A stretch of DNA of 59,436 nt, filler included, from Jimgerdemannia flammicorona (Eukaryota), in the NCBI GenBank assembly GCA_003990765.1. It is 2 parts of 2 records of this genome, joined end to end, with 100 filler letters (N's around TTAATTAATTAA, not from the genome) between each part and the next. Parts side by side here need not be neighbours in the genome. Positions count along the whole stretch, not along the records: positions 1 to 29,669 come from RBNJ01000478.1; 1 more part is not named here. One strand, 5' to 3'. The notes under the pieces are model-generated. The model had not been told where the DNA came from and searched no databases. It saw only the letters and a program-made list of their open reading frames with translations. The position numbers were made by a program, and so were the translations under genes. Of this stretch, positions 1-59,436 are shown piece by piece (position 1 is the stretch's first letter; each line of letters starts with the position of its first letter).

Positions 1-941
1 AAAAAAGCGTGCTACCCAACTTCATCACAAACAAGAACCCTGCTTCCGTCTGACAATCTGTGAAATGATATCCCCATTAGCCGGGTGAGAAATTACCTGC
101 CAGATCGGCCGACTACTTGATGAGGCAATTGTATTTAATATATAGGAGGATGAACCAATAGACCATGAAATCACATCCACGTGTAAATTAGTAATAGAGT
201 ATGACAGATCGTCATTTAAAGTATTGGTCACAATCTGAAGTCAATCCGAAATCATGCAACCAACAATTGATCATCGGCGATCAAACAGAGTTCGGATTAG
301 AAGGCTACGGAGATTCTATATTATTTTTTCCAACAGAGCGTATGGAGCACATGATAATAGAAATGAAACAGCAACCGTTGTGGGGTGATATTCGTTGTTC
401 CAATGAGATATAGCCAATAACCACCCGGTATTCTAGTTTTCAAACTCAAAATGTTGCTCGATGGATGAATATGCGAAATCTTGCAAAATGAAAATTGCCA
501 GCATGGCTAAGGGTATTCATTATAAATAGACGGCATCGTTTACAATCTATCTCTGATTGAGCCACGTTTCGCTAATTTCGTATCATGTTTTCCATATACT
601 CTGTTGGAAAAATAAATATAGAATCTCCGTAGCCTTTTGTTCCGAACCCTGTTTGATCGCCGAACCTGATCCCAAGGTTACGATCAATTGTTAATGCATG
701 ATTTCTGATTCTGACCAAAACGTTAGAATCTTACATACTCTATTACTAACTAACTAACTAACACGTGATGATCTGTTGATTCATCCTCCTATATATTAAT
801 ACAATTGCCTCGTCAGGTAATCGGCCCATCTGGCAGGTAATTTCCCTAAAGTTGATGACCCGGCTAATGGGATATCGTTTAAAGATTATCAGACGGAAGC
901 AGGGTTCTTGTTTGTGATGAAGTTGGGTAGCACGCTTTTTT
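1..941. repeat. Long imperfect inverted repeat (foldback); arms ~1-375 and ~570-941, spacer ~200 bp
   Basis: gcgtgctacccaacttcatcacaaacaagaaccctgcttccgtctga (7-53) is the reverse complement of ~889-935. aaggctacggagattctata (301-320) pairs with tatagaatctccgtagcctt (~617-636). The arms differ by substitutions and indels, and the left arm may extend beyond the window. Confidence 0.9.
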
Positions 942-2111
942 TTTTTTCGGTTTTCGGAGGTAATCGCCTCGTGATTCGTTCAGCGTAGATCATCACGAGC
1001 GGTAATTGTCTACTTTGTATCTATGCGGATCGCTGTGCCAACTTAATTATTTGGCATAATTCGGAGCATCATTAAGTGCACTGTTTGGAGTTAGGAACTA
1101 TCTACACAATCGGGGACCAGGACTTATAATTTGAAAAGAACGTCGGCTGCACCTTCCTTATCTTTAACGGTCATGGGTCTGACGAGCCAAAAGACTATCG
1201 CCATTCTTGATGACTTGGCTGTAATTTGGGAAGGATTCTTGATTATTTTTGCGATCACTTGGGTGAGTTGCTTGTCGTCGGTGTCTGAATTCTCGCCTTC
1301 TTAAGAGCTTTCTCTTATTTCAAGCCTTTTGTGTATGGTAGAACGGCAAAACAGAATAATCACTTCAGTATTTCTGCTTCCACACTCATAGAATTCGAAT
1401 GGTGACCGCAGCACTCGTTAATTATGTAATGTGGCTCCGATGCCACTCTATTCTGTGCCTCGTCGTTTAAGTACAATATATCCTACCCCATCATGTTCAC
1501 ACGGAAAATATGGTTCTGCGGTATGCCTCCTTTCTTTCTCTCGAAGCGGGGCCAAGCTAACCTTTACGGTGCAGCAGCTAAAAGCCCACGCTACGTAACA
1601 CGTGCAATATTCTCTGAAGCACAAGTGTGGGAATCGGTAGCTCAGTCTATTGCGCCCATGCCCACGACATCACAAAATCCTTGTACCATACATTGAATAC
1701 TGCACCATACATTTATACACCAAGTATGCCATGTGTGTGAAGATCCCGTATGCTATGCTATATGTTAGAACGTACGGTGCATGAGACTGTGACTAATCCT
1801 TATGGTTCTAATAGAATTGCATGCATGAACTTACATTCCTTTGCATTCATTTTGCTCTTGAAAGCTGTCCACTACCGTGCAACAAGAATGAGGCGCTTTC
1901 CGATATGTTTATGCAAATTACCGAAGTATATACATTCCACGATGTTCCTGTTACCTCCACCCCCTTATAGTACATGGCTCATATATCCACCCACAACTAA
2001 AATGGAGACGATATCCGTGGACTCTACCCCAGCCTACCTTATCCAACTATATTAAACCCTCCAAGTCGAATCCGAATTCACTTTATTCCCAACGCCTTCA
2101 GCAAGTCAAAG

Positions 2112-2639
2112 ATGGGCAACGTATTCTCGCGCCGACGTGCCCTAAAACGTCTGTCCCCTGAATCTCCTAAAGACGAGTTATCCCGCTGTAGCCTTGTGAT
2201 GGATGTGTATGGTGTGTTCGTAGTGCACTTCATTCAAATGTTCCACGACCAAGTCCTTAAGAACAGAAAACGTAAGGGGGCCGTCGTGGTGCTTGACCTG
2301 CGATTCCCAAACTCAGACCCAGGGAAACTTGTGGCAGCCAAGGCGAAGAACCCCGCGGACAGTAGGAGTCGCAAGGAGATGCTAAAAAAATTCAAATCTG
2401 TGGAGCGCAGCGCATGCGACCGTCTGGACTGGACAGTCTTCTGGGACTTCGTCGAAGAACAATCTAACGACGTGGAGGAGTTCGACAGATTCAAGCTGGA
2501 GTTCGTAGAAAGAGTGAATAGGGGCCGGCTCAGTGTGGATCACATCGTTACAAAGGCAAATCCCTCAGTCCATTGGCCTTCGAAAGACTCCGAAATGCGA
2601 TTGCTGCGTATTCAGCTCCAATTTCACGACTTCCAATAG
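2112..2639 (+). CDS. Intronless hypothetical protein, 175 aa, with an N-terminal MGNxxS myristoylation-like motif
   Basis: Uninterrupted ATG-to-TAG ORF, richer in GC and CpG than its flanks, with protein-like composition, an A-rich start context (gtcaaagATG) and an AT-rich 3' flank. No family recognised. Confidence 0.6.
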   Translation: MGNVFSRRRALKRLSPESPKDELSRCSLVMDVYGVFVVHFIQMFHDQVLKNRKRKGAVVVLDLRFPNSDPGKLVAAKAKNPADSRSRKEMLKKFKSVERSACDRLDWTVFWDFVEEQSNDVEEFDRFKLEFVERVNRGRLSVDHIVTKANPSVHWPSKDSEMRLLRIQLQFHDFQ

Positions 2640-3746
2640 CTATTTTATAAATTTTATCAATTTATATATCCTTACAGTTTGACATTATGTCTTGTAATCA
2701 CATTATGCCTTGTGACCACATTACACCTTATGATCACGTTTTCTCATGATTAATCAATTATGATCCATGTCTCTATGAATTATGCCTAAATTTAAACTAT
2801 GCGCCATTTTAATATAGAACTTATTGCCTGAATACTGATATATTGTATTGTAAACATGTATTCCAATAGAATTTCTCTTCATTTAAAACAATTCAAGCAG
2901 AAGCTAATTTTGTCTACACTTTTCATACCCTCCGAACGAGAATACTTGTGATCGTCATTAACGAGACTGTGATGCCATCGACTGGACGATCTGCCTTTGC
3001 CCCTTTTGGCAAATCGGACCTTTTGGGAAACGGCAAATATTCGCCCTTTCATCGTCGTCCTCCCTTTAATCGTTGTCTTTTGGCGAGATGACACATGAAA
3101 TCGTCGTCCTTCCTTTAAAATGACCGATATAGATAGTGATGGTGACACCGAAAGCCACACACAACCTTAGGAGCTCTCGGATATCCCTGCCCCCATCCCA
3201 AACGACGTCAATGCTCGTCAGTAGTGGGTCTTTCCAATGTGAAATACGTTTTTTTTGAGTTAACGCAATCTTTCACTTTGGACTCAACATGCCGATTTTC
3301 TTAGGAACCATGCCTTCTATGGCTGGGTTCAATTCTATCCTACACAATTCACCGCAGAATTTTGTGGAACTGCCGCAAAATCCTAAATTATGACGAAAGT
3401 AGAAGCCTATCAATTTCCAGAAGCCTCTTGTTGATTCTAACCACGTTGTTCGGCTTGTTACACGACTGCCTTCAAAAGACCTCAAAAGGCAGTTTTTTTT
3501 TTTTTTTTTTTTCGCCATTATGATGGTGACACCAAAAATCAAACCGTTAGGTGCTCGGGAAAATGTTGATCCACACTTTACAGATCCGTTTGTGTGGATC
3601 GTTATCGAATGGGGATAGCCTTCGAGTTTAGTTTCAGTGATCGCCATTACCATCGGTTATGGACCGGGAGGATTCCGGAACGTGCTTTTAGCGCGAAATG
3701 GCAGTCGAGACGATTATTGCAACAAGAATGAGGCGCTTTCCGATAT

Positions 3747-4554
3747 TGTAACGTGCCGGCTCAATAGAGGCAAATTAAAAGGTGGGGCAGCTGTGTGAAT
3801 TGGCTTGAGCCCCCAGTTACTTTGTCAAAAAGTAACAAAATTTTCAATGGTTTGTCTCAGATGGATCTTAGAATTATCACAAATAGGCAGGGTTCTATCC
3901 TTAGAACTTGATAGCAAATCTTCAGCCTTTTCTGGCAAAGTTCTTCACTTGAACTTGGCAGCAATCTTCTTTATATCAGAAAGCCAACTGGAGTTGAATC
4001 AGGCATTAAAGCTCACAATCTCCTTAACAGTGACTTTAGAGTAGGTGTTTCTCCTAAATATTGCAATTCTTTCTGGATCAAGTGGCTTTTGGCAGACATA
4101 TCCCTCAAAGTATATTAGGCAGACTTGTTTTTACTTTTAACTTAGATTTTTAACTGAGGTTTATTCACTTGAATCTTAGAGATATTTTATATAAGTGTGG
4201 TTGCTATCTGATTGCTATCTGAATAATTATAAAATATACAATTAGGCTAATTTAGAGGAGATGTGATCATTTGCTTCTTTAGAAAATAGATGTTCTCTCA
4301 GAGAACAGATCTTCTCTCAGTAGACAAGTGTTCCTCAAGAAATAGATTTAGTATATCTGATTATTTATATCAATTGGTAGCATATATAGATAATTAAGTA
4401 GAGTAATTATACTAAGTGTTCTTTATATATATATTATCTGATTATATTATAGTATTTACTTATTATATTAGTCTCTACTAAAGAGCAGTCTGTCCTAGAC
4501 TGTTCTTTAGTCATTATTCTAATATCTATAGATATCTTCTATATTTATATCTAT
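3747..4554. mobile_element. Old LTR-like sequence that hosts element A; outer left edge of the transposon nest
   Basis: Starts with TGTAAC where CpG content collapses. ~3930-4450 is similar to ~13930-14345 (e.g. ctcacaatctcct...actttagagt; gatattttatataagt..gttgctatctg). Confidence 0.5.
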
Positions 4555-6111
4555 TGTCACATAGTGGTCGCTGAGTCCTTCAAATATGCCAGATTCTCTT
4601 CAAGGTATATCTCTTAGACTAACTCAAGTTTGTTATAAGCAAGTTCTTATTGGAGTGTCTTCCCAAGGTCTTATAGTCCTCAAACTTCTTATCTTTAAAC
4701 TGTCTTGTTATGTCTTAGATTGCTTGCAAGGAAGTGTATAAGTGAACCAGATAGAACTGACTTTATTTCAGAGAAAATAAGAGGGGTATTTATACAAAAT
4801 ATAATTCAATGGTTGCTAAGATATAAAGCTAAATATAAATTCCAATAACTAAAACTACTAAGTTCTAGGGTTGGCACTGATGGTTGTACAGATTCAGGAT
4901 GTTAGTATAATTCAGTGTCACATCAGAATACCAGTGCTGGAATAATTTCATGTCACCTCAGAATGCTGGTGCTGACATTATTCAGTATTCCATCAAAATA
5001 CTAGTGCTGGCATTATTCAGTATAACAAAGAACTTAGAGCAGAAAGTTCAAGACCATGGGAGCTTCATCCTCATCATCACTAAAGGAGATGAGATCCACA
5101 AATTCATTGTCATGCAAGTTGTATGTCTCGTATATGTCATGCATTTTACATACTTCAATGTCATGTGGGATGATGTCATCACCAATGACATCATCACGTT
5201 TGGCAGTAGGGAAATTGGAGGCTCTCTAATCTATGAGGTTCTCTTCCATAAAATAAAAGACAAATGTGGAGTCTTGGGGAGGTCTAACCTGGATGCTTGG
5301 GTCTTGGAATACTGAGATCAATCCTTGCAGGAATTGGTCTGGGTTGTCCTGAAGGATGGGGTGCCAGAAGTCTTCTACTTCATCACTATTGAGGGTAATA
5401 GTGGACTGGGCTTCTGTAGCCACTCTGGCTTCTAGTGCATTGATATGGCAGGATGACAGGTCTCTGAAATCTGAGACTCTAACATATGTACTCCAAGTTG
5501 GAGATCAACCATGGTGCATGCCTGAAGATCTGATAGATCTTCTTAGCTATCCTTGTTTCATGTATATCCATGGGAGTGGCATCTTATAGCTCTTGAGTAC
5601 TGGCCTGTGGGAACTCCTGGCAGAGAAGGTTTCCTATTTTGTACTCCTGCTATATTTGGAGGCATTTGGTGGTAATGGTGATCCTTGTTTCCATTTCACA
5701 GTGGTAGAGGATAAAGTGATAGAGATCTGCAGTACCCAGGTTGACACTAGGAGTCCTTCTCAAGCAGATCCTCATGGCTCTTCTGATGTCTTGGAACATC
5801 CTTTCCTCAACTGAGATATCTTGGTAGTTCCTTGACCTTGAGATTTGGTGGGCAGCAGGCATTTCGTTTATAGTAAGTCTTTGAGCTATTTTGAGATTAG
5901 TGGGTCTTGTTGGTTGCTGCTACTATAGTTCCTTGATCCTTCTTTTATATTCCTCAAGATGCTTGTGCTGTGGTCACAATGACTTATAGTTGGTCATCAT
6001 TGCTCATTGCTCATCTCATATACTGTATGATCTCCTTGTGCTCTGATCTGGTAGCTTGTGGGGAAAGGCTATCTCCTGTGCTGATGTCATCATTCTAAGG
6101 TCACTATTACA
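4555..6111 (-). repeat. 3' LTR of element A
   Basis: Minus-strand ends TGTAATAG...GTGACA, colinear with 11790-13344. TATA-like TATAAATA at 4787-4794 and AATAAA at 4762-4767 on the minus strand. Confidence 0.93.
5034..5862 (-). pseudogene. LTR-embedded ORF of family A, copy 1 (~275 codons, disrupted)
   Basis: MPAAHQISRSRN...RRTPSVNLGTAD...LISNLEY...FWHPILQDNPDQFLQ...EAPMVLNFLL*. Contains a few stop codons and a private 4-nt insertion near 5485. Confidence 0.75.
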
Positions 6112-6121
6112 TCTTCCTCCT
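6112..6121 (-). other. Polypurine tract of element A
   Basis: Minus strand AGGAGGAAGA immediately before the TG of the 3' LTR. The same sequence occurs at 27224-27233. Confidence 0.8.
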
Positions 6122-6466
6122 GAATAAGGATCTTCTTGAGCATCCTTATTCATTGGTCCAGTCCTGAAAAATTTGCTGATCCCATAATCTCTGACAAGGG
6201 GTTGAAAAGTGGTATTTATGGACTGGCATCTTCTCTTTATATTTTGGCATAATGATGAAGGGTTACTCCCTTCATATAGAGCAAGGGCCTGATTCTGATC
6301 TTGACCAATCAGTTGATGGTTCGAACTCCTCTGACTTCGAAAGTCTTATGGATGAGTAGTTGTCAGTGCTGTATCCCTTAGAGAATGGTTCAGACAGATA
6401 GCCTGCTAGTCACAAGACATGCTGTTACAATTCATGGACTAGAACCTCATGGGCAGTCATCATGTT

Positions 6467-9400
6467 TTACTTCTCTGGTATAGGTTTGTGGTACTTCTTG
6501 AGTCTGTTTCTGTATACTGTGGTAGGCAGTATGGTTCCTGAGATTTTTCTAAGCCAGAAGGTAGTTCCCTTGATATCTTGCACATAGAAGGGTCCTTCCC
6601 ATTTGGGCTCCAGTTTTCATGACCATGAGACTTCTACCATATTTTGATATAGTAGAACCTTTTCTCCAATTTCATTAGGTTCTAGGGCCTTGTGATTCTT
6701 TTCTGCATTCTTTCTTATCAGTACTTATGACTTGGTGATGTAATCTTCAGCCTTCTTCCTAATTTGGTATAGTCTCTGGATTTCTGCATCAACCCATCTC
6801 CAAGTTAGGTCTAGATTTGTAGCTGAGGTTCCATCAGAATCTTCTTCTCTGAAGAGCAGCTCTCTTGGGGTAAAGTGTGTGCTCTGTGACCATATGTCTT
6901 ATAGGACAGAGAGAGTGGTTGGGAGATAGTTATCCCAATTCTCATATATCTCTGAGATTTTTGCTAGTATATGTATTCTTGAGGGTCTTGTTGGTTCTCT
7001 CTGTCTGTCCATTTCTTGAGAGTGGTACACAGTGGTCTTGATGTACTGGATCTTGTATTTCTGATACATTATCTTATAGAATCTATTGATAAATTCTATG
7101 CCACAGTCTGTTGTGATTTGCTTCAGTGTCTTGTAGTGGCAGATGATTTCTCAGTGCAGGAAGTCAGCTATAGAGAGGGCATTGGCCTCTTGTAATGCTC
7201 CTGCCTCTATCCATTTGGTGAAGAGGTCTACAATAATTATAATATAGCAGATTCCTGATAGTGTTACTGGTAGTGGTCCAATGATATCTATTGCAATGTG
7301 GTGGAAGGAGATAGGCTCAATTATTGATGACCTGGGTGCCTGGTCTTGCTGATCTTGTTTCTGTTTTTGGTACTTGTCACACCCTTTGACAAATTGGTAT
7401 AGGTCTTCTTCCATCTTGGGCCACCATATGGTTCTTCTTGCTTTATCATATGTGTTGGTTCCTCCTAAGTATCCTTGCTCATATACTTCCTTTATTACTT
7501 GATACTTCTTATGTTCAGGTATTACTAGCTTTTCTCCTTTTCTGAGTGTAGTGTTGTCTAGTTCAAACTATTTTCAAGTCCGGTTGATGATAGTGATTGT
7601 CCAGGGTTCGAGATGGTTGAGCATCTTCCACTGCCCAAGGTAGCTGATTAATCCATAGTATAGCTCCTTATTCATGTTGAATGGTCTTGATGGGGGTGTT
7701 TTGGAGTGTCCTTGAGAGTGTATCGGCATTAGTATTGGTCTTTTCTGAGCAGTGCTTGACAGTACAGTCATACTCTTGCAGCCTGTAGATCTATCTGGCA
7801 TATATTCCTTTAGAGTTCAGAGTGTGGAATAGCCAGGCAAGAGCAGAGTGGTCTGTTTGAATGGTGAAGTATTTCCCAGCTAGGTAGTAGTGGAACTTGT
7901 CTACTGCCCAAACTACTGCTAAGCATTCGAGCTTATATGACTCATAGTTCTGTTCTGCTCCATGGGTACCTCAGCTTGCATAGGAGATAACATATTCATG
8001 TCCATCTTTCTTCTGAGCTAGGACTGCTCTAAGTTCTATAGCACTCACATCTGTCTGCAGGATGAATTCTAGGTTCCAATCTGGTCTTCTGAGGATAGGT
8101 GCTTGGGTCAACCTAGTCTTGAGTTCATTGAAGGTTTCTTGGCACTCTTTGGTCCATTCAAATTTGGTTTCCTTCTTCAGTAGCTCATAGATAGGTGCTG
8201 TAATGTTGGAATATCCTTTGATGAATCTTCTGTAGTAGCTGGCCAGTCTAAGGAAGACATAGACTTCTGTGGTTGTTCTGGGTCTTGGGTAGGCTACAAC
8301 AGCCTCAATCTTCATGGAGTCTGTGTGGATTCTAGTCTGGTTGATGAGGTGTCCTAGATAGGTAATTTCTTGAGCTGCAAACTTGCATTTCTTGGGCTTG
8401 ATGTAGAGGCCATGCTCCTTGAGCTTCTTGAGGGCTAGTTGTATGTGATTGATATATTCCCATACAGTATTGCTGAAGATGATCATATCATCAACATAGA
8501 TAAAGAGCCATTTTCCAATCTCATTGCTAAAGACTCTGTTCATTATTTGCTGGAAACTTGCTAGAGCATTGCACATTTCAAATGGCATTTGCAGGTAGAT
8601 ATGGGTGGTATCAGGTGTAATGAAGGCTGATTTCTTACTGGTATCTTGAGTGAGACCAATCTGATGGAAGCCTGAGAACAGATCCAAGATAGTATAGTAT
8701 TTGGCTTTGCTTCTAAGGGTGGTAAGGATTTCTTGAATATTTGGCAAGGGCTACCTATCCTTCTTGATGATGGTATTGAGCTTTCTATAGTCAATGCAGA
8801 GTCTTGGTGCAAACTCTCCAGGTTTGCTTCCTTTCTTCAGAGCAAGGACAATGGGTGAGGCCCAGGGGCTGATAGCTTGCTTGATGATTCCAGCTTCTTC
8901 CATTTCCTTGAGTTCTGCTCGCAGCCATTCTCTGTAGGCAGGTGGTATAGGTCTGGCTTTCTGGTAGATGGGCTTGGTATCACCAGTGTCAACTTCATAA
9001 TAGTACTTAGGTTCTTGATTGTAGATATCTCTGAAGTCTGTAGCAAGTACTTCTTCATTCTGATACAGGATCTTGAGAAGTTGTTCCTCCAGGGGAAAGT
9101 TTTCTCCAATGGTATATGTGTGCTTGTTCTGGTCCTTGTCTTTCTTGTGCTCAAGTTCAGTAATCTTGGTGGTAGCATAGGCTCCTCTTCCAGTAGATCC
9201 AAAGCCTTGTTCTCCTCTCTTGGTCTTGATGAGTTTGATGGCTTCTATGATCTTGGGCTTCTTGATTTCATGGATCAGTATCTGGCCAATCCTGTCATGC
9301 TTCTTGACTTCAAATGGGGTGGTGGGGTTGTGATTCCTGACTATGAGGAAGATCTCACTAGTGTAATCGGGGTCAATTACTCCTCCTTCAACTGAGATTT

Positions 9401-11669
9401 TGCTTTTGGCCAGACTGCTCCTGGTCTTGATAATTCCAGCATGGTTCTCTGGCAACTTGCCTCCAATTCCAGTGCCAAGTAGGGTGGTGGTCTGTGGTTC
9501 GAGGGTAGCATCTTGAATACTGGCAAGGTCTATTCCTATGACTCCTTCAGTCTTGTATTCTGGGATCTTGGCTTTGGGGTGGAACTTCTTGACCTTGAGG
9601 GTGATGTCTGATTCTTGTTCCTTCTCATCGTCACTGTCAGCTTAAAGCTCCGGGGGCTGGTCATCTTCTTCAGCTTTCCTTTTTACTTCAGCAGCTTCTT
9701 GCTTGTGTTTCTGTTGGTAGATTTTCCTGACTTCACTGATACAGGACCAGTAGTCATTCAGGTGTTCAGAGCAGTATATCCTAGTACTATGGAGGCATCT
9801 TCTCTGAGGGGCATAGCCATCAATGATCTTGTTGTACCACTGCTTATCTGTGAGCTTGGGTGTCTTGTTCTTGTTCTTGTTCACTGAGTGCATAAAGACC
9901 TCTGTGTCCTCTTCATCTCCTTCCTCCATGTCTGGTAGAACTCCTTTGTGGACATTGATAGAGACTCATACCTTTCTTCCTCTGTAGTTGATCTGCATCT
10001 TCTGGGCATTGAGATCAATGATGGCCTTGGCCTTGTGAAGCCATTGGTTGCCAATGAGGATGTCCTAGTTGGTGGTGCTTGTGACAATCACATCTACTGG
10101 GATGGTAGCTCCTCCTATCTTAATGGGGACTTCTCAGATTTTACCAAAGAGGGTAGCTCGTGTATCATCTGCTGTGACATAGACCATCTTGATGGACTCT
10201 TCAATGTCCCAGCCTAGGTAGTCAATTGCCTTCTTGCTCATGAGGCATCTTCCAGCACCAGTATCAATGATGGCATCAAAGATACAGTCTTCAATCTGAC
10301 ATGGGGTATAGGCTGATGTCTTGCACTGGTCTTTGGATTCTTCACCTGAGTTCTCAGATTCTTTCTGTGCATTGTGAGCTTCTACAATCTTGTACTCTTA
10401 ATTCTTGGTGGTAGTTGCAAGTCCTACTCTCAACTGCTGTCTAAAGGCAGGAACTTCAGCTAGTTGTCCAAAAGTGGCATTGACCTTCTGTTCCTTGAGA
10501 TCCTTATAGATATTGTACTGGTGGATCTTGATCTTGTGCAGCTTCTGTTCCTTCTTGCTTTCACTTTCTCCTGAGACTGGAGTAGTGCCTTCAATGATTT
10601 GGCAGGCAGCTTCATCTAACTCCATATCTTGATCAATCTCCTTGGGTTGGGTCTTGCTTTGAATAGTAACAGCTAGGGTCTTCTTTGGTCTTCCAACTGG
10701 CTTGCTGTTGCTCTTCTTGTCATAGAGCTTGGACTGGGTTCTGGTACCTTCAGTAGCAGGGTAGAATTTGAGCTTCTCATAGTATTCTTCATCATCAGTA
10801 TTACCAATCTCCTCGATGACTACTGTATTGGTTTTTTCTCTGGTTCTGCTAGCATTGCTTGGTTGGGCTTTGTGTCTTGTTTCAGTCATGCAATTCTTTG
10901 CGTAGTGGCCTTCTTCTCCACATCTAAAGCATGTGATATTGCATTCTTCTATAGCAGCTGCAAATCTCTGCACTGGTCTCCTGTTGGTGCTTCAGACTTC
11001 TCTAACAACATCACCAAGGTGTGTAGTCATCTTGGCGAACTGCTTGGTGAGTTCCTCCACTGGATCAGCTTTGGCTGTCTTGGGGGTAGGTGGGGTTGGT
11101 TATCTGTTTACAACTGTAGCAGGTATAATACTAGTTGGCTTTGATGGCTCCATCTTGATGCCAGTTATTTTCTCCATTGAATGTTTAGCAGGGTGTCTCG
11201 CAGTCCAATATCTCTGTACAAAGACCACTTTCTGATCAAGGGTCAGTGCAGCTGGGATAAACTGGATTGCTAGGGCAATTTCAGGGTGAACTCCTTTGAG
11301 GAAGGTTGAATCTGCTATTTGTTCCTTGAGGTGGTCATCATAGCCAGCCAAGACAATCTAGTAGCAGATTTGAGTATAGAATGAGTTGGGATCTTCACTA
11401 AGTCCCTGGCAGATAGTATTGAGTTAATTCTTGAGAGTTTGCTTGATCTCTTCAATATAATATGTTGTTCTGAGAAAGGCCTTCATGTTGGCAAGTTTGG
11501 CTGCACTAGCATCAGCAATGGTAGCTGCATTGAACTTGTCTCTGGCAGATCCTCTGAGGCTGACTGGTAGAAGGGCTCATATGGTAGAAAATTGTTCAAA
11601 GTCTTCAATGAAGATCAGGATTGACTCTTCAGTAGTATATCCATAGAATGTGGGGGGACACATTTCCAT
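6467..11669 (-). pseudogene. gag-pol polyprotein of element A (multiple stops)
   Basis: Zinc knuckle CFRCGEEGHYAKNC; protease FDAIIDTGAG (~10250-10280); RT SPWASPIVL, LCIDYRKLN, LDLFSGFHQI, IYVDDMII; RNase H LQTDVS; integrase IAIDIIGPLP, IVDLFTKW, KLEPKWEGPF. No chromodomain before the stop at 6467. Confidence 0.93.
9190..9606 (-). other. dUTPase domain within pol of element A (between PR and RT)
   Basis: LKVKKFHPKAKIP...GIDL...GTGI...RSSLAK...GGVIDPDY...DRIGQ...RGEQGFGSTG, giving all five trimeric dUTPase motifs. Confidence 0.92.
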
Positions 11670-11768
11670 CTTATCTTGAATTCTTGCAGGAATGACTCTT
11701 GTAGTCAGGGTAGTTATTGTGGAGATTATTCATTTTTCAGCTTAAAAGTGAGGGATTTGTCTTGAATC

Positions 11769-11786
11769 ACCAGCCAATGGGCACCA
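11769..11786 (-). other. Putative primer-binding site of element A
   Basis: Minus strand reads LTR end ...GACA, a 3-nt spacer ACT, then TGGTGCCCATTGGCTGGT. The cognate tRNA cannot be identified by eye. Confidence 0.65.
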
Positions 11787-11789
11787 AGT

Positions 11790-13344
11790 TGTCATATAGT
11801 GGTTACTGAGTCCTTCAAATATACTAGATTCTCTTCAAGATATGTATATCTCTTAGACTAACTCAAGTTTGTTATAAGCAAGTTCTTATTGGAGTGCCTT
11901 CCTAAGGTCTTATAGTCCTCAAACTTCTTATCTTTAAACTGTCTTGTTATCTCTTAGTTGCTTGCAAGGAAGTGTATAAGTAAACCAGATAGAACTGACT
12001 TTATTTCAGAGGAAATAAGAGAGATATTTATACAAAATATAATTTAATAGTTGCTAAGATATAAAGCTAAATATAAATTCCAATAACTAAAACTACTAAG
12101 TTCTAGGGTTGGCACTGATAGTTATATAGGTTCAGGATGTTGGTATAATTTAATATCACATCAGAATACCAGTGCTAGAACAATTTTGTATCACCTCAGA
12201 ATACTGGTGCTGGCATTATCTAGTGTTATATCAAAATACCAGTGCTGGCATTATTCAGTATAACAAAGAACTTAGAGCAGAAAGTTCAGGACCATAGGGG
12301 CTTCATCCTTATCATTACTGAAGGAGATGAGATCTGCGAATTCATCGTCATACAGGTCACACATCTCACATATGTCATACATTTCGCATGCTTCGATGTT
12401 ATGCAGGATGATGTCATCACTGATGATGTCATCACATTCAGTGGCAGAGAAATCAGGGGCTCTCCAATCTATGAGGTTCTTTTCTACAAAATAAGGAACA
12501 AATGTGGAGTCTTGGGGAGATCTAATCTGAATGCTTGGGCCTTAGAATACTGAGATCAATTCTTGCAGGAATTGGTCTGGGTTGTCCTGAAGGATGGAGT
12601 GCCAGATGTCTTCTACTTCATCACTATTGAGGGTGATAGTAGACTGGGCTTCTGTAGCTACCCTGGCTTCTAGTGTATTGATATGGTGGGATGACAGGTC
12701 TCTGATATCTGAGACTCTAACATACTCCAAGTTGGGGATTAACCATATGCATGCCTGAAGATCTGATGGATCTTCTTAGCTGTCCTTGTTTTGCATATAT
12801 CTATGGGAGTGATATCTTGTAGCTCTTGAGTACTGGCCTGTGGGAACTTCTGGCAGAGGAGGTTTCTTATTTTGTACATCTGCCATATTTGGAGGCATTT
12901 GGTAGCAATGGTGATCCTTGTTTCCATTTCATAGCAGTAGAGGATAAAGTGATAGGAATCTGCAGTACCCAGGTTGATACTAGGAGTTCTTCTTGAGCAG
13001 GTCCTCATGGCTCTTCTGATGTCTTAGAACATCCTTTCCTTGACTGAGATGCCTTGGTGGTTCCTTGACCTTGAGGTTTGGCAGGCAGTAGGCATTTTAT
13101 TTATAGTAAGTCTTTGAGCTATTTTGAGATTAGTGGGTCTTAATGGTTGCTACTACTGTGGTTCCTTGATTCTTCTTTTATATTCCTCAAGATGCTTGTA
13201 CTGTGGTCACAATGACTCATAGTTAGTCATCATTGCTCATCACTCATCTCATATGCTGTATGATCTTCTTGTGCTCTGATCTGGTGGCTTGTGGGGAAAG
13301 ACTGTCTCCTGTGCTGATGTCATCATTCTGAGGTCACTGTTATA
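11790..13344 (-). repeat. 5' LTR of element A
   Basis: Colinear with 4555-6111, with terminal bases altered by transitions; followed by the PBS on the minus strand. Confidence 0.93.
12272..13095 (-). pseudogene. LTR-embedded ORF of family A, copy 2
   Basis: ORF-track pieces 12739-13008 and 12542-12730 join across a private 1-nt deletion near 12746. The frame continues ...DWRAPDFSATECDDIISDDIILHNIEACEMYDICEMCDLYDDEFADLISFSNDKDEAPMVLNFLL*. Confidence 0.75.
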
Positions 13345-14629
13345 CTATACTATCATTATCTTCTATATTAGAGTTACTCTATTCTAGAGATTTTTCTTCT
13401 TTTTCAGAAAATAGAACTTCAATATAGCTGATGATATTTAGATAAATGGCCAGGTTTATTCTTTATATATCATTTAGAGAGAACTGAATCTATATCAGTT
13501 CTGTGATATTTTGTTTATAGATTATATAAAATCTGTTTATAGTAGTAGTATTCTTTCTTATCAAACTAGTAATATTTTCAATATAGATCTACTCTGAGGC
13601 TGAAAGATCTTATAGCTGTTTACTAATAATATATATAACTCAGATAATATAGATTTTTCAAAAATTGGCAGACTTCTTAAATAATAATAACTTAGATAGT
13701 ATAGATTCTTTCTGAATTAGCTGATTTCTGACTTTGTCTGATAAGTATACTAAAATATAGCAGATTTTGCAAAATTATATCAAAGATTGCTTTATTTGTA
13801 TAAAGTTATATCAAGAGACTAGCTTTACTATAAAGTTGTATCTTATGCTAGACTGGCTTTGTATTGAAAATACAGACAAACTTCTTTTAAAATAGTAGTT
13901 TCTTTCTAAGTAGTAGGTTTCTCTTCAAATAATAGTAAAGTTCTTTACTTAAACTTTGACAATAAATCTTAAGCTTTGTATTAGAAAGTGAACTAAAGTG
14001 AAAAGAAAACTCACAATCTCCTAGTAGTAACTTTAGAGTGAATATTTCTCTTAAAGTATAGTATATAGACTTATCTTTTACTTTTGAACTTTTTGGACTA
14101 AGATTTATTCACTCTTGTCTCAAGGATATTTTATATAAGTTAGTTGCTATCTGGTTATTATGAAGCTAACTAAAGAATGGCTAAATATAGTGTATGACTT
14201 CTTCTATACTCTCAGAATATAGTATCTTCAGAGTATAGTTATTTTCAATCTGACTATTTATACTATTTATATAATTTCTATAGCAACTAGATAACTATAT
14301 AGGTAACTATAGTACTAAGTATTCATATCATCTGATTATATTACATTGTTCATATATTATACTATATAGTAGTTCCAATCTTGTAATTTATCTCTATTGA
14401 GTCAGTATGTTATATTTGGAAGCTCAACTGAGGAGATTTTCTTTAAATCTATATGACTTTTCAGCTCACAAGAACTTAATAGCTAAATGGATATATTTGA
14501 TATATATATATAATATTAATTTATACCACTATAGGAGAATAAGTCATTATTAGTATTTGGATAAAAAGAAAAATAACTACCTCAAAACTTACTAATTACT
14601 CAGTATTAGAAGAATCTCAACCAAAAGTC

Positions 14630-15670
14630 AGTATAGCTCAAAATTTCCAATCAGTAATTCAATTCAAACTTGATTTAAACTCAATTCAATTTGATTCAAA
14701 TAATTTCTAATTTGATTTAATTCATTTGAGAGTACTAATTATATAGTCTACAGATATCTGGCTATTCAGTATTATTGAGTATAGATTATCTTTTATAATA
14801 GATTAAGGACTATGAGTAAAAACTAAATAGAAAGTATTATTTCTGTTAATTTTTTTATATAGAGATTTCGTTAGCTACTTAGTATTAGATAATATCTATA
14901 TAGTCTATAAAGACTATTTAATAATAGATTTAAATATAGAATATATTTATAATAATTCATTATATAGAAGTAAAGCTCTTGGAAATTCTAATATAATTTC
15001 CAATATAAATTCTAATAAAAATTCTAATAGAATTTCTAACATAGTAGTTATAGATATTTTATATAGTTTATATATAGATATATCCAGTATACTATATTTA
15101 GCAATAATCTCCAATCTGTATAAATACTCTCTATATTGAGTATATTGTAATCTCAGCTTCACTTTTACTAAATACAAGAATAAAGTAATATTCTTATTAA
15201 GAACTCTCAGATCTAACTTATTAATAATTCCAAGCCTAATCAATTTGAGATACAAGCATGGTATCTAGTGATTTTAAATAAATCAAATTAATTTAAATTA
15301 AATTTAATTGAGGATTATTTGAATTAAATCAAATTGGAAATTTTTCTATTTAAATAAATTTCAAATTAAATTAAATTCAAATTAAATCAAATTCAAATCA
15401 AATTGAGAGTTCAATTCAAACTCTATTTTTAGATATATAATAACTTAATGAAAATATATCTAAATTCATCAATATTTAGCTAGTTAGATTTATTTTTATA
15501 TAGAGAAATCTAGTAAGCTAAAGATTATTAAATTTAGACATATATTAATTAAGTTATTATATTTCAAAAAATAGAATTTAAATCAAATTTTGAATCAAAT
15601 CAAATTAGACTTTTGATTTAATTAAATCAAATTGAATTTATATTAATTTAATTTATTGGAAGTACTAATA
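14630..15670. mobile_element. AT-rich MITE/hAT-like relic(s) with 5-bp periodic aattc/aattg repeats in inverted orientation
   Basis: Blocks 14641-14737 and 15266-15420 are roughly reverse complements. 15266-15667 has TAGT...ACTA ends with imperfect terminal inverted repeats. Confidence 0.4.
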
Positions 15671-17920
15671 GTATCTCTATTAATATAAGAACCTAAAAGT
15701 AATACTTGGACTCTACCTTTATAATAGGTAGAAAGAACTTGCTAATAGTAGATATTTGAAACTTAGTACTTTCTCACAGAACTCAGAATTTAGAACTAAT
15801 AGTTATCTTTGATTATCTGCAATATATTAATTCTATTAGCATATAGTTTTATTATAATTTAATAGTAGTAAAAGTTACTCTCATCTATAAGCAATCTTCT
15901 CTCAAGAAGTCTACTATAAATACAGACAACTCAGTCAATATTACTAATATTATCAGTGATAAATAAAGAATACTTTTATCCTAACTACTCTCCAAAACCA
16001 AGCTGAAGAAGCTAATAGAATTATTAGTAAGTAGACTGAAACTCATATCAGTTAAGAAGAATTTGACAAACTTAACAATGAAACTATCTAAGAAGTATTT
16101 GATATATTAATTTTACTCAACAAAGAAGTCACCTATATTCAAAGAGTCAGAAAGAAATTTGAAAGATTAATTAGTAGTCACTTTATAAGAAATATACAAG
16201 AGAATCCATCAAAGCTATATGTGAATATTTTCTAAATTTTCTCTTCAATAATTACTACTAAAAAGTCAAGACCTTTCTCAACTATAAGAGATATTATACT
16301 AACTAAAAAAAATCTCACCTCTACTACTGAGTCCTCTATATATAAGTAAAGATAATCTAATAGTAAGAATTATAAACTATCAGACTCAGTGAAGCCTCTA
16401 CTATATTATTTTAATCTAGAAGAATGGTTGAAAAAATATCTGAATCTGATACTGGTGACCTCAGTACTACTATAAACCTACTATCAAGAATATCAAGTCT
16501 ATATACTAAGAATTACTATAGAAGACCTAGTAATAACTCTATTTAAACTATATATCAACCTATAGACTAGTTACTATATAAGTTCACCCATTTTAGTAAT
16601 ATTATAGAAGAAGTGACTATATATTATACTACTCCTGAGATAACAGTATCTGAAGAAAGACTACCACTATCTTGCTATATAAGTGATAAGAATAGTAGAA
16701 TAATATCAGTAGATAAAAAGATAGCAGTTCTGGCTGACTAAGTGATTATACTTATTCAAGCCTTTTATCTTAGTATCAAAATAAACAAATCTATAAAAGA
16801 ACTCTGACTCACATTATTTGAAGATAAAGCAGACTAAGTAATAATATTTATAAAATAAGTAGACACCAATTATCATACTAATAGATAGAATGATAATTAG
16901 AATTCAGATAGTACTCTTACTAATAATAAGTACTATAAGATTGAAGATCTCTATACAACCACAGACTTGTATGTAGAGAAAGTTACTATCTATTTTACAG
17001 ATATGGCTACTTAGTAGTGGTATAATATATATCTCAGTATACTCTCTTAATTGAGAAACTTATGCTAAAATGATGTAAGTAAGGAAGTTGATGATTGCTC
17101 TGACTATAAAGCCTATCCAGCTACTATAAGTCTAAAGGAGCTGATTATCCAGTAGTTCTGTAGCTCTGTCTATATTACCAAAGTCAGAACTAAGCTCAAG
17201 AACCTCCAATTCTACAATAGTAGAAAAGAAGACTTAGAGACATTTGCAATAAGATTAAAAACTCTTCTGATTACTATATGAGTAAAGTATAGCTAATAAG
17301 AATAGACTGTGAATAGAACCAAAGCAGTATACTTCTTCAATATTATCTCTGAATAGTTATCATAGAAGATCTAAGAGTAAGAATGACTCTACAACTATCT
17401 CTATAAGCAATTATACTTAGGACAAGCTATTACTAGAACATATACTATCCTAATAGCTCAAAGACCAAGTATAACAATTTCACAGTTATATTTAGTCTTA
17501 GTACATTTTTGCATCTTTTAGTTAGTCTTTTCTTAGTACCAAGTATCTTATCTTAGCTAGTTATAAAACCTTTCAGATGTAGAATAGTATTAGTCAGCTT
17601 TGCTGAGAACCTATTTCTTGGCATTTCACTTTCTTTTTAAGATCCTTCTGGATCTTTCTTTCAGATCATATATAAATATTCTTGTTCTCTGCCTGAATAA
17701 AGCTCAGAATATTTTCTCCCAGAAATCCTTCAAGAATACTTGAACCTTTAAGTATCTCTTCAAGCTACTTTAAGCCAACTAGAACTTTCAGATTTAGCTG
17801 CTTCCTCTTAAAGAAACTAGAACCATTACACTTGGTAGCAGTGGTATCATTACACCTTGCCTTATTAAGAAACCTCACACAAATTCAGAAACCAGTCACA
17901 ACTAGTCACATGAATCCAAA

Positions 17921-20900
17921 ATGAGCCACAAAGAATCAGTCTACCAGTCAGACTCCTCTGCTACAGAAGAAACAAGAGGATCACAGCTCAATATAGAGGA
18001 TATGACCAATGCTATAGCCCACCAAATCCAAGAACTTCAAGTACAACTAGAACAGCAGAAAACAAGAACTGCAAGTATATCATATTCTGCTATAATATCA
18101 GTTAGTTTCAAGTTACTCAAACTAGATACCTTTGACAGCCATCAAGGAGAACTGTCTATAGATGCATGGACCTTCTAGTTAGACTAATTCTTTGAGCTTA
18201 CAAGAATAGAAGAAGACATACAAGTCTAATTTGTCACCACACTTTTCTGAGAAAATGCAGCTATCTAATAATACAATTATATCATAGTTATATCTGTATA
18301 CTCATATATACAAATCAGAGACTGGGAAGCTTTCAAGAGAGCCCTTCACAAGCAGTTCAAGTTTGCTAATACTACCAAGCTAGCCAGAGACAAGCTAGTG
18401 AACATCAAGCAACTCAAGTTTATATAAAGCTATAATATATAATTCTTGTCAATTCTACTCAAGCTATCAGTAATATCTGAGGATAAAAAGATAGACCACT
18501 ATATCCAAGATCTGAAGAGAAATATATGAGTCAAGGTTGAGCTAGAAGAGCCCAAAAACCTTATTGAAGTCATGAGAATTATCAATAAGTTTGATATCAT
18601 CATCTTTAGCAATCACTTTAAACCAAAATACTATAAGAAGAACCACTTTGAGAACTGCCACAACAATCAACCAAGAACAGTTGGCCCACCACTAATAGAC
18701 TTAGACACCATAAACAAAAAGATCACCAAGCTTACTTCTGAAGAAAAGGACTGCTTGAAGAAATCTGGAGTCTATTTCTTCTGTTACCAAACAGGACACA
18801 TTGCAACCAAATGTTCTAAGAAGACTAGCAAACCCTCAAGACCAGTCACTATGTTATCCAAGGACATAGCTATCAACCCCACCACCAGTCAACCCAAGCT
18901 CAAGGTTAAGAAGCTTCATCCAAAGATCCAGGTCTCTCAATATTAAATAGAAGAATCCATTGATCTTGACTTACACTCAGTCAAACAAGTCACTATTCCA
19001 GCTAAGGGCTATACTCTAGTGCCTACTGGAATTGCAGTTCAATGTCCTGAAGGACATTATGCCAGAATTGCACTGCAATCAGAACTTAGTGTCAAATATC
19101 ATTTAGATGTAGATACTGGTGTCATTGATCCAGACTTTCAAGGACAAGTTCAAGTTCTACTTATTAACCAAAAGGATCAAGACTACATAGTCAAGGAAGG
19201 AGACTGAGTCATGCAAATGATCCTAGAAAGAGCCAGTCAACTCAAGATCACAGAAGTCCAAGAACTCTCTGAAACTGAATAAGATCAAAAAGATTTTAAC
19301 AGTACTGATCAAGTAGCAAGTCTTAGTGAAAATCAAGCTAAAGCTATGCTCATTTTCAAAGGCCTAGTCAAAGGAAAAGAAGTTCAAGTACTCTTAGATA
19401 GTAGAGCTATAGGGAACTTCATCAATCAGAATCTCATTGAAAGCCTGTACCCAAGAATAATGGTATAGTTACTACAGATAGTACTCTATACCCCATTGAG
19501 TCAATTGCTACCAAACTACCCATCAAGATCCAGAAATATTGGGAATGAGTAGACTTCAAGATTGTACCACTAGGAGATTATGACCTGATCTTAGGAAAAC
19601 TCTAACTTATGAAATACAATCCAGACATCAATTGATACAAGAATGAAGTCACTCTATCAAGATGGAGCCAACATCACTATCAAGACAGACAAGGCTACAA
19701 ACAAGACCCAGATTGCAATACTGTCAGCTATATAGTATAAGAGAGCACTTAAGAAGGTAATGTATATCTTTATTGTAATAGTCCATCTCAAAAAATAAGA
19801 CAAAAGACTATCAGTCAATAAAAGCATCAAGTTACTACTAGAAGAATCCAAAGATATCTTTCCAGACAAGCTATCTGGTCTACTGCCTATATGAGAAGTT
19901 GATCATGAAATTGAACTGACCCCAGGAGCTGTACTACCCAAGAAACATATGTACCATATGTCATCACTCAAAATTAAAGCAGTCAAGAAAGAACTAGAAG
20001 AGCTACTTACATGAGGAGCCATTCAACCAAGCAAATCTCCTTATGGCTCACCCATCTTATTCATCAAAAAGAAGGATAATACTCTGTAAATATACATAGA
20101 CTATCATATACTCAACAAACTCACTATCAAGAACTGCTATCTGCTATCCTTGATTGATCAAATCTTTAATGCTCTCAAGAATGCCAAGTACTTCACCAAG
20201 TTAGACCTTATGTCAGAATACCACCAGATTCAAATCAAGTCAGAAAATATTCTCAAGACTGCATTCATAACCCTCTTTAGACTCTATGAATTCCTGGTCT
20301 TAGCATTTGGTCTCACCAATGTACCTGTTACATTCCAGACCCTGATGAACAAGATATTCAAGAACCAACTATTTATTTTTCTATTAGTATATCTTGATGA
20401 TATCCTGATCTTTAGTGAAACTAAAGAAGAACACCTTAAATATATTTGAATAGTCCTAGAGATCCTGTGAAAACACAAGCTTTATGCCAAAAGAAATAAG
20501 TTGAATACCTTGACCACATTGTCTCTGCATAAGAAATTCAAGTAGACCCATACAAGATAGAAGCAATTGAAGAATGGCCCATTCTGTCAAACCTCACAGA
20601 ACTCCAATCTTTTCTTGGTCTAGCTGCCTACTATCACCACTTTGTCAGAAACTTCTCTGGTATTGCTGAGCTACTGACTAACCTCATGAGAAATGCCCTG
20701 TACTCAGACCACTATATACTCTATACCTGGGACCTCTTCTGTCAACAAGTCTTTCAAGAACTCAAAAACTACCTGACTTATGCTGCAGTCCTACATAATG
20801 CAAATCAAGGCCTAAAATTTATAGTCACCACTGATATATTGAATTTTGCCATTAGAGCAGTCCTGTCATAAGATGATGGCAAAAGACATCACTCTATTGC

Positions 20901-22670
20901 TTTTGAGTTCTACAAGTTGGCCCTGGCTGAACAAAAGCTAGCCACTCATAAGAAGAAACTACTGGCAATAATATATGCACTAGATCACTGGTAACACTAT
21001 CTAGAAGGTATTGAGTTTGATGTCATTACTGATTATTAATCCCTTAAGTATATCAACATCCAATCTACTCTATCATGTCTATAAGCCAAGTAGAGCCTCA
21101 AGCTTCAAACTTTTAATCTGATGATCATCTACAAGCCTGACAAGATACTTATAATACCAGATGCCTTATCAAGATACCCAGATCTCACTACAATTATATA
21201 AGTTACCTTGGCATCAGAATTTCTAGACCAAATCAGACAAGCTTATAAAGAAGACACAGTTGCCACTAGAGTTTTCTTGAATGAGCTCAAGGATATATAT
21301 ACTATTGAGAACAATCTGATCTATTATTAAGAATAAGTCTATCTATCTGAAAATATAAATCTACACTATAAGGTTTTGTAAGAACACTATGACTTCCCTC
21401 TTGCCAGTTATCTGGGAATCAAGAAAACTGTTAAGAACATTCAATACCACTACTATTGGCCAAGCATGATCAAGAAAATCAAGAACTATATTGCTAGCTG
21501 TGATCTATGCTAGTGCAATAAGTCTACCAACTAAGTACCAACTGGGTTGCTATAACCATTACCAATTCCTACCAAGAAATTTGGGCAAGTTACCATGGAC
21601 TTTATAACTCAACTACCACAAACTCAATCTGGTGCTAATGCCATCATCATATTCATTGACTGCCTGACCAAGACTATGATTGCTGAACCAACCACTATCA
21701 ATGTTACTGCATCTGAGATTGCAAGAATCTTCTTCAAGTCCATCTTCCATCACTATGGCCTATCACAAGTAATTGTTAGTGATTGTGATCTGAAATTTAC
21801 CAATTACTTCTGGCAAACTCTCTTCAAGACTCTGGAAACCCAATTGGCTATGTCTACTGTCTTTTATCCACAAACTGATGGACAAATCAAGCATATGAAT
21901 AGAACTCTAGAACAAATACTTAGAAACTATATTTCTTACAAGCAAGATGATTGGGACCACCACCTGACTTATGTAGAGTTTACATACAACAATGCTATCC
22001 AATCATCTACTGGTCTTTCCCCTTTCCAGTTACTTTATGCTCAAGATCCTAAGACCCCTGCAAGTCTATTCTCTTTTAAAAAAACCAGTCAAATATAAGT
22101 CCCAACTGCCAAGAACCTTACAGACAAAATGGATGAACTACTCAAGATTGCTACTGTGAATCTTCAGAAGGCTCAACAGCATCAAGCCAAGTATGCTGAT
22201 AAGAAATACCATGTATCACTTATACTGTTAGAGATCAAGTTCTATTGTCTACTAAGAACCTCAAGATACAATCTCAAGTCAACTGCCCTTTAAACAAGTT
22301 CCAATCTAAGTATATTGGATCTTTCAAGATTACTAAATAAGTCTCTGTATCCTCCTATCACCTCAAGCTATCTGAAATCATGAGAGTATATCCAGTCTTT
22401 TATATATCACACCTCAAGACCTGGAACCAGTCACCACCCTACTCTGGTTAAATTTCTAAGCCTTTCACCCTTGTGATTATTGAAGACTATATTGAGTATG
22501 AAGCTGAGAAAATTCTTAACAAATAAATCTACTATCACTATTCTGAATATCTAATCAAGTGGGTGGGTTACTCTAAATATGATACTACCAGGGAACTACT
22601 AGTCAACCTCAAGAACTCTTAAGATCTAGTTCAAGACTTTGAAGTAAAATATATTACCCAATTCCTATAG
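17921..22670 (+). pseudogene. gag-pol of element B: gag, CCHC, dUTPase, PR, RT, RH, IN, chromodomain
   Basis: Zinc knuckle YFFCYQTGHIATKC; protease VLLDSRA; RT KSPYGSPILF, FTKLDL, LVYLDDILI; integrase MDFITQLP, YPQTDGQ; chromodomain EYEAEKIL...EYLIKWVGY (~22490-22645). Confidence 0.92.
18899..19309 (+). other. dUTPase domain of element B (between nucleocapsid and protease)
   Basis: LKVKKLHPK...DLDL...VPTGIAVQCPEGHYARIA...TGVIDPDFQGQVQVLLIN...KEGD*VMQ...TE*DQKDFNST, the last being an eroded RGxxGFGSTG. Confidence 0.88.
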
Positions 22671-25620
22671 TGACTTACTTGGATTATTGATGACTTATAT
22701 CAATGACTAGTACCTTATATATTGGAAGTTTACTTTGGGACCCTGAAACTAGCAGAACATTTAATAAATAAGAAGTCCACTGAAATGAAGCTACTAGCTA
22801 GGTTTGAACTCCTCTCAGTTGGTTAGTCTAGTAATAGGCCCTCTGCTCTATATGAGGATGGCCAATTCTCACCAATATACTGATACAAGTTTGAGAAATT
22901 TTGGTTAAGTATATCTAGCCTTGTGTTACCTAAGAACTCAATAAGAATATTAGTTCTTAAGAAGAGAGAGATGTAATAATTTCTGGTCTTAGTATATTTT
23001 CATATCTTTTAGTTAGTCTTTTCTTGTTATTTCTTAAATATTCTACTATGTTCCATTATCTTCAACTTGCTTAGAAATCTTCTCTTGGTGCCCAGATATT
23101 ACTAGAACATTTCTGTCTTTCCTTGATACTAAGTATCTTATCTTAGCTAGTTATAGAACCTTTTGGAACATTGTAGAATAATATTAGTTAGCTTTACTGA
23201 GAACCTATTTCTTAGCATTTCTCTTTCTTTCTAAGATCCTTCTGGATCTTTCTTTTAGATTATATATAAATATCCTTGTTCTCTGCCTGAATAAAGCTCA
23301 GAATATTTTCTCTCAGAAATCCTTCAAAAATACTTGAACCTTTAAGTATCTCTTCAAGTTACTTTAAGCCAACTAGAACTTCCAGATTTAGCTGCTTTCT
23401 CTTAAAGAAAATAGAACTATTATATTAAGAGACAATAGAAATAATAACAAAGAAGACAAGTAATATCAATTAAAAAAGAGATATAAATCTTAGAATAACT
23501 CTCTGAAATTATAAAGAGAATATAAGAAACTATTTAATAAGAAATTTGGAGAACTCAGGGAGAAGAAAGTATGTTTCCACTATAAGAAAACTAGATATAT
23601 ATCTTGTAAATACTCTGATAAGAAGATCAATATGAATAAGAGATTATCTTCCTTATATACTATTATTATAATAAGAGATGACTCCAAAGGAATCTCTGAA
23701 AAAATCAAGATCAAGAGATTCTATATCACTATAAAAATTTCAGACAAAGTACACAAATCTGATACTGGCTACAATCTCTACTTAAGCATAGAAATAACCA
23801 TCAAACCAGACAAGTAAGTAACTATCAGTATAGGTGTCAGAATGAAAGACTCTGCATAGCTGGAGGAGTTGTAGACCAAGAATTCAAAAATTAAATTAAG
23901 GTCCTGCTATACAATATTAGACAGAAGTCAGTTAAAATCATATGTAAAAAATTAATCACCCAGACTATTATTAAGATAATATACAATAATCTCTAAGTAG
24001 AAGAAACAAATGAACTATCACTCTCTAATAGAGGAGAAGGACTTTTAAATCAACAGAAAAGCACTCTGTTAAGACCAAGGCATAGAAGATTATTTATATT
24101 GAAGAATCTCAAAACTGAGATTAGAAATAATATATACTAATATATTATAGACAGATGTATCTCAGCTGGATAATATCTCTACCAAATTAAGATATAATAT
24201 TTTAAGCATATAAGTGAATATATTATATGTAATCTTAAATCTAAGAAATATAAGTTAACTATTTCTAAATGATTGGATAAAGAAATTAAGAAAATTAATA
24301 ATAAAGATAGAGAAATATAAGATTGAAAACAAGAGCCTACCTCAGAAATAATTGTCATCTGGTAAGGTAATTCTAAATTTATCTGCCTATAAGAAAAAAT
24401 TAAAGAAAATTCTGTTAAAGTCCTTATCAACAGTAGAGCAAGTAAGTGCTATCTTGAAAAGAAAACTACTAATAAATTTAACCTTAAGGTACAAAGAAAC
24501 CCATAAGGAAATATTACTATATTTGATAATAAAATAACTCAGAAACTCTCTAAAATCTACAAGAATACACTTCTATAACTAGGAGACTATACTACAAAAC
24601 AGACCTTTCATATTATATATTTTCTATAATATAACCTTATCTTTAGAAAATCCTGACTCATATAAGAGAATTTTCACATTAACTGGTAAATCAATATAAT
24701 CTCTCTAGGATATATTAAGCTATAGTCAGAATAGACCAAGAAGGAAGTGAAATCCAAGTATGGTATTATCTCTATCATTTAAATAAAGAAGCTAATTTGA
24801 AAACCAAAATAGTATATCTATATATATTCAAGGAATATTCAGCAGAGAATAATAATAATAATAATCTTTCTAAACTATTGAAGCATAAAGATGAAGAAAA
24901 AGAAAGCCTCTAAGAACTACTCAAGGACTATAAAGATGTTTTTCAAGAACCCCAAGAACTATTATCTATCTGAGTAGTAAAATATAGCATTAAAACTACT
25001 TTAGAAGCAGATCCTTCCTACTGTGAAATCTATTAACTAGTTCAGTCTGAGCTGGAAACTCTCAAGGAATAGCTAGCAGATCTGTCAAATAAATATCTCA
25101 TATATCTATCAAAATTACCATATAGTATAATAATTCTTTTTATTTATAAAAAGAATAGAAGTCTTCATATATATATATATTAATTACTAAGTACTCAATA
25201 AGATATCTGTTAAGAACTAATATATATATATTTCTATGAATCAATAAACTACTTAACTAAGTATATAATGCTAAGATCTTTTACTTATTGATCTTATATC
25301 TAAATATTATCAAATTTATATCAAGAAAAAAGATATCCTAAAGACCATATTTTAAATAAGATTTCAATGCTATAAATTCTGTATAATGTCATTCAGTCTC
25401 ACTAATACTCTGACAATCTTTGAGATACTAATGAATAATATATATATTCCAGAGATATCTTAGAGTATTTGTTCTAATATTTCTAGATAATATTCTAGTA
25501 TATAGTATAAGCAGTACTATCTATCAATAATACCTGTAAATAGTCTTTAACATACTATATAAAAACAAGCTCTCAGTAAAAGAGAAGAAATATTATTTCT
25601 TTTAGAAGAAAATTAGATAT

Positions 25621-28600
25621 TACTATATAGTGATCACTGAGTCCTTCAAATATGTCAGATTCTCTTCAAGATATATCTCTTAGACTAACCACAAGTTTGT
25701 TATAAGTAAGTTCTTATTGAAGTGTCTTCTCAAGGTCTTATAGTCCTCAAACTTCTTATCTTTAAACTGTCTTATTATCTCTTAGATTGTTTGTGTAGAA
25801 TTGAGTATAAGTAAACTGGAACTGACTTTATTTCAAAGGAAATAAGAGAGGTATTTATACAAAATATAATTCAATAGTTGCTAAGTTATAAAGCTAAATA
25901 TAAATTTCAATAACCAAATAAAATACTAGAACACAGAAAACTATAGTTGTAAATATAAGTTCAAGTATCTGTATAAATGATTGTATAAGTTCAGGATGCC
26001 AGTAGAATTTTGGTGGTACAGAAAAAGGATACCAGAAGAATTTCTGAGTTATACCAGATCAGAATATCAGAAGAATAACAGTTACAGAGAAAAAGAATGC
26101 TGGTAGAATTCAGTATTATCAAGAACTTAGAGCAGAATGTTCAGGACCATAGGGGCTTCACCTTCATTACTATCATCAAGGCCAGAGGTTGGAGATAGGA
26201 TGTCTTCAAAGAAGATAAGGTTTATGAACATTTTGTCTATTTCACATATATCATATGTTTTGCATACTTTATGCATATCATATAGGATAACATCATCACT
26301 AATAATATGTATCATTACATTCAGTAGTAGGGGCTCTCCAATTTATGACATTTTCTTCTACAAAATAAGAAACAAATGTAGATTTGTGGAGAGATCTAAC
26401 CTGGATACTGGGGCCTTAGAATACTGATATCAATTCTTGCATGAATTGATTTGGATTGTCCTGGAGGATGGAATACCAGAAGTTCTCTACTTTATTACTA
26501 TTGAGAGTGATAGTAGACTGAGCCTCTGTGGCCACCATAGCCTCCAGTATATTGGTACAGTGAGCTGACAGTTCTTTGAAGTCTGAGATCCTAGTATACT
26601 CCAAGTTGGAGATCAATCATAGTGCATGCTAGAAGACCTGATGAATCTTCTTTACTGTCTTTATTTCATATATATCTATGGGAGTAGTATCTTAAATCTC
26701 CTGGAGACTGGCCTGAGGGAATTTCCAGCAGAGAAGGTTTTCTATTTCATACTTCTGCCACATTCAGAGATATTCAGTAGCAATGGTGATCCTTGTTTCC
26801 ATTTTATAATAGTAGAGAATATAATGATAAAAGTTACCAGTACTCAGGTTGAGGCTAGGAGTTCTTCTTGTGTGAGTTCCCATGGCTCTCCTGATGTCTT
26901 GGAATATCTTATTCTGGACTGAGGGGTCTTAGTGGTTCTTGGACCTTGAGGTTTGATGAGCAGTATGCATTTTATTTATAGTAAGTCTTTAGAACTATTT
27001 CTGTGAGCTTTGTTTGGATTGCTACTACTGCAGTTTCTTGATTCTTCTTTTATATTCCTCAAGATATCTGTCTTGTAGTCACAATGACTCATAGTTGGTT
27101 ATCATTGTTCATCTTGTAGCCCAGATGAGTTATACCATATAATCTTCTTATGCTTTGATCTGGTGGCTTGTAAGGAAAGACTGTCTTCTGTACTGATGTC
27201 ATCATTCTGAGGTCACTATTACATCTTCCTCCTGAATAAGGATCTTCTCTTGAATATCCTTATTCATTGGTCCAGTTTTGAAAAATTTGTTAATCTCATA
27301 ATCTCTGGCAGAGAGTTGAAAAGTAGTGTTTATGGGCTGATATCTTCCTTATATATTTTGGCATGATGGTGAAGGGTTGTTCCCTTTATATAGAGTAAGA
27401 ACCTGATTCTGATCTTGATTAATCAGTTGACAGTTCAAACTTCTCTGGCTTCAAAAGTCTCATAGATGAGTAGTTGCTGATACTATATCTCTTAGAGAAT
27501 AGTCCAGACAGATTGCCTACTGATTATGAGATATACTGTTATGATTCATGGACTAGAACCTCATGGGTAGTCATTATATTTTGCTTCTCTTGTATAGATT
27601 CATGGTACTTCTTGAGTCTATTCTTATGTACCATAGTAGGTAGTATAGTTCCTGAAGATTTTCTAAGCCAGAAGGTAGTTCCTTTAATATCTTATACATA
27701 GAAGAGTCTTTCCCATTTGGGCTCCAGTTTTTGTAATCATGAGGCTTCTACCATATTTTGATATAGTAGGACCTTTTCTCTGATTTGAATGGGTTCTAGG
27801 GTCTTGTAATTCTTTTTTGCATTCTTTCTTATTAGTGCTTATGACTTGATGATATAATCTTCAGCCTTCTTTTTGATTTGATATAGTCTCTGGATTTCTG
27901 AGTCAATCTATCTCTATGTTAGATCTAGATTTGTTGCTGAGGTTTCATTGGAATTTTCTTCTCTGAAGAGCAGTTCTCTTGGGATAAAGTGTATACTCTA
28001 TGACCATATATCTCATAGGATAGAGAGAATAGTTGGGAGGTAGTTATCCCAATTGTCATATGTGTCTGAGATCTTTGCTAGGATGTTCTTGAGGGTCTTG
28101 TTGGTTCTTTCTGTCTGTCTATTTTCTTGAGAGTGGTATGCAGTAGTCTTGATATGCTGAATCTTATATTTCTGATACATTATCTCATGGAATCTATTGA
28201 CAAATTCTGTGCTGTGGTCTGTGGTGATTTGCTTTGGTACCTTGTAGTAACAGATGATTTCTTGGTATAAAAAGTCAGCTATAGAGAGAGCATTGGCTTC
28301 TTATAATGCTCCTGCTTCTATCTATTTGGTAAAGAGATCTATAATAACTATAATGTAGCAGTTTCCTGATAGTATCACTGGTAGTGGTCCAATAATATCT
28401 ATTGCAATATGATGGAAGAGGATAGGCTCAATTATTGATGGTCTGGATATCTGGTCTTGCTGATCTTATTTCTGTTTTTGGCACTTATCACACTCTTTGA
28501 CAAATTGGCACAGGTCTTCTTCCATCTTAGACCACTATATAGTTTTTCTTACTTTGTTATATATGTTGATTTCTCCTAGGTATCCTTATTCATGTACTTC

Positions 28601-29669
28601 CTTCATTACTTGATACTTCTTATATTCAGGTATTATGAGCTTTCCTCCTTTTCTAAGTATGGTATTGTATAGTTCAAATTGTTTTCAAGTCTGGTTGATA
28701 ATAATGATAGTCCAGAGTTTGAGGTAGTTGAACATCTTCCACTGCCTAAGGTAGCTGATTAATCTATAGTATAGCTTCTTATTCATATTGAATAGTCTTG
28801 ATATAGGTGTTTTGGGGTATCCTTAAAAGTGCATCAGCATTGGCATTAGTTCTTCCTGAGTAGTGCTTGATAGTACAGTCATACTCTTGTAGCCTATAGA
28901 TCTATCTGGTATATATTTCTTTGGGGTTCAGAGTGTGGAATAGCCAGGTGAGAGCAGAATGGTCTGTTTGAATAGTGAAGTGTTTTCTGGCTAGATAGTA
29001 GTGGAACTTATCTACTGCTCAAACTACTGCTAAGTATTTGAGCTTATATGACTTATAGTTCTATTCTGCTCTATGGATACCTTGGCTTGTATGGGAGATG
29101 ACATATGTATTCATATCTATCTTTCTTCTGAGCTAGAACTGCTCTAAGTCCTATAGTACTTACATCTGTCTGCAAGATGAACTCTAGGTTCTAATCTGGT
29201 CTTCTGAGAATGGGTGCTTGCATCAACCTAGTCTTGAGTTCATTGAAGATTTCTAGATATTTCTTAGTCCATTCGAATTTAGTCTCCTTCTTCAGTAGCT
29301 CATAGATAGGTACTGTAATGTTAGAGTATTCTTTGATAAATCTTCTATAGTAGGAGGTCAGTCTAAGGAAGGCATAGACTTCTGTAGTTTTTCTGGATCT
29401 TGGGTAGACTACAACAGTCTCAATTTTCATAAGGTCTGTGTGAATTCCAGTCTGGTTGATGAGGTGTCCTAGATAGGTGATTTCCTTTTCTGAGCTGCAA
29501 ACTTGTACTTCTTGGGCTTGATGTAGAGGCCATACTCCTTGAGTTTCTTGAGGGCTAGCTGTATATGGTTGACATGTTCCTGTATAGTATTGCTGAAGAT
29601 AATCACATCATCAACATAGATAAAGAGCCATTTTCCAATCTCATTGCTGAAAACTCTGTTTTTTTTTTT
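25621..29669 (-). mobile_element. Second, diverged family-A element (3' LTR 25621-27223, IN, RH, part of RT), truncated by the gap
   Basis: Colinear with 4555-8540 and has the same PPT and LTR end. RT WLFIYVDDVIIFSN lies just before the Ns. It is inserted into the RT region of element C. Confidence 0.92.
26127..26970 (-). pseudogene. LTR-embedded ORF of family A, copy 3 (diverged subfamily)
   Basis: MHTAHQTSRSKNH...LISNLEYTRISDFKEL...FWYSILQDNPNQFMQELISVF...EGEAPMVLNILL*. It stays in frame across the sites where copies 1 and 2 are shifted. Confidence 0.72.
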
Positions 29670-29769
29670 NNNNNNNNNNNNNNNNNNNNNNNNNNNNNNN
29701 NNNNNNNNNNNNNTTAATTAATTAANNNNNNNNNNNNNNNNNNNNNNNNNNNNNNNNNNNNNNNNNNNN
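29670..29769. other. Artificial assembly spacer (44 N + TTAATTAATTAA + 44 N)
   Basis: Exactly 100 bp and symmetric. The central 12-mer gives stops in all six frames. Confidence 0.95.
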
Positions 29770-30189
29770 TGGGGTAGATATTAACAAACGGTAGCACACT
29801 GACATGTTTACAATCCCACCATAACTCTGTTTCATCTGTGACATTTTGCCGCAGATCTGGTCGACGTTGATAAGGTGAGCGATAAAAAACATCGAGTCCC
29901 GTGACTCTCGCCACCCCGTTAATGTGTTGGGAAAAGTGTTTTTCCACTCTAGAGCAGCGGATAGGTTTTATGTTACATCATGAAACCATATCACTAGCCC
30001 ATCTTCGGAGTTGAGAACGTTATCCGGAAATGCATTTCGAGAATCATCGAGAAGGCGAGACCAGTTGATTTGTCAGAGCGATCGGCCTCTTGTACCCATT
30101 TCATCCACTTTCAATAATTGTTGACCCATTCATACTCCTTAAAATTGTGCTCACCATATTCTGTTACAAGGTAATAAAGCTGATAGGGA

Positions 30190-31310
30190 AAACCATTTTA
30201 AGCTAATAATCAATGATATGAAATATATTAAGATATTTAAATTTTTTTTTGATAACTTAGAATAAGATGAAGAATATATTATTCTAATTAAGTAAATTTA
30301 TCTACTTTGAATAATTTATAGATTTTATTAATTTAAATATTATTTTATAGTATTTTTACAATAAGTATATATATCTAATTCAGATATACTTTATAAAGAT
30401 ATTATAAAAAATATTTAAATTTTTATAGATAAAGTAAATATCAGATATATTCAGATTAGATATATATCTAAGTTGGGTATATTTAAAATATATATCTAGA
30501 TTAGATATATTTAAATCAAATATACTCAGATTAGATCAAATAGTAGAATACTGCTTATAATTTATATTATATATTTTTATTAAAAAAATAAAGTTTAACT
30601 TATAATTTAATCAGTTTTAATATAATTAAATTACTATATATAACTAAGAGATCTCAATAAGTATAAGAAGAACATAGACTTGATAAATTTAAAATTAGAT
30701 AAATGTATCTATTCTTTACTATTAAATAAGAAGGGCTAAAGTATTATCTAATATATATATAGTAGTAGTTCAAAATTGATAATTACTGAGATTCTGATAT
30801 TTAAATAAGTATTATATGTAACTCAATTATAAAATTCAATATTATTGATATTGATATCATTATATATAATATATATCTAATATCATTTTTTGAATATTAT
30901 AACATATAGCTAAAATAGTATAATAATAATAATAAAATATATATCTACTCTTATGATAAATATTTAGTAAATAATTATAGTAATAGAGATATAGAAGATG
31001 TTCTACTAGTATATATGTATGTTTTACTATCAAGGCTTTATTTATTGCTTTTTTATATTTGTTTGAATTTTGTACATTATTTAAATTTGAATTTGAGATT
31101 ATAGAAATCAAAACTGAAGACTTGGAGGCTGGTGCAAATATCTGAGTTCTGACGTAGATGGCTTAGATGTCATGGATGTAGATGGGAGATGTCCTTAATA
31201 CAGATGTAGAGTAAGATATCATAGATGTGAATGTCAGATAGCCTCAAATATCATGGATACTGATTATGCCAGATGAGGTGTTCAAATTTTTTTCGTGATG
31301 TGACTCGTTA
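30190..31310. mobile_element. Extremely AT-rich, CpG-poor repeat relic, probably a decayed DNA transposon
   Basis: Sharp compositional borders and short internal repeats (agattagatatat ~30440-30540; agatgtcatggat ~31140-31270). No diagnostic domain found. Confidence 0.45.
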
Positions 31311-31449
31311 TCTATGATACATTGATATGCATTTGATCATATTATAATAGGGGGGGGGGAAGAGGATATTTACGTATATACGCGGAAATATGATCGCGAT
31401 GATAAATTGAGAAATGTCTAATACGGGTTACGTCCACGACCACAAACCA

Positions 31450-32523
31450 TCACTTGAACGGTTTCATGCCGAACGCGTAATGTACCTTCGTCCACGACCG
31501 TCTTACTCTGAATTGCGGCTCCAGCCCGTCCACCAGCTTATCGTACTCCGTGTCGCTGATGCCCATGATGGGCGCCAGGTTCGACCTCAGGGAGCCGTAG
31601 CCCAGCTCCAAGACTTTCATGCACAGCTGCCCGACCCGGCCACCCCACCCGAACGGGCACGACACGTAGTCAGCCTCCACGTCTGTCAGGCCCACGGAGG
31701 TTAGGAGGTTGGCCATCGTTTTGACCAGGCTGATGTCCAGGCCTTTCATCTCGGTTAAAGTAGCGACTGGTGGGTTGGTGAGGGTAGGATAGAAAGTTTT
31801 GTCAGGTTCGTGAATGGGGCATGGGAAAGGGATTGTGCAAGAATAATTGGGAGCCAAAACATACAAGGCGTACCTGCACTACGCAACCGCGTATAATCCG
31901 GCGGTGGGTTCTCCAGATCCAGATCAAGCTCAAAGCACTCGACCCACCCACCTGGTTTCGTGACTCTCGCAGCCTCCACCATCGCGGCCGTCCATTCCGG
32001 TGGGTGAAAGTGGAGCATCATGTTACGTTGGTACACGAAACCGAACGTGTCGTCATTGAAGGGCAGGCCCTTGAGGATGTTGGCCACGGTAAAGGTGACG
32101 TTGGGCGGCACGTCATTGGTTGAGAAAATGGTGCGGATATCGATGCCAATGTAGGATGAGTCCGGATAATCTGTTGCCATCTCCAACAGCCAGCGGCCTG
32201 ATCCCGTTCCAACATCAAGAACCTGGATACCCTCGGTGAGCATATCTTCAACAGGAGAGCTAAAGTTGCCGTGAATGAGGTTTCTGTTGTGGGGGGCGTT
32301 TCAGATTGTCATTTAGCGCGACAACGAAATTTTCCCAGGCGAGTTTCGCGATGGAGACGATAAGACATTTGAGCCCGTACCTTACAACAAAGTGTTGGTA
32401 GTCCTGTCGGCCTACCTCATCTTCGTCGCTTGGAAATCCGTACCAGGGTTGAGTTAAATCCTCCTCAACAGTGCAATCTCTCCAACCGGAGGGCACTCCA
32501 TAACCTTCGTGATCGGTAGGCAT
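31450..32523 (-). CDS. Class I SAM-dependent methyltransferase (fungal LaeA-like/Methyltransf_25-type), ~289 aa; exons 32523-32381, 32283-31874, 31766-31450
   Basis: YGFPSDEDEVGRQDYQH, GNFSSP, motif I VLDVGTGSGRW, GIDI, GLPFNDDTFGFVYQR, RVTKPGGWVECFE. Two GT-AG introns give an 870-nt in-frame CDS. Confidence 0.9.
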
Positions 32524-35500
32524 GGCTGGTTACGGCACGTACAGGAGTGAAATAGGCAGGGACAAAAGAAGAGAGAGAGTACATTTTCATCCACTTAAAG
32601 TTTTTTCGAAGTCCCAAAAAGGTTCTCATGCGGAGTTGCGGATGGTCACGTGGCTGATTGCGACAGTGCACCCAATTTCAAGCAGCGTGACCAGAAATCG
32701 AGTCATTGTCCGCCACACATGGCGTACAATATTAGGCGCGGAGTTGTATGTACATAGCAAAGGGTGAGAATTGTTTTTTTTTTTTTTTCTCTCTTGTTCC
32801 GGTGGTGGGAAAGGTAATTCAAATAGAGAAATTTACCAATCGTTGCCGCATTTTGCGACACAGGATGACACTCTACAGCGTAGTTGGTGATTTGCATATA
32901 TACAAGCCCTACGATTCTTGGAATGGCCGATGCAAACAAATAACTCTGGCCGCGTGATCGGTGAGTGTAAGATGTGCATTTTGCGTATAGGCAGGAATGT
33001 GAGCTGAAGGGAGGGGAAGAATGGTTCGAACGACTGGAAATCTCGTAAGGCTACAAGTATGGGTAAATAACTGCGCTCAGTCAGCATATGATCCTAATTT
33101 CGGTGTCGGCTTCCAAATAGTAAAGGCTCAAGCACGCCAATTTATTGTGGGTATGTCGATCCCTCCCATGACATTTATTTCAAAAGAAACCCGGACTTCG
33201 GACGGTGTCTCGACGGTGAAATCAGTTTTGGACCTCCGCCCTTCCGCGGAGCTTTGACTCCATCAACCTCGCGTGTTACGGCCAAAAAACCAAGGCCTGT
33301 CCCAGGTATCCTCTTAATTGAAGCGCACGGGTTGTCAAGAACGCGGAGGCTCCGACCGCATGCGATCGGAATCACGTTCGCATGGTGAAAAGAATGACGA
33401 GAATCACCCCAAGCATATGATAGTAGGCAACGTGGGGTTGATCGAGGGGAGCGTGGGTAACGTGGGTATGGGAAAGGAACAAGATAAGCCATTTCGTGAG
33501 CCCCGAGCTGATCGTGGGTGACCGTAAACATTTCTGTCTGTTCACGTCCCACACACGGCCAAGCTGGCCCAAGACTGATGTTTGGGGGATTTGATTAATG
33601 TATTGGGTAGATGTAATTCTTCGGACTGAGAGTTTATCTATAATGTAGGTCGCTCTCTATAGTATATAAAATATCCGCAAGAAGCTCCGAAAACTCCGAA
33701 CTACACTAGACTACGCTCAAAAGATCCTTCGGGCTCGAAGAACCTCATTTCATGGCATCAAAGGGTCGTTTCGGTTCCGGTAGCATGAGGTTGGCGGGAT
33801 TTTTTCACCGTGTCCAATGAGGGACCAAAAATAAAGCGGCAGTATCTTTGTTTACGGCGGTGGTGTGCATGCAACGTAAGTGTTGACGACGATAACATTG
33901 TTCATGTTGCAAAATTCGCCAACAGCAAGAAACAGGATGACGGAGCCGCCTCTCTCGGCTCACTCATGCACGAAAACTGACGAACTATAGTTGCCACCGG
34001 TGATAGTACGACGAGGGTGTAATGTTCGTCATTCTTTTGCGATAGATACTCATTGACAGATTTCGAAACCAGCGAGTCGGACGGATATTCTGTCACGCTC
34101 CGATTTGTCCCTACCCCATTCTCTCGGATCTTATTGTTGTATGGTCCATGTGCATCTACATCGTGCTCGTTTTGAATTTTGTGTGTGATGTCCAACCCAA
34201 TAATCGGCAGTTGCTCGACCGTATTCGTATTTATCGTGCATTCGATCAGGGCGATTACAATATTGAGCACCCGTGTACTTCTTAGAATAATATTGCGTCT
34301 TATTTACTGCTGCCTTGTACGCAGAAATAAGAAAGGATAGAAAAAAAAAAAAAAAAAAATTATCCGTGGTACTAAATACATCAAGTGGTATGGCTACATC
34401 GTCAGCATGCTCGCATTCGGATTCTAGTATATCGTTCCACCGCGCCTTGGCCCTTACCTTAGGCCTTGGTGGGCTTACGAAGTTGACGATATCGTTCTTT
34501 ACATCGTTTGCAGTGTACACCTCATTTGGCCACCGAGGCAGCTGGGGCGGCCGTGGCGGTTGTTTCTGGCGGGAGAGAGTTGAAAAGAGCGGAATGCACA
34601 ACTGCGAGGTGTTTTACTCCTGTATTTGTTCTTAGTAAAGAAAAATTAAAATTAAAAGCAACTGTGGTGTTTCCTCAAATTCAGTCTATGAGTGTGTTGG
34701 ATGGCCACCTAGAGAGATATGATGATAATGATAAGCGGTTTGTCAAATCATAGTCTTTTCCCCACTCACTTGAACATATAAATTAAATGACAAAGAGGCG
34801 CGCAACAGACATCTCGACGTCAGTGGGTACAATGACATCTTCGGTGTCTGGCCTGTAGAATTCAACCGAGCCCGTGTGACGACAGAATTGCCGTTCATCA
34901 ACTCCCGATGATGCGGTTATGTAATTCCTTGACGCAGTTGCTATGGGACTTTTGTCGCCGTCGTCGCAAGCGATCGTGTCGAGCCGTAAAGCTCGACATT
35001 GATTGTGCGATGGGAATTGCTTGCTGCCGATTCCTTTCCGTACGCGAGGCTGCAGCAACTCCGTCGTGACATGCTGGGTGACACGTTTGGTCATGATGTG
35101 CGGGGTGACGCGTCTGACACCCATATTGAAATGTCAAATACCGACATCTGTCTCACGTATCTTGGTCCGCTGTGCGGTTCTGCGATCGGCCGAACGAGCA
35201 AGCGAACCGCCACAAAAGTCATCCATCACATAGTGTGCCCAAGATTGGAACAATTGCCAAAGGGAGCCTGGTGGTTATGCTCACTGTCACTCTACGTACG
35301 CCACGCTCGGCCCCATCTAACGCCCTGGCACACCTTAAATCAAGCGGGTGACTCCGATGGCAGGGCGATCGGCCAAGAATGTCGATGAAGCGTGTGGGGA
35401 GGGTGGGTGGGGTGTGTAGGTTTTGTAATCCATCAGAACGTGTGCGACCGTGTAGGATTTCTGTGGGGTGCCGCCATTGGGTGCAGAAGGGGTGGGCCAT

Positions 35501-35584
35501 TACCTAAGGGGAGCGATGAGGTTAACGAATTTCTAATGATGAGCTTGATATGGACTGTATATATGTAACTGGTTGGTAGGTTGG

Positions 35585-35674
35585 GAGACGTATTTGTATT
35601 GAGAGACGTATTTGTATTGAGAGACGTATTTGTATTGAAAGACTGAGAGACGTATTTGTATTGAGAGACGTATT
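35585..35674. repeat. 18-bp minisatellite (gagacgtatttgtattga) x~5 upstream of ALDH
   Basis: Directly visible tandem units with one short interruption. Confidence 0.9.
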
Positions 35675-36088
35675 GGGGATTAGCAGGTTTTCTCACGGTC
35701 CCTGTCGCTGGGATACATTACGTTACCTCGACCTCCCGACGGAGAAAAAAAAAAAATACCTTAACCACATTCTTCACTCGCCCAACTTTTTCACATGGAC
35801 TTATTCTAGATTCAGTTGCAGAGAAGCACGTGACCGATCCGCCAATTTCCTCCTTTTTTTACCGATCGCCATATGAGGCGGACTAGTGCTTTTCCTTCGA
35901 TGTTCCCAGGCCATGGGACACAACTGGGGCAACAGGTGTCGGACATTTCTCACGGCGTCGAGCGCTTGCATGAAATAGGTAGGGCAGTCACAACCTTCGT
36001 CGTATAAAGACCGTCTTGGCCTTCCCTCTCTCTCATCTTGCATTTCAACAGCGTATCAAGAACTCATCCCTTTATCCAGCCATCCATC

Positions 36089-37774
36089 ATGTCTCCCACT
36101 ATCCAGCACTTCACCACCACCAAGGGCGTCAAGATCACCCGTATGTATAGCGTTTCTTATCTCTGTATCCCGTCACTAAGGAGACGTGGCCAACGATCCG
36201 GTTCCTATATTCTCCCCATCACCAGTGAACACTGGTTTGTTCATCAACAACGAGTTCGTTGCCGCCAAGGATGGCAAGACTCTCGATACTGTGAACCCTT
36301 CCAACGGTAAAGTCATCGCCAAGGTTTCCGAGGCTGGCCCCGAAGATGTGGATCTCGCTGTTCACGCTGCTGAGAAGGTATACAGTACTGGAATTTTGTG
36401 ATGAATCTCGTTACGAAAAAAAAAAAAAAAAAAACCGGTCCAGGACGTGACTGTCGTTCTCACGGCGCCCTTACATAGGCTTACAACGACGTCTGGTCCA
36501 AGACATCCGGCAAGACCCGCAGCCGCCTCATGCACAAGCTTGCCGACATCCTCGAGTCGCACGCTGAGGAGCTCGCGCAGATCGAAACACTGGACAACGG
36601 CAAGGGGATTTCATTCTCTCGCGGATTTGACGTTGCCGAGCTGATCCAGTGCTTCCGCTACTATGCCGGATGGGCCGACAAGATCCACGGCAAGGTGATC
36701 GACACGGAGGGCGCCTTCTCCTTCACGCGCCACGAGCCCATTGGCGTCTGCGGCGCCATCATTCCCTGGAACTTCCCGCTTCTCATGCTCGCCTGGAAAA
36801 TTGCCCCGGCTCTGGCCACAGGCAACACCGTCGTCCTCAAGACCTCGGAGCTGACCCCGCTCTCGGGCCTCAAGTTTGCCTCCCTCGTCGCCGAGGCCGG
36901 CTTCCCCCCGGGTGTCATCAACATTATCACGGGTTACGGCCCGCGCGCGGGCGATGCCCTCGCACGGCACAGTAAGGTGGGCAAGATCGCCTTCACGGGG
37001 TCGACGAACGTCGGGCGGTTGGTGATGAAGGCAGCGGCAGAGAGCAACCTGAAGAAGGTGACGCTTGAGCTAGGTGGCAAGTCGCCCAACATCATCTTTG
37101 ACGACGCCGACCTGGACGAGGCAGTCAAGTGGGCGCACCATGGGATCTTCTTCAACCACGGTCAGACGTGCTGCGCCGGATCGCGCGTGTACGTACAAGA
37201 GGGCGTGTATGACGAGTTCCTCAAGAGGTTCAGCAAGATCTCCCGCGACACCAAGATTGGCGATCCCTTCGACGAGGGGAACTTCCAAGGCCCACAGGTC
37301 TCTGAAACGCAGTACAACCGCATCATGTCATACATCGAACACGGGATCAAGGAGGGTGCCAAGGTGGCCACGGGCGGCAAGCGTCACGGGACTGAGGGGT
37401 ACTTCATTGAGCCGACCGTGTTCACGGACGTGAAAGAGGACATGAAGATCATGCAGGAGGAAATCTTCGGCCCCGTCGTGGCCGTAGCCAAGTTCAAGAC
37501 TCTCGAAGAGGTGATTGAGAAGGCCCATTTGACCGAGTACGGCCTCGCCGCTGCCGTCTTCACCCAAAACGTCACCAAGGCCCTCGAGGTTTCTGCCTTG
37601 CTCAAGGCCGGTACTGTTTGGGTCAACTGCGTCAACCAGCTCGATTACAACACCCCCTTCGGCGGATACCGCCAGTCCGGTTTCGGCCGCGAGAACGGCA
37701 AGTACGCCCTCGATAACTACACCCAGATCAAGACCGTCAAGGTCAACTTGACTCGCTCGACTCGCTCGACTTAA
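36089..37774 (+). CDS. NAD(P)+-dependent aldehyde dehydrogenase (ALDH1/2-like), 499 aa; exons 36089-36140, 36226-36377, 36479-37774
   Basis: TGLFINNEF, IIPWNFP, AFTGST, catalytic Glu in TLELGGKSP, catalytic Cys in FFNHGQTCCAGS, EEIFGPV, PFGGYRQSGFGRE. The spliced CDS is 1500 nt in frame, with a TATA-like motif near 36003. Confidence 0.97.
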
Positions 37775-39262
37775 TTAGAGTAGCCGTGTCTGTCGCTGCA
37801 TGTTCCACAAGTATTGTATTTTAGTCTATTGCATACATATGTATATACATTGTTTGTTGCTTTGTAAGTAGCACGTGTCGATTGGTGAAATAAACAAACC
37901 AATTTTTCGTTGAACGAATGTTCCGGGTCATTTTCTATGGACCGTTCTCCGCTATTTCTATAAGCTTTCTGACGTCAGCAAAACCGGGAACCGAGTTTTC
38001 GAAGGGCATAATCAGTGACACATTCCGTTTCGGAATGCGTCTGGTTAAACCAAGTAACTGGGCCGATAATCCGCCCAAAACGACGCCATTCCAAGCTAGT
38101 TGATGCTGTCGATCACAAAGGTAGGGACCCTTATAATATTTTTGCAGGGTTGTGTTGGGCCATTCCAAGCAGCCAAAAATGTGTGGGTTTAAATTGTATT
38201 ATGCATCCTTACGTCTGTTAGTTTATATTTTTTTTTTTTTTTTTTGTTTTTTTGTTTGTTTGTTTGTTCGGAGCGGCAGGGAATTCTGGTTCGCATAACA
38301 TGCTTCGAACAGGGCATACAGACTACCAAGAGTGTCTAGAAAGAGGAAAACATCATGGAAAAAACACTTGCCCAAATTCGGATACTCATACACGAGTGCT
38401 TTTATACATACGAGCAGGGTTGGGCGCCTTTCTATTGTCCCGTTAATTTCTAACCCGGTTGGGAATAGAGTTAATAATTTCGTGTTGGATAGCGAAATTG
38501 AATAGCGTACACGCCACTTCCCTCCGAGTTAGGCGGTGCGACGCGGCGGAGCCTTCGAAACGGTTATTTTGTTGCGCCGGCTTCTCACGGAAGGATAATC
38601 CGTTAACTAGTCTCTGGTACCAGAGAGCCGAGAATACTGAAGTTAATTCATTGCACACCCCCCTAGTCAAGAGAACCCCACAGAAAGCCGTGCATTTCTG
38701 ACCACGAATAGGAGGATTGCAGCTTGGTGAGTCAGCAGTCCTCGTCCGAATGTCCGCCTGTCCTGACGCGTCAAAACACATCCCGGTCTTGCGCCTCGCC
38801 AAAACTAACAAGAAGGCAATCCTCGGCCGCCACCTTCGCAATCGGAGAAAGGGATAAAACTCTGTGGCTCCTAACCCAATCAATCAACATCCTAAATTTG
38901 CGTTGCTGACAGGTGACTTGAAGCTAGCTAGCTCCGATGGCCGAATGGCCCCGCGCAACAAAACAAGAAGTTTCCCGCAAAGGGTCCAGTGGGATTTGGC
39001 CGACGGTGGCGTCGGGTAGGTGTGATATGTATACATGTGTACGTCTGTGCGCGCGCGGCAAGTCCGCTCGACGAAAGTTTGTCATTGGCAGACCCTGAAC
39101 TATTTAGTGGTGCCCAAATATATACGTTCAAGGATGCCGAGATTGCCCGCGTCGACCGTGTGACGTCAAGCGTTAATATGTATAAAAACCGTCTCCGTTC
39201 GTCCGAGAATCCCCAAACTTCGCACTTTGTCAAAAGGAATCAACCCGTACGCAACCTAGGCC

Positions 39263-40000
39263 ATGATTCAGACTCGACGCCAATCTCGGTCGCCCCCCAC
39301 TGCACAACACGCCGTTCCTTTGGTCAAAAGTAAGGAACCCACAGTCCGTTTTGTGTTGTGCACGTACGAGAAAACGTGAAATAGTGGCAGGAAACTCAAT
39401 CTGACACGACTTTGTCCATATTCTCGCAAATGCAGAGGAGAACCGTTACCTGGACCATATCCTCGCCCACGCTGAACGCAACAATCCGGAGTCAATCATC
39501 GAGGAGACACACAAGTTCGCGATCGAGCGGCACTGGCTCATGAACGTGGGGCCTGAGAAGAGCCCGCTAATTGAACAAGTCCTGCTAGAGAAGAGGCCCA
39601 AGGTGGGACTTTAATGTCGCTATTTCACCTCTCGAATCGTCGTACTAACTGATACGTCGCACTGACTGACAGCTTGTTCACTATTCGATATAGGTCGCCA
39701 TTGAGATTGGGTGCTACCTTGGGTATAGCGCCATCCGGTTTGCTGCGTATATCAGAGATACGCTCGGTATCCGGGACGTGAAATATTATTCGTTTGAAAT
39801 CTCGGAATACAATGCGAATATTGCTAGGAAGGTTGGTATCGTCGATACGTTGCATCAGCTCGTCAGCTATTGTTGGTTTAACTATAAATTTTACTCATGC
39901 AGATCATTGACTTTGCTGGCCTTTCTCATATTATCACGGTAATGATTAAAATTATTAAAATTGGTTATTTTAACCCACGAATTACAGCCATTGAATGATC

Positions 40001-40033
<33 letters not shown>

Positions 40034-40493
40034 GATATCTAATTATAAAATTCACTGACTCAATTTTTTACCTCTCGCACTCGATAGGTCATCACGGGTC
40101 CATTTAACGAGTCCCTCGAGCGCCTCCCATCCTATCACAATTTGCTAGGCAAGGTTGACTTCGTTCTCATCGATCACCATAACGAATTGTACAAGCAGGA
40201 CCTCCAACTACTGGAGAAAAGCGGTCTATTCCACACGGTCTGTAACCTTTTCCGAACGCTGTTTTACAATTCATTTCCCGAATTCCCACGCTTGTTATGT
40301 CCCTAACCGCTTGTCCTGTATCCAGGGCACAACCATTGTGGCGGATAACGTCATCAACCCTGGAGCGCCAGATTATCTCGAGTATGTTCGCTCCGATCTC
40401 ACAAGGTACCAGACACGGCTCATCGAGGGATGGCTCGAGTACTACGAGGGCGTGATTCGGGACGGTTTGGAAGTCAGCGTTTGGCTTAAATAA
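39263..40493 (+). CDS. Catechol O-methyltransferase-like protein, copy 1, ~241 aa; exons 39263-39329, 39436-39602, 39694-39831, 39903-39938, 40088-40237, 40326-40493
   Basis: WLMNVGPEK, IEIGCYLGYSAIR, VDFVLIDHH, IVADNVINPGAPDYLEYVR and LEY...DGLE match COMT family motifs. Five GT-AG introns give 726 nt in frame. Confidence 0.92.
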
Positions 40494-42105
40494 GGCGAGC
40501 GAGTGGGAAAGGAGCCCTGCGGGCGGGGAAGGATATTACGGGATGTTGGAGGGTGGGAGTGAGAGAAATTTGTAATCATGAGTAAATATGAAAATGGAAC
40601 ATTCATTTGCGTGTCATAGAACATTCCTTTCAAAATTCCGGTTTACCTCATACTTTTATTAGTTAACCCCACCACCAAACCAGCGAAAATAACTAACCCT
40701 CTTTTATGTCAGATTAGCCCTACACATGTCGAGTATGCAACATACAATTTCAACCATACCAAGCAGTGCCTTCGAAACACCCTTGGTTTCACTTAATGCC
40801 TTTATTTCTGTGTGGAAGTCGATACCGATGTCAAGCAAGATCAGCATGTTTTACAGACTTGCTTTTTTTTTTTTTTTTTTTTTGCTTTAATTGCCATGAA
40901 CGACGAATATGTTCGTTGAAGTTTTGGTATAATGAATGATGTGACTTTGCAGCAGAGGTTTGGGGGTTGTATATTACACATGCTGCGAGATAAGGTATCA
41001 TATGGGTTTCAAATATTTACCATAAAGACGCGGCTTTGTAATTTTTTTTTACCAAATCTGGAAGATAAATTGATCTTATCGCATCACACAGTTGTCGACG
41101 TTTGAAAAAAAAAATTATAAAGCCAGGCCGGCCATGTTAACTCCCACTTCTGGGGTTGGGTGAGCCACTGTGTCCGAGATTTGGCCTTGACGTTTTCCCC
41201 ACCGCTAAACAAAGCTGCAATTGTTCCTTGCCTCGATACTAGATATCTTTTAGCATTTAATATCTTGTTGAGAAAAAAATATTTGTCCTTGAACGACCGT
41301 TGATGCAGAGGGATCATAGCTCGTAGCTTATGCTTAATGTTATGTTATCTTTGGATACCACGTTCACAGACTACGCAAATACATTTCGCTTAGGGTGTGA
41401 GACTGCCTGAATTCGGTCTTTTCAGAAATTACGCTTGCGATGTTGGAAGGGACCGCGCAAAACAGTACAGAAGGGTAGGAATTCACAAAAGAAGAACCGC
41501 ACCCATATTACGTCAGTCAACGGATCACGTGCCTTATAATAGGCGATAGCAAAGTCATTCGACTTCAGTGTCCGGTGACTTTGGCCGATTCATAGAAGTG
41601 TTCGGGGACTTCGGCCGATCATAGAGGTGTTCGGAGCAATTAGCTCCATTTCGGTATGGGGGCATTCTACGCCATTTGCTTTAACGTAGATAAGCTATAG
41701 CATCAGACTGTGTAACATCCAATTTGAATGCCAAAACTGCATTACCTCTGGTTCCGCCATGCAACATTGACCACCTCCCCTTGCGGCCACCTTTTTCAAC
41801 TTCGATTTAACGTCACGCTCATTTCGTCGAAATCACGTTCCAATTGACATGGCAACAGCGGCTGGTGTACCCGGGTTTCAAAGCTTTCCTTAAATAACAC
41901 ATCGTCGGGAATATTCTATTCCCCCAGGTCACACAAGAATCGGTATACTGAATGTGCTCCGGTCAGAGGGTGGGCTGCCACATTTGGCGATTACACATCC
42001 ATGGTTTCAGATACCACACTTCATTCCATTTCTAAGCCAGGCATTAATTCCTTTTCGAACCTATCCCCCCTCCTCGCGTTTCTGCCACCTAAAATAACTC
42101 GAACA

Positions 42106-42946
42106 ATGGCTCCTGGGAACATGACCGCGTACGAGTTGGCCGCCCATGAATGGGCATGTGCGCATAAACCCTTCCGCAGAGGGTTTGATATTGTTACCAA
42201 GGTATGTACGGCGAAGTTCTGATGCGGGACGTATTATTTATCAGACAAGCTATATCAATAATCCACGAATGTAAATGCTCCTGGCTTCAGAATGCTAGCA
42301 TAGTGACGGTGGACAAGCTCCCTAATTTTTTGGGATATTGTCACGCTTTGATGGAGGTAAGCTGATATTATCAACCAAACAATATTGCGATTCAAGAATA
42401 TTCTCTGGATTATAATTTACATAATACACTACCTTTCAACTTCCAAAATCGGAACGACCAACTTTAGTCTCTTGACGGTCATCACCACATCGAAGACGAT
42501 GTCGTCTTTCCGTTCTTCGCCACAAAGCTGGACATTTCCGCCTGGGAATCCGACCACGTTGAACTCACCAAACGCATTAACGAGATCAACGCAATTATTG
42601 CCGGCTATACCTCCGATCCGACGACTTACGACGCGTCGGCTTTCGAAGCGCTTTTCGTATCTTTGAAGGATATGGTCATTCCGCATCTTGATGCTGAAGA
42701 AAACACGGTAACAGCGAAGTTCATGGAGGAGAATTACGATGCAGAGAAAGTGGCCCAGCTTATTCCCGATATCGTGGAGTATAATAAGAAGCATGAGGAC
42801 CCAGTGGTGGTTCTGGTATTCTTAATTATGCATACGGCTCCCGAGGATAGGCCGTGACCAAAGCTACCTTGGCTCTTGAGTAAGATTATTATGCCATATT
42901 TTATATATCCGAAGCATAAGAGGTACGTTGGCTTTATGCTATTTTC

Positions 42947-42999
<53 letters not shown>

Positions 43000-43047
43000 A
43001 AACTAAAACTATGCCCATTCTTCTACATTTCCAATTGAAGCTGGTGG
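42106..43047 (+). pseudogene. Hemerythrin/HHE-domain protein, copy 1 (premature TGA at 42855-42857; possibly a truncated but expressed gene)
   Basis: Exons 42106-42201, 42291-42356, 42468-42922 and ~43041. Ligand motifs AHKPFRR, GHHHIEDDVVFP, ESDHVEL, PHLDAEE. TGA stands where copy 2 has TGG, and the last exon has a 4-nt deletion. Confidence 0.82.
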
Positions 43048-44092
43048 ACTGCCCTTACGGCATCTGATAGATTTACATCGTTGAAATAACCAAACGCATA
43101 TTGCTGTCTTACTTATATGTGTGTTGCAACTGTTATCTCCAACTACATGTTGAAATCGTATGATTCTCGTTTCTTGATGGAACATTTATTTCGATATGTG
43201 CAAACAAATTCAGAGTTGTTTATATTAAGCATGCTCAATCACCGAAATTCGTGCGCAAATGTTGGGTCTGCACATAATAGTGGCGAAGAAATACACTGTG
43301 CTGCGGAACCATCGTGAGGGTAGCGGGGCGCAGGGTGTTTGTTTACGTGCCTACCGATTCCAGTGTGCTATTTATGTGGGAGCGCGATTGAGAGTGTGAA
43401 GGTGTGATTGCTCTTCGGCAGATCAGAATTTGTCGCATGTCTCTTTATCGCAAACAATAAATGAAAATTTCAGCTTAGTAATATATATATATATAATTGG
43501 TCGTGACAAAAAATGGTGCGATAGAGCCTACATTCCGATTATCGCAACAGCAGGGGAGAACAATATACCCGCTGCGCAATATTCGACTGCGCTTTTCCAT
43601 TATAGATTGCATAGTTTGTCCCCTTGAAGGATCGATACCGATTTTTCGACCCGTGGAAAACAAAACAAACAAACAAAACGCCATGTAAATACCACAATGG
43701 TGACAGTTTTTTATTCACCGGGGAGCTGGACACCCATTCACTGTGAATGTCTTGGTTGTCATTCATAATTTGTGCTCGGACGCCAGAAAGGAACCAAAGC
43801 TCCCGATTATTTATTCAAGCGTATTTATGTTATTAATCATATGTATTGTAAGCATTGGATTGCGAACGCTTCACCTTTATGTCATAATTATACAGAGTCA
43901 TAAACGTATCGAAAATGTCACTCCCCCAAATTTTCGTTGCTGGCAGGTTGTGACTTGAAGCTAACTCCGATGGCCGGGTTACAAAACAAGTTGTCTGTGG
44001 CGTCGACCGTGCGTTAAAATGTCTCCATTCGCCTGAAGATCCCCAAACCTCGCACTTTGTCAAAGGAAATCGATCCGTACACAACCTAGGCC

Positions 44093-44788
44093 ATGACTCA
44101 GACTCAGTTGGCCCCCACTGCAGTTCCTTTGGTCAAAAGTAAGGAACCCTCAGTCCGTTTTGTGTTGGGCACGAACGAGAAAATGTGAAATAGTGGCAAG
44201 AAACTCAAGCTAACCCGTCTTCGTCCATATTCTCGAAAATGCAGAGGAGGACAGTTACCTGGACCATATCCTCGCCCACGCCAAACGCAACAACCCGGAG
44301 TCAATCATCAAGGAGACACACAAGTTCGCGATCGAGCGGTACTGGCTCATGAACGTGGGGCCCGAGAAGAGCCCGCTAGTTGAACAAGTTCTGCTGGAGA
44401 AGAGGCCCAAGGTGGGGCGTCAACGTCGCTATTTGCCTCTCGAATCGTCGCACTGACTAATAGCTGTTCACTATTCGATGTAGGTCGCCATTGAGATTGG
44501 GTGCTACCTTGGGTATAGCGCCATCCGGTTTGCTGCGTATATCAGAGATACCCTCGGTATCCAGGACGTGAAATATTATTCATTTGAAATCTCGGAATAC
44601 CATGCGAATATTGCTAGGAAGGTTGGTATCGTGGATACTTTGCATCCAGCTTGTCAGCTATTGTCGGTTTAACACATAAATTTTATTCGTGCAGGTTATT
44701 GACTTTGCTGGCCTTTCTCATATTATCACGGTAATAATTGTTTTAACCCACGAATTATAGTCATTTGAATGTTCTCTCTTTTTTTTTT

Positions 44789-44831
<43 letters not shown>

Positions 44832-45287
44832 TCTAATTATAAAATTCACCTGACTCAATTTTTCATCTCACTCACTGATAGGTCATCACGGGTCCATTTA
44901 ACGAGTCCCTCGAGCGCCTTCTATCCAATCACAATTTGCTAAGCAAAGTTGACTTCGTCTTCATCGATCACCATAAAGAATTGTACAAGCAGGACCTCCA
45001 ACTACTGGAGAAAAGCGGGTTATTTCACACTGTCTGTAACCTTTTCCGAACGCTGTTTTACATGCCATTCTCCGAATTCCCACGCTTGTTATGTCCTAAC
45101 CGCCTTGCCTTGTATCCAGGGCACAACCATTGTGGCGGATAACGTCATCAAACCCGGAGCGCCGGTTTATCTCGAGTACGTTCGCTCCGATCCCACAAAG
45201 TATCAGACGCGGTTCGTCGAAGGATGGCTCGAGTACTACGAGGGCGTGATTCGGGACGGTTTGGAAGTCAGCGTTTGGCTCAAATAA
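44093..45287 (+). CDS. Catechol O-methyltransferase-like protein, copy 2, ~234 aa; exons 44093-44138, 44245-44411, 44484-44621, 44695-44730, 44882-45031, 45120-45287
   Basis: Same exon structure as copy 1 with an open 705-nt frame; FIDHHKELY, IVADNVIKPGAP. Confidence 0.92.
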
Positions 45288-45558
45288 GGCGAACGAGTAG
45301 GGAAGAGATGTTGGATGGGATGTTGGAGGAACTGGCAAATATGTAAATGGTTTACCTCATTCTTTTATTAACAAGTTTATGCCCCACCCCATCCTTTGGC
45401 ATCGTGGTATCGCCTCACCTGGCTAGCGCGATAAATTGTGGTGTGCGTTTGTAGCAAAGGTCTGGGGTTGTATAACACACATACTCCCAGATAAGTTACC
45501 ATATGGGATTTCAAAACGTTTACCTTAAAGACGTGGCTTTGCGTTTATCCAGATCTTA

Positions 45559-48500
45559 CAGTGCGGGACATCTAGTCACGACAAAATTTTTGAAAGAATA
45601 GAACTTTAGAACAAAAATCTATAATCCTTTTTCTACAAAGTTACGATTTCCTTTTTTTATTTAAGTATTTGGATGTAAAGTTCTATTCTTTTAAAGTTGG
45701 TCACTTTTCATATATACAGGAGGAAATTGAGAATCAAAGAAAAGCGGTCACTATAAGAAACTTAAATATGAAAATGTCAATATCTTGATAAATATATATT
45801 CAAATTCAACATAATTTTACAAGTCTATTTACCTTTAGTATGTAAAGTTCTGTACCAAATTATAGCAAATTCCCAGATATTTTTACTGAGATAATGAAGA
45901 TTTTCAGATGATGGAAGATTTTAGTGAAAATAGTAATAAAGATGATAGTAAAGGAGTTCTTTGAAGAGAACTCCAGTAAAGATGGCAAAGGGGATATTGG
46001 TGAAGATGGTGGGTATCTTGAAGGAGATCTTAGTGACAATGGTGAAGGATCTTAGTAAAAACAGTAAAGGAAATTATAGTGAAGATGATAGAGATAGTAA
46101 AAGAGATCTTAGTAAAGATAATAAAGAGGATCTAAGTAAAGATAGTGAAGAGGATCTCAGTGAAGATAGCAAAAGGAATCTTGAAGAGATCTTAGTAATA
46201 TTAGTAAAGAGTTTTTCAAAAGAGATCTCAGTGAAGATAGCAAAGAAAATCTTGATAAAGATAATAAAGAAAGATAGTAAAGGCAATCTCAGTGAAGATG
46301 ATGAAGAGAATCTCAAAGGAAATTTTGAAGGAAATCTCAAAGGGAATCTTGAAGGAAATCTCAAAGAGATCTTAGTAAAGATAGTAAAGGAGATCTCAGT
46401 AATATTGATAAAGGGATTAAAAGATCTTAGTAAAGATGATAAAGAGAATCTCAAAGGAAATCTCAAAGAGATCTTAGTAAAGATGGTGAAGGGGATCTTG
46501 GTAATATCAGTAAAGAGGTTAGAAGATCTTAATAAAGATAGTAAAGGTGATCTTAGTGAAGATAGTAATGAGAATCTCAGTAAAGATAGTAAAGGAAGAT
46601 GATGAAGAAAGATAGCAAAGAAGATCTCAGTAAAGATGATGAAGAGAATCTCAAAGAAATCTTGATAAAAATAGTAAAGGAGATTTCAGTAATATTAGTA
46701 AAGAGATTCTCAAAGGATATCTCAGTGAAAATAACAAAAGAGATGATAAAGGGATCTCAGTGAAAATAGTAGTAAAGATGGTAAAGAAGAAAATTTTGGT
46801 AAAAATAACAAAGAAAGGAATCTTAATAAAAATAGTAAAGTAAAGATAGTGAAGAAGATTTTGATAATCTTTCTAATTATTATCTTCTCAATTCAAAGAA
46901 ATTTATCTATATGATTTATACTTCTTCATCTACTTCTCTACTTTAAGTCCAGTAAGTCCTAATATATAAGTATCTATATATCTAAAAATCTTCCTTATAA
47001 ATTTCTGAATAAGATTAAGCTTTATTGAATCTAGAGCTATAGGTATTATTTCTTGAAGACTTTTGAAAGTATAATTATAATATTTCCTAATATATTACTT
47101 TGCTCTTCTCTAATAAATCTCAATAAAGTTGAGTTTATAGTGAAATTTTGGATAAAAGATAATGTTTTGATTCTCTTCTTCTGCAATCTCCTCTAATAAA
47201 GATTTCTGAGCTATATATAAAATCAGGTTATAGCTCTAAAATTTGTTGAGCATAATATTTTAGCTGTATAAAATCTTTAGTAGTAATTGTTTTACAGTTT
47301 TCATAAGTCTTCAACAGACCTTCTTACTAAAGATTTCTTTTGTTTTATATCTTTAGCTTATTCTCTCAGTTTCTTATCAAAATAATTATCAGAAAAGATC
47401 ATTGTTTATTTTATATCATTAAAAATAGTATCTCTTAGTAGTACTTACTTTTTATTAGAATTAAGATTTATACTGCTTACCTATAGTATATTATCAGCAA
47501 AACAACTATAATTAGATAAGTTATCAAATACCCATAGAGCATCATAATCAGAAAACCTTTCTTGATAAATTACTATAGCTTTCTTGAATTGTTTAGCAAT
47601 ATCTGCACCAGTTCAGTAGTTATTATGATTTTTTCCAGAACAGATAGTTTCTCTAGCTTTTAAGATTATACTATTTTTATAAATATATATATCTCAATAG
47701 TCTATCAACTTCTAAAATAAATTTACTGACTATAATAGATCTTTCTCTATCTTTCTTTCTCAGTAGTATTTCTCCAGTTAGATACCAGATCATATTCTGA
47801 GAATTATTTGAGTAAAAAATACTCTCATTATAAGTATAAAATACTAATAGACATTTATCATTGGATAGAGTAAGAATTTCAAGGTTGAAAGATAATAGCA
47901 AAGTCTCTAAAGATAATAAAGCTCTTGAAGATGATTTCAAAGCCTCTGAAGTTTCTAAAGATGAAGTCATTGACAATAATATAGAAATTTATAATGAAGC
48001 TCTCAAAGATAATGAAAATACTCTTAAAGATAATGAAGCTCCTAATAAAGCCTTTGATGATAATATAGATAATGATGTGAGAATTCATAAAAAAAACTCC
48101 TGAAGATAATGCTGAGGCCTCTAAGAATGATGATAAAGTCTCTAAGAATAATGATGAAGTCTTCAAGAATGATAGTAAGACTGATTTCAATAACAATATA
48201 TATATATTATAAAGTCTTTGATAACAATGTGGACAACAAAGTTCCTAAGAATAATGATGAGGCTGATTTTGATAACAATATATACTATAAAGCTCTTGAT
48301 GATAATATGGACAACAAAGTCCCTAAGGATATATAATAACAAGACTGATTTTGATGGCAATATATACTATGAAGCCTTTAATAATAATACAGACAATAAA
48401 GTTCTTAAAGATAATGATGAGACCCCCAAGGATGATGATGAGACTAATTTTATTAGTAATATATACTGTAAAGCCTTCAATGATAATATAGACAATAAAG

Positions 48501-50695
48501 TCTTTGAAGATAACAATAAGGCTCCAGGATAATAGTGAGACTGATTTTGATAGCAATGTATATACTATGAAGCCTTCAATAACAATACAGATAATAAAGT
48601 CTCTGAAGATAATAATAAGACTGATTTCAATAATAATATATATAGTGAAGTCTTTAATAATAATATAGACAATGATGTGAGAATTTATAATAAAGCTCCT
48701 AAAGATAATAGTGAGGCCTTTGAGGATGATGGCCAAGCTACCTTTGATGATAATATAGATAATAATATAGAAATTTGTAATAAAGCCTCTGGAGATAATG
48801 ATGAGACCCTTAAGGATGATAACAAAGCTCCTAAGAATAGTGATGAGACTGATTCTGATGATAATATATATAGTAAAACCTTTGATAAAAGAATTTATAA
48901 TGAAGTCTCCAAAAATAATGATAAAGTCTTAAAGAATAATAATGAAGTTCTCAAGAATGATAACAAGACTAATGAGGTCTTTGATTACAATACAGGAATT
49001 TATAATGAAGCCTCTGATATCTCTGAAGATGAAGCAGAATCTGTCTGAATCATATATCTCTTATATATCTTTATTTACTTCAAAAATTTCTAGCAATATA
49101 TAATAATATCTTCTCTCTCATAACTATTAAAATATATTTCTTTTTTTGTTTCTAAGTGAGTCTATCTAAGAGCTAGTAACTATTTAGATATAGTCTTCTC
49201 ACTGATATATTTCTTCTCATTCAAAATATTAATATTTAGAAAAATAACTTTATTAATATATTTTTGAAGAGTTTGAGAAGTAATATTAAACTTATGAGTA
49301 TATAATTAAGAACTAATAGTCAAATAGATATTATTTTCAATTAATAGATTTTTTATCTTTAGGTATTTTTCTCTGTATAATAATCTAATTTTTATATTAG
49401 CTTTTCACTCTTTAGTCTAGCTTATAAGATAGTATGCCTAGTATTTTATTTTATTATTAACAGTAGCAACTTATAAACTTGCACTGCTTTTTATCATTCC
49501 TGTTTAATATAGATATAAATATTAAAGAATAGCTTATAGTTTAACCTCTTTTTCAGTACTGATAGATTTTATATTACTATCAACTTTTAACTTTTTATCA
49601 GATATAGTATTTTTAGTATCCTCAGTATTCTTAATATCAATAATTTCAGTAATAGTAGTTTTTTGAAAGAATGAAGTAATGTTCTGAGTTTCTATAATAG
49701 CTACTTTCAATTTTTTCATTTTTACTTTCTGGTAATATTTTTAATATCTGAGATAAATTAGTATAATATATACATATAGATGAGATTTTCTTTTAGATTT
49801 AATAAAATTTATCTTAGTCAAAAGTTCTTTTTATTCAAACTTTTAAATATCTTTCTCATCTGACTCATTAGTTTTACTTTCAGCAAAAATCTCTTTCTAC
49901 TCTTTAATAACTTTAGTTACTTTATTCTCTATTTCTATTTGAAGTATTTTATTGTGAGCTTTTTTGATCTTTGCAATATTCACAATTTAATATTTTCTTT
50001 TTAATAGTAGTATATTAATATATCAGTTGGTAGTGAGGATCTTGGCAAAGAAAATCATAGTAAAGACAAAGAGAAATCTTAGCAAAGATAGCAAACTAAG
50101 ATCTCAGTAAATATAGTGAATGACAAAGAGGATCTTGGCTAAGAAAAGCATGGTAAAGATAAAGGAGAATCTTAGTAAAGATAGTGAATAACAAAGAGGA
50201 TCTTAGTAAAGAAAATTATAGTAAAGAAAGATCTCAATAAAGATAGCAAAGAGAGATCTCAGTGAAGATAGGGAATTAGTGAAGATAACAAAGAGGATCT
50301 CAGTAAAAGAGCTCCTGTAAAAATGGTAATATATAAAAATCATAGTAAGAATCTCAGTAAAGATGATAAATTGGTAAAAATGATAAAGAGGATCTCAGTG
50401 AAGATGGTGAATTGGTGAAGATGGCAAAGAGGATCTCAGTGAAGATAGTGAGAGGAGGATCTTGATAAAGATAGTAAAGGAAAGATGGTGATGAAGGGGT
50501 TAAAGATAGTGAAGAGAAGATAGCAAAGGACAAAAAAAAGATAAAAAATAGGTAATCTCAGCAATATAATATAGGCAAGAGAATTGGATAATGTTGGTGA
50601 TGAGGATGCTGGCAGAAACGTCGGTTGTTAAAAATCACTATGTGACTGCTCTTTTCGAAATCGAGAAAATTTAAGGTTTATGTCGGGACTAGATG
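45559..50695 (-). mobile_element. Decayed IS630/Tc1/mariner-type DNA transposon with long subterminal tandem repeats
   Basis: Left end is TA|CAGTGCGGGACATCTAGTCACGACA. The inverted match TGTCGGGACTAGATG lies at 50681-50695, with the outermost ~10 bp missing. gatctcagtgaagatagcaaagag-type repeats occupy ~45900-46860 and ~50030-50520. Confidence 0.82.
46890..49800 (-). pseudogene. DDE transposase remnant
   Basis: KKEIYFNSYEREDII (eroded KKGxYxDGHERxDV); VFYTYNESIFY (eroded THDES); LRKKDRERSIIVS; ALWVFDN; QKSLLEE; FYPKFHYKLNFIE; C-terminal KKYKSYR. Confidence 0.82.
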
Positions 50696-51035
50696 ACGTT
50701 TGAAACTAATTTCAAAGTTGCCGCTTTGTGTAACCAGTGGCGGTTTGCGCCATACGTCTGGTAAGGCTCGGGGACTTTGGCCGATAATAGAGGTAAGCGG
50801 TCATAAATGTAAGTGGTTAGTGTCGGGATTTTGGCCGATCATAGAGGTAAGCCGGTATTCCGAGCAATTGGTTTATTTTTGGTATGAGGCATTTGCTCTA
50901 AACGTGGCTAAGATATCGTCACAATGCCAGGACTGCATTACTTCTGATTCCTCTATGCAACATTTCACCTGCTATAACGTACCCTTGCGGTCACCGATCT
51001 CTTTTTCAACTTCAACTTACCGCCACGCTTATTTC

Positions 51036-51074
<39 letters not shown>

Positions 51075-51222
51075 ATTGATACAATAGCAATCACGTTTCA
51101 ATTGACTTGGCAACAGCAGCTGATGTAATGTTCTGGCCGATTAAACAGGAGAGCGGTGTAGAGTACCTTTTCGCGGGCGAGGAACTGGAAGATCGAGGCG
51201 AGGATATCCCCTGATACTTAAA

Positions 51223-51368
51223 GCTCTCCATGAGTTAATTATTAATGCATCCTCGGGAAAATATTCAGCAGTAAAAAATCGAGAGCGGGCTGATGTACCC
51301 GCTCTCCATAAGTTAATTATTAATGCATCGTCGGGGAAAATATCCAGCAGTAGAAAATCGAGTGCGGA
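51223..51368. repeat. ~78-bp local tandem duplication upstream of hemerythrin copy 2
   Basis: gctctccat.agttaattattaatgcatc.tcggg..aaatat.cagcagta occurs at 51223 and 51301. Confidence 0.85.
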
Positions 51369-51668
51369 ACATTTTGTTCCGCAGGTCACCATACCCGAGA
51401 AGGTGAAGCAGCAAAGTTGACCAGCCACGACCCTTTGCACATGAGCCTAACTTTATCGAATAGGATTGGGATAGGCTGCAAGAGATAAAGCATCGACTGC
51501 GCTCCAGTCAGGAGAGGCTGACACAGCCACCATTGATCGTTCCAATTGAGGGTGGGCTGTATAGACCTTTCCATATGTGGTAAAGCTGATGCAACATTAA
51601 AGAGCCAGGCATTCCTTTGGTTGCCACAAAATAGTTCTTTTCAAACCTCTCTCGCAATAACTCAAACC

Positions 51669-52583
51669 ATAGCTCATAACAATATGAATGTGTACGAGTT
51701 TGCCGCCTTTGACTGGGCATGTGCTCATAAAGCCCTACGCAGAAGGTTTGATATTGTTATCAATGTGTGTATGGCAAGGCTCTGATGCGATGGATGTATT
51801 ATTCATAAGACAAGCTATATCAATAATCCACAAAATGTAAATGCTCCTGATTTCAGACTGCCAGCGTAGTGACGGTGGACAAGCTCCCTGATTTTTTGGG
51901 ATATTGTCACGCTTTGATGGAAGTAATCTGAGATTATTAACCAAACAATGTTGCGAATCAAAAATAGTTTCCTAGTTAGTTAATTACATAACACACTCTA
52001 TCTACACTTCAACTCCCAAAATTGTATGACCAACCTCAGACTCTTGACGGTCATCACCACATCGAAGACGACGTCATCTTTCCGTTCTTCGCTTCGAAGG
52101 TGGACATTACCCCTGGGAATCCGACCACGTTGAACTCGCCAAACGCATTAACGAGATCAACGCAATTATTGCCGGCTATACCTCCGATCCGACGACTTAC
52201 GACGCGTCGGCTTTCGAAGCGCTTTTCGTATCTTTGAAGGACATGGTCATTCCGCATCTTGATGCGGAAGAGAACGCGGTAACAGCGAATTTTATGGAGG
52301 AGAATTACGATACAGAGAAAGTGGCCCAATATCGTGGAGTATAGTAAGAAGCACGAGGACCCGGCGGTGGTTGTGGTATTCTTTATGATGCATATGGCTC
52401 CGGAGGATAGGCCGTGGCCAAATATTCCGTGGCCCTTGAGTAAAATCGTTGTGCCATATTTTATATATTCGAAGCGTAAGAGGTACGTTGGCTTTATACT
52501 ATTTTCGGCGTTTTTTTTTTGGAAACTGAAACTATGCCTATTCCAATTGAAGCTGGTGGACTTACTGCCCTTACAGCATTTTA
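51669..52583 (+). pseudogene. Hemerythrin/HHE-domain protein, copy 2 (frameshifted)
   Basis: First ATG is mutated to ATA (a second ATG remains at 51684). A 1-nt deletion near 52110 leads to a stop at 52237, an 11-nt deletion lies near 52328, and the original stop TGA is now TTA. Confidence 0.85.
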
Positions 52584-53945
52584 TCGGTTTACATCGTTGA
52601 AAAACCTAGCGTATATTGCCGTCTTATTTATATGTGTTGCAACTGTTAGTTAACTCCATCTATACATCATATACATTAAATGACGATATTTGAAGTCGTA
52701 TGATTCTCGTTTTTTGATGGAACATTTCGTTCGATATCTGCAAATTAATTCGGAATTGTTTATATTAAATATGTTTAACCACTGAAATTCGTGGGGTCTG
52801 CATATAATTAATAGTGTGCTGTGGTGGCTGTGCGGAGCCGTAATTTCATCGTGGGCGCAGTACGTGTCTAGCTGCAGTGTGCTCTGATAAGCGGACGTTT
52901 ATGTGGGGAAGGCGATGCCGAATCCGTTGTCTCGAATGTTTGAGAGTACGAGGGTGTGGTTGCTCGCTTTCTCTTTCGTTCCTTTCCCTCGGCAGGTCGT
53001 GGACGTCCAGAATTTGGCACATGTCTTTTTGGCAAACGGTAAGTGAAAAAAAAAAAATTTGTCGTGATGTAGAATAGAGCTTTGCCATGAGGCTGACTAT
53101 ATATTCCCTCTGTCGGGCTTTTTTCGCTCTTCCACCTGAAGCGACGAAAATGACACGAACCGCGGCTGATAGTTTTGTCAACCTGAGGGATCGATATCGT
53201 TTTTTTGACGGAAAAACCAGTAATGTAAATACCACAGTGGTCTCGGCATAAATTTGTGACGGGACGCCAGAAAGGAAACAAAGGCCCACACAGCCAGGTA
53301 CATTTACACTCCGGATTATTGATTCAAGTGTATTTATTTCATTGATCATATGTGGTATAAGCATTGTATTACAAACGCTTCATGTTTACGTCATACAGAA
53401 TCATAAAATATCAAACCCCCCCCCAAAAAAACATATCGAGTCAAATGAAACATTTCCGTCCAAACAAATCTGTGATGATCCAAAGGATGAAATATATAAG
53501 AGCCAGAATCAGAAAAATTGATTTACTTCGGTGATAATAACACATTTCGGTTCGAGAGAAGTAAATATGTGAGCGTGTGGGTACGTGTGATTGGAAACAT
53601 GGCGAAGAGCCAAGCTTATAAATATTCAGATACCCGCAATGCCGAACAGGAATAGGATGGGAAGGAGATGAGGGACCAAAAGCTCCTACGAGGGATGCAC
53701 GCATGAACAAAACGAGATGAATGCACATAATAAAGTTAAATTCGGTCTTGAATCTATCAATGTCTTTGTACAATTCTGCACAACGGACAAGCTGGAACGA
53801 GGATAGTATGTACATGAGAATCCAGCGGGAAAGAAAAAAGAGGAACATCCGATGCCAGAAGTAAAGGAATATGTGCTCGATGGTCTATAAATATTTACGA
53901 GAACTCAGGTCGGCGTTCACCTATCTTACTAATAACGGCCACCTG

Positions 53946-55306
53946 TCACATATTTGGCACCTCGTTATCTTCCTCGTCACTTGCCTCCGTCCCAGCGGCT
54001 TCACTGTCATTCGCTACAAACCCTGTCCCACAATCCGGTACGACTTGCGGGCCTTCTACCGCTCCACACCGCTCCCACCACCCCCGAAGCTCGACATCCG
54101 AGTGGACCGCGAGATCGTAGTCGAGAAAGTGCAAGAACTCGAGTTCCATACGGGTGAGCTCCTGCGGCGTGGTCCGCGGGAGGAGCGTCGCAAAGTACGG
54201 GGTCGTGCTTGTTAGGATGTGTGAAGGAGTGTGGAGATACTGCGCCGGGCGTGGTTGTGGCTGGGGAAGCGGTGACGATGGGGTTTGGACGTACGTCGGG
54301 GTCGTGGGCGGGGAATCGGGGGCTTGTTGGTTTGATTGGGGCATAATTTTGGTGACGAGCGGTGGTAGGTGATGCGATCGAGAGGACGCGAGAGGAATTT
54401 TGATGGTGAAGCGAAGTTGGGGGTGATCCGACCGAGTAGGTGTCGTTGGGGGGCTGGATGGCGTGGGTTGCTGGCGTGGCAAAAAACTTTCGTTTCTCGG
54501 TATATTTATGCTTGTAGGGGGAAGTGGCGAGGAACTAGGAAAATTCAAGTTCCTTGGTAGCGACGAAGTGGCTATAACTGTTCCCAGGGTAGAATGAATG
54601 TATTTGGCGGCGATGATGTAGGCCATAAGGAACAGTCTCTGGGTTGAACCACTTTGAGCTACTGCCGCTGGATGCTTCTATTTAATAAACAGATGACGTC
54701 AGTTCTGAACAAACCTGATCAACAACACACTGGCACTCCGGACGTGTTTATTTCGTTGCTCACCTTCCTCAGTCTGTCAATGTAGCCCATCGCCATAACC
54801 AGCGTGACCGTTGGACACACGATCGGCACAGCCGACCTGCTCACACACGACATGACGATGGCAGTCTCAAGTGGCAGGTCGCCAAAGTTGAGGGCGGTCT
54901 TATTGACAAAGAAGTGGACGAACTTGGCGAAGGCGACAGAGCGCACTGGATCCAGGGTCTCGGGCTCCCAGGTGCGCAGGATGTGCTTCGTCGTTTCGAC
55001 TTGATAAAGAAGACAAGGTGTTAGGCGGTTGGAAAGAAGAATCAGGAGACTATGTTACAAGGACGGGTTCGAAAGCTTACCTATCATACGTTCAGTTATC
55101 AGTCGTTTGGCGTTTAAGCGAATAATCTGAAGGAGCATCGCGCCCTGCGCGTAGTTCCCCCGATAAGCGTTGCTGATACATTCGAGGTGCCGTCTTTGGT
55201 TTTCGGTGGGTGTCCTCGGTTGTTTGAATGACGACTGTGGAGTACCGATCGTCTTGCGCAGAGGTTCGGCTCCCGTACCTCTCGTTGATTGTTTGGGCAA
55301 CGCCAT
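53946..55306 (-). CDS. Cyclin-like protein of the Pho85 cyclin (Pcl/Pho80) type, ~397 aa; exons 55306-55081, 54999-54764, 54677-53946
   Basis: TLVMAMGYIDRLRK, QRLFLMAYIIAAKY and ELTRMELEFLHFLDYDLAV are cyclin-box helices. Two GT-AG introns give 1194 nt in frame. Confidence 0.85.
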
Positions 55307-57393
55307 GTTTGTAAGGATTGTATGTGATGGGTGGATATGGTTGTTGTTAAGAAGGATGCTGCGGATTGAAAATATTGTATGGAAGTCGTGATGTTCGCTG
55401 TGGTTTGGTTTGTGGTTGAGTGTCGTTGAAGGTCGTCAAAGTTTGTCAACTACAAAACATCCATGTGGTCGGCATATTAACGGTTGATCTTGACGCATTG
55501 ACCTCTTGAAACTCGGGTTGTACGCGGCCGACCAATAAGCCTTGTAAACAACGATTGGGTATCGTGAAAAAAACAAAGGGTTGATCTTTGCACTTTCAAA
55601 AAGCGCCTTTGAAAGAGTGGAATGACTGGATTTGAACTTTCCTTTTTCTTTATTTTTTTTCCTCGGCAACTTGATTTTCGGACTCGCCCCTGTGCGACAT
55701 AATTTGTTCAATTCTAAGATGAAAGACCCTATGGGTACAGCGGTGTGTGTATTTCAAGCCACGTGATGTGCCAAGTTCCGGACGCCCGAAGAACACCAGG
55801 AACGGAGGTAACTAAATTGGAACGTCCCAACCCCAAGCCTCCCAAGATCAAACGACCAGTTTCCCCGGTTCTCCGGCAAGCCGAGAAACGGGGGGGTTGA
55901 TTCCGGCTAAGCTGGTAAAGCACTCATAACCCCTGGTCAACCGAAATTATTCATAGAGGCAGCTATAAACAAATAGTTATATGCAATCTCCGCGAGCTCC
56001 TAGGGATTTTAAAAATGGTCGCTTAGCAATAAACCTGGGGATGCGATTCATTGCTGGTATCTCAACCGATTGCGCGACCCCAGCCGGTTTCTCCGCCTGC
56101 GGGGTGTATGACTCAGGAATTTCGGGCTCGAGCACCGCAGCGGGCGACTCGGTGTATCGTTGCGGCGTAAACGGATGTAACCTTCGTCATCCGGTCACCA
56201 TAGCACCCGATGGTGTCGCACAAGGAGATTTTTGGTGTCACAGCGATCTACTATTCATAGGATAACGTGAGTGCCACCAGTGGCGCTGATGTGGCCACAA
56301 TACGTCGACATTCCACCTCGCCTTACGCAGATTGGGGATGATGGCTTAGCTAAACATAGGCTCGTCTGTTTGGGGGACATTACGTCTTAAATACCAAAAC
56401 GTTTAACGACCTATCGAGGAGGGAGATGTGGCCCCTTTTTTTTTATGCTTGGCTCGGTGCTCGTGTAATCATGTCCACGCGGCGCAATTTTGCATTTAAC
56501 GCTTGAGATGATTTTGCAACATTCCCGCCCTGAGGTTGTACAGCAACGCGAGTCGTCCTTGAGAGCAAACACGACATAGTGGCATTTGGTCTAGTTTCGA
56601 CCGCTCATGAGGGACCCTACCCGGTGCAAACGTTACGCAACACGAACCGTGAGGCACCTAGGTTTACGTGTGATCATGGGAAATGGTTTGAGGAAGATAA
56701 ACAAACGAAAATTAACCGTCCATAATCAACGAAGCTCCCTAAGTAACCCCTTTAAAAATGTTGACAAGCAACTGCTCTCAAGGGCGTATATTACTTTTCT
56801 ATGGCGTAGCCCTCTTGCGCGAAACAAATCCGAAACATCTCGTCATATCGACAGAAGCTTCCCGTTCTCACTAAATTTCCTACTTTTATGATCGCGACCG
56901 TCGCAATAGCCCAGACATGCACCAAGCTAATCGTAAACACAAGTCTGCACAGCCCGGTCGGATTGCCGCGTTTTCCAGATGCCGTATTCAAACCAACTGT
57001 TTGGGTCTGTCACCGACGCCTACTGTAGTCTGTTCGAGCTAGTCAGGTGAAATTGCTGGCAAATTTCTCCGCGACAGGACCGTTGAACAATGAAATAAAT
57101 GACAATTTACCGCCGTTTTGTAAATATTTTGCTTTCTTTCCGGCTTCTATCCTCTTTGTTTCTCTTGCTTGTTTCTCCGCTTCGAATGGGCAAGATCAGG
57201 GATTATTGAACGGAGTACCCCAGATGGTACGTTCGCAGTTTATGTGCTCTGAACATCAAACATGCGGGCCTTAACCTTTGCGATCTGCTGACACACCCGA
57301 CCCCAAGTATTTCTCTTTATCGCCCTTCCCGTCAAGCATGGATGGCACCAGAATGGTGAGTGGCGGATGACACGTTTTCCCAAGGCTATCCGG

Positions 57394-57546
57394 AACAGGG
57401 GATGATCAGGAGGCGGTAATAATCATATCGGTCCTGCCTGGGGATCGGATGGAAAAGATGAATGAGAGAACAGGGGATGATCAGGAGGCGGTAATCATCA
57501 TATCGGTCTTGCCTGGTGGGGGTCAGATGGAAAAGATGGATGAGAG
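57394..57546. repeat. ~75-bp tandem duplication
   Basis: aacaggggatgatcaggaggcggtaat.atcatatcggtc.tgcctgg...gatggaaaagatg.atgagag occurs twice. Confidence 0.9.
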
Positions 57547-59405
57547 GTACATAATGGTAATAAGAGATAGACCGATACCATTATTGTTGTCCCTTTTGTC
57601 GATTAAAAGGCCATGACAAAATCCCCCTCCCCAAATAAAAAAAGAAAATAATAATAATAAAAAATAATAATAACAATAATAAAATGGCAACAAAAGATAA
57701 ATTCACGATTAGTCCAAATATAGGCATTTGGCGGGGAGAACTAGCAGGTTCCACATTTCAAAAAAAGATATCGAGCTATAATTATTTCCCATGCACGAGA
57801 TCCAACAATAATCCGCACCAAATTAGGGAGATGTGTACCACCTCCACAGCTGTTTTTTTTGAAACCGAGCCACATGGACGTCAGGCAGGCCGATGGATAC
57901 CGCCCGATTGGGTCAACAAATTAAGCCACCAATGGTCAGGTAGCTTCAATGACCACCCCCCTCCTTGTCTCTTCAGGATATGTTACGTATTGACGAAGGC
58001 CGCCTGGAACCGTGCCGGATGACCGAGGGAGACGCGTCTCTCAGGGGGCATGCCGAAATGCTTGCGACAAAGGCATTATCTTTGATGTAATTCGAAATCT
58101 TTCATTTCAGTCGATACATGGATACCCCTTCTTGGCAAAGATAGATAATTGATCCCGAGCCCTCCTTTAGTCTGAAAGATTGTGTTCTCCTTTCAATTTT
58201 AATGGTGCGTTTCGCGTTAGACAACCTGTGCGTAAACCTTACGGATAAACCTCATCATGAGAAAATACTGACTCGGGAATGAGGATCCAGAGCACCGAAA
58301 GTCCCCCATAAACACATGACAATGCATCGGTGATATGCAGAGCAATCCCGGCCTCCTTTTGACACTTTCTACTCCACCAGCATGTCGCTTTACATTTCCT
58401 CGCTCGGGGCATTGTAGAGGTAAATTGTTATGGAGTCCTCGTGCTCGTTATCTCACTGTGCATGAAAACTCAATTTCACGCAGCAGTTGAATCAACACAA
58501 TGTGTCGAATTTTCATATTCACTTCACACTTTACGAACTATCTTTTTGTTTCCCCGACATGATGCCGTCAATGCCGACTAGTCGTCAACTCTCGACCGGT
58601 AAAGGACCCTGTCCCTTGCTTTCGTACCACAGGCACAAGACGCTCGGTCTTAGATCCGATCCGAGCGAGACCGCGTTGTCCGGCCGACCGGCCGAAGCCA
58701 TGTGTCAATTGAGAACTTTGTGTCAATCTTTCTTCCGCTCTAGACGCTGACTTTTTAATTACGCAGCTGGCTGCGGCACCGCGACGAAGCTGCAGGGTGA
58801 TGTGTCATCTCAACTGACGCGATTATAGAGCAAATAAAAATGTGACGTGAATTGAAAATTATTTGTGTCTGGCAGAACATACAAGTTTAGCGACGATTAC
58901 GCAGATTCCCCGTGTCTTGTTTCATTTTTATTTTATTTTTAATATTTTTAGCTTATTAGCTGATTTTACGCTTTCGAAGCACCAAATTTTATTGGGAAGC
59001 ATTCCATGACTCACAACGTCACGATCCCCGCCAAGCCCCATTGATAGTTCTTGATAACGGTGCAAGGGAATGGCGGCGATGGTTTGGGCATCAGCATGGA
59101 GTACAGATATCCCCCAGCGCTAAGACAATGAAGCGGCCCGTCCACGGTTCATATCGATTGTATCTCGCCTCGATTCACGCGTACCACAACAATGTCCGGC
59201 TAAACTAAGGAAGAATATTGGGTCGTCGTTCGGTACGAAGATGCCGGACCGCGAGAGTGTCGAACGGTTATTCCCTCAAACCGATGTTGGAGAGTTTTGT
59301 TCGTCCTGCAAAAATGTAGTTTATATTACATTATCAGGCGATTCGCATATAAGCATAATCACCGTCTGATGACAAAGTGGGAGAAGGAACAAGGAAGTAG
59401 GACAA

Positions 59406-59436
<31 letters not shown>

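Follow-up and report, generated by a model that had tools for sequence, protein, structure and literature searches.

The window, by which we mean the whole stretch of DNA that was analysed (59,436 nucleotides of Jimgerdemannia flammicorona, assembly GCA_003990765.1, two parts joined by filler), contains a transposon island with one LTR retrotransposon (element 1) and an LTR of a second, diverged element joined to pol sequence. Inside the LTRs of both elements lies an open reading frame (ORF), now decayed in every copy. The features, in positions of the window, are as follows.

4551..4554, no strand: target-site duplication ATAG on the 3' side of element 1, matching 13345-13348
4555..6111, minus: 3' LTR of element 1, 1557 nt, ends TGTAAT...GTGACA (self-blastn and alignment)
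4762..4767, minus: AATAAA, putative poly(A) signal, about 25 nt past the TATA box, near LTR position 1345
4787..4794, minus: TATAAATA, LTR positions 1318-1325, ending U3; presumed promoter of the genomic RNA
5034..5862, minus: ORF copy 1 at LTR positions 250-1078, a pseudogene with three in-frame stops and a frameshift of +4 nt
5942..5949, minus: TATAAAAG box in U3, 86 nt upstream from the ATG of the ORF, a candidate promoter for a subgenomic mRNA
6112..6121, minus: polypurine tract AGGAGGAAGA, adjoining the 3' LTR on its 5' side, upstream of the ORF
6122..11789, minus: internal region of element 1, gag to integrase, every domain decayed (Pfam)
7151-7567, minus: integrase zinc domain (Pfam Integrase_H2C2)
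7971-8750, minus: RT and RNase H (Pfam RVT_1, RT_RNaseH_2)
8751-9641, minus: dUTPase (PF00692, E=2.1e-26), between PR and RT
10134-10397, minus: aspartic protease, PR (Pfam Asp_protease_2)
10398-10991, minus: gag with CCHC knuckle (Pfam zf-CCHC)
11774..11786, minus: PBS-like TGGTGCCCATTGG, putatively the PBS, 3 nt past the 5' LTR
11790..13344, minus: 5' LTR of element 1, 1555 nt (self-blastn and alignment)
12272..13095, minus: ORF copy 2, a pseudogene with two in-frame stops and a -1 nt frameshift
13175-13182, minus: TATAAAAG box of the 5' LTR
13345..13348, no strand: target-site duplication ATAG on the 5' side, 4 bp
25621..27223, minus: copy-3 LTR, 1603 nt, from the second, diverged element; pol sequence adjoins it up to about 29660
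26127..26970, minus: ORF copy 3, a pseudogene with six stops in the alignable part and the frame of the acidic tail lost
27047-27054, minus: TATAAAAG box of copy 3

Element 1 has direct LTRs, TG..CA ends, a short target-site duplication and the order gag(CCHC)-PR-RT-RNase H-IN, which place it in the Ty3/gypsy group (Metaviridae), and with a dUTPase inside pol, PR on one side and RT on the other, it belongs among the dUTPase-bearing Gypsy elements. In the heavily decayed region searched for a chromodomain (6344-6900 and 27230-28002, read through in three frames), Pfam gave no match. The sister LTRs are 89.1% identical over 1563 aligned nt (self-blastn match at 11789-13342), and the initial bases of the 5' LTR, TATAAC, are a mutated TGTAAT. 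The second element matches element 1 at 83.4% (26332-29660 against 5220-8540, self-blastn); the two are about 20% diverged at the nucleotide level and have the same ORF-in-LTR arrangement. The polypurine tract AGGAGGAAGA also stands before the copy-3 LTR in the alignment, and this tract, the TG..CA ends and the 4-bp target duplication together fix the LTR boundaries. A sequence-only reading of this DNA had given 5034-5862, 12272-13095 and 26127-26970 as the bounds of three LTRs; these intervals are correct for the ORF, while the LTRs themselves measure 1555-1603 nt. No solo LTR lies within the window.

An intron of about 90 nt was also seen, and CpG loss in the window is confined to transposable-element sequence. 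The host is probably a soil fungus; hints of a fungus are these two features and the PR-dUTPase-RT order, which has been reported from basidiomycete elements. Outside the transposon island, 99 of the 110 ORFs of at least 80 aa were scanned with Pfam and gave no fungus-specific family, the 11 left out of that scan being those that overlap ALDH or methyltransferase genes.

At all three places the ORF runs from M(P/H)xA(H/C)Q to EAPMVLN(F/I)LL* on the minus strand, which is also the gag-pol strand (5862->5034, 13095->12272 and 26970->26127). That the three copies carry the same frame had been proposed before, and when eight family proteins were compared with the window by tblastn they matched these three places only, which bears it out; copy 1 is 79-81% identical to the relative P0004, and copy 3 is 70.6% identical to P0005 over residues 1-214 (tblastn). 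The ORF takes up 53% of the 1.56-kb LTR and begins 249 nt past the LTR's initial base. Since it lies upstream of the TATAAATA/AATAAA pair it falls within U3, an assignment based on motif positions, and since the polypurine tract is upstream of it in turn, it is part of the LTR itself. Being wholly inside the LTR it is doubled whenever the LTR is, and 3/3 window LTR copies contain it: both LTRs of element 1 and the LTR of the second element. We rejected the ORF as a C-terminal extension of pol, with five stops between the two in copy 1. The ORF shares its frame with the stop-to-stop frame 6016-6345, and at least CATTGTGAC and AGTAG, both between the pol frame and the ORF, are invariant in all three copies (alignment).

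All three copies in the window have been inactivated by transition hypermutation, which also stripped the entire transposon island of CpG. When the copies are aligned with their frames corrected (274 codons), every in-frame stop (11/11) aligns with Q, W or R of the intact homologue P0005, and 9/11 are one transition away from a sense codon of another window copy, much as the sequence-only reading had described. The stop at codon 93 is common to copies 1 and 3 and that at codon 185 to copies 2 and 3; since both codons are Q in the intact relatives, these are parallel hits and not ancestral. Frameshifts in the central segment are private, as had also been noted, with 4 extra bases in copy 1 and one base fewer in copy 2 (alignment). 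At 5485, 15 contigs in four public runs (X1, X2, X4 and X6, contigs of DNA or unidentified kind) lack the 4 bases that copy 1 has in excess.

Depth per bin in the runs is higher in parts of the LTR than in gag-pol, but contig depth cannot rank the parts, and joints in the run contigs are few, each of them one single low-depth contig. Polarising the LTR mutations with copy 3 as outgroup was discarded as unreliable, because copy 3 is itself hypermutated.

In the period when the family was active, purifying selection acted on the frame. By the Nei-Gojobori method, which is blind to extreme transition bias, the state common to copies 1 and 2 compared with copy 3 gives a dN/dS of 0.30 for the whole ORF and 0.26 when restricted to codons 1-213, compared with 0.84 for both shifted frames, and the sister LTRs, whose divergence postdates insertion, give 0.78 for codons 1-213 and 0.50 for the whole ORF, the wrong-frame controls covering the between-lineage comparison only. 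Substitutions fall 29/20/45 on the three codon positions, an excess at the third (chi-square p=0.006). A ratio below 1, put forward earlier as a check on the gene, is what the element lineages give, and in its presence in every window LTR copy and its coding-like conservation the ORF resembles the sense aORFs of plant elements. The suggestion of the sequence-only reading, an accessory gene in U3 that is duplicated with the LTR, holds up on its position upstream of the TATA box and poly(A) signal, its presence in both LTRs and its dN/dS of 0.26-0.30. We put the probability at roughly three in four that the ORF is an element-encoded accessory protein gene inside the U3 of a dUTPase-bearing Ty3/gypsy family.

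By sequence comparison, intact relatives of the protein occur in four diverged subfamilies, the LTR location being known from the three window copies. They comprise 15 distinct metagenome proteins (P0004-P0018), 28-80% identical to the reference P0005, and include three full-length proteins of 271, 342 and 325 aa, which answers the earlier question of whether intact copies exist. A window fragment found 5 matches and a profile 12, and in a set of 1.84 billion proteins 5 representatives had E<=0.001. It is a very small family, made up of metagenome gene calls only, from JGI and ENA sources; none has an NCBI or UniRef source, and the sole name given is 'hypothetical protein'. The motifs common to the relatives are an N-terminal MPxxR..QT followed by WxEYEI, AKKxHQxFRH, LQDNPDQ and FxGPxI. 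No fused or longer form was found among 2424 candidates, which is weak evidence, and viral and prokaryote-genome scans gave no DNA encoding homologues. One locus from the metagenome scan (L001, 30% identity over 78 residues) was set aside, its ORFs appearing unrelated and AT-rich.

The protein begins with a basic, Arg-rich N-terminus, continues into a helical core and ends in an acidic tail with bulky hydrophobic residues. The net charge of P0005 is +8 over residues 1-60 and -14 over residues 211-270, and the tails of other subfamilies are acidic too. The sequence-only reading had described a basic N-half and an acidic, Cys-containing tail: the basic stretch is in fact the first ~60 residues and not half of the protein, and the acidity of the tail stands but its Cys do not. 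Intact relatives have 0-5 Cys in total, with R or other residues at the tail Cys positions of the window copies, so that these Cys are products of Arg-codon decay. No transmembrane segment was found in 5/5 family proteins (maximum Kyte-Doolittle 19-residue mean 0.59-1.07), and N-termini in the family are hydrophilic; without a hydrophobic segment the protein is not env-like, as had been judged before.

Pfam gave no family for six window pieces and none for P0005 or P0004 at E<=10, and a PDB sequence search with the family profile returned 0 at E<=10. Two ESM Atlas searches had best scores of 0.83 and 0.87, under the lead threshold. AlphaFold gave poor models (pLDDT 42.7 and 50.9), and the fold search on a low-confidence model was unusable, with a best VIA-align Z of 4.0 and a best Foldseek E of 1.5. 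Pattern matches for NES, SIM, LIR and the clathrin box are not conserved across subfamilies. Origin of the ORF from the element's own gag was rejected, at an hhalign probability of 0.1% against two gag pieces.

As to expression, plus-strand priming at the polypurine tract would copy the gene to both ends of the element at each retrotransposition. The ORF would not be translatable from the 7-kb genomic RNA, so that a subgenomic mRNA would be needed. This mRNA could start at TATAAAAG, a TATA box that lies within a block conserved in 3/3 copies (alignment) and has no ATG between it and the ORF's ATG, and could end at the LTR's own AATAAA; alternatively it might be spliced. The presumed genomic promoter, TATAAATA, is likewise conserved in 3/3 copies.

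For the function of the protein our proposal is tentative, and we would put it below even odds: it would work in the nucleus and influence how its own element is expressed, whether by activating transcription, by exporting RNA or by countering silencing. The remaining probability we infer to be spread over virion-associated or host-directed roles. It is rather unlikely, if conceivable, that the LTR works as a self-contained cassette (TATA box, 271-aa ORF and poly(A)), from which 5', 3' and solo LTRs could make a trans-acting nuclear factor boosting or protecting the expression of the family.

A real accessory protein might instead act in the particle or on RNA, as a Rev/CERV-like exporter of unspliced genomic RNA or as a Gag-packaged nucleic-acid chaperone. 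Its N-terminus RRAMRTRTRR is Arg-rich, which we take to be the type of motif that binds RNA and which speaks for such a role. The acidic hydrophobic tail, however, is the sole compositional feature common to all subfamilies, and tails of this kind are more typical of activation domains. There is a precedent in CERV of the C. elegans element Cer1, as described in PMC10309623; here neither an export-signal nor an RNA-binding domain could be detected, and matches to simple motifs differ among subfamilies. We consider this alternative doubtful.

The remaining alternatives dispute the accessory gene itself. A host-gene fragment could have been captured by the element through transduction and carried without selection; plant LTR retrotransposons are known to capture genes in this way (PMC7264820), and the ORF protein has neither a retroelement-like domain nor any likeness to the element's gag. 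Nevertheless, the dN/dS of 0.26-0.30 against 0.84 in the control frames and the frames that stay open in four subfamilies down to 28% identity argue against a passenger, as does a family whose members have no NCBI or UniRef source, go by no name but 'hypothetical protein' and include none found to be longer or fused. Moreover, conservation extends to the start codon and the N-terminus and so shows a complete gene instead of a fragment, and we regard an unselected host fragment as very improbable. An ancient capture followed by selection may have taken place, which is a question of origin and no rival to the accessory gene.

Equally little weight goes to the ORF as the cargo of a small foreign insertion in the ancestral LTR, a nested element that was tolerated and not needed. 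The LTR is unusually long at 1.56 kb, 53% of it ORF, and the stretch from the ORF's stop to the main TATA box aligns poorly across lineages, both of which would suit an insertion; an unsystematic look at the alignment, however, saw no terminal repeats or duplication around the ORF, and the ORF was under purifying selection in the element lineage and kept in 3/3 copies and two diverged lineages. Finally, that there is no gene at all, the long U3 being kept for a cis-regulatory DNA or RNA role and its frame open by chance, is extremely improbable, since despite the stops in every window copy and the complex selection on U3 regions of fungal LTR elements (crapaud; PMC10787394), the third-position excess, the omega of 0.3 in the ORF frame only and the gene-called frames of 271-342 aa, with motifs kept while identity drops to 28-31%, all stand against it.

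If the ORF is an accessory gene, its place in the LTR means that the gene is doubled with every insertion, that its survival in solo LTRs is expected from the anatomy and that transcription separate from gag-pol is possible. LTR retrotransposons seldom have accessory genes, most of which have yet to be characterised, and those described lie in the internal region; our searches of open-access text turned up no account of a selected protein gene in the U3 of a fungal Ty3/gypsy element. Genes in LTRs are hidden by repeat-masked annotation; the gene calls that yielded all 15 relatives were made on unmasked metagenomes. Should the protein regulate element transcription, RNA export or silencing, it would provide a handle on how fungal retrotransposons evade genome defence. 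Accessory genes are what distinguish 'complex' from simple retroviruses, and if the cassette reading were true this would be a 'complex' fungal retrotransposon with an LTR-borne regulator, its logic like that of retroviral Tas/Tax, whose solo LTRs would not be inert.

Sense genes in or overlapping U3 are known from retroviruses, namely MMTV sag (the 'LTR ORF'), lentiviral nef and foamy-virus bel/bet. The ORF here resembles these in lying in U3, with the orientation of gag-pol, downstream of the polypurine tract and in both LTRs, and it would resemble them too in needing a subgenomic mRNA. In contrast, they belong to vertebrate retroviruses with env whereas the element here has none and its host is probably a fungus; no sequence relationship was found, P0005 and P0004 matching no Pfam family at E<=10; and sag is a membrane protein, whereas the ORF protein has no hydrophobic segment. 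Foamy-virus Tas, a nuclear activator with an acidic activation region that is expressed from an internal promoter, offers a working model, with a second promoter inside the element, for which TATAAAAG is the putative candidate here; the foamy-virus promoter lies in env, whereas the candidate here is in U3, and no homology to Tas was found.

Within Ty3/gypsy, CERV of Cer1 is described in PMC10309623 as an accessory protein made from a spliced mRNA that exports genomic RNA. According to the same paper it is, like the protein here, lineage-specific and without homologues outside its clade, but its gene is in the internal region, and by this description it is set apart from an ORF inside the LTR. 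The sense aORFs of plant elements are conserved, family-wide and element-specific, with no known domains and unknown function (PMC7264820; PMC3485330). They occupy the internal region, with pol on one side and the 3' LTR on the other, whereas the ORF here lies past the polypurine tract and is repeated in the 5' LTR; many of them are env-like with transmembrane segments, unlike the ORF protein. Among fungal elements, the additional gene brtn of Boty, a Ty3/gypsy element of Botrytis cinerea (as cited in PMC7264820 and PMC8365987), is antisense and in the internal region according to the former, whereas the ORF here, compared by description, is sense and inside the LTR. The legend of Figure 3 in PMC2864245 marks some fungal elements as having an 'add. 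ORF' whose function is unknown, and the same paper describes PosPlaTy3-5 of Postia placenta, a basidiomycete Gypsy element with a dUTPase between protease and RT, the same PR-dUTPase-RT layout as in element 1.

A transposon island spans ~4.5 to 31 kb of the window. Self-comparison of the window matched 4554-6109 to 11789-13342 (89.1% over 1563 nt) and placed a third, more diverged repeat copy at ~25.6-27.2 kb, which runs on into pol-like sequence to 29660. Between the first two repeats the minus strand carries all the coding capacity, and the following features were read there and at the repeats themselves:

13348-13345 and 4554-4551: ATAG on either flank of element 1, from reading the flanks
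13344 to 11790, minus: 5' LTR of element 1, 1555 nt, ends read
3 nt beyond the end of the 5' LTR (11790), minus: TGGTGCCCATTGG, read from the sequence
10398-10991, minus: gag piece with a CCHC knuckle (Pfam)
10134-10397, minus: aspartic protease (Pfam)
8751-9641, minus: dUTPase (Pfam PF00692, E=2.1e-26), between protease and RT
7971-8750, minus: RT and RNase H (Pfam)
7151-7567, minus: integrase zinc domain (Pfam)
6121-6112, minus: polypurine tract AGGAGGAAGA, directly before the start of the 3' LTR
6111 to 4555, minus: 3' LTR of element 1, 1557 nt, starting TGTAAT and ending GTGACA, ends read
27223 to 25621, minus: copy-3 LTR

Since the Pfam domains are ordered and accompanied by a polypurine tract, LTR ends and ATAG on both sides, the first two repeats with these domains and flanks are a single integrated Ty3/gypsy element with LTRs of 1555 and 1557 nt. 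The intervals that the sequence-only reading took for LTRs (5034-5862, 12272-13095 and 26127-26970) are the coordinates of an open reading frame; this frame does lie inside the LTRs, which are longer. Outside the 4-bp duplication AATATAGAAGATA is present in both flanks (13351-13370 and 4525-4550), and the insertion site seems to be a repeated AT-rich sequence. Elsewhere in the island two direct repeats (17578-17828 and 23172-23422, 94% identical, 5594 nt apart) bracket a plus-strand ORF, 21556-22098, with a weak integrase-core match (PF00665, E=1.3e-4, below Pfam's cut-off), probably representing another, nested LTR element.

In copy-1 LTR coordinates the ORF has its ATG at 250 and its stop at 1076-1078, the LTR ends at 1557, and the ORF makes up 53% of the LTR length. 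An TATAAATA box lies at 1318-1325 and AATAAA at ~1345-1350. If these two motifs serve the genomic RNA as promoter and poly(A) signal, as their position and their conservation in all three copies suggest, U3 would be ~1.35 kb long and the ORF would lie wholly inside it. An enhancer-like 18-nt motif, CCAGCAYYRGYATTYTGA, occurs twice in each element-1 LTR (4923-5010 and 12196-12248, minus strand) downstream of the ORF stop and ahead of the main TATA box, in a region that aligns poorly in copy 3. A 109-codon stop-to-stop frame without a Pfam match (6016-6345, minus) comes from pol, of which it may be the true C-terminus, crosses the polypurine tract, reaches 95 nt into the LTR and shares the reading frame of the ORF; that the ORF is an extension of pol is ruled out because five stops intervene, at least two of them invariant in all copies.

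The ORF is broken in all three window copies, with 3, 2 and 6 in-frame stops in copies 1, 2 and 3 (frame-corrected alignment of 274 codons), a 4-nt gain in copy 1, a 1-nt loss in copy 2 and loss of the tail frame in copy 3. This damage is private, as first proposed for the frameshifts, or parallel: copy 1's four extra bases are absent from 15 contigs across four public runs, the 1-nt loss belongs to copy 2 alone, 9 of the 11 stops are a single transition away from a sense codon of another window copy, and all 11 line up with Q, W or R of an intact relative. Identical CAA>TAA stops recur at codon 93 in copies 1 and 3 (5584-5586 in copy 1; 12817-12819 is the homologous codon of copy 2) and at codon 185 in copies 2 and 3, a pattern that points to hot spots of mutation rather than common descent. 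Three host genes adjoin the island:

31758-32300, minus: class I methyltransferase
36200-37774 (main part 36479-37774), plus: aldehyde dehydrogenase (PF00171, E=3e-175)
42468-42854, plus: hemerythrin-domain protein

The upstream exon of the aldehyde dehydrogenase gene is set off by a GT..AG intron of ~90 nt, which holds a run of 19 A. CpG observed/expected is 0.00-0.12 over the island (~4500-31000) against ~1.1 in these flanking genes, the loss being limited to the transposons. Transitions make up 156 of the 162 sites at which the LTR pair of element 1 differs, C>T mainly within CpA and G>A within TpG, and public contigs aligned to the element differ from the window almost only by transitions. 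The decay is RIP-like or deamination hypermutation, and because the 10% LTR divergence reflects it, that divergence is unusable for dating the insertion.

Between lineages, a comparison of the kind suggested by the sequence-only reading gave a dN/dS of 0.30 (0.26 for codons 1-213) versus 0.84 in both shifted frames (Nei-Gojobori, sites where sister copies 1 and 2 agree, against copy 3), and substitutions by codon position were 29/20/45, a third-position excess (p=0.006). Two LTRs of one element diverge only after insertion; between the sister LTRs of element 1 dN/dS was 0.78 for codons 1-213 and 0.50 over all codons, with no third-position excess.

The external relatives are the decisive evidence for a gene. 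A window fragment with one stop read as X retrieved five proteins (E 4e-64 to 4e-30), a profile search of 1.84 billion representatives five, and a profile word search twelve; combined they gave 15 distinct proteins in four subfamilies, with 74-80%, 47-48%, 42% and 28-31% identity to P0005, an intact member. Three relatives, 271, 342 and 325 residues long, have complete open frames and share an MPxxR..QT N-terminus and motifs such as WxEYEI, AKKxHQxFRH, LQDNPDQ and FxGPxI. Neither a chance frame nor an unselected captured fragment would remain open over such divergence. Together with the between-lineage dN/dS, the 15 relatives support a selected accessory gene in U3, so that the conserved protein gene originally proposed stands, within corrected LTR boundaries. 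Diverged copies of the element are abundant in contigs from soil metagenomes and from two further runs of one organism. With the ~90-nt intron, the CpG loss limited to transposons and the PR-dUTPase-RT order known from a basidiomycete, this makes a soil fungus, perhaps a basidiomycete, the likely host.

The protein matched no Pfam family even at E<=10, its family profile matched no PDB sequence, neither of two Atlas searches yielded a usable look-alike, and we found no longer fused form and no likeness to the element's gag. Structure prediction, a check envisaged from the start, yielded weak AlphaFold models (pLDDT 42.7, then 50.9 with pTM 0.50), both with a helical core (18-31, 47-83, 100-113, 136-149, 173-182), a small beta hairpin and a disordered tail, and fold searches with them returned nothing above background. 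The acidic tail described earlier is borne out (net charge -14 in P0005 residues 211-270, with F, L, I and V interspersed; tails of other subfamilies differ in sequence and are equally acidic), while the basic charge, ascribed to the N-half, was measured in residues 1-60 (+8, including RRAMRTRTRR). Cysteine in that tail is a decay artefact, since positions that are Arg in intact relatives read Cys, His or Tyr in the window copies. The same decay process acts on other family members, because in P0017 and P0014, whose frames are still open, Arg has already given way to Trp, Cys or His (e.g. P0017 against P0015). None of five family proteins tested has a hydrophobic segment or signal-like N-terminus, so the predicted protein is not env-like, as already judged.

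Plus-strand priming at the polypurine tract sets the 5' edge of U3, and because this tract lies upstream of the gene, which is present in both LTRs of the integrated element, each retrotransposition cycle would copy it to both ends and it would persist in solo LTRs. Because the ORF comes last, at the 3' end of a 7-kb RNA in which many ATGs precede it, it would need an mRNA of its own. All three copies conserve a block that holds a TATAAAAG box, 86 nt ahead of the ORF's ATG and with no other ATG between the two; a transcript started at this candidate promoter would run to the AATAAA of the same LTR, and each LTR would then be a complete gene. Alternatively, the mRNA would be spliced from genomic RNA. 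Our hypothesis for function, with a probability of roughly one in three, is a nuclear protein that regulates expression of the element itself, by activating transcription or as an RNA-export/anti-silencing factor, since a basic head, predicted helical core and acidic-hydrophobic tail would fit; within this class we would rank an activator slightly above a Rev/CERV-like factor.

Complex retroviruses characteristically carry genes that lie within U3 or overlap it, and 'LTR ORF' in the open literature nearly always means MMTV sag. Searches of the open full-text literature turned up no fungal Ty3/gypsy element whose LTR bears a protein gene. Gypsy elements reported from the basidiomycete Postia placenta have the same PR-dUTPase-RT order as element 1, and the fungal survey that describes them names an 'add. 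ORF' in a figure, which may bear on the novelty of the LTR-borne gene (PMC2864245). Accessory ORFs of plant LTR retrotransposons have been reviewed (PMC7264820), Retrosat2 ORF0 being one for comparison (PMC3485330). Boty brtn, as cited in that review, is antisense (PMC7264820), whereas the LTR ORF here lies on the gag-pol (minus) strand, and Cer1 CERV is reported to be made by splicing and required for RNA export (PMC10309623). What is new here is the protein family and its position for a retrotransposon accessory gene.
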